Assembly (NCBI GenBank): GCA_964510585.1
Contig: CAZECW010000076.1
Span: forward strand, 1 to 32,000
Direction of reading: 5' to 3'
Length of the DNA: 32,000 nt
Source of the DNA: an uncultured archaeon
Lineage (GTDB): Archaea > Asgardarchaeota > Jordiarchaeia > Jordiarchaeales > Jordiarchaeaceae
Part shown: positions 1 to 32,000 of the stretch, in pieces
How positions within the stretch are numbered: the stretch's first letter is position 1
Layout: every line of letters starts with the position of its first letter
Position numbers and translations under genes: made by a program
Notes under the pieces: model-generated
What the model was told of the DNA's origin: nothing
Databases searched by the model: none
Seen by the model: the letters and a program-made list of their open reading frames with translations, nothing else

Positions 1-92
1 CCCAGGCTGTATAGGGTGAATCTTCTCACGTCGAGCAGTTTTACTGCGTATTTGTAGGGCACAGGCTTCCTACGCATAACTGCCTTACCCAT
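1..92 (-). CDS. N-terminus of an unidentified protein running off the window edge (MGKAVMRRKPVPYKYAVKLLDVRRFTLYSLG...)
   Basis: ATG at 92-90 with an open frame to base 1, divergent from nadA across an AT-rich gap. Too short to assign. Confidence 0.3.
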   Translation of the reverse strand, partial: MGKAVMRRKPVPYKYAVKLLDVRRFTLYSL

Positions 93-198
93 AGCATGTG
101 TATAATACTACCCAAAAATAGAAGAATTTTTGGACGTGCTCGTCTCTAAGGCAATGTTTAAATTCTAAAATCATTTCGTTCTCCTAGACTTCTGGGAG

Positions 199-1149
199 TT
201 GTTTGTATTGTCCAAGAAAAGTAGAATCAGAGAATTGCAAGAGGAAATATTGAAGCTTAAAAAAAGTGAGAACGTGTTTATTGCAGCTCACAATTACCAG
301 AGGCCGGAGATTCAGGAAATAGCAGACGTTCTTGGCGACAGCCTAGAATTGGCGATGCTTGCCAAAAAAAACATTGAAGGAGACATTATCGTTTTTTGCG
401 GCGTCGACTTTATGGCGGAAACCATGTCAATCCTCAACCCAGATGCCCAAGTCTATGTTCCAGAACCAAAAGCCAAATGTCCTATGGCGACAATGTGCCC
501 AAAAAACATCGTCGAAAAGGCAAAAAAGGAGCATCCAGGCCTACCAGTAGTATTATATGTCAATACTCTCGCAGAGGCAAAGGCAGAAGCCGATGTTATG
601 TGCACATCTGCGAACGCGGCAAAAGTGGTAAAGGCCCTAGGCTCAGACAAGGTTCTATTCGGTCCCGATGCAAACCTGGCAGCTTATGTGGAGAAGAGGA
701 CTGGAGTTAAGACTATTCCAGTACCAGAGGACGGATACTGCATAGTACACGTAAGATTCACAGCAAAGAAGATTCACGAATTGAAAAATAAGTATCCTGA
801 CGCAGTTGTGCTTGTTCACCCAGAGTGCGACATGGAAGTTCAGGAGGTAGCGGATGTGGTTGCATCCACAAGTCAAATGCTCAAGTATGTTAAAGACTCA
901 AAAGAGAAGAAATTCATCATTGGAACAGAAACAGGACTGATAGACCGCATGAGAAGAGAAGTTGGTGGAAATAAGATATTTATTCCCGCATCAGAAACCG
1001 CCATCTGCAGAAACATGAAGCGGAACACTCTGGAAAAAATTCGAGACGTAATCATTAGTAAACCCCATAAGAATTTAGTTAAGGTTCCAGAAAACATAGC
1101 AGAGAAAGCAAGAAACGCTCTTGAAAAAATGTTTGAACTAACTAGGTAA
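199..1149 (+). CDS. nadA: Quinolinate synthase A ([4Fe-4S])
   Basis: Motifs AHNYQ..EIQ, GDSLEL, FCGVDFMAE, CPMA, YVNT, CTSAN, PD.NL, CIVH, HPEC, STS, GTE.G and C..MK; three cluster Cys present; TTG start. Confidence 0.95.
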   Translation: MFVLSKKSRIRELQEEILKLKKSENVFIAAHNYQRPEIQEIADVLGDSLELAMLAKKNIEGDIIVFCGVDFMAETMSILNPDAQVYVPEPKAKCPMATMCPKNIVEKAKKEHPGLPVVLYVNTLAEAKAEADVMCTSANAAKVVKALGSDKVLFGPDANLAAYVEKRTGVKTIPVPEDGYCIVHVRFTAKKIHELKNKYPDAVVLVHPECDMEVQEVADVVASTSQMLKYVKDSKEKKFIIGTETGLIDRMRREVGGNKIFIPASETAICRNMKRNTLEKIRDVIISKPHKNLVKVPENIAEKARNALEKMFELTR

Positions 1150-1355
1150 TTCTTACCAAAAATGGCGCCAATGCTAATCTTATTCAAGGTAGAATGAACT
1201 GCGAATTGTTAAGATACATAAGAGGTGGGAAACTAATAGGGCTTGACCCGGGAAAAACGCTCTTAAAAATTGGCTGACCAGACAGCGGTACCTCTGTGCT
1301 TGAAGAAGGGGAATAGTATGACTAGGTTGTGGGCATGTCACAAATTCGGGTAGTA

Positions 1356-1646
1356 TTAGATCATGTCTCCGCCGTGAACCGCTGAGAGGAAAACCACATT
1401 ATCTCCGTCTTGTAATTTTGTATCTATTCCCTGAAGCAAATCTATATCTACCTTGTTTATTAGAACAATTATACCGGGATTCAGCTGACCTTCATTAACT
1501 GTGATGGCATCAAAAAACTTCTTGTCAACTTCACGTATTAATTTTAGAAGTGAGCGAACAGTGGCCCCATTTTCAATAGTGAATAGCATTTTACTCTTTT
1601 TTGCGGCATATTTAAGAGAAGACAAGGCGTGTACAATTACCTTCAC
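1356..1646 (-). CDS. Ubiquitin-like beta-grasp protein (Urm1/SAMP/MoaD family) with a 3-residue extension after the Gly-Gly
   Basis: 96 aa; PGIIVLIN..DI.LL.G.DT.L.DGD.V.FLS..HGG followed by DMI-stop (GTT CAC GGC GGA GAC ATG ATC TAA on the - strand). Confidence 0.85.
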   Translation of the reverse strand: MKVIVHALSSLKYAAKKSKMLFTIENGATVRSLLKLIREVDKKFFDAITVNEGQLNPGIIVLINKVDIDLLQGIDTKLQDGDNVVFLSAVHGGDMI

Positions 1647-1902
1647 GAGAAACCCACCTATGAAAAAGTTTATTGAATTTTCAAATATAGTCCGCGATAT
1701 TTAAATTGATTTAAAACTAGTCGTTGTGAAAAAAATTATGAAAGGATGATCAAAATAGGTGCGTTTCCTCATCGCTCGACAAGCTCAGTGCAGGTCAGTT
1801 TTCTCATCTAAATATACTTATAAGCGAACATTCTTTTTAGTGTTTCTGTCAAGGCCAACAAGCATACTTCGACGTGGATGCTGGTGTTAATAAACAAGGC
1901 AA

Positions 1903-1923
1903 AAACTGGTTTTAAGCCAGTTT
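1903..1923. terminator. Possible stem-loop between ggr and the ubiquitin-like gene
   Basis: AAACTGG(1903-1909)/CCAGTTT(1917-1923) inverted repeat about 10 nt past the ggr stop. Confidence 0.25.
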
Positions 1924-1933
1924 CCGTGTATCA

Positions 1934-3118
1934 CTAGTCTTTTATTTTGTTTCTAATTTTGCTTTTTAGCCAGTAAGGTATTGCTCGGACTAATATTTGA
2001 GAATAGGACTTTCTCCCCATTAAAAGGTCGCCTACTAGTTTCTGCATCCCCCTATCTGACATAATTTCGGCTCCCACATTGGAGGACTGTCCCCTTAAGA
2101 AGTAGTTTTGGAGCCAAACACCCCATTTTAATTCTCTTCCCATCTGTTTTTTCAACTTTTTCTGATAAGCTGACAAGTATTTCTCACTAAAATCATCTTT
2201 TTTGAACGCTTTACTTATAACGTCTGCAGCTATTTTCCCGCTGACCATAGAGTAATACATACCTTCTCCCGTGATGGGAGACACGGTACCAGCAGCATCA
2301 CCCAAAAGTACAACTCTGTTCGAATAAATTTTAGAATACAGGCCTCCAAGTGGAACCAAGGCAGCATCAAAACGAACTATCTCTGCGCCCTCAAGCCTTC
2401 TTGAAGCTACAGGATGTTTCTTAACAAATTTTTCAAGATAGATTTTTAGATTTCCCTCAACCTTAGAAAGGAGTGATCCCACACCAACAGCTAGACAGTC
2501 TCTCTTTGGGAAAATCCAAGCATAACCAAAAGGAGACACACCACTACCATAGTAGAACTCGTTTATATTTCCAAACCTTTCATCTATTAGTTCGGGCTGC
2601 ATGCTCATTAAATACTGCACACAGAAACCCAGAGATTCCCGGCCCTCCATAGGGTTTAAAAAATTTTTAATGAGAGAGTTAACTCCGTCTGCTCCCACCA
2701 CCATTTTCGTCTGGAATGTTTCAGACGTATCCAGCTCCACATGGCTCTGTCGTACCTTTAATTTCTTCACACGCTCATTTGATCTTACCTCAGCACCAGC
2801 GAAAATCGCTTTTTGAGCCAGATATTTCCCAAGTTTGGTACGATGAACATTACCTCCCACCCTCTCATTATATTCTATAGTAAACGATTCCTTTTCACGG
2901 TACATCACTCTAACTCCCCAAATCTCCCTCTCTATAATACTCTCATCCAAAGAAAATTCACGTATGGCTCTCTCTGTTAACATACCACCGCAGGGTTTAT
3001 CCTTATTCGGTTCGGCTCTCTCGTCCAAAACAAGCACATCTAATCCCAGCGAAGCCAATTTTTCCGAACAAATAAGTCCAGAAGGCCCCCCACCCACAAT
3101 TATCACATCCCAATCCAT
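1934..3118 (-). CDS. Geranylgeranyl reductase family FAD-dependent oxidoreductase (DGGGPL reductase-like)
   Basis: DVIIVGGGPSG, KPCGG, VGADGVNS, GYAWIFPK, GDAAG.VSPITGEG. Start trimmed to the ATG at 3118 (GAGGTG SD upstream) instead of 3139. Confidence 0.9.
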   Translation of the reverse strand: MDWDVIIVGGGPSGLICSEKLASLGLDVLVLDERAEPNKDKPCGGMLTERAIREFSLDESIIEREIWGVRVMYREKESFTIEYNERVGGNVHRTKLGKYLAQKAIFAGAEVRSNERVKKLKVRQSHVELDTSETFQTKMVVGADGVNSLIKNFLNPMEGRESLGFCVQYLMSMQPELIDERFGNINEFYYGSGVSPFGYAWIFPKRDCLAVGVGSLLSKVEGNLKIYLEKFVKKHPVASRRLEGAEIVRFDAALVPLGGLYSKIYSNRVVLLGDAAGTVSPITGEGMYYSMVSGKIAADVISKAFKKDDFSEKYLSAYQKKLKKQMGRELKWGVWLQNYFLRGQSSNVGAEIMSDRGMQKLVGDLLMGRKSYSQILVRAIPYWLKSKIRNKIKD

Positions 3119-3143
3119 CCACAACACCTCAAAAGGCACTCAC

Positions 3144-3938
3144 TCAAACAATATCTCCGAAGCTTACAATAGCGCTCAGAGCGATTTTAATGGCGTCGTC
3201 TAGTCCCTGCAACAGTTCTGATGCATACTTTACGGCATGAACTAAACTCTCTTCGGTTCCCGGCTTATCACTCACAACCATTATTGCAGCAGTCCTCATT
3301 TTGTAAATTTTTCCTAAAGTAAAAATAGCTGAGCTTTCCATATCTATTCCAATAGAGCCTTTTTTAACCGCCTTCTTGTATAATTCAGGCGTCTCCCTGA
3401 ATAGAGCATCCGTAGTCCAAACTGGACCCACATAAATTTTCCTATTACAATCCTTGGATTTTTGGATGAGTAAATTTGTTAAATTGGAATCGGCTTCTAC
3501 TTTTTCTCCTTCCATATAGTGTCTGGTAGTGCCGTCTCCTTTGAAGGCGGAATTAGCTATGACTATATCCCCAATGCGTAGATATTCCATTAGACCTCCC
3601 ACAAAATCTACTCTCACGGCTATTTTGACCTTGGCCCTATGTAATGCCTCCATAACAATAGCCGCAGAGGGACATCCAATTCCAGTTGGAACTACGGATA
3701 CATCCAAGGAATCTATTTTTCCCAAATGTGTTTGGCCCTTGGCCTCGGGTTTCTTTATGAAACTCAATATCCTGCTGGTGCAAGTCGGGACTGCTGGAAG
3801 CAATACTCTTTTTGCAATGGCGTTGGGCCCGCAACCTAGCAACATGTTTACAATTAAGGAATCCTCAGACAAAAACCTCATCCCTATTGATTTGGGCAAA
3901 ACTTCGATGCCATATTTTAACTTCTTTTTAAGATCCAT
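3144..3938 (-). CDS. Nucleoside phosphorylase, PNP/UDP family 1
   Basis: TGIGCPSAAI..EAL, GDIVI...A..GDGTT..Y, VWTTDALFRE, GIDMESSA, VVSD. Start trimmed to MDLKKK (ATG 3938); the upstream part of the track ORF looks like AT-rich promoter DNA. Confidence 0.85.
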   Translation of the reverse strand: MDLKKKLKYGIEVLPKSIGMRFLSEDSLIVNMLLGCGPNAIAKRVLLPAVPTCTSRILSFIKKPEAKGQTHLGKIDSLDVSVVPTGIGCPSAAIVMEALHRAKVKIAVRVDFVGGLMEYLRIGDIVIANSAFKGDGTTRHYMEGEKVEADSNLTNLLIQKSKDCNRKIYVGPVWTTDALFRETPELYKKAVKKGSIGIDMESSAIFTLGKIYKMRTAAIMVVSDKPGTEESLVHAVKYASELLQGLDDAIKIALSAIVSFGDIV

Positions 3939-4275
3939 GTTTATAATATACTTATCTATTAAAAGATATCTTTTACTAAAATACCAAGAAAAACTCATCC
4001 AAACACCGGGGGGAGGGATAATAGTGTTCAACCAAGTAGTTTTGAAAAATAAAAAGGAGGGTTTATGTATTCAACTCGTGGAAGCAGTTCCGGCTTTTTA
4101 TGGCTCCTTTTTTCAGAAAGGTATTGTTTTGGCTATTTTACTTCCCGGGTGGATTTCAGCTAAATGAACCACGTCAATTCTTTCCTTTAAGCAGTCTAAG
4201 TCTCATTATCCTTTTCTTGGTCGTAACAGCTAGGTGTGAATGGAGTTACTTATTGCATTTCAGTTTTGAGATTTC

Positions 4276-5127
4276 TTATAGTAGAAGGAGTAGCCAACCT
4301 AATTCTTCCCAGTAGTTAAATGCTAGAAACTGGGTTAACAAGCGTTTGGCTTCTGAGGGTTGCGGCCAGCGACCAACAAATGCAGCATAAACTGGGTCGG
4401 TGGTTAGCCCGTAGATAAGTAAGCCAGCCAAGAGGAAAATTACAGAAATGATTACGAAGAGAGCGAACGGCGAATCCTTCAATGAGGCTCTGCCCTTGGA
4501 AGCTAAAAGGAAAACTACGATTACGCCTATTGAAAGCACTATTGATTGAGGCACAAATTGTCCTTCTATGACCGCCTGAACAACGAGGAAGCCTGCAACT
4601 CCCCCCGAAACAATAATCGCAACATAGTCAGCCCTTACTAGGGATATATGCTCACCCATCCAGATTTCTAGAGCCACTCCAGATACGAGTAACAATAAGA
4701 AGCCTGTGTAAACCAATTGGTGGCCAAGCATCTCATCAAAATAGTATATTTTAGAATAAATGGTCCAGAAGTATATCTGCGCCGGCGGGTTGCTCAATGG
4801 AAATATTAGGGAGGCTAAATGAAGAAATGATAAATTTTCCGTTATAAGCACTTCAATATTATTGGCAGTGAAATGCATACCGTGTCCTTCAAAGAAGATG
4901 AAGAAGGATAATACCATAAATGCTTGAAGCAAAAGCAATCTCTTATCTGAGCTTTTCTTGGCTTTCTCAGCAACAATGACCCTGTAGAAGACCATAGCAG
5001 ATAATCCTATGAAGGGAGCTTGCACGATTATATCCCAGAACTCCCCTAGGGAAAACACTTCTGGAAGAAAGGAAACTAAGAAAAACAGCAGCATAAAAAT
5101 GGAAATGGTTTTAGTCACCCTATTCAT
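4276..5127 (-). CDS. Polytopic membrane protein with CLN6-like motifs
   Basis: About 7-8 hydrophobic segments; motifs EGHGMHFTANNI, YYFDEMLGH, VIEGQ, TDPV, WPQP. ATG at 5127 has a GGAGGA SD. The CLN6 similarity rests on my recall of the human sequence. Confidence 0.6.
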   Translation of the reverse strand: MNRVTKTISIFMLLFFLVSFLPEVFSLGEFWDIIVQAPFIGLSAMVFYRVIVAEKAKKSSDKRLLLLQAFMVLSFFIFFEGHGMHFTANNIEVLITENLSFLHLASLIFPLSNPPAQIYFWTIYSKIYYFDEMLGHQLVYTGFLLLLVSGVALEIWMGEHISLVRADYVAIIVSGGVAGFLVVQAVIEGQFVPQSIVLSIGVIVVFLLASKGRASLKDSPFALFVIISVIFLLAGLLIYGLTTDPVYAAFVGRWPQPSEAKRLLTQFLAFNYWEELGWLLLLL

Positions 5128-5279
5128 TTTAAGTCCTCCATAATAGCCTGTATACAATAAGTTTTAGGTTTAAAGATAAAGTTAACAAAAAGTTCTCCTT
5201 TTTGTATACAAGTCTTAAAAAATTAAGTTTTTGGTTGTGTCTGCTAATCGGTTACTTTTTTTGTGATAATTGGGCCCAT

Positions 5280-6200
5280 CCTATGTTATGGTTTATCTGA
5301 AAAACAAACTAGTAGGTGAAGCCCAATGATATCCATATAATAACCAAATATACATTCCATGGGATCTAAAAATCTTATTGCCCTATCCAAGAGGCCTTGG
5401 ACGAAGCCAACCTGAACAAAGAAATCCCCAAGAACAGCACTAGAAAAGACGCAAAAAACCAGCCAATAGACAAGCTGCAGGAAATACGCCAGAAACCAGG
5501 ACAAGAAGTTCCCAAGAGCCCGAAACATTCAAGAAAACACTGGCGACCAGACAAGGCACATTAAGGTTCAAGCTCGTCAAGGCAAAGTCCCTGAAGAAAA
5601 GAACCATACTGAAGACCGCTCCTCTCCACAATAGGGCTAGAGCCGAGGAAGAGAATTGCCCACAACCTAGTCTTCAAAAACGCTGGAGACGACAACCCCC
5701 ACCCACCTACGGATACTCCAACGCCGTAAATACAGAACCTCCAAAAAAAGCCAAGACCCCGCAAGCACAGAATACACCCCTACATCCAAGAGGTAGGAGT
5801 CCTCTTTAGGTTGGGGACGCAGAAAAATTAGAAGCCGAGACCTGACCTGCTCTTAAACAGAAGACAAAAAGGCCCACGGCCTAAAAAGAAAAAAGTCAAC
5901 ATTGTATCCTTGAAGGGACGCGAAAATAGGCGAGAAAAGGTCTTATGGAACTCGGTGAAAAGGAATTGGAGAGAAAACGTAGAAATAGACCAAACCCGAG
6001 CATAGATCCTAAGTAGAGGATGCGGACAAACCTCTTGAGAGGCGTCCTCCCAGACGGAGCACTAAAACCATCAGCTCTGAGCAAAACCACTTGGTGAGAG
6101 ATGAGCCTTCGCCTGTGGAAGGCCGGCCCACCTCAAAAAATGAGCGAAGTTAAATTCTAAGAAGCTGAGGAGGATACTGTACACCTGCAGAAAATCTGGT
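5280..6200. pseudogene. Probably decayed coding or mobile-element remnant, not identified
   Basis: Only short overlapping ORFs in shifting frames; strongly A/C-rich and T-poor on the + strand; no recognisable motif. Confidence 0.2.
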
Positions 6201-6705
6201 GAGGTTGTTTATAAAAACCCTAACTATTTTGTTGACAATTTTTTCGGCACCTTCAGAAAGGGTGGTGTCCCCCACAATTATCTTCCTTTAATTTTATCAT
6301 AGTATAAATAAAAATAAATTAAAATAAAGATAAAATTAACAATTCGTAGGCACTATCAAGAAGGAAGGTTGGTAGGAAGAAGCTAATGCCATGCTAGAAA
6401 CTGATGTACTACAAGTACAAGAAAAGAGTTTGAGCTTAATGACATTGCTCCATAGGAGCGCCGGGGCAGCAGTGACTTCGTCTGGCCGCTTGGCTCATGT
6501 GTTGCCAAGGCAGCACAACATCTGAATGAGAAGGTAATGAGGGGAAAACATAAACACTGTACAACTCAAACAAAATTAATAGCAATACAAATACATCAAT
6601 TTTTTCGGCGTATTCCTCATAGTAAATTTTATTAAAGGAATAGTTTGATAGTGTTCTGGATTAGAAACTATCTGCTCCCGCTGTTTAAGGATTATTAAAA
6701 AAGTC

Positions 6706-6740
6706 TATAAATAAGGAAAAATTCTCTGATAAAAAGGAGG
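6706..6740 (+). promoter_or_regulatory. Candidate TATA box and SD of the hdr cluster
   Basis: TATAAATA at 6706-6713 preceded by an A-rich BRE-like tract; GGAGG at 6736-6740, 10 nt before the hdrC ATG. Confidence 0.45.
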
Positions 6741-6750
6741 ATGACTGGCA

Positions 6751-7332
6751 ATGACAAGCGCTAGCCCAGAAAACGAGGTGAATGCTAGTGAAGGTGAAAC
6801 AATTAGTTTAAGCGAGATTGATCAGACTTTTCTAAAAGATTTGGAGAATTTGCCTGGTGGAGAAGCTTTGAAGCTTTGCTATCAGTGTGGTGTTTGCATA
6901 TCGAGCTGCCCGGTGGCAAGGTATTTAAGTGAGTATAAACCGGCTCAGATTGTTAGAATGGCTGTTTACGGTCTTAAAGAGAAATTATTCGCCAGTAGAA
7001 ACATATGGCTATGTTCTACGTGTTATGCCTGCCTAGAACGCTGCCCGGAAGGAGTGAGACCAGCAGATATCATTAGATCCATCGCCAATCTTGCTTTTCG
7101 AGAGGGCATAGTACATGTTGCATTTAAGGAAGCCGCTACTAATATTTTAAACACGGGTAGAATGTTTGAGGTGCCAGAAATTAGGAAAAAGAAAAGAGAG
7201 AAAGTGGGGTTACCAAAGCTCCCAGAAGTAAATATTGACGAAGTTAAAAAGCTTCTAAGAAGCACTGGGTTAGAGGAACGTCTGTCCAACACGAAGAAGG
7301 TTATTGGAACCTCCGAAGAGAAATCAGAGTAG
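6751..7332 (+). CDS. hdrC: Heterodisulfide reductase subunit C
   Basis: CYQCGVCISSCP and WLCSTCYACLERCP ferredoxin motifs; 193 aa; directly upstream of hdrB. Confidence 0.9.
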   Translation: MTSASPENEVNASEGETISLSEIDQTFLKDLENLPGGEALKLCYQCGVCISSCPVARYLSEYKPAQIVRMAVYGLKEKLFASRNIWLCSTCYACLERCPEGVRPADIIRSIANLAFREGIVHVAFKEAATNILNTGRMFEVPEIRKKKREKVGLPKLPEVNIDEVKKLLRSTGLEERLSNTKKVIGTSEEKSE

Positions 7333-7345
7333 AAACTAATAAGAT

Positions 7346-8239
7346 ATGGGGGTTGTGGAAGTGAAGTATGCGTTTTTTCCGGGATGCTTATCCCCTTCAC
7401 GTATACCAAGTTATGAACTTGCAACTAGAAGGATCGCGGAAAAGTTAGGTATAGATCTTGTTGATTTAGAGGGAGCTAACTGTTGCGGTTACTACCTCAT
7501 GTCTCTGGATCACCTTTCCGCTTTGGCGTTGGGTGTGAGGAATCTCTCTTTAGCTGAGAACTTAGGATTAGATATTTTAACCATATGTACGGGTTGTTTT
7601 AGCACACTAAAAGAAACAAATGATATCTTTAAGGAGAACAAAGAGAAACAAGCTGAATTGAATAAGCTAATGAAAAGCATTGGGAGAGAATACAAGGGAA
7701 GCGTGGAGATAAAACACTTGGCCAAAGTACTACTTGATGATGTCGGACTAGAAAAAATTAGGGGAAGCATCGTACATCCACTTAAGGGATTAAAGCTGGC
7801 TATTCACCCAGGCTGCCACCTTGTTAGACCATCGGATCATCTTCATTTCGGCGATCCAGAGGATTTAAACGTGTTAAGAGAGCTAGTAAAGGTTACCGGG
7901 GCCGAGGTAATTGAGTATCCTGATGAAATGGCTTGTTGTGGATTTGTCATCTTTGGTGTTGATAAAGACGCCTCGCTAAAAATAGCTGGAGACAAGCTAA
8001 GGGCAATAAAATCATCGGGCGCAGATGCAATAATTACCTTCTGCGGTTTTTGCACACTTATGTTTGATAGAAATCAGCCAATAATTGAAAAATTCCTCAG
8101 CGAGAAATATGATATTCCGGTTTTACTGTACCCGCAGCTACTCGGCTTAGCTCTGGGCATCAAACCAGAAGACCTCGGGATCGATGAGAATAGGGTGAAA
8201 CCAAAAACTGTATTCGAAGTGCTAATGGAGGAAGAGTAA
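7346..8239 (+). CDS. hdrB: Heterodisulfide reductase subunit B
   Basis: YAFFPGC, NCCG, C.GC, HPGCH, CCG and C.FC: two CCG domains; 297 aa. Confidence 0.92.
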   Translation: MGVVEVKYAFFPGCLSPSRIPSYELATRRIAEKLGIDLVDLEGANCCGYYLMSLDHLSALALGVRNLSLAENLGLDILTICTGCFSTLKETNDIFKENKEKQAELNKLMKSIGREYKGSVEIKHLAKVLLDDVGLEKIRGSIVHPLKGLKLAIHPGCHLVRPSDHLHFGDPEDLNVLRELVKVTGAEVIEYPDEMACCGFVIFGVDKDASLKIAGDKLRAIKSSGADAIITFCGFCTLMFDRNQPIIEKFLSEKYDIPVLLYPQLLGLALGIKPEDLGIDENRVKPKTVFEVLMEEE

Positions 8240-9402
8240 TGGTTTCAGCTTCGGAATTTGCTGTATCAGAAATTGTAAAATATTGTTATCAGTGTGGAAA
8301 ATGTGTTGGTATTTGTCCAGTATCCGGATTGAAAAATTTTAATCCACGACTCATGATTCACAAGATTCTTCTTGACGGCCCCGAGTGCTTACTTAGAGGC
8401 AATGACATTTGGAATTGCCTTACATGTGACCAATGCTCTAGTCTCTGCCCAATGGGAATAGAGTTTTCAAAGTTCGTTAGAAGTGCAAGGGTAGAGAGTT
8501 TCAAGAGGGGAATATACGGCGAGGAGGCTCATACGGGAATTCTTTCAACTATTACCAAAATCATGGCTAATTCCAATTTGACTCCAAATATGCTTGGTGA
8601 ATGGTTCCCTTCAAGACTTAAAATACAAAATAAGAGCGAGTACGCTTACTTTGTAGGATGTCTACCTATTTTTGATCGGGTTTTCGCAAACATAGGAGGT
8701 AAGTATTCGGACATAGCTGTGGCAGCGGTAGCTATTCTCAATGAGCTGGGTATAACTCCTGCAGTGGTCAGTGATGGAAAATGTTGTGGGCATGATAGGC
8801 TGTGGTCGGGAGATGTTGAAACATTTAGGGCGCTGGCAGAACATAATCTCCAAGCCATTGATAGGACAGAAGCATCAACACTTATCACAACATGTGCCGA
8901 GTGTTATAGGACACTTAAACTAGACTATCCTGAACAATTCGGTGAGCTTCCTTTCAAAGTAGTCCATATGTCTGAGTTTTTGGCAGATCAGATAGATAAG
9001 AGGGGATTAGATTATCCTGTAACAGATAAAAAAAAGGTTACATACCATGATCCCTGCCGTCTTGGAAGGCAGGCAAAAGTGTTTGATGCTCCTAGGAAGG
9101 TCATTAAAAGCGTTCCGGAACTTAGTTTTGTTGAGATGGAAAGAATAAGAGAAGATTCATTATGCTGTGGTACAAGCAGTTTTCTATCTTGCAATGATTA
9201 TGCGAAGGCGATAAGAGTTGATAGGATGAATGAAGCAGAAAGAACTGGGGCCAATGTTCTTGTTACAACATGTCCTAAGTGTCAGATACATTTCAACTGT
9301 TTAAAAACTGAGGTACAGTTTGCTGATTGTAAGACAAAGAAGTACGACTTTGAAATTACTGATTTGACTGTACTGGTAGCCCGATCTCTTAAACTGATTT
9401 AG
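8239..9402 (+). CDS. HdrD/GlpC-like Fe-S oxidoreductase (2x[4Fe-4S] plus 2 CCG domains)
   Basis: CYQCGKCVGICP, WNCLTCDQCSSLCP, YFVGC, CCGH, CAEC, YHDPC, CCG, CPKC; TAATG stop/start overlap with hdrB. Confidence 0.85.
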   Translation: MVSASEFAVSEIVKYCYQCGKCVGICPVSGLKNFNPRLMIHKILLDGPECLLRGNDIWNCLTCDQCSSLCPMGIEFSKFVRSARVESFKRGIYGEEAHTGILSTITKIMANSNLTPNMLGEWFPSRLKIQNKSEYAYFVGCLPIFDRVFANIGGKYSDIAVAAVAILNELGITPAVVSDGKCCGHDRLWSGDVETFRALAEHNLQAIDRTEASTLITTCAECYRTLKLDYPEQFGELPFKVVHMSEFLADQIDKRGLDYPVTDKKKVTYHDPCRLGRQAKVFDAPRKVIKSVPELSFVEMERIREDSLCCGTSSFLSCNDYAKAIRVDRMNEAERTGANVLVTTCPKCQIHFNCLKTEVQFADCKTKKYDFEITDLTVLVARSLKLI

Positions 9403-9412
9403 AGGTTTGAAT

Positions 9413-12400
9413 ATGAAGAAAAATGATGAGGAAATTGTTGGTTCTGTTTTGGTTATTGGTGGAGGAATAGCAGGAATCCAAGCCTCCCTAGATTTAACAG
9501 ATCTGGGATATAAGGTCTATCTCGTAGAAAGAGCTCCCAGTATTGGGGGAAGAATGGCTCAATTAGATAAAACATTCCCAACTAATGATTGTTCACTCTG
9601 TATTCTGGCTCCCAAAATGGTGGAAGTGGGGCGAAACCCAAACATTGAACTGCTCACATATTCCGAGGTAAAGAGTGTATCTGGAAAAGCTGGAAATTTC
9701 AAAGTAGAGGTTCTGAGAAAACCCCGATACGTAGATGAAACTAAGTGCAAAGCATGTGGAACCTGCAGTGAAAAATGTCCCAAAAAAATAGTGGATGAAT
9801 ATAACATGGGATTGGGACAAACGAAAGCCATATACAGTCCATTCGCCCAAGCTGTGCCAAACACCTATCTAATTAATCCCTCAGAGTGCATCTATTTTCA
9901 GCGGGGAAAGTGCCGTAGCTGCGAGAAACTTTGTCCAGCGGGAGCAATAAACTTTGAACAGAAAGAAAAAATAGAGGAATTAAAGGTAGGAGCAATTATT
10001 GTTGCAACAGGGTTTGAACAGTTTGACCTGACCCAAAAGAAAGAATATGGGTATGGACGTTTTCCTAATGTTATTTCTGCTCTTGAGTTTGAGAGGTTAA
10101 TGTGCGCATCAGGCCCTACGGGAGGACATATAGTTAGACCTTCGGATCATGAAGAACCAAAAAGAATTGCGTGGATCCAGTGTGTGGGTTCCAGAGACAC
10201 TAAAATGAAGAGTTACTGTAGTAGCGTATGTTGTATGTATGCAACAAAAGAGGCCATCATAACTAAGGAACATGATCCTAACATAGATTGTTACATATTC
10301 TATATTGATATGAGAGCTTTTGGAAAAGGTTTTCAGGATTTTGTAAACCGAGCAAAAGAAGAATACAATGTTAAGTACATCCGTGGCAAAGTCTCCCAGA
10401 TTATCGAAGATCCAAAAACCAAGAATCTAAAGCTTCGCTTCGAAGACATGGAAAGAATGGAGTTCGGAGAGATGGAAGTGGGGCTGGCTGTCCTGTCGCC
10501 TGCCCTAGTTCCCTCAAAAGGAACTAAGGAGTTAGCAGAAATATTAGGACTGGATTTGGATGAAAACTGCTTCTTGAAAGAGAGAGATGAGTTCTCACCT
10601 GTAGAAACTAACATTCCAGGTGTGTATATCTGCGGATACGTTCAAGGACCAAAGGATATACCGGAATCGGTGGCTCAAGCCAGCGCAGCGGCAGCTAAGG
10701 CTTCGGAACTCCTTGCACCAGCTAGAGGAACATTGCTAAAAGCGAAAAAAAAGGTGCCTGAAAAGAAAATCAGCGAAGAACCCAGAATTGGAGTAATGAT
10801 TTGTCACTGTGGAACCAATATAGGAGGCTTCTTGGATTGCAAGAGTGTTGCGGAATATGCAAAAACGCTTCCTGGAGTCGTCTATGCTGAAGACAATATG
10901 TATTCTTGCTCAAGCGATTCCCAAGAGAAAATAAAAAAACTCATTGCAGACTATGATCTAAACAGATTTGTTGTAGCTTCATGCACCCCTAGAACCCATG
11001 AGCCTCTATTTATGAAAACTTGTGAAGAGGCGGGACTAAATCCCTTCTTATTTGAGATGGCAAACATCCGAGACCAATGCAGTTGGGTTCATATGAGGGA
11101 ATATGAGAAAGCAACCGAAAAGGCTAAGGACTTAGTCAGAATGGCGGTGGAAAAAGCAAGAATGCTTAAACCACTATACTGTGATACCGTGGAAGTCGAA
11201 GGATCGGCGCTTGTGATAGGCGGTGGCATCGCAGGTATGACCGCTGCTCTTAGCATTGCTAGACAGGGGTTCAAGGTTTATCTTATTGAGAAGGAGAAAC
11301 AACTTGGGGGCAAGCTCAGAAGTCTAGATACTCTTTTCATATCAGGAAGAAAGGCTGAGGAGTTACTTCAAGAAAAAATTGATGAAATAAGTTTACAAAA
11401 GAACATAACGGTATATACACAGGCAAAAGTGAAAAGCATAGAGGGGTATATTGGAAACTTCGGAGTCACAATAGAAAACGAGGAAGGAGAGAAAAAAATC
11501 AAAGTGGGGGTTATAGTAGTAGCTGTTGGTGCGGAATCCTTCAAGCCTATTGGGATGTATAACTACGGAAATAGTGATAAGATAATGACCCTTCTTGAAC
11601 TGGAGGAAGCGATGAAAAGGGGTACAGTAAACTTTGGGAAGAATATAGTTTTCATTCAGTGCGTTGGTTCCCGAGAGCCTGAAGGAAGAACATATTGTTC
11701 AAGGGTTTGCTGTACGACCTCTATTAAACAAGCACTCAAACTTAAGGAATCTGATCCCGAAAGGAGAATATTCATTCTATATAGGGACATTGTAACACCC
11801 GGGAAGGGATACGAAGACTATTACCGCAGGGCCTTAAGAGAGGGTATAATGTTCATCCGTTATCAAGAAAACCAGAAACCGAAAGTTAAACTATCAAATG
11901 GAGGGAGGCCAGTAGTTGAAGTTTATGACACGCTTCTCCAAAGAAATGTGGAAATAGAGGCGGATAATGTTGCTCTAGCGACACCGTTGGTGCCCATAGA
12001 AAACAGCGAAGAATTATCCTCAATGTTAAAGGTACCACTAAGTCAGCATGGCTTCTTCTTGGAAGCTCACTTAAAGCTTAGACCTTTAGACTTCGCAACA
12101 GATGGAATATTCCTATGTGGAACAGCAAGTTCCCCATGCACAATACCGGAAGCTATAGATCAAGCAGAAGGAGCCGCATCTAGGGCATCAACAATACTAG
12201 CAAAGGGTCAAGTCGAAACAGTAGGCATAACCTCCGTGGTAGATGAAAAACTCTGTATAGGCTGCGGCCGCTGCGCCGCTGTCTGCCCATATAATGCAAT
12301 ACAGATGATAACATGTGAAGAAGAACTGGGAGAAATAAAAATACAAACCCGGAAAGCAAGAGTTATAGAAGCAGTGTGTAAAGGCTGCGGAACATGTGTG

Positions 12401-12484
12401 AGTGAGTGTGGCACAAACGCAATTAATCAGAAACGCTTCGAGAGACAACAGATAATGAAAATGATTGAGAGCGCGATACATTAA
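9413..12484 (+). CDS. hdrA: Large two-FAD-module HdrA-family flavoprotein (Cys form, about 1023 aa)
   Basis: Two GGGIAG motifs, DKTFPTNDCSLC, ferredoxin insert, two QCVGSR/YCS..CC motifs, internal ICHCGTNIGG domain, C-terminal ferredoxins. ATG 9413 (GAGG SD) preferred over TTG 9407. Confidence 0.92.
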   Translation: MKKNDEEIVGSVLVIGGGIAGIQASLDLTDLGYKVYLVERAPSIGGRMAQLDKTFPTNDCSLCILAPKMVEVGRNPNIELLTYSEVKSVSGKAGNFKVEVLRKPRYVDETKCKACGTCSEKCPKKIVDEYNMGLGQTKAIYSPFAQAVPNTYLINPSECIYFQRGKCRSCEKLCPAGAINFEQKEKIEELKVGAIIVATGFEQFDLTQKKEYGYGRFPNVISALEFERLMCASGPTGGHIVRPSDHEEPKRIAWIQCVGSRDTKMKSYCSSVCCMYATKEAIITKEHDPNIDCYIFYIDMRAFGKGFQDFVNRAKEEYNVKYIRGKVSQIIEDPKTKNLKLRFEDMERMEFGEMEVGLAVLSPALVPSKGTKELAEILGLDLDENCFLKERDEFSPVETNIPGVYICGYVQGPKDIPESVAQASAAAAKASELLAPARGTLLKAKKKVPEKKISEEPRIGVMICHCGTNIGGFLDCKSVAEYAKTLPGVVYAEDNMYSCSSDSQEKIKKLIADYDLNRFVVASCTPRTHEPLFMKTCEEAGLNPFLFEMANIRDQCSWVHMREYEKATEKAKDLVRMAVEKARMLKPLYCDTVEVEGSALVIGGGIAGMTAALSIARQGFKVYLIEKEKQLGGKLRSLDTLFISGRKAEELLQEKIDEISLQKNITVYTQAKVKSIEGYIGNFGVTIENEEGEKKIKVGVIVVAVGAESFKPIGMYNYGNSDKIMTLLELEEAMKRGTVNFGKNIVFIQCVGSREPEGRTYCSRVCCTTSIKQALKLKESDPERRIFILYRDIVTPGKGYEDYYRRALREGIMFIRYQENQKPKVKLSNGGRPVVEVYDTLLQRNVEIEADNVALATPLVPIENSEELSSMLKVPLSQHGFFLEAHLKLRPLDFATDGIFLCGTASSPCTIPEAIDQAEGAASRASTILAKGQVETVGITSVVDEKLCIGCGRCAAVCPYNAIQMITCEEELGEIKIQTRKARVIEAVCKGCGTCVSECGTNAINQKRFERQQIMKMIESAIH

Positions 12485-12494
12485 AAAATGAAGG

Positions 12495-12932
12495 GTGATG
12501 TTTTTGTCAGAAAAAGGGAAAGGAGAGTTTGAACCTAAAATAGTTGCGTTCTGTTGTAATTGGTGCTCTTATGCAGGTGCAGATTTAGCTGGTGTCAGCC
12601 GGTTCCAGTATCCACCCACAATAAGAATAATTAGAGTTATGTGTTCAGGCAGAATCGAACCGATTTTCATACTTAAAGCCTTTGAAGCAGGCGCAGATGG
12701 GGTACTAGTTTCAGGTTGCCACATTGGTGATTGTCACTACATTCACGGAAATAAGATTGCAGAGAACAGGATTAAGGCAACATCGGAGATATTAGACCTT
12801 ATTGGTCTAGGTTCAAATAGACTCAGATTAGAGTGGATTTCAGCTTCCGAAGGCATGAAATTTAGTGAAGTTATCAAGAGTTTTACAGAACAAATCAGGG
12901 AAATTGGTCCCAGTCCCCTTCGCAAGAGCTAG
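12495..12932 (+). CDS. mvhD: MvhD-type [2Fe-2S] protein (Cys form)
   Basis: FCCNWCSYAGADLAG, RVMCSGR, GADGVLVSGCHIGDCHY, WISASEG; the real start may be 12498 or 12504. Confidence 0.93.
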   Translation: MMFLSEKGKGEFEPKIVAFCCNWCSYAGADLAGVSRFQYPPTIRIIRVMCSGRIEPIFILKAFEAGADGVLVSGCHIGDCHYIHGNKIAENRIKATSEILDLIGLGSNRLRLEWISASEGMKFSEVIKSFTEQIREIGPSPLRKS

Positions 12933-13073
12933 GAAATAACAGTTTATCTAAATACAAGGGCCTGTTGTAATAAAATATATTAAACAAACAGTTTGACGGG
13001 CATCATAAAAAGTACTACATCCGCCCAATAAAATGAGAAATATATGTTCACTAGAAGAATGGGTTGACAAAAG

Positions 13074-13271
13074 ATGAGCAAAAAAATAGATTTGAGTGAA
13101 GAGGAACAAGTACTTGTAAAGGAAATTATGGAAGAATTGGGCTTGAAAGGTGGTAAAGACAAGCGACTCGTATCAACTATTGGCAAAAAACATAATTTTG
13201 ATAAGCAAAGAATGATTGTTGCAATTAAACGTGCAATCATCGGGAGAACCGACGAAACACCTAATTCTTAA
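13074..13271 (+). CDS. Small hypothetical protein (65 aa, probably helical)
   Basis: ATG start, natural-looking charged sequence, ends about 20 nt before the Sec-hdrA start with that gene's SD in the gap. Confidence 0.65.
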   Translation: MSKKIDLSEEEQVLVKEIMEELGLKGGKDKRLVSTIGKKHNFDKQRMIVAIKRAIIGRTDETPNS

Positions 13272-13291
13272 ATTGGAGGTGATTAATGCGA

Positions 13292-15253
13292 ATGAGTAAT
13301 AATGAGAAAACTGCATCGGAACCAGCCATCGGCGTCTACGTTTGCGAGTGAGGCGTTAACATAGGTGGCGTCGTTAACTGCAAAGAAGTAGCAGAATTCG
13401 CGAGTAAACTTCCTAACGTAAAAACATCAAAAACTTATTCGTTCTTCTGCTCAGACCCAGGACAAAAAATAATAAAAGAGGACATAGAAAAACTTGGAAT
13501 AAACAGGGTGGTCGTAGCTTCCTGTACTCCTAAAACACATGAACCCACCTACAGAACATTGTTGCAAAGCGCAGGAATAAGTCCCTACTACTTCCAAATG
13601 GTTAATCTGCGAGAACATTGCTCTTGGGTACATTATAAGAATCCTAAAGAAGCCACAGAAAAAGCAAAACATTTAGTGGCGGCGGGAGTAGCTAGAGCTC
13701 GACTCTTAGAGGATGTACCTCAGAGAACCGTAAAAGTGGAACCCGCGGTTATGGTAGTCGGAGCAGGAATCGCGGGAATAAGCGCAGCAATCACGGTCGC
13801 TAATCATGGACTTAAGGTCTACCTTGTAGAGAAAAAGCCCACCATTGGTGGATTGATGGCCCAGCTTGATAGGACATTTGCTACTGACGATTGTGCAATC
13901 TGAATATTGGCTCCAAAAATGGTTGAAGCTGCTAAACACCCAAACATTAAATTGCTGACCTACACAGAAGTAAAGGAGTTGAAGGGGAGCCCTGGCGAAT
14001 TCATAGTGACTCTACTAAAAAAACCAAGATATGTGAATGAAAGCAAGTGTACGGGATGTGGTGCATGTTCCGAAAAGTGTCCCGTAGAGGTTCCCGACGA
14101 GTTCAACAATGGACTTGGAACAAGGAAAGCCATATACATACCGTTCTCTCAAGCGGTGCCTAAGATTGCTTTAATATCTATGGAGGATTGTATTCAATGC
14201 AAGTCTTGTGAACGCCAATGCTTAGCTGGAGCGATTGACTATGATCAGAAACCAGAAGAATTCGAGGTTAAAGTCGGCGCGATTATAGTAGCAACAGGTG
14301 CGGATATCTATGATGCGGCTGAACGGAAAGATTATGGTTATGGAATATACGAAAATGTTATCACACAAATGGAACTGGAGCGAATGTTAAGTCCTACTGG
14401 CCCCACATTTGGGCATATTTACAGGATTTCAGACAGAAAGGTACCAAAGCGAATCGCAATGATCCAGTGTGTTGGCTCGAGAGACATAAAAACTAATCCT
14501 TACTGCTCCGAGGTCTGTTGCATGGTAGCAATGAAGAATGCAAAACTAATAAAACAGCACGATCCGAACACCGAAGTAACCATATACTATATGGATATGA
14601 GAACTGTAGATGAAGGACACGAAGAGTACTATATGGGAGCCAGAGGACACGGAGTGAAATTCGTAAGAGGCAATGTGGCCAGAGTCAAAGAAGACCCCAA
14701 AACCAAAAATCTACTGCTCAGGGTTGAGGACACATTAACAGGAGAAATAAAAAGAGAAGAAGTTGATTTGCTGGTTCTTTCAACTGCAGTAATACCATCA
14801 AAATCGGGAACAGAACTCGGTGCGATTCTGGGCATTGATATGTCAGCAAGTGGCTTCCTCAGACCAGTGCACTCAGGACTTAGCCCACAAGAAACAAAAA
14901 CACGTGGAATTTATATTTGTGGCATAGCACAGGGACCAAAGGATATATCCTACGCAGTTTCTTCAGCTAAGGCTGCGGCGTCAGCTGCTACAGCTTGGTG
15001 TCTTGCGGGAGAAGCGACGCTAGAGTTAATAACTCCAATTGTTGAAGAGAAACTTTGCATTGGCTGCAGGAGATGCGAAAGAAACTGTCCATTCGGAGCC
15101 ATTAAAGTGATTGAGGGTGTAGCGAAAGTAGACGAAGCAAGTTGCAAAGGTTGCGGAATCTGTGTCGCTTCATGTCCAGCACATGCTCTGGATCTCAGAT
15201 ATTACCGCGACAAACAGATAAGGGAAGAGACGGCAGCGCTAGTTGAAACTTAA
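13292..15253 (+). CDS. hdrA: Selenocysteine-containing HdrA (653 aa; Sec20 and Sec204)
   Basis: One continuous frame from ATG 13292 (GGAGGTGA SD at 13275-13282) to TAA 15253, with in-frame TGA at 13349-13351 (GVYVCE-U-GVNIGG) and 13901-13903 (TDDCAI-U-ILAPKM). Both align with TGT-encoded Cys in the neighbouring hdrA (10808, 9599). A SECIS-like hairpin follows the stop. Confidence 0.92.
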
Positions 15254-15259
15254 TCCATA

Positions 15260-15316
15260 TGCTTAATGATTCCATCAGCGAAAGCCTTGACTGGTGGATG
15301 AAGGCTCTGGTAAGCA
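15260..15316 (+). promoter_or_regulatory. SECIS element (eukaryote/Asgard type) for Sec-hdrA
   Basis: ATGA(15266-69)-T-TCCATCAG / loop CGAAAGCCTTGA / CTGGTGGA-T-GA(15300-01); lower stem TGCTTA/TAAGCA; begins 12 nt after the stop. Confidence 0.8.
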
Positions 15317-15369
15317 ACCAGTAGGATTAAAAAATATAATTAAAAAAGGTGTGTGTTGGAGGAAATAGG

Positions 15370-15777
15370 TTGACATATCAAGTTGTTGTATATGCGTGTT
15401 GGAAATGAGGTTATGGAGTAGCCGACCTCACAGGTGTTTCCAGGGTGGCTTATGACCCAGCCCTTAGAATCGTGCGTTTAAGGTGTACGGGACGCCTGGA
15501 TAGTTCGTTATTGCTGGAGCCGATTTGTAATGGTGCAGATGGCGTTATGGTGGTGGGATGACATATAGGTGAGTGCGACTTTGAAAAGGGAAACATTATG
15601 GCAGAGAAACATGTGAACTTTGTTAAAAGAATTCTTGAAAGACGTGGAATCGGAGGCGATCGGGTTAATATGTATCATTGTTCAGCGGCTGAGGTTGGTC
15701 GATTCAAGGAATCCGTTGAGGATATGATGGGCAAAATCAGAAAACTGGGACCTAATCCCTTAAGACAAGAAAAATAG
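15370..15777 (+). CDS. mvhD: Selenocysteine-containing MvhD/VhuD (135 aa; Sec13 and Sec64), absent from the ORF track
   Basis: TTG start 7 nt after GGAGG. Translation MTYQVVVYACWK-U-GYGVADLTGVSR...RLRCTGR...GADGVMVVG-U-HIGECDF...YHCSAAE...LGPNPLRQEK. TGA at 15406-08 and 15559-61 align with TGC Cys codons of the Cys paralogue (12564, 12717). Confidence 0.93.
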
Positions 15778-15781
15778 TTAC

Positions 15782-15862
15782 GGTTACTCCTCGGATGATC
15801 CTGAATCAATAAATCTCTGAAGATTCAGGAGACAATCCTCGTAAGCGGAGGGTTAAGTAACC
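15782..15862 (+). promoter_or_regulatory. SECIS element (eukaryote/Asgard type) for Sec-mvhD
   Basis: ATGA(15795-98)-TCCTGAATC / loop AATAAATCTCTGAA / GATTCAGGA-GA(15831-32); outer stems CTCC/GGAG and GGTTACT/AGTAACC. Confidence 0.82.
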
Positions 15863-15895
15863 TCTTGGCGGATATCCTGAATGGAGGTCACATAG

Positions 15896-17332
15896 TTGGC
15901 AAATAAACTAGATTTAGATGCTACGTTGGAAGCATTGAAGAGTTTTAGGGTTCGTGCCTTGTTCGGAGGAGAAAAAGAGATTGTCGAGTGTGGAAAAATA
16001 ACCCGTGAAGAATGGGAGAAACTCTTAGATTTCGTCGTGGACGATGAAACTGAGCGTAGAAAAGTTTTGTTAACTGTTAAGAGATTAGGCAGCGCATCCT
16101 TGTCTCGACTGGAACAAGAGTTAGAAATGTCTAATTTCAGTATTCAAAAACATCTTCGACTCCTGGAGTACGAAGGCTTAGTTGAGAGAAGCTCTGACAA
16201 TTTTTCAGAAGAAATTTATAAGCCTGTTTTAAAATCAGGGCCTTCGAGGCCTCCTTTTGAAAAAATCAAATTTATTGTAGATGAGAAGCTCTGCGTGGAC
16301 TGCGGAGCATGTGTAAGTTATTGCCCAACTAACGCAATAACTATTATTGATGAAGCCCCAGTAATTGATGAGGATAAGTGCATTGGGTGTGGCATCTGTA
16401 ATAGTGTAGCTTGCCCTAGAACCTTTCTCTATCTAGATCTTTTGAGATATTATGTAAAGGGTGAAACATGTAAACTTGATCAGGAACCAATAGCAGCATA
16501 TAAGAGCGCCTTTGCGGCGCAAACCATGAAGGAGGAAATAAGAAAAGTTTGCCAGGATGGAGGCATAGTAACATCAATATTGGCTTATCTTTTTGATCAC
16601 AACTTGATAGATGGAGCATTAGTGGTTAAAAAAAGAGGGGAAAACTGGGTCTCCGAACCGGTGGTGGTAACTAACAAGGAGGAACTACTTGAGACAGCAG
16701 GTACCAAGTATGTTGTTACTCCCACACTAGTAGGATTAGAAAAAGCCAAAAAGATGGGGCTTAAAAAAATTGCTGTGGTTGGAACTCCCTGCCAGATTCA
16801 GGCAGTCAGGAAGACGCAGGTCTTTTCAAGCGCCTTCCAAGAAATTATGGGGAGAATAGTTCTTGTAATAGGAATATTCTGCATGGAGAATTTTTCTTAC
16901 CAGAATATGAAGAAAATTGTTGAAGAATATTGCAAGGTGAATCTAGAAAACGCACGCAAAATGGATATTAGCAAGGGCCAATTCTCAGTACACTCCAAAA
17001 CCGGCGAAAAATCTTCAGTACCAGTTAAAGATATAACGGGTTTGGCGAGGCCAGCTTGCCATGTGTGTCCAGATCTCACCAATGAGCTTGCAGACATCTC
17101 AGTAGGCTCCATAGGATCACCGCCAGATTGGTCAACTGTACTTATTAGAACAGAGAAAGGTGGGGAAATTTTCCGAAAAGCCCAGGAGGAGGGGTACTTG
17201 ACTTCGAAACCGTTGGAAGAAAGTGAAACAGGACTCCCCCTACTTATAAAATTAGCGAGAGGGAAAAGAAAGAGAAACCTTGAAAAACTAGAATCCAAAA
17301 GAGCAGAAGGGAAATATGCTACCCATTTCTAG
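15896..17332 (+). CDS. FrhB/FdhB-family F420-binding flavoprotein with an N-terminal winged-helix-like domain and a 2x[4Fe-4S] ferredoxin
   Basis: SLSRLEQELEMSNFSIQKHLRLLEYEGLV (wHTH-like); CVDCGACVSYCP and CIGCGICNSVACP; QDGG, GTKY, VGTPCQ, GIFCMENF, CHVC.D...ELADISVGS.GSP; TTG start with GGAGGT SD. Confidence 0.85.
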   Translation: MANKLDLDATLEALKSFRVRALFGGEKEIVECGKITREEWEKLLDFVVDDETERRKVLLTVKRLGSASLSRLEQELEMSNFSIQKHLRLLEYEGLVERSSDNFSEEIYKPVLKSGPSRPPFEKIKFIVDEKLCVDCGACVSYCPTNAITIIDEAPVIDEDKCIGCGICNSVACPRTFLYLDLLRYYVKGETCKLDQEPIAAYKSAFAAQTMKEEIRKVCQDGGIVTSILAYLFDHNLIDGALVVKKRGENWVSEPVVVTNKEELLETAGTKYVVTPTLVGLEKAKKMGLKKIAVVGTPCQIQAVRKTQVFSSAFQEIMGRIVLVIGIFCMENFSYQNMKKIVEEYCKVNLENARKMDISKGQFSVHSKTGEKSSVPVKDITGLARPACHVCPDLTNELADISVGSIGSPPDWSTVLIRTEKGGEIFRKAQEEGYLTSKPLEESETGLPLLIKLARGKRKRNLEKLESKRAEGKYATHF

Positions 17333-17358
17333 ATTTACAGATCCATTTGAAAAGATAT

Positions 17359-18651
17359 TCATAGGGTCTGAATTGTTTCAAGCTCAAATTCGCAGTAATC
17401 GCTTCCCATAGCTATACACTTTGTTTCTCTGCAAGTCCATTCTTTATTTGTGATCTCTTGAAGAATGCCCGCAAGAGCACCCGCAACAAAGACACATACG
17501 GGCCTATCAGAATGCTTGTAGGATAGTGCAATTGTGGAAATTCCGGTTATTTTTAGTTTGCCTGTATCAACACTTCCCTCAACTGATAGTACTCTACCCC
17601 ACCCTGAGACAGTGTTGTATTTTAAAACTTCGTATACTGGATTTTTATTAGTTATCAGAGCTACAGGTTTTATTAGAAGAGTTGCCCCACGTCCCACTTT
17701 TTTACCCAATTCGAAGAGAATTTTTTGGCACTCTTCATAGGTGTATTTTTCTTCCACACTTCTAATAAAGAGTATGAAGGTCTGTATTGGGGTTATCACG
17801 TGGTTCCAGCCGAGTATCGAAACCTGTCCCATTTCGTTGAACGACATACTTTCTTTTAATTTAGTGAAGGAGTCATAGAGTGGGAAAAGAGTGATAAATC
17901 TGTTTGGAGTAAAAAGATAAGCGAATCTCTGGTTCAAAATTTTGTGAGCTTCTCTTATTAGGGGAGTTCTTGAAATATGTACGTATGACTGCTTTTTTTC
18001 TTCAACTATTTCAAAACTAAAGTTTATGGCATAGTCAACGATATGAATCAAAGTATTAGTAACCTGTGGTTCATGAACATCGCGGTTTACTATTCCCAGA
18101 AATATTCCTCCCTCGCTCTTAGCGTCAAGAGTTAATTTTCTAATCATTCTCAAAACAGTTTTTGAATCAAAGTCGATAATAGAGGAACTTATATTGGCGT
18201 ATATAACAAGTATCGGCTCATCCGGAAATTTTTGTTTGATCCAGTTTTTTGCGTAGTTTATTTCGTAAATTATTCTGTTTGGTTCATTCGCTATCTCCCT
18301 AATGTTCCTAACTTCATCATAAACCAATCTGGTTTTGTTTTCGCTTGAAATTAAGTCCAAAAAGTAAAAGCGGCCTTCCTGGATAGCATTTTGAAATACT
18401 GTATTCATTTTCTCGGAGAAATTTTTCTTAATTTGTTTATTAATTATTTCGAAGGGCAAATTTGTGTGAACCGTTATAACAACTCCGCCTTTTTCCAAAA
18501 AATTTAAAGCTATTAGGGCCGCAAGTCTATTGGCGTCGTTAAGTGTGAAGGAGTCTGATATTACTAAGATTGACAAGCCATCATATAAGCGCCCCAATGT
18601 TTTATCAATATAGTCAATTTCAGTTTTGCGAATCTTCAAACTGTCTCCCAA
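17359..18651 (-). CDS. Degenerate RecA/KaiC-like domain plus V4R domain protein (paralogue 1)
   Basis: ID..LG.L..G...LVISDSFTLNDA; NISSSIIDF; GIVNRDVH; C-terminal SGWG...PVC...WTCRETKCIAMGSDYCEF. Confidence 0.75.
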   Translation of the reverse strand: MGDSLKIRKTEIDYIDKTLGRLYDGLSILVISDSFTLNDANRLAALIALNFLEKGGVVITVHTNLPFEIINKQIKKNFSEKMNTVFQNAIQEGRFYFLDLISSENKTRLVYDEVRNIREIANEPNRIIYEINYAKNWIKQKFPDEPILVIYANISSSIIDFDSKTVLRMIRKLTLDAKSEGGIFLGIVNRDVHEPQVTNTLIHIVDYAINFSFEIVEEKKQSYVHISRTPLIREAHKILNQRFAYLFTPNRFITLFPLYDSFTKLKESMSFNEMGQVSILGWNHVITPIQTFILFIRSVEEKYTYEECQKILFELGKKVGRGATLLIKPVALITNKNPVYEVLKYNTVSGWGRVLSVEGSVDTGKLKITGISTIALSYKHSDRPVCVFVAGALAGILQEITNKEWTCRETKCIAMGSDYCEFELETIQTL

Positions 18652-18728
18652 CCTTCAAATCTTCGATTATTAAATCCTGTATAGCTTTCCTTAGAAGCAT
18701 GAGGGAATATGTGCTCGATGCTAAATTT

Positions 18729-20003
18729 TTAAGGGGGCTGTTCAATTTTCGCCTCAAATACGCACCATTCATCCCCTGTGGCTATGCAGTTTGTCTCATC
18801 ACAAACCCACCTCTTTCCTGTAACTCCCTCTAAAATGCCAGCCAAAATGCTTCCAACCAAGACGCAGACTTTGTGGTTGGATTTTCCATAATAGTGGGAT
18901 AACGTCATAAAGTTGTAAATTTTAAATTTTCCAGATTCTGGGCTCCCCTCTCTCTTGATTAGTCTTCCCCAACCCCGAATTAGGAAGTAATTAAGTGTTT
19001 CTCTTAGCAAGTCACTTCCTTCTAAACCATACTTTGATTTGAAAAGATTTGTTATCTCCAAACCCAATTTTCTACCAAAATTTTCCATAAATTTTTCATA
19101 CTCGTTTATGCCCAAAGTCTTTTCAAGTTCTTTAAACAAAAACAAGAATGTACTTAAAGGAGTAATCAAAAATTCCCTATCACGGAGTAAAATTTTCCCA
19201 TCCTCATAGGAAATATTTCTCTTAAAATCGTCAAAGACTGGAGCCATAGCGGGAAGCTTCATAAAATTATTTTTGGAAAAAATGTAAGCATACTTCTGTT
19301 GAATATTTGCTGAGATTGGCTCCAAAACCGGAGATTTTAATACACGAACATATGGCTGTTTTAAGCCTCCCTCCTCCTCAGTTCTGAGTTCTACCACAAA
19401 ATCGGCCAAATGTATAAGCGTATTTAGTATCAGAGGATCGTGAATGTCGCGATTAACTAGTCCCGTGACAATGTCCCCCCAACGCTTTACGTTTGCAGTT
19501 AACCTTCTAAACAATTTTAACACAGTTTCTGAGCCAAAATCAATAATAGACGAACTTAAATTTAGGTACAAAATCATAACTGGTAAGTCTGGTAAAAAAT
19601 TTTTGACTTTTTCCCTTAAATAATTGACTTCAAACATTATCCTGGCTGGATCACTGTAAATTCTGACTATTCCCTTTAAGCCACTTGAACCTTCATAAAA
19701 AGCCTTATCTTGCGTCATATCCAGATAATAACATCTGCCTTCATTAAAGGCATTCCAAACAATATCAGTATCTTCTGATGAAAACCTTGCTTGAATGTCA
19801 TAATTTATCTTAGAGGCCGGCAAACTTGTTCCTACTACTATGCCGCCTCCCCCTTGCTTAATGAAGTTTAAGCCAACCATAAGGTTAAGATTTATGGCAT
19901 CATTTAAAGTGAAAGAATCACATACAAACAAAATTGAAATACCACCGGATAAAACTCCTAGGTACTCGTCTATGAATTCAACCAATGTTTTCTCAATCGT
20001 CAA
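18729..20003 (-). CDS. Degenerate RecA/KaiC-like domain plus V4R domain protein (paralogue 2)
   Basis: DSFTLNDA; NLSSSIIDF; GLVNRDIH; RGWG...KVC...WVCDETNCIATGDEWCVF. Confidence 0.75.
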   Translation of the reverse strand: MTIEKTLVEFIDEYLGVLSGGISILFVCDSFTLNDAINLNLMVGLNFIKQGGGGIVVGTSLPASKINYDIQARFSSEDTDIVWNAFNEGRCYYLDMTQDKAFYEGSSGLKGIVRIYSDPARIMFEVNYLREKVKNFLPDLPVMILYLNLSSSIIDFGSETVLKLFRRLTANVKRWGDIVTGLVNRDIHDPLILNTLIHLADFVVELRTEEEGGLKQPYVRVLKSPVLEPISANIQQKYAYIFSKNNFMKLPAMAPVFDDFKRNISYEDGKILLRDREFLITPLSTFLFLFKELEKTLGINEYEKFMENFGRKLGLEITNLFKSKYGLEGSDLLRETLNYFLIRGWGRLIKREGSPESGKFKIYNFMTLSHYYGKSNHKVCVLVGSILAGILEGVTGKRWVCDETNCIATGDEWCVFEAKIEQPP

Positions 20004-20054
20004 ACTTTATCCCTCATTATAACTTTTGTTTACCCTCTTGAATAATGGATGAGT

Positions 20055-21332
20055 TTAACCCACAAGTTTCAATTCGAACTTACACCTACTGTTTCCTTTG
20101 GCAGTACACTCTTGTTCATCACAAGTCCAGTTTCGTGAGGAGATTTCTTCTAGGACTCCCTGTAGAACGCCTCCTTGGATTATACAAACGGGATAATCGG
20201 ATTTTCCATAATTGGCGGCAAAGTTGGAAGAGCCTTCAACTATTATGTGTCCGGATTCAATGTCTCCTTTGGGTATGTTGAATTTGCCCCATCCTGTAAT
20301 CGAGAGGTGATTTACTGCGGCTTTAAAAATTTCTTCGTTAGTCAACCTCACTCGGGAAGACAGTGTTCGTACAATGTGTGACCCTATGAGCCTGCCCACA
20401 TTTTTTACTATTTTTGTGTATTCGTTTTTCCCCAGTTTTTTTTCAATTTCTTTTAGAAGAATTACGAAGGAGGGGATCTCAGAAATAATGTAATTCGTTT
20501 CGTAGGCTATTACTTCTCCTCTTTCAAGGTAAGAGATACTTGCCTTCAACTCTTCAAAGGACGTAGGAATAGTGGGTAGAGTGTAAAAGTTGTTGTCAAA
20601 CAAGTCATAAGTAAATTTTTTGTATAATCTTTTATTAGTATCCGTAGAAAGGGGGCTTCTGGCCACAGATACATAGGGTTGCTTTTTACCTTCAATAAAA
20701 TCTACTCCAAATTCAAGTATATAATCAGCCAAGTGAGTTAGGGAGTTAGCTATGCTCAGCTCCTGCATTTCCCGATTTAAAACCCCCAGGAACAAATCAC
20801 CATGCATCTTAACATTTAGTATCAATTTTCTTATCATGCTTAAAACGGCTCTCGGTTCAAAATCCATAATCAGTGAGCTAATGTTCGATTGCAAAATAAG
20901 AATGGGGGCATCGGAAGAACACTTAATATTATCCCTTGTGTTTAAAATTTCATATAGAATTCTGTTGAGGTCATTTACAATAATCTTAACACATTCTGAC
21001 TGGCTAAGGGCAAAGTTATCGATATTTTCCTCTGGTACAATGTTAAGATAGCGTAATCGACCCTCATTCATTGCATCTTGCAAAACACGTCCTTTTTCTG
21101 GAGAGCTGAAATAGATTTCATCTTTTGTTGCAGAAGAGAAGGGAGGGTTTTCATAGAGAAAAATGCACCCTCCACCATTTTTCAAAATGTTTAATGCCAC
21201 TGAATCTGCCAATCTTTGAGCATCATTTATGGTGTTTGAATCCGCTGAAATCAACATTGGTAAACCGCGGTAAAGAACGCCCAGAGAGTGATCCAGAAAC
21301 TCTATTCCAATGTTTTTAATTTTCAAGTCCAC
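20055..21332 (-). CDS. Degenerate RecA/KaiC-like domain plus V4R domain protein (paralogue 3)
   Basis: DSNTINDA; NISSLIMDF; GVLNREMQ; TGWG...PVC...WTCDEQECTAKGNSRCKF. Confidence 0.75.
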   Translation of the reverse strand: MDLKIKNIGIEFLDHSLGVLYRGLPMLISADSNTINDAQRLADSVALNILKNGGGCIFLYENPPFSSATKDEIYFSSPEKGRVLQDAMNEGRLRYLNIVPEENIDNFALSQSECVKIIVNDLNRILYEILNTRDNIKCSSDAPILILQSNISSLIMDFEPRAVLSMIRKLILNVKMHGDLFLGVLNREMQELSIANSLTHLADYILEFGVDFIEGKKQPYVSVARSPLSTDTNKRLYKKFTYDLFDNNFYTLPTIPTSFEELKASISYLERGEVIAYETNYIISEIPSFVILLKEIEKKLGKNEYTKIVKNVGRLIGSHIVRTLSSRVRLTNEEIFKAAVNHLSITGWGKFNIPKGDIESGHIIVEGSSNFAANYGKSDYPVCIIQGGVLQGVLEEISSRNWTCDEQECTAKGNSRCKFELKLVG

Positions 21333-21386
21333 AACCCCTTAAAGACCAAAAATTGAATAATTTATAAAAATTGATTATTTCATGAA

Positions 21387-22670
21387 TCATATTTGGGTCA
21401 ATTCAAATTCACAATAATCGTCACCCATAGCAATGCACCTTACCTCTTTACTAACCCACTTTTTTCCTGTAATTTCTTGAACCGCACCTAGTAAACCGCC
21501 CTCGATTAATATATCCACGGGCTTGTTTGATTTGCCCCACAATTGGGCTAAAGAGGAGTGAACTCTAATTTTTAAACCACCAGATTCAAGACTTCCCTCA
21601 ATGTTTAACACTCTACCGTAACCCCTAGCACCGACATACATAAGAGTTGAATGTAAAAGTCGATCCCCTTTTAAATTAAACTCTGATTCAATAATCCTAA
21701 CATTCTTAGCTCCGAAATTTTTAGCAAGCTCCATAATAATTTTTCTATAAGTATCATAATCCAGACTTTTCTCAAAACATAATAGAAGACTCACAAGGAA
21801 TTGTGTGGGAAGCACAAGATGCCTAGTCCCCAATATTGAAATTTCACCTCTTTGATAAAAAACCTGACCGTCTTCCAATTCGTCCAGATAAAAAGATACT
21901 GGTGAAAAGGTTTCAAACTTGTTTCCCGAAATGTAGTACGCAATTTTTTTGTGCAGAAGCTTCTTAACAAACCCAACCATGGACGTTTTAGATACTTGCA
22001 GATAAGGACGGGGTTGATCTTCTCTAAGCTCCAATCCAAACTCCATAGTGTAGTTTGAAAAATGTTTCAGAGTATTTGTTATTTCCAGCTCATGAATGTC
22101 TCTGTTTACTACACCAATGAGAATATCCCCATTCTGCTTTATGTTTGTTATAAATTTTTTAAACATGTTTAAAACGGCCTTCGAATCGAAATCAACCATA
22201 GTAGAGCTAATATTATGATACAAGAGAATAACTGGACTACCGGGAAACATAGCTCTCATCTTTTCCATCGCACGATTAGCTTCATACAGTATTCTATCTA
22301 TGTCATTTCTAACCAGCACCACACCAACCAAGCCCTCAAAGTTTTCCCCAGAAGGAACTCTGCCAGACACAAGATCTAAATATGTGAAACGGCCCTCATC
22401 CATAGCCTTTATTAAAGCATGATACTTATCAGGCAGAAACATATGCTTAAATTTTCTCGCGGCCAAAAAGTGTGGCTCATCCGTTTGAATAGCAACACAA
22501 GGCAATCCCTGATCTATTAGATTAAAAGCAGCTAACATGCTGAGAAGCAAAGCATCATTCAATGTAGCAGAATCAGCTATGAAGAGTAATACTTGACCTC
22601 CAGAAACGCCTCCCAAAGAAAAGTCTACAATTGGAATCCTAGTTTCAAACTCCAAAACCCAATCCCTCAA
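21387..22670 (-). CDS. Degenerate RecA/KaiC-like domain plus V4R domain protein (paralogue 4)
   Basis: DSATLNDA; NISSTMVDF; GVVNRDIH; RGYG...PVD...WVSKEVRCIAMGDDYCEF. Confidence 0.75.
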   Translation of the reverse strand: MRDWVLEFETRIPIVDFSLGGVSGGQVLLFIADSATLNDALLLSMLAAFNLIDQGLPCVAIQTDEPHFLAARKFKHMFLPDKYHALIKAMDEGRFTYLDLVSGRVPSGENFEGLVGVVLVRNDIDRILYEANRAMEKMRAMFPGSPVILLYHNISSTMVDFDSKAVLNMFKKFITNIKQNGDILIGVVNRDIHELEITNTLKHFSNYTMEFGLELREDQPRPYLQVSKTSMVGFVKKLLHKKIAYYISGNKFETFSPVSFYLDELEDGQVFYQRGEISILGTRHLVLPTQFLVSLLLCFEKSLDYDTYRKIIMELAKNFGAKNVRIIESEFNLKGDRLLHSTLMYVGARGYGRVLNIEGSLESGGLKIRVHSSLAQLWGKSNKPVDILIEGGLLGAVQEITGKKWVSKEVRCIAMGDDYCEFELTQI

Positions 22671-22850
22671 ATATCTAAACAGTTCACAATAATGTATGTG
22701 GTGAAGCCTACTTTATTAAGTTCATCATAGGATAACAAATTCAAATAAATAAGGGTTACCCGAATTCCAAAAAGGGATACCGGCTATGATTTTAAAAAGT
22801 TTTTATCGATTATGAGTTATTATTGAGTATGTTGTGTATTTGTTTGATTT

Positions 22851-24011
22851 TTAATTTGTAGCAGATTTTATTTTGATTCTTTTGTTTATAATGTTCCCTT
22901 CGTTATCTTCATAGGACATTTGGAAACTTTGAACGTTCTTTTCACGCAACTCGTAGTTGAGTTCTACTTCTTTTCCCGCAGGTAACCTTTTTACACCCAG
23001 CATATAAGGCGCCGTTTCGAATAGCTCCTCCTTTATGCCAACCACTTTTATTGTAACGCCGTTAAGCTCTTGTCTCGTATTGTTTGTCACATGCAGGAGT
23101 AATTTCTCTTTTTCTTTTCGCTCCACCGAAACCTCTATTGATTGTGGTAACAGTTTCCCTTTCAATATATTCTGAGCTTTTGGCTCTTCGAACAATCCCA
23201 CTTCCTCAATTGGGGGTAATACAATATTTATTGGTATCTGGAACTTAATACTTTCACCAGTAACCTTTACACATGTAATATCAAGATACCAGTAAGAGTA
23301 AGCTCCAAATGTCTGAGACCACTGAGTTCTTTCTGTAGGCTCCCAGAAATAGTTATAGCTGTGCTCAGCGTGCTGCGGTACCCTGATAGATAAGTAGCCC
23401 TGTGTAGGATTCTTTTCCTCAACAGTAGTCAAAATTTCCGGAGGACTCTTTTTAATGTGGACGCAAACCTTTGCATATTTAGGGCAGGAACAACTAATGT
23501 TCGAGTCATTAACTAAATTTACGGATAATAGTTTTAATCCCTCAGTTTTATAATTCAGTTTAATTACCTCACCGGGCTCAACAGCATCCTTTTCGATGCT
23601 AAAGCTCATCCCCTTAATGGTAAGAGAAACAGGATTAGGCTCAAATCTCTGTTCCGACCTTATTTTGATAGGTTTCTCTGAGACAATCTTAAAAGCTTCG
23701 CCGTACCTATCTAGTTTCCCCACAGAAAGAGAGGCCCTTATAAGGTAATGAATATTTTTTCGTATAAGGGTAGGAACCACTCTTCTACTCACAGGTAGTT
23801 CACGTTCTCTCACATAAATCCCGTTTTCAAGAAAGCCCTCACAGAATATCTCACTTGTAGACAGGGGAAGTTCATTTCCACAAGGCAAGTTAGTGAGGAG
23901 AGTAACCCCACCCCACCAAACCTTTGTATCCTCAGCTAGATCAAACTTAGTTACGGTTCTTACGGATGAACCGGCCGTTGCCGTATCCTTTGCGCGTAAC
24001 TCTATTGACAT
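22851..24011 (-). CDS. Arrestin/Vps26-fold-like protein with a SWIM-like CxC-x6-CxH motif and a C-terminal shared domain
   Basis: G.Y...ELPV...VVPT....IHYLIRASL (arrestin-N-like); SIEKDAVEPGEVI.L and IRVP...S...YL.I...IKFQIPINI (arrestin-C-like); SCSCPKYAKVCVH; tail aa 304-386 resembles the tails of the FrhB and uDENN-like proteins. Confidence 0.6.
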   Translation of the reverse strand: MSIELRAKDTATAGSSVRTVTKFDLAEDTKVWWGGVTLLTNLPCGNELPLSTSEIFCEGFLENGIYVRERELPVSRRVVPTLIRKNIHYLIRASLSVGKLDRYGEAFKIVSEKPIKIRSEQRFEPNPVSLTIKGMSFSIEKDAVEPGEVIKLNYKTEGLKLLSVNLVNDSNISCSCPKYAKVCVHIKKSPPEILTTVEEKNPTQGYLSIRVPQHAEHSYNYFWEPTERTQWSQTFGAYSYWYLDITCVKVTGESIKFQIPINIVLPPIEEVGLFEEPKAQNILKGKLLPQSIEVSVERKEKEKLLLHVTNNTRQELNGVTIKVVGIKEELFETAPYMLGVKRLPAGKEVELNYELREKNVQSFQMSYEDNEGNIINKRIKIKSATN

Positions 24012-24051
24012 CAGTAACTACCCTAAAGAGTGAATTATTTGTTTCCTTATA

Positions 24052-24966
24052 CTAGCCTTCAGCATGGGCTCTAACCACAAGATCAGCAAACATAGACATA
24101 TCGGAAAGCAGTGTATCAATCTTCTCCTTCGCTTTTTCATCCAATTCTTGAGTTTTCATTATCAATACTGCTATTATAAATTTGAATACGTGTAAAGAAA
24201 TCTCTTTACCTCCATCCAGTCCCCGCCCAGTGAATTCTGCGGATTCAGACATAAAGAAGTTCTCTCTCAAATTATTACATGCACTTATGAAATCTCTCAG
24301 GTCCCCTCTTAATTGTAATCCTGTGCTAACTCCCTGAACATTGTGTACAATCACATTACCCGAAGTATCACTAATAATAATTCTGGCTGGAATTTCACTC
24401 AACTGTTTCTGGGCAGTTTCAACATGCTTCTCCAAAGACTTGTAACTCGCAACCAATATGTCCCGAAATATTTCAGCGAGTCTCTCCTGTTCATAAATTG
24501 AAGTCACATGAAAAGTAGGATTCCACCTAGAAAACAAATCTAGGAAGATACTCTTAGCCTTTTCCAGATTCGTGTCAAGAAGCTCCTTCACATAATCCTT
24601 CAGATCATACTTGTGGAAGAAAATGTGCACCGCAGGCTTAATATTATTCTTTGTGAACAAATCAATAATCTGTTTAAAGTACTCCTTCGCAGCCTCGAAA
24701 CTCTCAGGCTCATGAAGATCCACAACTGGAATCAAAACATCCGTACCCTGAAACACCTTTGGATCACTAATATAAGACTCTCGGTACTGCTCCTGACCAC
24801 CAAAGTCAAATATTGAAACCTCCAAGCCTAAGAAGGGATGCCTTCTAATCTCATACATAATAGTTGGAGCCGCACCCACAGTCTGTTCAGGCTTCTTGCC
24901 AGCAAACGTAGTCAAATATATACTAGTTTTCCCACATCCTGAAAGTCCAACCAAAGAGATTTTCAA
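24052..24966 (-). CDS. Small GTPase, Rag/Gtr1-like, with a C-terminal roadblock/longin-like domain
   Basis: G1 GLSGCGKT, G2 PT, G3 DFGGQ, G4 HKYD, G5 TSIY; C-terminal RIIISDTSGNVIV... of about 110 aa; TTG start with GGAGG SD. Confidence 0.85.
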   Translation of the reverse strand: MKISLVGLSGCGKTSIYLTTFAGKKPEQTVGAAPTIMYEIRRHPFLGLEVSIFDFGGQEQYRESYISDPKVFQGTDVLIPVVDLHEPESFEAAKEYFKQIIDLFTKNNIKPAVHIFFHKYDLKDYVKELLDTNLEKAKSIFLDLFSRWNPTFHVTSIYEQERLAEIFRDILVASYKSLEKHVETAQKQLSEIPARIIISDTSGNVIVHNVQGVSTGLQLRGDLRDFISACNNLRENFFMSESAEFTGRGLDGGKEISLHVFKFIIAVLIMKTQELDEKAKEKIDTLLSDMSMFADLVVRAHAEG

Positions 24967-25017
24967 CGTTCTCTAACCTCCGCAAACACAAAGAATCAAA
25001 TAACTATTTAACATTTA

Positions 25018-26535
25018 TTATTCCGTTTTCCTACCCTCACTCGCCTTTTTACCCTCAATATCCTTCACACTAAGCTTCTGAGACAGAATAGTCCCCTGCC
25101 TATCAGAAATAGTCAACAAGTACTCCCTATCATCCTTAACCCTAGGATAACAGAATTCAAGCTCCTCAAAAGGATACCACGCCTCAATCTCAGTCTCCCA
25201 AGCATTGCTCTCAAATAAATCCTCCAAGTGAGCAATCCTAACCTTAATATCACTTATTGTTTTCCCCGAATTATTCGATAAAGTTATCTGAAGCATAGTG
25301 TCTCCATTAACAAAACGTGCATCCGAAACTTTAAGCAACTTTTGAAGAGCACGCTCAGTTATCCCTGCCTTCGCTTCTGCCTTCTCCTCAACCAAAGGTA
25401 TTGCTCCCCGCCGTTCTACAGGTTCAGGGATTCCAGCTGCTGTCGGAATATACTTTAAAACGTAGGTTTGACGCCTCCTCTCAGTGTACATTTGCACCTT
25501 CTTTAACCTTGCTAGATTTAAAACCTTCTGCAAACCATCCCGATCTAGGGGCTGTAAAGTTAAATAACCATTCTCCATCGCATCCTCAAGAAGTTCATTA
25601 GCCACACCAGTACGCACCAGTATAGTCGAATACCCGTCAGGAGATCCAACACTCCCTACAGATATGTCAGCTAACTCCGAGGTTAAATCCCTACAATAAT
25701 GACAGCTTGTTGAACGATACTTGTCAAGATCCTTCACCGGCCAAGCAGCAGTCTTATCGCCATTGTAGATTATGTTGAATTTGCCAGCCGATATACTCAT
25801 TTTACTAATGGAACTCAGAGGTATTCCTTGCTTTATTTCAAAGAACTCCTTTAAGCCATCATGATAAAAAGAGTCCATACAGAATAGGCCTATTTTAAAT
25901 ATTTTCACCTTCATAAGTAAGTGGAGCAAACCGAAGGGCTGCTGCTGCATTTTGGTCACTGCGTCTATATTGCAGGGAGTGCCCACAAAGGCTATGGAGC
26001 GATACCCTTTATTAATCGCTTCAACCAAAGCCTCAACAGTTCTGCTGTGAGAGTAAACACTACCAGAAGATTTTAGAAGATCCTCAGAACTTGAGACTAT
26101 TCTTGCAACAGGCTTCCAAGGCTCCCTCTCATCCTTTTGAGTAACTATTGCAGCATCTATCAAACCATGATCCATAGCATACAATAGGAGAGAAGTTACA
26201 ACCCCACCATCCTGACCCTTAACTTTGTCTATCGCAGATTTGCCTATAAAAGCCGCAATGTAATCTCCAATCAAGGACTTTACAGAAGTTATAGTTCTGG
26301 GACAAGCACGGTAACATATTCCACAAGCAGTACATTTCCCAACCAACTTGGGAACCTCATCTTCCATCACAAGAGCCTTCTCAGGACAAACCGAGACACA
26401 GGTGCAACACGCTGTGCAAACGCCGCTCCTAATCACTTCCTGATTTAGGCGTCCAAAGTTTTCAAGCTTTTTCACTTTTAAGAGTCTTTCAGGAAAAGTA
26501 TAACTTACGTACCCTTTTTCCTCCTCGTTTAACAT
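25018..26535 (-). CDS. FrhB-family F420-binding flavoprotein with a C-terminal shared beta-rich domain
   Basis: CTACCTCVSVCP, CTACGICYRACP, QDGG, VGTPCN, GLFCMDSF, CHYC.D...ELADISVGSVGSP; extra C-terminal domain at aa 415-493. Confidence 0.85.
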   Translation of the reverse strand: MLNEEEKGYVSYTFPERLLKVKKLENFGRLNQEVIRSGVCTACCTCVSVCPEKALVMEDEVPKLVGKCTACGICYRACPRTITSVKSLIGDYIAAFIGKSAIDKVKGQDGGVVTSLLLYAMDHGLIDAAIVTQKDEREPWKPVARIVSSSEDLLKSSGSVYSHSRTVEALVEAINKGYRSIAFVGTPCNIDAVTKMQQQPFGLLHLLMKVKIFKIGLFCMDSFYHDGLKEFFEIKQGIPLSSISKMSISAGKFNIIYNGDKTAAWPVKDLDKYRSTSCHYCRDLTSELADISVGSVGSPDGYSTILVRTGVANELLEDAMENGYLTLQPLDRDGLQKVLNLARLKKVQMYTERRRQTYVLKYIPTAAGIPEPVERRGAIPLVEEKAEAKAGITERALQKLLKVSDARFVNGDTMLQITLSNNSGKTISDIKVRIAHLEDLFESNAWETEIEAWYPFEELEFCYPRVKDDREYLLTISDRQGTILSQKLSVKDIEGKKASEGRKTE

Positions 26536-26625
26536 TTATCTGTCTCCTTTCGTTTTTCGTTTCTCCGGTTTCTGAACGTAGATCGGGTCTTCAAACAATA
26601 TAGGGTTATAGAGGTATCTTTCCAA
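26536..26625 (-). CDS. Putative 29-aa leader protein (MERYLYNPILFEDPIYVQKPEKRKTKGDR), not in the ORF track
   Basis: TTG at 26625 five nt after GGAG; its TAA directly abuts the frhB-like ATG (TAAATG); lies downstream of a TTTATATA box. Confidence 0.45.
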   Translation of the reverse strand: MERYLYNPILFEDPIYVQKPEKRKTKGDR

Positions 26626-26666
26626 TTTTGCTCCAAAGTTATAGTTGGAATTATATTCTTGTCAAG

Positions 26667-26680
26667 TATATAAATTTTTT
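26667..26680 (-). promoter_or_regulatory. Candidate TATA box/BRE for the leader ORF-frhB-GTPase-arrestin unit
   Basis: AAAAAA-TTTATATA on the - strand, about 42 nt upstream of the leader TTG. Confidence 0.45.
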
Positions 26681-26817
26681 AGAAGACCTTAGACCTGCGT
26701 TCTAGAATCCTATAATCGTCAATAGTACAGTTTTTTGCATATTTAATACCTTTTCGATTGTGCAGAATGTTGAAAAAAGGTTCATATGGGACGGAAAGCG
26801 TCAATGTTTTTCCAATT

Positions 26818-28860
26818 CTACATTTTTGGAGAGGATTCGGGCGGTTTTTCTTCTTTGGAAGGCCAAGCAAAAATAATTACAGTTAGACAGATGAGGAAGG
26901 GCATAAAGAGTAGGAAAATCTGCAGGTACTGGGAATTCTCGGAGGGAATAATTCCTACTATTAGGACTGTGGGATTTAACTCAGAACTTTGAACATAGAT
27001 CTTTTGGGCGTCAGAAATGGTCTGATAGCCTTGAGAATCTACTGCTCGAGCGTAGAATACCAAGCTGTGATTGTCGAAATTAGAAGAGTCTATGGTAAAG
27101 CTGTGACTGTGGCTTAGCATTGGTGTTGAATTGACGACTACCTTATTGTAGTCTGTAACCACTATTTCTAGGCTAATTATTCCTTGGGGGTCTGTGCAGG
27201 AGATGTTGATTGTGAATTGTTCTCCGGGGTTGATGCTTGTGGGGGCGTTGATGTTGAAAATGGTAGGTTGGTCTGGTGTGAAGCCTACTTCTAGAGTTGT
27301 GGTGTTGTAGAGATGATTGGGTTTGGTTACTGTGATGTTGTACTGTCCGGTTGGGGGTGCGGGGATTTTTATTCGGCCTTGGGAGTCGGTGAGGTAGGTG
27401 TGATAATATTCTGTCCCCTGTATGCAGACTAGGGTGTTGCTCACGGGGCGTCCTTCGCTGTCCTGGATTCTAATCTGCATCATTTGGCCTGGTGTAGGTG
27501 TGTATTCGGGTAGAATGATGTTTAGGCTTTGTGGGATACTGGTCCATATGGGGAGTTCTGGATCTCCTAGTAGGATGTATTCAAAGAATTCCTGTCTGTA
27601 TATGCTGTTTTCAGCCATCCTAAATAGACCCACCTTCTGGTAGTACTCCTGTTTGCTTTCGTATAGGGCGTATCCTGCGCGTTGGGAAAACAGGCCATCA
27701 TTGGTATGGAGGAGTATTTCGAAGAACAATGCGTCTAAGAGAGAATCTGATAAATCATTAATGCTGTCTCCGCCATAGCTTTTTCTAGTAGCTCCAATAT
27801 AAGATATTGCTCCATTATTTGGATTCTTTAACATGGCTTCACCTATACAGTCTCCCACATAGTCTAGACCTGCTGTTAAACAAGCTGAGGCAAAAACTAG
27901 AGGCAGCCTATAACCATTATTTGAACTTGCAGCAGCATCAGAGGTATAATAAGTGCCACCGACGTCAGATGAGACCGAGTCGGTGGAACCGTGGGAGCAT
28001 AGGTTGACTATTGTGCATCCATTATTTATTGCGTTGGTAAAATTGTTTAAAGTTAAATTGTTATAATTGCGTATGGAGTCGTAGAATAGATTTATAAAGT
28101 TCATGCTTAGTTCTTTGGGGAGAATGTGGTCTCGGATGTAGTTTTTGATCCGCCATCCCTGAATGTCATTGCTTTGGCTTAGTTGGCCTCCTGCGAATAC
28201 TGCTGTTTGCATCCATTCTCCAATATGGTTGGCTATTTCTTTTTCGTAGGTGAGTGTTTTGTTTATCATGTTTTCGAGTTCGGTTAGATTTGAGGCGGGC
28301 AGCCTTCCGACGTATAGTTCTGGAATCCAGTCTATTTCGCTGAATTCGCCGTATAACTCATTTTCGTTATCGTCAAATGTTCCATTCAAAGCGGCGTAGT
28401 AATAGTCGCTTGGTACATTGTCCAGTCCAGTCCAAAAGTATCTTATGGGGATTATGCTGGTGTTGCCTGCCAGTAGGACCCAGCGGATGTTCCATTGGTT
28501 GTACGCGTCTGTCAGAAAGTTGCGTATTTTTGATGAACTGTCTTTTCCGGGGTAGTTTTCGTAGATGTAGGTTGTGTTGAATATGGCTGTGGGTATTCCT
28601 TTTTGTGTTTTCCATTCTGCAAATTGTGTCAGATTGGTGTTATTTGCCCATTCTGGGGGGGTTATTATTATGTATTGTGTGGTGTTTGTTTTCAGAATTA
28701 GTGGCGTGGGGATGTCTTTTATTTGTAGGGCTTGTTGGTTCTGTGAAATAACTGCAGGTATCCAGGTGTTGGGGGTGGGGAGGAGTAGGAGTGAAGCTCC
28801 CAAAGTTATCAGAAGTATTAGGAATCCCAGTTTTATGAGTGAAGTTCTCAAGTTGACCAC
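26818..28860 (-). CDS. Membrane-anchored gingipain-like cysteine peptidase (family C25)
   Basis: YIIITP, F..WK..KG, VLLAG, SD.YY, VGRLP, catalytic SHG and SAC, GA..YIGATR, LLGDP; N-terminal signal/TM, C-terminal Ig-like repeats and TM. Confidence 0.88.
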   Translation of the reverse strand: MVNLRTSLIKLGFLILLITLGASLLLLPTPNTWIPAVISQNQQALQIKDIPTPLILKTNTTQYIIITPPEWANNTNLTQFAEWKTQKGIPTAIFNTTYIYENYPGKDSSSKIRNFLTDAYNQWNIRWVLLAGNTSIIPIRYFWTGLDNVPSDYYYAALNGTFDDNENELYGEFSEIDWIPELYVGRLPASNLTELENMINKTLTYEKEIANHIGEWMQTAVFAGGQLSQSNDIQGWRIKNYIRDHILPKELSMNFINLFYDSIRNYNNLTLNNFTNAINNGCTIVNLCSHGSTDSVSSDVGGTYYTSDAAASSNNGYRLPLVFASACLTAGLDYVGDCIGEAMLKNPNNGAISYIGATRKSYGGDSINDLSDSLLDALFFEILLHTNDGLFSQRAGYALYESKQEYYQKVGLFRMAENSIYRQEFFEYILLGDPELPIWTSIPQSLNIILPEYTPTPGQMMQIRIQDSEGRPVSNTLVCIQGTEYYHTYLTDSQGRIKIPAPPTGQYNITVTKPNHLYNTTTLEVGFTPDQPTIFNINAPTSINPGEQFTINISCTDPQGIISLEIVVTDYNKVVVNSTPMLSHSHSFTIDSSNFDNHSLVFYARAVDSQGYQTISDAQKIYVQSSELNPTVLIVGIIPSENSQYLQIFLLFMPFLICLTVIIFAWPSKEEKPPESSPKM

Positions 28861-28951
28861 TCCTCTTTCTGAAAATGGTGGGGAATCCTCAACTAGTTTG
28901 GTTTTTCTATAAAAAATTTGGGAGTTGTTTTCAAGATTTGGGTTTTGTGGT

Positions 28952-29998
28952 TTATTGTATTTCTTTTATTGAGATTCTTTTTACTAGTAGTTTGTTGGTT
29001 CGGTCTTCTATTTTTAGTATATATTCGCCGTCGTTGTCGACTCGGGGGTACTGGAATACTAGTTCTTCGTAGGGGAACCAGAGTTCCACAGTTGTGTCCC
29101 AGGAATAGGTTTCAAAAAATTCTTCGATGTGGGCAATGGATATTTTTATGTTTTCTAATCCTTTTTCAGAGTTGTTCTTGACTGTTATTTTTAGTTTTTT
29201 CTTGTTGTCGGTGAATTCTACGCCCACCAGTTCTATGGGGCTTTCGGGAATGTGTTCGATAGCTCTGGTTTCTATGGCGCTTTTTCCGGATAGCGGGACA
29301 GATCTGGTTTGTGGGCCGCTTAAACCGTAAATGTTGCTGAGAAGGAAGTATATTAGGTTTCTCTGTTTCTCCACATCGCTCTGTAGGGCCTCCATTAACT
29401 CTGATGATATTATTGGTAGGGATATTTCACATATGTTCAGGAGATTATTTTCGATTTCCTCCCCTTCCTTAATAATTTTGTTATCTTCTTGTGTTCTTAT
29501 AGGTTTGCAACAAGCCAAATCCTTCTCTATTAAGATGTAAAGCTTGTCCTGCAAGCTCTCTCTGATTTTCTGAAGTATAACGCTGAGCAACTTATCTCCT
29601 AAAGGTTTAGCTAAACCCACAGGTACACTAACTATTAGAACAAAAACCTCCTCCGTCTCAGGAAACATACCCGCCCTTTGTTTTTCCCTAGCCGACTTCG
29701 CCTTAAATTTCGTGGCGGCATAAACTTTTCCCCCGAACTCTAAATCTACGCGGTTCAGTCCCTCTTTGAAATCGTCTGCTCCCAGCCACCAGACAGGGTG
29801 CTTCTGAATAATTCTCAGCGTTTCTAAATCATTCTTAAGACTCTCTGGGCAGGTAAATAGGGCAAGATGTCCTTTGGTTTCGTGAAAGTAGCACAGGTAA
29901 ATACCAATCAAGCCCTCTAAAATATTTGGGTGCCGCTCTTCCTTCTTTTGTTGAAATTCTAAACCATTAATTACATTATCATTCGAATTTTTGGACAT
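28952..29998 (-). CDS. uDENN/longin-like N-terminal domain plus the C-terminal shared domain
   Basis: GIYLCYFHETKGHLALFTCP resembles the uDENN/longin start (hydrophobic strand-F-x-x-x-x-G-x-x-x-x-x-x-x-P); aa 269-347 are 39/79 identical, without gaps, to aa 415-493 of the FrhB-family protein. Confidence 0.55.
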   Translation of the reverse strand: MSKNSNDNVINGLEFQQKKEERHPNILEGLIGIYLCYFHETKGHLALFTCPESLKNDLETLRIIQKHPVWWLGADDFKEGLNRVDLEFGGKVYAATKFKAKSAREKQRAGMFPETEEVFVLIVSVPVGLAKPLGDKLLSVILQKIRESLQDKLYILIEKDLACCKPIRTQEDNKIIKEGEEIENNLLNICEISLPIISSELMEALQSDVEKQRNLIYFLLSNIYGLSGPQTRSVPLSGKSAIETRAIEHIPESPIELVGVEFTDNKKKLKITVKNNSEKGLENIKISIAHIEEFFETYSWDTTVELWFPYEELVFQYPRVDNDGEYILKIEDRTNKLLVKRISIKEIQ

Positions 29999-30105
29999 CT
30001 TAATGCACCAGAGAGTCTAGTGGAATAGTAGAGGATTCATTTTTCAGGGTAATTTTAATCTCTTGGTTCAAGAGTGAAGTTTGGTATTTAGTTAATTAAT
30101 TTTTC

Positions 30106-30570
30106 TTAAACTCTTTTTTCAGCTGTATCCTTAGGTTGTAACTGGATTTCGTAATACCGTGTGTATTTTTTGAATTGGTTGACCCACTTTTTACTGATGA
30201 CGCCTACAATCTGCCCCTGCTTATTAACGACCCCGACCCGCTTCACTTTGGTTTTGTCAAAAAGGGTTTTTAACTCGTCCATAGAAACGTCCTCGCTCAC
30301 CGTTATAATGTCCCTAACCATAACGTCTCCTGCTTTATAGATTCGGGGATCCTTCTCCTTAGCCACCAAACGGAATATGACTCCATCCGTGATTATTCCA
30401 ACAACCTTGTCGTTGTCGTCTTTTACGAATACTGAGCTTATCCAGTTATCCACCATTAGTTTTGCCACTTTGGGTAGGGAGTCGTCGACATGGCAAGTTA
30501 TCACGTCACGGCTAGCCGCATTGACTATTGAGAATTTCTCCCTATTTTCAGTTGACAATCTTTCCACCAA
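30106..30570 (-). CDS. Tandem CBS-domain protein
   Basis: VITC..DDSL..VAKLM....ISSVFV.D...VVGIITD and VM.RDIITV...S........VKRV.VV...G.IVGVIS. Confidence 0.88.
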   Translation of the reverse strand: MVERLSTENREKFSIVNAASRDVITCHVDDSLPKVAKLMVDNWISSVFVKDDNDKVVGIITDGVIFRLVAKEKDPRIYKAGDVMVRDIITVSEDVSMDELKTLFDKTKVKRVGVVNKQGQIVGVISKKWVNQFKKYTRYYEIQLQPKDTAEKRV

Positions 30571-30901
30571 GTTTTTGTGGATCTATCTGTTGATACTTTT
30601 TTGATTAGGCTTTTATACTTTTTTAATGTGTTAGCAGAACTAAATCGCCTTTGCGTTTTTAGATACAGAAGGCACTTTAATTTTCGTTAGTTCTTCCCTT
30701 TATAATCTGGTGATTAGTTCACATTTTTAAAATTTTCAATTAACAAAGCATGTTAATAAAAGGAAAAAAGGTACAAATAGGGGAGGCAGTATATGAAAAC
30801 AAACATTTAATGTTCATGTCAGCTTGTTGACCGGCAGATAGAGTTAAAATTGCTTTTCGGTTAGATAAAATTTAATCGAGTCTATTTCAGAGGTTGTGGA
30901 A

Positions 30902-32000
30902 ATGGTATTTAAACACCAGTACATATCAGCAACCGAGGAAGATAAGAAGGCTATGTTAGACGAACTAGGTATCAAAAGCGTTGAGGAACTATATAGGGAT
31001 ATACCGAAAAAAATCAGATTGAATAGGCCGTTGGATCTTCCCAGCCCGCTGGTGGAGGCGGATTTAAAGCGGTTCATTGAACGTATGATGGATAAGAATG
31101 TTACACATAAAGATATGCCTGTGTTTTTGGGTTCGGGGGTTTGGCTTCACTACGTACCAGCGGTGGTAAGGTCGCTGGCGTTTCTTCCAGAATTTTTAAC
31201 TGCCTACACTCCCTACCAGTCGGAGATTTCTCAGGGAATCCTTCAAGCTTTGTTCGAGTATCAAAGTATGATCTGTGAGATTACAGGGATGGATGTAGCT
31301 AATGCTTCTATGTATGACTGGGCATCTGCGCTGGGTGAGGCTGCATTAATGGCGGGGAGAGCAACTAAGAGGAAGGAAATTTTAATACCCAGGATAATTC
31401 ATCCCGAAAGAAAAGCCACACTTAAAACATATATACATAACATAATGAGTTTTAAAGAGATTCCTTACAACACAGAGACCGGAACCATCGACTTAAATGC
31501 TTTGGACAATGCAATTTCTGGAAGCACTGCGGCAGTGTACGTAGAGAATCCAAACTATTTTGGGGTTGTGGAACATGAGGTTGCCGAGATTAGTAGTATA
31601 GCTCATGAAAACGGCGCCTTATTTGTGGTGGGTGTAGACCCAACCTCTTTGGGCGTTTTGGCTCCGCCTGGAGAATATGGTGCGGATATCGTGATTGGAG
31701 AGGGACAACCCCTAGGCGTTGATCCATCTTTTGGGGGCCCCCTGATTGGACTATTTGCCTGTAGGGATGACAAGGCCTTAATAAGGAATATGCCAGGAAG
31801 ACTCATTGGTATGACTGAGGATACGCAGGGAAATCGCTGTTATACAATAACCCTGCAGACCCGGGAGCAACACATTCGCAGAGAGAAGGCCACGAGTAAT
31901 ATCTGCTCTAATGAGGCGCTTTGCGCGATTCAGGTGGCAGTGTATCTTGCTTGTGTGGGACCGAAGGGGCTGGTTCAGTTGGGGGAGACTTGCATGGCCA
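30902..32000 (+). CDS. gcvPA: Glycine dehydrogenase (decarboxylating) subunit 1, truncated by the window end
   Basis: ML..LGI.SVEEL...IP, FLG.G...HY.P, FLTAYTPYQSEISQG.LQALFEYQ, G.DVANASMYD, PG..GADIV.GEGQPLG, FGGP, PGRL.G.T, LQTREQHIRREKATSNICSN. Confidence 0.96.
   Translation, partial: MVFKHQYISATEEDKKAMLDELGIKSVEELYRDIPKKIRLNRPLDLPSPLVEADLKRFIERMMDKNVTHKDMPVFLGSGVWLHYVPAVVRSLAFLPEFLTAYTPYQSEISQGILQALFEYQSMICEITGMDVANASMYDWASALGEAALMAGRATKRKEILIPRIIHPERKATLKTYIHNIMSFKEIPYNTETGTIDLNALDNAISGSTAAVYVENPNYFGVVEHEVAEISSIAHENGALFVVGVDPTSLGVLAPPGEYGADIVIGEGQPLGVDPSFGGPLIGLFACRDDKALIRNMPGRLIGMTEDTQGNRCYTITLQTREQHIRREKATSNICSNEALCAIQVAVYLACVGPKGLVQLGETCMA

Follow-up and report, generated by a model that had tools for sequence, protein, structure and literature searches.

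A probable selenocysteine-containing HdrA with two in-frame UGA codons, and a candidate SECIS element of its own, in a Jordarchaeia genome

Standard ORF calling applied to the region examined here leaves two separate pieces of an hdrA gene, at 13508-13903 and 13907-15253, which raises the question of whether these belong to a single gene interrupted by in-frame TGA codons and, if so, how those codons are read and which RNA element directs the reading. The region lies within a 32,000-nucleotide stretch (the window) of a Jordarchaeia/Freyarchaeia (Asgard) metagenome-assembled genome of 3.78 Mb in 217 contigs, estimated to be 96% complete; the same DNA is also present in hot-spring metagenomes of several studies, and among the runs listed as containing it there was no RNA run.

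When TGA is read as sense, positions 13292 to 15253 of the plus strand form one frame of 653 codons ended by TAA, translating into 653 residues with no further stop and no frameshift. The two TGA codons fall at codon 20 (13349-13351, +), in an N-terminal C-x-U motif (VYVCE-U-GVNIGG), and at codon 204 (13901-13903, +), in a D-C-A-I-U motif (TDDCAI-U-ILAPK). A Shine-Dalgarno sequence, GGAGGTG (13275-13281, +), precedes the ATG at 13292, and another ATG in the same frame is found two codons 5' of it, at 13286. Pfam places an FAD Rossmann region at residues 152-190, the Pyr_redox_2/FAD_oxidored domains at 152-337 and Fer4 domains at 246-312 and 582-640, with three ferredoxin-type cluster regions in all. 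The protein aligns with the solved HdrA chain 9sfi_A of the PDB (E 5.3e-236) over residues 9-643, collinearly and with no large gaps, and gives comparable matches to chains 8rvu, 5odc and 7bkb. An earlier note on this DNA had described a single HdrA gene free of frameshifts, carrying two in-frame TGAs at cysteine sites, split by ORF calling and with its FAD and iron-sulfur motifs intact; the frame, the domains, the orthologues described below and the solved structures agree with that description throughout.

As for the family, the best NCBIfam models are those of three HdrA families, at 851 (HdrA2), 631 and 607 bits, all under their equivalog cut-offs of 1100, 1400 and 1300 bits, respectively. 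Judged by its sequence, the protein can be placed securely in the HdrA fold family. Its assignment to the CoB-CoM heterodisulfide substrate, on the other hand, is not secure, because the equivalog cut-offs are not reached and Jordarchaeia are non-methanogenic.

The gene sits in a dense neighbourhood of related functions. Upstream, between 6751 and 12932 on the plus strand, there is a set of cysteine-type hdr genes spaced 0-13 nt apart: hdrC-like, hdrB-like, a fused hdrC/B-like gene, a rearranged hdrA-like gene of 1025 amino acids and a cysteine-type mvhD. The CCG-domain and Fer4 genes occupy 6751-9402 and the cysteine-type MvhD gene 12495-12932, and an ORF of 65 codons separates the set from the hdrA under study. 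Downstream, after a spacer of 116 nt, follows a vhuD/mvhD-like gene (15370-15777, +; 135 codons, TTG start, TAG stop) with two in-frame TGA codons of its own, at 15406-15408 (U13) and 15559-15561 (U64), and, after another 118 nt, a gene for an iron-sulfur flavoprotein of the FrhB/FdhB family (15896-17332, +), the next gene of the unit. Its product is a likely electron-input partner, and such an FrhB-type neighbour suggests cofactor-linked electron input rather than a hydrogenase. In the whole genome there are about ten hdrA paralogues, and in-frame TGAs occur in only two of the set, the hdrA under study and one on another contig (C150:27282-29210), likewise followed by a two-Sec vhuD. As a separate observation, the vhuD of the window is nearest to those of two genomes (G001 and G003, 94-97%) while its hdrA is nearest to those of two others (G002 and G004, 86-88%), a difference that suggests an exchange near the spacer. 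We also considered whether the operon avoids TGA as a stop: nine of its nine genes end in TAA or TAG, a result with a chance of about 13% at a TGA usage of 20%, and hence not significant.

The earlier note had held that a genome devoid of selenocysteine machinery would speak against selenocysteine (Sec) in this protein. Here the genome holds tRNA-Sec, SepSecS, EFSec, SelD and a PSTK-like gene. SepSecS (512 bits) and EFSec (302 bits), both on contig C146, and SelD (228 bits, contig C193), which carries a Sec of its own in the motif LYG-U-SCK, all score over their curated cut-offs. The PSTK-like gene reaches 206.7 bits against a cut-off of 290.5, matches the full length of the profile and is clustered with EFSec, SepSecS and tRNA-Sec on C146. 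Neither ARAGORN nor Rfam RF01852 gave a match for tRNA-Sec in the raw genome, because two introns interrupt the gene; it was found by BLAST, starting from a weak match in a complete genome of the same genus, on the minus strand of C146 (17103-17256) just past SepSecS. It presents a 9-bp acceptor stem (GGCGGACUG/CAGUCCGCC), the anticodon loop CUUCAAA (anticodon UCA), a long variable arm and an encoded CCA. Once the two inserts, of about 28 nt in the D arm and about 33 nt in the T loop, are cut in silico, ARAGORN calls it tRNA-SeC(tca) in 1052 of 1055 accepted variants. Only 7 tRNAs were detected in the genome, a low count that is consistent with a report that tRNA genes of Asgard archaea are rich in introns (bioRxiv 10.64898/2026.10.13.758758).

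The selD gene shows a peculiarity of its own: a 30-nt insert with an in-frame TAA, located between DVY and AIGG, which recurs in five of five genomes of the genus. The sister family has it too, one of its copies measuring 34 nt and breaking the frame. The stem of the insert covaries, and its fold (helix, 3-nt bulge, helix, 3-nt bulge on the opposite strand) is a bulge-helix-bulge whose predicted cuts restore the reading frame. It thus looks like an endonuclease-type intron within a protein-coding gene, and, since it holds a TAA, selD would be functional only if the insert is spliced out.

The earlier note had supposed a 3' SECIS acting on UGAs about 1.9 and 1.35 kb upstream, and a SECIS-like element does lie directly 3' of the hdrA stop; the refinement is that a second one follows vhuD. 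The first, SECIS-1, occupies 15254-15326 (+) of the 116-nt spacer, 1.92 and 1.37 kb from UGAs 20 and 204. Its AUGA core (15266-15269) begins 13 nt past the hdrA stop and is followed by a U.U pair, an 8-bp stem, a 12-nt apical loop (CGAAAGCCUUGA) and the GA at 15300-15301; around these lie an outer helix (UCC/GGA), a 4-bp C-helix (GCUU/AGGC), a 3-nt bulge (AAU) and an extra hairpin (CUGGU-AAGCA-ACCAG, 15307-15321). This is a kink-turn layout resembling the core of eukaryotic SECIS. The second, SECIS-2 (15782-15862, +), lies 3' of vhuD and shows the AUGA at 15795, a 9-bp stem, a 14-nt loop (AAUAAAUCUCUGAA), the GA at 15831-15832, an outer helix (GGUUAC/GUAACC) and again an extra hairpin (CCUC-GUAAGCG-GAGG, 15837-15851). 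The hallmarks of a SECIS are thus present: AUGA before the stem, GA/AA after it, a run of A opening the apical loop and a position at most about 20 nt from a stop. Rfam returned no SECIS in the whole window at the gathering cut-off, nor in 13200-15960 at E <= 10. Separately, we looked for bacterial-type elements, and the hairpins right after each UGA were no better than those of shuffled sequences (z 0.07 and 1.08).

Support for these structures is comparative and comes from relatives that are non-independent samples. A generic SECIS pattern ([AG]UGA, a single unconstrained pair, then 8 paired bases around a loop of 10-16 nt with an early AAA, closed by GA/AA) has 7 matches in both strands of the genome (7.56 Mb) and none in a shuffled genome, and four of the seven lie 6-18 nt past the stops of hdrA, vhuD, the vhuD of C150 and selD; as the pattern was written after the elements had been seen, its rarity weighs more than its overlap with them. 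SECIS-1 is kept in five genomes of the same genus and in four of a sister family, where the sequence of the stem is entirely different (CACGCUGG/CCAGCGUG versus UCCAUCAG/CUGGUGGA) and the AUGA, the GAAAGC that starts the loop and the GA/AA are unchanged. Between the two families, seven of the eight pairs of the upper stem show two-sided compensatory changes. A covariance model for which only the six spacer elements of the genus served as input retrieves the spacer elements of the sister family at 34-46 bits, the spacer elements of three further loci (L017, L027 and L028) and the accepted post-vhuD SECIS of the sister family and of Helarchaeota. In the alignment derived from this model, which is biased towards the structure because it was fitted to the model, 97% of cells are paired and each of the 21 pairs varies on both sides; pairing drops to 27-47% once the partners are slid. 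A second model, built from 44 SECIS of Lokiarchaeia, gave 9.2 bits to SECIS-2, no score to SECIS-1 and nothing elsewhere in the genome, and is undecisive, being overly lineage-specific. Neither element has the exact lokiSECIS geometry (9-bp stem, 11-nt loop), their loops being of 12-14 nt and the first pair non-Watson-Crick.

The extra hairpin is a wider feature of these elements. A second small hairpin stands within a few nucleotides 3' of 56 of the 61 Asgard SECIS examined, compared with 12% at random positions, and in 52 of the 56 its loop contains NGC. In Lokiarchaeia both arms sit inside an outer helix (CCGAAA/UUUCGG) that covaries from CG to UA in 14 sequences, and the whole forms a three-way junction. 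The hairpin does not appear in the running text of the two main SECIS papers, and a text-level search of the literature returned no publication joining SECIS, Asgard and a three-way junction. We put forward tentatively, at somewhat less than even odds, that in Asgard archaea the SECIS may extend beyond the AUGA-stem-loop-GA hairpin of the literature and take the form of a three-way junction of outer helix, kink-turn arm and NGC-loop hairpin, the last a candidate docking site for an archaeal SECIS-binding factor, and that lineages with long spacers (Jordarchaeia/Freyarchaeia, the sister family and Helarchaeales) may give each selenoprotein gene its own copy.

Which of the two elements serves hdrA is the point on which a rival explanation holds up best. 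The UGAs of hdrA could be recoded from the SECIS after vhuD on a polycistronic mRNA, as in the shared-SECIS model of Lokiarchaeota, the spacer element then acting in mRNA processing, stability or translational coupling. SECIS-2 is indeed present and conserved, a single lokiSECIS after VhuD has been proposed for up to 6 UGAs over about 2 kb in Lokiarchaeota (PMC4989117), and the C150 pair of Sec hdrA and vhuD, in this same genome, has a short gap and its sole SECIS after vhuD. However, the element in the spacer carries every SECIS hallmark and lies 13 nt past a stop, as those of selD and vhuD do, and the model trained on such spacer elements finds bona fide SECIS elsewhere. Among the loci examined, moreover, no long spacer lacks a SECIS: eight of the eight hdrA-vhuD loci with a spacer of at least 116 nt have one there; in about 40 loci with a spacer of at most 60 nt no convincing spacer SECIS was seen, with one weak match of 7 bp and one mismatch (L032). 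Finally, some 30 Asgard hdrA genes that stand alone are each followed by a SECIS of their own, 12-21 nt past the stop. On these grounds we consider recoding from the shared element unlikely, although it keeps some weight, and we infer that hdrA is served by SECIS-1 and not by SECIS-2. By analogy with the proposal for Lokiarchaeota, SECIS-2 could contribute to the recoding of hdrA as well.

The identity of the two codons was addressed by aligning homologues at both sites, as the earlier note had proposed. The nearest hdrA loci, in Ca. Jordarchaeum madagascariense and in Jordarchaeia and Freyarchaeota genomes, share 79-88% protein identity with the one studied here; further relatives number about 240, and the best 80 are nearly all Asgard. 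In an alignment (81 rows) of this protein and 80 Asgard orthologues, whose codons were taken from the DNA, codon 20 is TGA in 80 of 81 rows and codon 204 in all 81, which rules out a chance origin of both TGAs, and the few remaining TGA columns of the alignment have a cysteine counterpart at every one. Against the structure 9sfi_A, U20 aligns to the second cysteine of VCYCG and U204 to the non-standard X197 of DCAMX, the counterpart of Sec197 in M. maripaludis and of Cys205 in M. marburgensis (PMC13518236, PMC13580544). The view that DCxxU is a known archaeal Sec site is thereby upheld, and the N-terminal CxU, of which the earlier reader was unsure, turns out to be near-universal among the Asgard orthologues and a cysteine in the methanococcal structure.

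The possibility that the TGAs are errors was followed in contigs assembled from four runs of hot-spring metagenomes; two of these runs may be the source of the genome, and one strain represented is about 3.5% diverged. Neither TGA is altered among the differences listed, and neighbouring positions vary; as the contigs are assembled, the comparison shows that the TGAs are present and cannot exclude rare variants.

Two further readings of the TGAs have very little left in their favour. A genome-wide reassignment of TGA, for instance to Trp or Gly, would make the codons something other than Sec, yet nothing specific to the hdrA locus speaks for it; TGA terminates 298 of 1457 long ORFs (about 20%), its occurrences within hdrA are confined to cysteine-equivalent columns, and the genome contains tRNA-Sec(UCA) with the Sec pathway genes described above, a PSTK-like one included, so that we give this reading next to no credence. 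Nonsense mutations or sequencing errors, which would make the locus a pseudogene or three separate small genes, could account for the fragments that ORF calling leaves, but are hardly conceivable given that independent assemblies have TGA at the same columns (80/81 and 81/81), that similarity to the closest relatives (79-88%) runs over both TGAs with no frameshift, that neither is changed among the differences listed for other metagenome assemblies, and that both sites match functional Cys or Sec residues of solved HdrA. Conservation, structure, assemblies and machinery together therefore exclude pseudogene, sequencing error and reassignment for practical purposes, and, as far as sequence comparison can tell, Sec is probably inserted at UGAs 20 and 204 of hdrA.

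Taking the lines of evidence jointly, we assign a probability of roughly 0.9 to the reading in which the locus encodes a full-length Asgard HdrA whose UGAs 20 and 204 are Sec, inserted by the archaeal/eukaryal pathway, with SECIS-1 for hdrA and SECIS-2 for vhuD. Mechanistically, 13292-15253 would encode the flavin/iron-sulfur subunit HdrA of Jordarchaeia/Freyarchaeia, and both UGAs would be read as Sec through tRNA-Sec, PSTK, SepSecS, SelD and EFSec. The eukaryote-like kink-turn of SECIS-1 would direct this recoding at a distance, from 1.92 and 1.37 kb, while the two Sec codons of vhuD would be served by its own SECIS-2.

Regarding the role of these residues, U204 occupies the Sec/Cys position in the C-x-x-C/U pair that flanks the bifurcating FAD. 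According to a crystal-structure review, its equivalent is the ligand that one HdrA lends to the partner's N-terminal [4Fe-4S] cluster (PMC9012536); in the cryo-EM map of M. maripaludis, Sec197 is bonded to a cysteine (PMC13518236), and in M. marburgensis Cys205 and Cys202 hold an unidentified ligand (PMC13580544). Cys16, His68 and Asp71 of MvhD have been singled out at the same interface in M. marburgensis (PMC13580544). In the window, U13 of VhuD aligns with MvhD Cys16, U64 directly precedes H65 and E68, the equivalents of the His and Asp, and the two X residues of 9sfi_K are the counterparts of U13 and U64. As for U20, the C-x-C motif that contains it is part of the mobile N-terminal shuttle domain with its [4Fe-4S] cluster, a location from which a redox role may be proposed for it. 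Going by these site alignments, all four Sec residues of the HdrA-VhuD pair would therefore map to or beside the contact between the mobile arm and the FAD, an interface that corresponds to the step of flavin-based bifurcation left unresolved by recent cryo-EM work. We also considered a homology between U20 and U13 of VhuD, to which sequence gives no support (BLASTP E 0.16, hhalign probability 0.4%).

In a broader context, gene callers fragment hdrA, vhuD and the C150 pair, which leads to too low a count of Hdr-based electron bifurcation in Asgard genomes. The locus itself adds little new biology, since multi-Sec HdrA and eukaryote-like SECIS are already established in Asgard. Its interest lies in being a clean natural test case, in that a single operon contains two SECIS, each located 13-18 nt past a selenoprotein stop, a layout that could tell whether an archaeal kink-turn SECIS serves the preceding cistron only or the entire mRNA.

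Compared with known systems, the closest parallel is that of Lokiarchaeota, where Mariotti et al. 2016 (PMC4989117) described a multi-Sec HdrA with five possible positions (of which U20 may be one), a two-Sec VhuD directly downstream, a lokiSECIS with AUGA, A-rich loop and GA, and hdrA stops of TAA or TAG. The window shares with it the Sec near residue 200 together with an extra site, the two-Sec VhuD immediately 3' on the same strand, an hdrA stop that is TAA/TAG and not TGA, and SECIS of the AUGA, A-rich loop and GA type near the stop. It differs in that Lokiarchaeota have a very short spacer and one shared SECIS after VhuD, whereas here the spacer is 116 nt long and holds its own SECIS, and in that the loops are of 12-14 nt instead of 11, with at most 9.2 bits from the Loki-trained model. 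A survey of more than 400 Asgard genomes likewise found very short hdrA-frhD spacers and almost always one common SECIS (Huang et al. 2024). For the lineage itself, Sec-HdrA, Sec-MvhD and Prx are reported in Jordarchaeia in the part of Sun et al. 2021 (PMC9723677) consulted here, and the same selenoprotein families in Freyarchaeia/Atabeyarchaeia in that of Valentin-Alvarado et al. 2024 (PMC11291895). In those parts, lineage, families and eukaryote-like SECIS 30-500 nt downstream agree with ours, but neither gives the number of Sec per HdrA or assigns SECIS gene by gene.

Among methanogens, HdrA of M. maripaludis (9sfi, PMC13518236) resembles the window protein in the Sec at the U204 position (Sec197) and in the same domain order over 635 residues, and its VhuD also has two Sec (PMC13518236). 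Methanococcal HdrA, in contrast, has cysteine at the N-terminal C-x-C site, and the methanococcal SECIS is of the GAA_A type. With eukaryotic SECIS, the elements described here share the core motifs and a distance of about 11 nt from AUGA to the AAA run, and, by analogy, would also share the location in a 3' untranslated region and action over a kilobase range. They differ from them by a shorter upper stem and by an extra 3' hairpin inside the outer helix, and the SECIS models of Rfam have no match to them; SBP2, according to the cited SECIS papers, has no known archaeal counterpart. A two-Sec HdrA with in-frame UGAs is the normal, published state in Asgard archaea, and the finding, a kind already known, is a correct rediscovery in the light of Mariotti 2016, Sun 2021, Valentin-Alvarado 2024 and Huang 2024. 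What distinguishes the present locus is modest: a long spacer with a private hdrA SECIS, apical loops of 12-14 nt and an extra conserved hairpin.

Each SECIS element of the window, the one in the hdrA-vhuD spacer as well as the one after vhuD, is followed by a second small hairpin (15307-15321 and 15837-15851, respectively), and such hairpins also lie downstream of nearly every SECIS examined in the compared loci L015-L090. A second hairpin with an NGC loop sits directly 3' of the SECIS in 56 of the 61 Asgard elements examined, against 12% in the control. Together, the SECIS arm and the second hairpin are predicted to form a three-way junction closed by an outer helix, with covariation in all of its helices. 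The main SECIS papers, as far as their text can be searched, do not mention the second hairpin.

The gene for tRNA-Sec is located on another contig of the source genome (C146:17103-17256, minus strand), next to the SepSecS/EFSec/PSTK cluster, and presents a UCA anticodon, a 9-bp acceptor stem and an encoded CCA. Two inserts interrupt it: the D arm is split by about 28 extra nucleotides and the T loop by about 33. Neither ARAGORN nor Rfam detected this gene.

The selD gene of the same genome carries an insert of 30 nt with an in-frame TAA (C193:53626-53655, equivalent to L005:1759-1788). This insert breaks the conserved SelD motif DVY-AIGG between DVY and AIGG, and is kept in five genomes of the same genus and in the sister family, where it measures 30 nt in one genome and a frame-breaking 34 nt in another. 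Its fold is a bulge-helix-bulge in which cleavage at the predicted sites would restore the frame, and its stem shows covariation. The insert is probably an endonuclease-type intron within a protein-coding Asgard gene.

The hdr unit (window 6751-17332) has nine genes, each with a TAA or TAG stop, while TGA terminates about 20% of the long ORFs of the genome; this hints at an avoidance of UGA stops near a SECIS but is not significant (p ~0.13). The unit also encodes a 1025-aa HdrA-like protein (9407-12484, plus strand) with a rearranged or duplicated domain order, in which HdrA residues 152-556 are followed by 8-241 and then by 348-643. This protein lacks Sec, and a Cys-type MvhD comes next downstream. 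The ~1.6 kb upstream of the cluster (5158-6750) contains no ORF of at least 100 aa on either strand and no Rfam match.

Comparison of window 13292-15777 with loci L102-L106 places hdrA nearest to genomes G002/G004 (86-88% amino acid identity) and vhuD nearest to G001/G003 (94-97%), a mosaic of closest relatives that suggests recombination near the spacer. The vhuD/mvhD-like gene itself (15370-15777, plus strand) is concealed by two in-frame TGAs (U13 and U64). Both positions align with the two X residues of Methanococcus maripaludis VhuD (9sfi_K), and U13 with Cys16 of M. marburgensis MvhD. The same genome has a second pair of two-Sec hdrA and two-Sec vhuD (C150:27282-29653, plus strand), in a Loki-like arrangement: the gap between the genes is short (~25-38 nt), and the only SECIS, of the GUGA type, stands behind vhuD.

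Follow-up and report, generated by a model that had tools for sequence, protein, structure and literature searches.

The window, a stretch of 32,000 nucleotides from an Asgard archaeon of the Jordarchaeia/Freyarchaeia, contains three co-oriented minus-strand open reading frames of 505, 304 and 386 aa, separated by gaps of 51 and 40 nt (Table 1). These encode an FrhB-type flavoprotein carrying an additional C-terminal domain that we call X (FrhB-X), a RagA/Gtr1-like GTPase, and a predicted arrestin/Vps26-fold protein that also ends in X (arrestin-X). The three frames and both gaps were found as a preliminary description of the locus had reported them, and the TATA box that it placed ahead of the unit corresponds to a conserved BRE/TATA-like block, AAAAAATTTATATAC, which is invariant in the window and in three to four genus-level relatives, while its flanks vary, and which probably acts as a promoter. 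The same description opened the unit with a short leader ORF, which we reject as a gene and regard as probably a chance frame: the five closest relatives (L027-L031, whose FrhB-X proteins are 81-93% identical) either lack it or have it out of frame, with indels in this region that are not multiples of three. We take the segment to be most plausibly a 5′ UTR in which a conserved GGAG ribosome-binding site precedes the ATG. In one RNA-Seq library, contigs matching the window at ~89% identity include portions of each of the three genes, and one of them runs across the Rag/arrestin junction; they hint weakly at expression, but DNA can be present in such libraries and a two-gene contig does not prove a single transcript.

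Table 1. Features of the module and its surroundings (res, residues of the encoded protein)
Feature	Position	Strand	Basis or remark
Arrestin/Vps26-fold protein with X, arrestin-X (P0003, 386 aa)	22851..24011	-	AF2 model, Foldseek
Arrestin-X, predicted two-lobe arrestin fold	res 2-270		
Arrestin-X, C-terminal X domain	res ~290-383; DNA 22863-23144	-	similarity to X of P0001
RagA/Gtr1-like GTPase (P0002, 304 aa, TTG start)	24052..24966	-	Pfam Gtr1_RagA, motifs, profile
GTPase, G domain	res 1-182		
GTPase, C-terminal ~120-aa domain	res 183-304		presumed roadblock-type dimerisation domain
FrhB-X (P0001, 505 aa)	25018..26535	-	Pfam, PDB matches, 12 invariant Cys, X profile
FrhB-X, 2x[4Fe-4S] ferredoxin domain	res 35-85		Pfam
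FrhB-X, FrhB_N/FrhB_C flavoprotein core	res 98-335		Pfam; followed by a linker, then X
FrhB-X, C-terminal X domain	res ~395-500; DNA 25036-25353	-	profile match
Rejected leader ORF (29 codons, TTG start)	26536..26625	-	
BRE/TATA-like block AAAAAATTTATATAC	26666..26680	-	~130 nt upstream of the FrhB-X start codon
Longin-X (P0005, 348 aa)	28952..29998	-	AF2 model; same module, outside 22851-26625
Longin-X, predicted layout	longin res ~29-150; helical extension to ~224; X res ~250-348		
CBS-pair protein (154 aa)	30106..30570	-	Pfam CBS, E 1e-20; upstream of longin-X

Proteins of the FrhB/FdhB family work with a catalytic partner, be it FrhAG, FdhA, a siroheme domain, the Fpo complex or Hdr. By its two domains (PF04422, E 8e-22; PF04432, E 2e-43), its [4Fe-4S] ligands and its flavin-site motifs, FrhB-X is assigned to this family, and among solved structures it comes nearest to the N-terminal F420H2-oxidase half of Fsr (7np8_A, E 6e-62), with a further match to FrhB itself (3zfs_C, E 1.5e-48). 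It shares with Fsr the N-terminal 2x[4Fe-4S] ferredoxin domain, and with the FrhB/Fsr-N/FpoF family as a whole FrhB_N, FrhB_C and the conserved cluster and flavin motifs. Retention of the Fe-S and FAD/F420 motifs had been claimed and is borne out by the orthologues, as all 12 Fe-S cysteines, C188, C219, C278 and C281 included, and the QDGG and DISVGS motifs are invariant across five families. FrhB-X is thereby predicted to retain a complete electron wire of 2x[4Fe-4S], a further [4Fe-4S] and the flavin site, and F420 is a plausible ligand because CofD, CofH and CofE score above their cut-offs in the host genome, indicating that the F420 biosynthesis pathway is present. Where FrhB-X departs from its relatives is in its X domain, its genomic coupling to a GTPase and the lack of a fused or co-transcribed catalytic partner (FrhA/G, siroheme or Fpo subunits). 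The earlier statement that a partner oxidoreductase is missing thus holds within the three-gene unit, but not for its surroundings, since 5.5 kb downstream lies the end of an HdrCBD/HdrA/MvhD/FrhB2 cluster encoded on the opposite strand, its terminal position taken by an FrhB paralogue (15896-17332), and synteny between this Hdr/MvhD/FrhB cluster and the unit holds in four families (f1, f2, f9 and f18).

The second gene had been described as Rag-like, and its product indeed matches Gtr1_RagA (PF04670) above cut-off (E 4.8e-20). The G1-G5 motifs GLSGCGKTS, T35, DFGGQ, HKYD and TSIY, which include the catalytic Gln, are conserved in 11 orthologues and point to a RagA/Gtr1-type protein, while a profile search finds an Asgard GTP-binding protein as its best PDB match (8yl2_A, 7e-28) and ranks Gtr1 and RagA (1e-20 to 1e-21) above RagC (1e-12) and Arf (1e-9). 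The 120-aa tail is conserved as well and is presumed to be a roadblock-type dimerisation domain; alignments to 8yl2_A and Gtr1 stop at residues 206-214, and language-model features of the tail resemble C-terminal Gtr1_RagA fragments (0.83-0.86), which we treat as a lead only. Rag/Gtr proteins form obligate heterodimers of an A/B-type and a C/D-type subunit. The module contains no second Rag-like gene, and the other Rag-like matches in the host genome are distant (E 8e-15 or weaker) and located elsewhere.

The arrestin-like assignment of the third gene gains support from an AF2 model (pLDDT 83, pTM 0.75), which predicts two consecutive curved beta-sandwich lobes. Foldseek places residues 2-270 of this model with Vps26/arrestin structures (E 1e-9 to 1e-10, TM by target ~0.55), with Vps26C, Vps26A/B and ARRDCs as top matches, while arrestin-X has no Pfam match, including to any arrestin or Vps26 family. 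With the arrestin clan (Vps26, alpha-arrestins including TXNIP, and Rgp1) it would share the two-lobe beta-sandwich at only ~10-13% sequence identity, and it differs in its extra X domain and a conserved set of four invariant cysteines (Cys44, Cys174, Cys176 and Cys183); we accordingly file it as a predicted arrestin-clan fold and not as Vps26. In eukaryotes, arrestin/Vps26 proteins are cargo adaptors, with Vps26 found in retromer and retriever and partnering Vps35/Vps29 in the former. The clan also offers precedents for GTPase and redox partners, Rgp1 acting with small GTPases in the Ric1-Rgp1 Rab6 GEF and TXNIP with thioredoxin, and both proteins are among the structural matches of arrestin-X.

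Two further minus-strand genes belong to the same neighborhood. In the AF2 model of longin-X (pLDDT 82), a longin fold (beta2-alpha-beta3-alpha2) is predicted, and VIA-align matches residues 29-200 to the VAMP7 longin domain (Z 10.2), FLCN (6nzd_H, Z 10.2, 138 aligned, rmsd 3.2), a GATOR1 chain (8fw5_B, Z 10.0), a Lokiarchaeal longin protein (8yqg_B, Z 9.6) and DENND1A (Z 9.4), values that are moderate given that the best background Z is typically 7-8. A tripartite DENN architecture (uDENN, core DENN and dDENN) was considered and rejected, as the model contains no core-DENN alpha/beta domain and the longin part is followed only by a helical segment (residues 154-224), a disordered linker and X. 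Longin-X is syntenic in f1, f2, f18, f21 and Helarchaeota, and the CBS-pair protein, which adjoins longin-X or FrhB-X in f1, f2, f21 and Helarchaeota, is by this gene order a conserved member of the module. A longin-X-CBSx4 fusion also exists (P0069).

Common to FrhB-X, arrestin-X and longin-X is X itself, a ~100-aa beta-sandwich that belongs to no Pfam family and whose structural matches are generic Ig-like/E-set beta-sandwiches, none of them diagnostic. A profile search finds exactly three copies in the host genome, all within 7 kb, and among 1.84 billion protein cluster representatives only 122 carry X, falling into three length classes and including one longin-X-CBS fusion. Within any one genome the copies span no more than 7-15 kb, and by these profile matches X is shared exclusively by the three protein classes. 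It contains a conserved exposed loop, (E/D)(E/D)-h-F-E, whose central hF is present in all X domains from Rag-containing genomes and lost in all three FrhB-X proteins of family f13, which has neither a Rag orthologue nor any other X protein. X can be described as a new domain family with a candidate interaction motif.

The linkage extends well beyond the host genome, so that the possibility of a one-genome arrangement, raised in the preliminary description, falls away: five or six Asgard families have the FrhB-X/Rag pair, which comes in two orientations. The gene immediately upstream of the Rag orthologue, and on the same strand, is FrhB-X in 66 of 68 named Jordarchaeia, Lokiarchaeia and Helarchaeota loci with enough upstream sequence. 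In f21 and f18 the two genes are adjacent but convergent, and adjacency despite changed orientation argues for selection on proximity rather than an inherited operon structure. Across a sample of 251 Asgard genomes, both orthologue groups are found in f1, f2, f9, f18, f21 and f28 and neither in ~20 other families, the exception being FrhB-X in f13. Two Helarchaeota contigs (L095, L097) carry CBS, longin-X, FrhB-X, Rag and arrestin-X contiguously, and at most Lokiarchaeial loci arrestin-X is 1-5 kb away, with unrelated genes between, and longin-X ~13 kb away. Because the pair is conserved in these families and the partners share the rare X, a functional connection of FrhB-X, the GTPase, arrestin-X and longin-X is well supported. 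We found no paper on the FrhB/Rag/arrestin combination.

The reading that we prefer, at a probability of roughly 0.4 for the reading as a whole, is of a core module of CBS protein, longin-X, FrhB-X, RagA/Gtr1-like GTPase and arrestin-X, assembled through X into a Rag hub with an energy and a redox input. X, an Ig-like beta-sandwich with a conserved exposed loop, would be a docking domain that gathers flavoprotein, longin protein and arrestin-fold adaptor on one shared binding partner. The likeliest candidate for that partner is the GTPase, which probably forms dimers by way of its C-terminal domain. The longin domains of FLCN and NPRL2 set the nucleotide state of eukaryotic Rags, and by analogy longin-X might do so here as GAP or GEF. 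Adenine-nucleotide (energy) status would enter through the CBS protein and redox status through FrhB-X, whose FAD/Fe-S state would track either the pool of F420H2/F420 or the electron pressure exerted by the neighboring Hdr/MvhD system; the arrestin-fold protein would be the output adaptor. The whole would resemble a nutrient-sensing hub of the Rag type that is connected to the energy and redox metabolism of the cell. The sharper statement that the hub senses redox state by means of an intact FrhB flavoprotein and energy charge by means of CBS, with sensor, regulator and adaptor all docked by X, we regard as doubtful. In the preferred reading FrhB-X would be a still-functional redox module and not a dead enzyme fold. 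Of the earlier proposal that an enzyme fold had been repurposed as an F420 sensor controlling a GTPase, the functional connection stands, but the repurposing is less secure, given an intact core, the occurrence of FrhB-X alone in f13 and the HdrA/MvhD genes that usually lie alongside; a pure sensor would not need the complete electron wire, and FrhB-X may be a working enzyme regulated by the GTPase.

This last thought leads to the strongest competing explanation, in which control runs in the opposite direction. Here FrhB-X would be a working F420H2-dependent electron-input/output module of the neighboring HdrA/MvhD-type bifurcating system, and the CBS, longin, Rag and arrestin proteins would regulate it: depending on energy state, they would use X to recruit, sequester or release it, with the flavoprotein as effector or cargo. 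The intact cofactor ligands of every orthologue, the kinship with a true electron-input module in Fsr, the Hdr clusters adjoining the unit in four families and the cargo-adaptor role of eukaryotic arrestin/Vps26 proteins are all consistent with such an arrangement. So are one genome (G033) in which FrhB-X sits directly behind HdrA-MvhD-FrhB' on the same strand, with longin-X preceding HdrA, and the survival of FrhB-X in f13, as expected of an enzyme with its own job. However, f21 keeps its longinX-CBS-FrhBX/Rag arrangement with no Hdr genes within ~9 kb, and the host already has an FrhB paralogue at the end of its Hdr/MvhD cluster, which leaves the reversed direction, including its X-mediated capture of FrhB-X, a minority prospect.

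A further explanation dispenses with a common complex and treats X as a generic oligomerisation or stabilising beta-sandwich, spread by shuffling among adjacent genes that are merely co-regulated. The generic structural matches of X, its lack of a Pfam family, the presence of FrhB-X, X included, on its own in f13, and the extensive domain shuffling of Asgard ESPs (bioRxiv 10.1101/2020.10.19.343400) would all suit this explanation. It is improbable, however, given the confinement of X to three protein classes across 1.84e9 clusters, the clustering of the copies within each genome, the loss of the hFE loop exactly where the partners are missing, an adjacency that outlasts inversions and the longin-X-CBS fusion. 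Least credible of all, by a wide distance, is a GTPase that helps to mature or assemble the Fe-S flavoprotein in the manner of HypB, UreG or MeaB: its gene does lie immediately downstream of the metallo-flavoprotein gene in most genomes, but known metallochaperone GTPases are SIMIBI-class and this one is TRAFAC-class RagA/Gtr1-type, with HKxD and a presumed Rag-type C-terminal domain, its companions have signalling and trafficking folds, and FrhB paralogues in the same genome lack such a GTPase.

Rag-, longin-, roadblock- and arrestin-like proteins are numerous in Asgard genomes, and to our knowledge almost nothing is known of what these sense or control. In eukaryotes the Rag hub consists of RagA/C or Gtr1/2 with Ragulator/EGO, GATOR1/SEACIT and the FLCN-FNIP longin GAPs. 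The X-docked hub that we prefer would resemble it in the GTPase, which shares DxxGQ, HKxD, TSI(W/Y) and a ~120-aa C-terminal domain, in longin-X, for which FLCN and a GATOR1 subunit are among the nearest structural matches, and presumably in its role as a metabolic-state switch. It differs in having a single Rag-like gene with no adjacent RagC/Gtr2-type partner, in lacking Ragulator, TOR kinase and lysosome, and in its candidate inputs, a CBS protein and an F420-type Fe-S flavoprotein; we know of no X domain in eukaryotic Rag regulators. Asgard Rag-like GTPases, roadblock and longin proteins have been described (Tran et al., 2024, Commun Biol, PMC10933270; Liu et al., 2020/2021, bioRxiv 10.1101/2020.10.19.343400), with no mention of arrestin in the former or of F420 or arrestin in the latter, and the proteins of the module are of the same class, the GTPase matching 8yl2_A best and the longin protein matching 8yqg_B. 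Genome layout rarely reveals which regulator pairs with which GTPase in Asgards (PMC10933270), and the module is an exception, as one Rag-like GTPase keeps the same neighbors in dozens of genomes, three of them marked by a private shared domain, so that conserved neighbors nominate partners and yield concrete protein pairs for biochemistry. By gene linkage, a eukaryote-type signalling switch is joined here to redox metabolism, the candidate inputs pointing to energy as well as redox. Were the coupling true, it would inform views of what Rag signalling originally did in the lineage leading to eukaryotes; were the module a redox and energy hub, Rag signalling would have been tied to both in Asgards before TOR and lysosomes.

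The gene for the flavoprotein FrhB-X (P0001) adjoins that of the Rag-like GTPase (P0002) in several Asgard families, so that the linkage pointed out in the preliminary description is not confined to this genome. In a phylum-wide sample of 251 genomes, with cut-offs of E <= 1e-60 for the Rag orthologue and E <= 1e-90 for FrhB-X, the Rag orthologue was found in families f1, f2, f9, f18, f21, and f28, and FrhB-X in those six and in f13; about 20 other families had neither. Among 80 named loci from Jordarchaeia, Lokiarchaeia/Promethearchaeia, and Helarchaeota, FrhB-X lies immediately upstream of the Rag gene on the same strand in 66 of the 68 with at least 1.7 kb of upstream sequence, and in 45 of 74 the gene for a third protein, arrestin-X (P0003 in the window), comes after the Rag gene, co-oriented and no more than 6 kb away. 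Two Helarchaeota contigs carry a contiguous CBS-longinX-FrhBX-Rag-ArrX array, where longinX is the counterpart of P0005 (longin-X). In f21 the genes run longinX-longinX-CBS-FrhBX and the Rag gene is convergent to them; in the f18 genome G033 they run longinX-HdrA-MvhD-FrhB'-FrhBX and Rag-ArrX is convergent. Because the adjacency outlasts inversion, we argue for a functional tie between FrhB-X and the Rag protein. That these genes form a functional module is well supported. The f9 loci (Lokiarchaeial) often encode a HEAT-repeat protein of ~530 aa directly upstream of FrhB-X and in the same orientation; on the far side of its gene lies a Sec-containing HdrA/MvhD/FrhB cluster, which is divergent.

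Features of the locus in the window, in transcription order for the minus strand, and HEAT-repeat genes of f9 loci
Feature	Positions	Strand	Remarks
CBS-pair gene	30106-30570	minus	first in transcription order
P0005 (longin-X), 348 aa	28952-29998	minus	second in transcription order
C25-type peptidase (Peptidase_C25), secreted, 680 aa	26818-28860	minus	N- and C-terminal hydrophobic segments; between longin-X and FrhB-X
282-nt spacer		minus	separates C25-type peptidase gene from P0001
P0001 (FrhB-X), 505 aa	25018-26535	minus	
P0002 (GTPase), 304 aa	24052-24966	minus	TTG start
P0003 (arrestin-X), 386 aa	22851-24011	minus	
180-nt spacer		minus	T-tracts; between P0003 and V4R paralogues
Four tandem V4R paralogues, ~425 aa	17359-22670	minus	V4R domain C-terminal; 3′ of arrestin-X gene
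HdrC/B/D, two HdrA-MvhD pairs, second FrhB-family gene	6751 to 17332	plus	
f9 HEAT-repeat genes	L019:10626-12239, L021:4014-5609, L025:11785-13410, L026:11572-13152		

In the window, the previously given gaps of 51 and 40 nt between the FrhB-X, GTPase, and arrestin-X genes are exact, and a GGAGG stands 10 nt upstream of the GTPase start codon. The BRE/TATA-like block AAAAAATTTATATAC (26666-26680), the putative promoter of FrhB-X, shows no variation between the window and three genus-level relatives in an alignment whose flanking sequence is variable, and the GGAG directly before the FrhB-X ATG is also kept. The 29-codon TTG-initiated leader ORF that the preliminary description counted as part of the unit did not hold up: it is found in the window only, is missing at the related loci L027, L029, L030, and L031, gives way at L028 to a shorter ORF in a different frame, and lies in a region where alignment indels are not multiples of three. 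We read this stretch as a probable 5′ UTR and reject the gene reading. A sigma-70 and terminator scan of the locus was uninformative, the host being an archaeon. Judging by the names given to its homologues, the organism belongs to the Asgard class Jordarchaeia ('Freyarchaeota'); DNA of the window was found again in hot-spring metagenomes. The V4R paralogues were considered as operon members and rejected; the array occurs only in this genus (G005) and has no counterparts at the syntenic f2, f9, f18, and f21 loci, and is thus a lineage-specific addition outside the core module. The C25 peptidase gene occupies its position in f1 and f2 only and, because it is missing from Helarchaeota and f21, looks like an insertion into an ancestral CBS-longinX-FrhBX-Rag-ArrX array. 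At 13292-15777 on the plus strand, HdrA and MvhD copies are split in the ORF list by in-frame TGA codons, taken on first reading for selenocysteine forms, and the same split-HdrA pattern adjoins the module at f2 and f9 loci (L014, L015, L020, L025, L026).

P0001 begins with a 2x[4Fe-4S] ferredoxin domain, followed by the FrhB_N/FrhB_C core. Its best solved relative is 7np8_A (E 6e-62), the N-terminal, F420H2-oxidising half of F420-dependent sulfite reductase, with FrhB next. The Fe-S and FAD/F420 motifs, earlier said to be kept, are invariant among orthologues from five families (C40/43/46/50, C68/71/74/78, C188/219/278/281, QDGG, and DISVGS). CofD, CofH, and CofE are encoded in the genome, all above curated cut-offs, and F420 is therefore a plausible cofactor of FrhB-X. 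P0002 is a RagA/Gtr1-type GTPase, with GLSGCGKTS, T35, DFGGQ, the Rag-specific HKYD, and TSIY, and its kept 120-aa tail is presumably a Rag roadblock-type domain. Four genomes of genus g26 (G046, G128, G146, G179) have a second Rag-like gene at another locus, about 50% identical to P0002 (e.g. G146:C1:148710-149606), which could encode a heterodimer partner or belong to a paralogous system. P0003 had no match in a Pfam search; residues 2-270 of its AF2 model (pLDDT 83, pTM 0.75) match the structures of Vps26C/A/B, ARRDCs, TXNIP, and Rgp1, which confirms the arrestin-clan fold proposed for it in the preliminary description. Four P0003 cysteines, C44, C174, C176, and C183, are invariant (pattern PC...CxCx6C) and are candidate ligands of Zn or of an Fe-S cluster; part of the set falls in a loop that the model predicts with low confidence.

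P0001, P0003, and P0005 end in homologous stretches of ~100 residues, which constitute a common domain, X. Searched with a profile built from 25 X domains, the 3.8-Mb genome yields these three copies and no more, and a library of 1.84 billion representatives yields only 122 clusters, which, fragments aside, match FrhB-X, longin-X, or arrestin-X in length. In one protein of the representative library, P0069 (641 aa), longin-X is naturally fused to four CBS domains, which supports a functional link of the CBS gene with longin-X. The predicted structure of X is a seven-strand Ig-like sandwich, in which conservation is highest at an (E/D)(E/D)-h-F-E loop (P0001 438-442, P0003 328-332, P0005 292-296). 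Against Pfam, X gave nothing significant, with weak matches to GAE_BBS1 (0.003, 2 of 25), Transglut_C, and CBM49; its profile gave only insignificant matches to PDB sequences (beta-arrestin-2, E 0.13; COMMD10), and when homologues of X by itself were sought by a word-based method, close FrhB-X relatives were all that came back. In structure X resembles RhoGDI/UNC119 (TM about 0.4, Foldseek about 2e-4) and GH2 sandwich domains (Z about 10); we took this for generic Ig-like likeness and rejected homology. The N-terminal part of P0005 has a longin fold, its best matches including VAMP7, FLCN, a GATOR1 chain, and a Lokiarchaeal longin (Z 9.6-10.2), and a tripartite DENN domain was ruled out. In all three f13 genomes (two closed), FrhB-X is the sole X protein, the Rag orthologue is absent, and the hF(E) loop is gone from X. 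This pattern fits an FrhB-X with a job of its own and a loop serving contact to the Rag module, and is suggestive only because f13 is a single lineage. At the f13 loci (L017, L018, L107), sequences such as GEAPKDTVGW replace the (E/D)(E/D)hFE loop, and the neighbours of FrhB-X are a GFO/IDH/MocA oxidoreductase and a TrmB regulator.

We favour, with a probability of about 0.4, an assembly in which the Rag-type GTPase would be the switch, X would dock the longin regulator, the arrestin-fold adaptor, and the redox-active FrhB-X onto it, and the CBS protein would act as a second input. Prediction of a complex between the Rag-like GTPase and X from FrhB-X scored 0.00 and, run without controls, counts neither for nor against binding. 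Nearly equal to the favoured reading, if itself doubtful, is the same complex with FrhB-X as a regulated, Hdr-linked enzyme; HdrA/MvhD/FrhB clusters lie within a few kb in f1, f2, f9, and f18, and none lies so near in f21 or f13. Co-regulation alone, in which the genes would share expression and form no complex, is less likely, and we consider it improbable. As to expression, one RNA search found no RNA library carrying the locus and another gave small shares only; the RNA-Seq contigs come from a relative with roughly 89% identity. A single contig bridges the Rag/arrestin junction, and that none was seen across the FrhB-X/GTPase junction proves nothing. A chaperone role is highly improbable for this GTPase, whose orthologue profile ranks 8yl2_A, Gtr1, and RagA over RagC/Gtr2 and Arf.

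Literature searches (Asgard with FrhB/F420 and GTPase/Rag; Asgard with arrestin and GTPase) returned no description of the combination, in agreement with the preliminary description, no paper tying Asgard Rag, longin, or arrestin proteins to an FrhB-type flavoprotein, and none on X. The Rag-like GTPases, longins, and arrestin-like proteins themselves are already known in Asgard archaea.

Follow-up and report, generated by a model that had tools for sequence, protein, structure and literature searches.

Three genes at one locus of an uncultured archaeon of the Asgardarchaeota (family Jordiarchaeaceae) encode an FrhB-type flavoprotein, a longin protein and an arrestin-fold protein. These proteins are otherwise unrelated, all end in the same domain, and a RagA/Gtr1-like GTPase is encoded between two of them. 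What does the shared domain do? We analysed positions 1 to 32,000 of contig CAZECW010000076.1 (assembly GCA_964510585.1), here called the window. The original prediction, made from the DNA sequence of the window, was that the domain is a beta-sandwich interaction module that assembles an enzyme, a GTPase regulator and an adaptor into one complex around the GTPase.

A C-terminal domain shared by three proteins

The three minus-strand open reading frames are confirmed in the window (Table 1), and their products share a C-terminal domain of approximately 95 amino acids, referred to below as domain X. That one domain ends all three proteins was correctly predicted, with exact residue and nucleotide ranges; only the proposed length of approximately 80 amino acids was too short. 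The hand count of identities between the copies in the flavoprotein (FrhB-X) and the longin protein (longin-X), 39 of 79, was reproduced free of gaps, and BLASTP aligns these copies over 94 amino acids with zero gaps (43% identity, E 5e-32). The tail of the arrestin-fold protein (arrestin-X), which had been put forward as a more distant copy, matches each of the other two in single comparisons at E 2e-7. Independent profiles built from orthologues of arrestin-X only and of longin-X only also match one another (hhalign, 98.9% probability, E 3.9e-17, 92 columns). By these sequence comparisons, the arrestin copy is a true homologue of the other X copies. A search of the 3.78-Mb source genome recovered exactly three copies of X and no others.

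Residues N22, F42 and E43 of X are conserved in all carrier classes, and the second strand has the pattern h-x-h-x-h-x-N-x-S/T. In a tree, the X domains sort by carrier type rather than by genome, with support of 96/95 for the arrestin-X clade; thus, the fusions are old and have been retained. The backbone of the tree is unresolved, and the longin and arrestin copies are not nested within the FrhB copies.

Table 1. Features of the locus, with positions in the window.
Feature	Position	Strand	Evidence or description
Arrestin/Vps26-fold protein (arrestin-X, 386 aa)	22851..24011	-	Invariant Cys cluster, X at end; model pLDDT 85, pTM 0.77
Domain X of arrestin-fold protein, aa 291-386	22854..23141	-	Single comparisons, profile-profile match, tree
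Rag-like GTPase (304 aa)	24052..24966	-	Gaps of 51 nt to FrhB-X (upstream) and 40 nt to arrestin-X (downstream)
FrhB-X (505 aa)	25018..26535	-	2x[4Fe-4S] ferredoxin domain, FrhB_N, FrhB_C, linker of ~50 aa, X
Domain X of FrhB-X, aa 400-495	25051..25338	-	BLASTP and profile matches
Longin-X (348 aa)	28952..29998	-	Longin aa ~30-126, helices to ~224, disordered linker 220-251, then X
Domain X of longin-X, aa 255-348	28955..29236	-	BLASTP; model strands 255-343, pLDDT 80-90
CBS-pair protein	30106..30570	-	Immediately upstream of longin-X; Pfam CBS 1e-20

Fold and relatives of domain X

AlphaFold models of longin-X and arrestin-X show X as seven strands (pLDDT approximately 80-90) behind low-confidence linkers, in agreement with the predicted beta-sandwich. 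Its structural neighbours in VIA-align are generic Ig sandwiches (Z approximately 10 over approximately 90 residues), namely GH2 and transglutaminase C-terminal domains and HAP2 D3. Foldseek gives weak matches to the lipid-binding sandwiches of RhoGDI and UNC119 (E approximately 7e-4, 86 columns, TM for the target 0.44). We regard the VIA-align matches as generic and as carrying no functional signal.

The domain had been described as unrecognised. Consistent with this, Pfam scans of the whole carrier proteins leave the X region without any family, and in scans of 41 X members at E <= 1 no family recurs and no model is significant on any member. The best near-misses among these members are CBM49 (6 members, E at least 0.023) and GAE_BBS1 (2 members, 0.0016), and the best single Pfam match to X is Transglut_C (E 0.14, or 0.017 with the excised domain). 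The X profile weakly reaches proteins with tandem CARDB/ASH/Cep192_D4 repeats, and a language-model similarity search, in which all scores were below 0.85, gave CARDB and Transglut_C as leads only. We conclude that X is a remote relative of the CARDB/ASH/Transglut_C (E-set) clan of Ig-like domains, with which it shares the seven-strand sandwich, the second-strand pattern and weak profile and language-model similarity. Members of these families typically form extracellular tandem arrays, whereas X is cytoplasmic, occurs once per protein and follows a flexible linker at the C-terminus. The possibility that X would prove to be a generic CARDB-like domain scattered away from GTPase loci is thus borne out as far as remote kinship goes, but X proper is limited to four protein architectures instead of being scattered.

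Two connections to arrestin domains were considered and not upheld. A duplication of an arrestin lobe as the source of X is no more than a lead: hhalign against the N- and C-lobes of the same protein gives a probability of only 0.2-17%, and the only PDB sequence matches of the X profile, to residues 216-262 of the beta-arrestin C-domain, are not significant (E 0.09-0.5). For a Freyrarchaeote and for Lokiarchaeote CR_4, a preprint (10.1101/2021.02.04.429862) describes a gene for an "arrestin C-terminal domain protein" that is one gene removed from an "arrestin N-terminal" gene. A correspondence of X to that annotation is not supported: sub-threshold Arrestin_C matches lie in the C-lobe of arrestin-X, not in X, and none was found in four FrhB-X proteins scanned (three from family f20 and that of the window).

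Rarity of X and its carriers

Among 1.84 billion representative proteins, the X profile has 128 matches (E <= 1e-3). Those classified are longin-X (35), arrestin-X (17), FrhB-X (8) and longin-X-CBS (1); the remainder are fragments or weak multi-repeat outliers. Nearly all matches belong to one of four architectures, in which X ends an FrhB-type flavoprotein, a longin protein (to which CBS may be added), an arrestin/Vps26-fold protein or a GltD/NfnB-like flavoprotein. The three carriers originally named are all among them, and the GltD/NfnB type has to be added. Within one genus, this flavoprotein occupies the site that FrhB-X holds in sister genomes; at this locus, the redox enzyme has been exchanged and X has been kept. 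Most genomes contain exactly three X copies, one per carrier class. In a limited literature search, we found no published description of domain X or of the cluster. We conclude that X is a new, lineage-restricted domain family and a candidate entry for domain databases.

The GTPase and the proteins that carry X

The GTPase matches Pfam Gtr1_RagA above the cut-off (4.8e-20), and its best named matches in a PDB profile search are RagA and Gtr1 (approximately 1e-21, versus 1e-10 for Arf). It is encoded by a single-copy gene and is 46-71% identical across families; among 15 orthologues, its P-loop, DxxGQ and HKxD motifs do not vary. Judged from its sequence, it is a RagA/Gtr1-like GTPase with intact G motifs. 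No Pfam match was found for residues 185-304; in Rag and Gtr GTPases, a C-terminal roadblock domain mediates dimerisation. The C-terminus has no lipidation motif.

FrhB-X matches FrhB_FdhB_C (2e-43) and FrhB_FdhB_N (8e-22), and 12 of 12 cluster cysteines (C40/43/46/50, C68/71/74/78 and C188/219/278/281) are invariant in 19 orthologues. Both Pfam domains and the cluster cysteines identify it as a member of the FrhB/FdhB family. Given the invariance of its cofactor cysteines and of the G motifs of the GTPase, both proteins are likely active.

The longin protein had been labelled uDENN-like, a label that we replace. Its model shows a longin domain extended by helices, and no DENN core; past the longin domain there are only helices, a disordered linker and X, and the protein has no DENN match in Pfam. 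In VIA-align, the FLCN longin domain scores best (6nzd_H, Z 10.4, 141 residues aligned, rmsd 3.0), with GATOR1 (8fw5_B) at Z 9.9; the Sec22 and VAMP7 longins (Z 9.6-9.9) differ from these by less than 1 Z, so the model identifies a longin fold and the longin subclass is not separable by score. DENND1A matches via its uDENN region only (Z 9.1). A loop of the form KS.R.K.R.G contains an arginine, R104, that is approximately 90% conserved and has been lost from one of two tandem paralogues in family f11. In the Rag GAP class, the arginines to which R104 may correspond are R164 of FLCN and R78 of NPRL2, and FLCN/FNIP and Nprl2/Nprl3 are one-finger heterodimers. From the modelled fold, we infer that longin-X may be a GAP for the Rag-like GTPase. 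Many lineages conserve the neighbouring CBS-pair protein beside longin-X, and two families have CBS domains fused behind X; one fused longin-X-CBS protein has 644 aa (L035:10780-12711).

The arrestin-fold protein is modelled as two consecutive arrestin-type lobes, and Foldseek matches it to VPS26C, Vps26A/B, ARRD-6, TXNIP and beta-arrestin 2 (E 2e-10 to 1e-6, approximately 310 columns). At the gathering score, the protein of the window has no Pfam match to Arrestin_N, Arrestin_C or Vps26; in four of five orthologues scanned, Arrestin_C matches the C-lobe at E 8e-4 to 0.04, below the 27.7-bit cut-off. The likeness to the arrestin/Vps26 family is thus the two-lobed fold of the N-terminal 265 of 386 amino acids. 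The difference is the third sandwich, X, which follows the C-lobe and has no profile similarity to the protein's own lobes; we know of no arrestin with a third sandwich in this position.

Gene order and phyletic pattern

Seven families of the phylum keep the order FrhB-X, Rag, arrestin-X; their longin-X and CBS protein are encoded either at this locus or elsewhere. No more than 450 nt separate the 3' end of FrhB-X from the Rag gene in 44 of the 50 genomes for which both coordinates are listed. The largest family has many genomes in which arrestin-X and longin-X are either separated from the GTPase by several to tens of kb or placed on other contigs. Some lineages have two tandem longin-X genes. 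Other neighbours were rejected as parts of the module: a four-gene array of V4R proteins, considered as a common partner, is adjacent in the window's own genus only, and a C25 peptidase is encoded between FrhB-X and longin-X in the two closest families only.

Across 400 genomes of the phylum, searched separately for each component, X was found in approximately 179 genomes (E <= 1e-8), the Rag orthologue in 155, the longin core in 162 and the arrestin core in 137. The family-level distribution is the same for all four, with the exception of family f4, and the longin and arrestin cores were found solely in ORFs long enough to contain X. The tie proposed between X and the neighbouring Rag-like GTPase is upheld by this conserved adjacency and by the matching phyletic patterns. 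In family f4, which includes two complete genomes, a clear FrhB-X orthologue is the lone X protein; no Rag orthologue (at E <= 1e-60), longin core or arrestin core was found there. Thus, X is able to persist without its proposed partner. The lineages with the pattern may form one clade, in which case a single gain, rather than repeated co-selection, could explain the matching distributions.

What domain X may do

We favour, with a probability of roughly 0.5, the reading that X serves all its carriers as docking module in a Rag-centred complex that has a redox input. Tethered by flexible linkers of 30-50 amino acids, X would bring three kinds of protein to one Rag-like GTPase, probably a dimer: a redox flavoprotein (of the FrhB type, or of the GltD/NfnB type in some genomes), a longin protein similar to Rag GAPs of the FLCN/NPRL2 class and itself bearing a conserved arginine in a loop, and an arrestin/Vps26-fold adaptor. 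The longin protein would set the GTPase switch and the arrestin-fold protein would pick its target. The assembly would couple the switch to the redox or energy state, with the flavoprotein presumably acting as sensor.

An X-GTPase co-fold had been suggested as a check. Two copies of the Rag protein folded with residues 385-505 of FrhB-X (linker and X) pass in a weak band, with an ipSAE of 0.47 (runs 0.57, 0.43 and 0.47) versus 0.00 for the best of three controls; contact agreement is at least 58% and partner pLDDT at least 69. The ipSAE mark is reached by 58 of 80 solved complexes and by 2 of 110 mismatched pairs, and passes with scores of 0.60 or below comprise 7 of the 80 complexes and both passing mismatches, a calibration that is only approximate for a three-chain job with custom alignments. 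The co-fold is consistent with binding of X to the GTPase, and the predicted contact could involve the linker instead of X.

The weak pass of the co-fold bears on a competing explanation that we consider fairly unlikely, namely that X mediates hetero-oligomerisation. In that case, the carriers would bind one another through their X domains to form one particle, and the GTPase would be engaged via the longin domain, not via X. Beta-sandwich domains often pair via edge strands, and the usual set of three X copies, with one per carrier class and each class an old lineage, fits such a particle; tandem longin-X pairs would fit a longin heterodimer. The co-fold points away from it, as does family f4, where FrhB-X is the sole X protein, though a homo-oligomer is possible there. 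A link to the GTPase by common descent alone would be expected if X were a generic Ig accessory or spacer, or a binder of a non-protein target (membrane lipid or cofactor), that was spread by shuffling. The generic structural neighbours, the weak RhoGDI/UNC119 matches, the weak profile reach to CARDB/ASH/Cep192_D4 repeats and the CARDB/Transglut_C leads speak for this. We nevertheless find it quite improbable, given the restriction of X to four architectures in 1.84 billion proteins, its survival through the exchange of the flavoprotein and the polar residues that are invariant across carrier classes. A RhoGDI-like role, in particular, would have no obvious ligand because the GTPase C-terminus lacks a lipidation motif.

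That FrhB-X is the only carrier found alone (in family f4), and the carrier most tightly adjacent to the GTPase, could also mean that X is primarily part of the FrhB-type enzyme, where it would serve redox-partner binding or the oligomeric state; the longin and arrestin copies would be secondary and would target the enzyme, not the GTPase. A different flavoprotein can, however, assume X at the same locus, and the longin and arrestin copies do not fall within those of FrhB in the tree, with its unresolved backbone. This explanation is, in our view, very improbable.

The docking reading can be extended to make the cluster an archaeal Rag-GTPase metabolic-state sensor, in which the flavoprotein reads F420/ferredoxin or NAD(P)H redox state and the CBS protein adenine nucleotides, joined by the longin GAP and the arrestin adaptor and all docked through X on one GTPase dimer. 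As a whole, we hold this extension to be unlikely. If true, the cluster would be either a prokaryotic precursor of Rag-GATOR1/FLCN nutrient sensing in eukaryotes or an analogue that arose independently, and its cognate partners could be read from the genome.

Comparison with known systems

The cluster resembles the eukaryotic assemblies of FLCN-FNIP, or of GATOR1 (Nprl2-Nprl3), with RagA/C or Gtr1/2 in its RagA/Gtr1-like G domain and in a predicted longin partner whose best structural matches are the FLCN and GATOR1/SEA longins. By analogy, the loop arginine lost from one tandem longin-X paralogue in one lineage may recall the eukaryotic one-finger heterodimers. Unlike the eukaryotic assemblies, the Asgard cluster lacks a DENN core, Depdc5 and Ragulator-type roadblock genes, and has one GTPase gene in place of a RagA/RagC pair. 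Its partners, among them an Fe-S flavoprotein, also have a private Ig-like domain in common; to our knowledge, eukaryotic Rag partners share no such domain and include no Fe-S flavoprotein. Cohesin-dockerin and the appendage (ear) domains of adaptor complexes may offer a mechanistic analogy, in that small tethered sandwiches connect several proteins to a common hub. We found no sequence or specific structural relation of these domains to X, for which hub binding is a prediction.

Significance for Asgard archaea

Asgard archaea have many small GTPases and many longin and roadblock proteins, and matching regulators to GTPases is hard. In Prometheoarchaeum, GTPase genes generally lie outside operons with such genes, hence the difficulty of matching (Tran et al., 2024; PMC10933270). 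The module described here is an exception, in that gene order, co-inheritance and a shared private domain all assign a longin protein, an arrestin-fold protein and a redox enzyme to a single RagA/Gtr1-like GTPase. In addition, X marks a large block of Asgard lineages. The module makes it possible to test whether a pairing of Rag GTPases with longin GAPs predates eukaryotes, whether arrestin-fold proteins already worked with GTPases in archaea, and whether redox or energy state may be the input of an archaeal switch.

A domain shared by three proteins

Three proteins end in the same unnamed domain of ~95 aa (X): an FrhB-family protein (505 aa, FrhB-X), a longin protein (348 aa, longin-X) and an arrestin-fold protein (386 aa, arrestin-X). 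The coordinates and identity count of the original prediction are exact: the FrhB-X and longin-X tails align ungapped at 39/79 positions, and a gap-free BLASTP alignment over 94 aa has 43% identity (E 5e-32). The arrestin-X tail matches each of the other two at E 2e-7. Two independent profiles, one of 386-aa and one of 348-aa protein orthologues, match with a probability of 98.9% (E 3.9e-17). Thus, the third copy is a real homologue, as had been proposed. An HMM from the three copies identified no fourth copy in the window or the whole 3.78-Mb genome.

X is a beta-sandwich, as anticipated, with seven strands in the models of both longin-X and arrestin-X (pLDDT 80–90). A low-confidence linker precedes X in longin-X, and a low-confidence stretch (aa 270–281) lies immediately ahead of it in arrestin-X. 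A linker is also likely in FrhB-X, given a poorly conserved stretch of ~50 residues that separates X from the FrhB domains. The structures nearest to X are Ig sandwiches of a generic type (GH2, transglutaminase C-terminal domains, HAP2 domain 3, DUF3244; Z ~10), and Foldseek gave further weak matches to RhoGDI, UNC119 and FlaF. No Pfam family covers X, and a profile of 41 diverse members searched against the PDB matched beta-arrestin C-domains alone, not significantly. Just 128 of 1.84 billion representative proteins match this profile at E <= 1e-3. The classifiable ones are longin-X (35), arrestin-X (17), FrhB-X (8) and longin-X-CBS (1); 52 have no recognised partner and are mostly short fragments, and ~15, mostly long proteins with multiple stretches, are weak outliers. 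Clear Pfam matches in two outliers are to ASH, Cep192_D4, HYDIN-type Ig, DUF1573 or CARDB repeats, and two additional weak matches carry CARDB. Given the missing Pfam model, the few matches and the generic Ig neighbours, we conclude that X is a distinct, narrow family and a distant member of the generic Ig clan; of the objection foreseen in the original prediction, that X might be a scattered generic domain (CARDB or DUF11-like), only the distant kinship stands.

Carrier proteins and gene region

Seven co-directional genes run from a CBS pair down to a V4R array (see table), with intergenic gaps of 51 nt (FrhB-X to GTPase) and 40 nt (GTPase to arrestin-X). The V4R array adjoins the module in the window's own genus only. 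The C25 peptidase carries CarboxypepD_reg-like domains as well as hydrophobic segments at its N and C termini, and is found between FrhB-X and longin-X in the two closest families only.

Features of the X-associated gene region and of related loci in other Asgardarchaeota genomes
Feature	Position	Strand	Remarks
CBS pair	30106-30570	-	upstream of longin-X gene
Longin-X, 348 aa	28952-29998	-	
C25 peptidase	26818-28860	-	gingipain-type, 4.6e-68
FrhB-X, 505 aa	25018-26535	-	
Rag-like GTPase, 304 aa	24052-24966	-	
Arrestin-X, 386 aa	22851-24011	-	
Four tandem V4R paralogues	17359-22670	-	~425 aa each; V4R domains at end; directly downstream of module
Lone FrhB-X orthologue (f4)	L054:9235-10689		complete genome; TrmB-type regulator adjoins
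Lone FrhB-X orthologue (f4)	L055:9372-11027		complete genome; TrmB-type regulator adjoins
GltD/NfnB-type flavoprotein ending in X, 588 aa (f11)	L046:8658-10421	+	Fer4_20 2e-42, Pyr_redox_2 7e-35
Longin-X fused to four CBS domains, 644-645 aa	L035:10780-12711	-	
Longin-X fused to four CBS domains, 644-645 aa	L036:9178-11112	+	

FrhB-X has the full make-up of an FrhB/FdhB-type Fe-S flavoprotein (Pfam 2e-43 and 8e-22), with 12/12 cluster cysteines invariant across 19 orthologues. A paralogue without X (~E 1e-60) is encoded at 15896-17332 (+), at the end of a neighbouring Hdr-type cluster (8239-17332). The GTPase has Gtr1_RagA as its top Pfam match (4.8e-20), its profile places RagA and Gtr1 first among solved structures (~1e-21; Arf 1e-10), and its P-loop, DxxGQ and HKxD motifs are invariant.

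Arrestin-X was modelled with pLDDT 85 and pTM 0.77, and Foldseek matches residues 1–265 to Vps26, arrestins, TXNIP and ARRD-6 (E 2e-10 to 1e-6). Four cysteines are invariant (C44, C174, C176, C183), and the CxC...C stretch in the C-lobe weakly matches a SWIM zinc finger (E 0.049). These may form a metal site, which would be unusual among arrestin folds.

The 348-aa protein, originally labelled uDENN-like, is accurately named a longin because its model (pLDDT 75) has no DENN core; it comprises a longin domain extended by helices (aa 30–224). The top match among 48,161 PDB representatives is FLCN, from the FLCN-FNIP2-Rag-Ragulator complex (Z 10.4), with the longins of GATOR1, the SEA complex, Sec22, VAMP7 and DENND1A uDENN all within ~1 Z of it. 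A KS.R.K.R.G motif (residues 101–110) lies in the loop joining the fourth and fifth strands. Its R104, ~90% conserved and absent in family f11 from one member of the tandem paralogue pair, is a candidate arginine finger.

Distribution and gene context

X is present in 184/400 genomes of the phylum (~179 at E <= 1e-8), usually as three copies in ORFs of ~350, ~500 and ~390 aa. Homologues come from Freyarchaeota/Jordarchaeia, Helarchaeota, Sigynarchaeota and Lokiarchaeia/Promethearchaeota, and are publicly named only 'hypothetical protein' or 'F420 hydrogenase beta subunit'. Among twenty larger loci, the order FrhB-X, Rag-like GTPase, arrestin-X occurs in seven families; longin-X, usually beside a CBS protein, is part of that locus or lies elsewhere. 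Tandem pairs of longin-X genes occur in two families. In two families four CBS domains are fused behind X, so X is not always C-terminal. The CBS protein encoded beside longin-X in the window can thus become part of the longin-X protein itself.

The proposed tie of X to the neighbouring Rag-like GTPase held: by listed coordinates, the FrhB-X 3' end lies <=450 nt from the GTPase gene in 44/50 genomes, and the GTPase (E <= 1e-60), arrestin core and longin core, each searched separately, have the same family-level distribution as X, with two exceptions. Every listed arrestin-core or longin-core ORF is long enough to contain X. Family f11 lacks arrestin-X, and family f4 has only FrhB-X, beside a TrmB-type regulator; no Rag orthologue, longin core or arrestin core was found in the two complete f4 genomes. 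X is therefore not strictly dependent on the GTPase. Some f11 genomes encode the GltD/NfnB-type NAD(P)H Fe-S flavoprotein ending in X at the site taken by FrhB-X in their congeneric sister genomes. In a tree of 68 X domains, the copies cluster according to carrier rather than genome (arrestin-X clade support 96/95), so the fusions are older than the divergence of these families.

Possible function of X

A shared docking function best explains X, because it is a single tethered module on four different proteins, its polar positions N22, F42 and E43 are kept across carrier classes, it outlasted a swap of the enzyme carrying it, and it is co-inherited with one GTPase. In the original prediction, this interaction module assembles the enzyme, a GTPase regulator and an adaptor into one complex around the Rag-like GTPase. 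A three-chain co-fold of two GTPase copies with FrhB residues 385–505, using our own alignments, gave an ipSAE of 0.47 (runs 0.57, 0.43, 0.47) vs 0.00 for the top control, with >=58% of contacts in agreement between runs and partner pLDDT >=69. The mark was reached by 58/80 solved complexes and 2/110 mismatches, with 7/80 and both passing mismatches at <=0.60, a calibration that applies only roughly given these alignments and the three-chain design. We take the result as weak support, which makes contact of the GTPase with X, or with its linker, more probable without being decisive. The main rival to such docking is assembly of X domains with one another.

Neither X nor the cluster turned up in the literature searched. 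In their preprint on Asgard signature proteins, Liu et al. cover other GTPase operons, this cluster not among them, and mention neither F420 nor V4R in this context; Tran et al. (2024; PMC10933270) place the GTPase genes of Prometheoarchaeum generally outside operons with regulators; and a 2026 structural-clustering preprint mentions neither arrestin nor FrhB. The pairing of a Rag-type GTPase with a longin is of a known kind; distinctive here are the private shared domain, the arrestin-fold partner and the flavoenzyme. If the carriers keep the established roles of their families, the module may serve in sensing: the redox flavoprotein and CBS domains would be inputs to the GTPase, the longin would act as its GAP and the arrestin fold as an adaptor.
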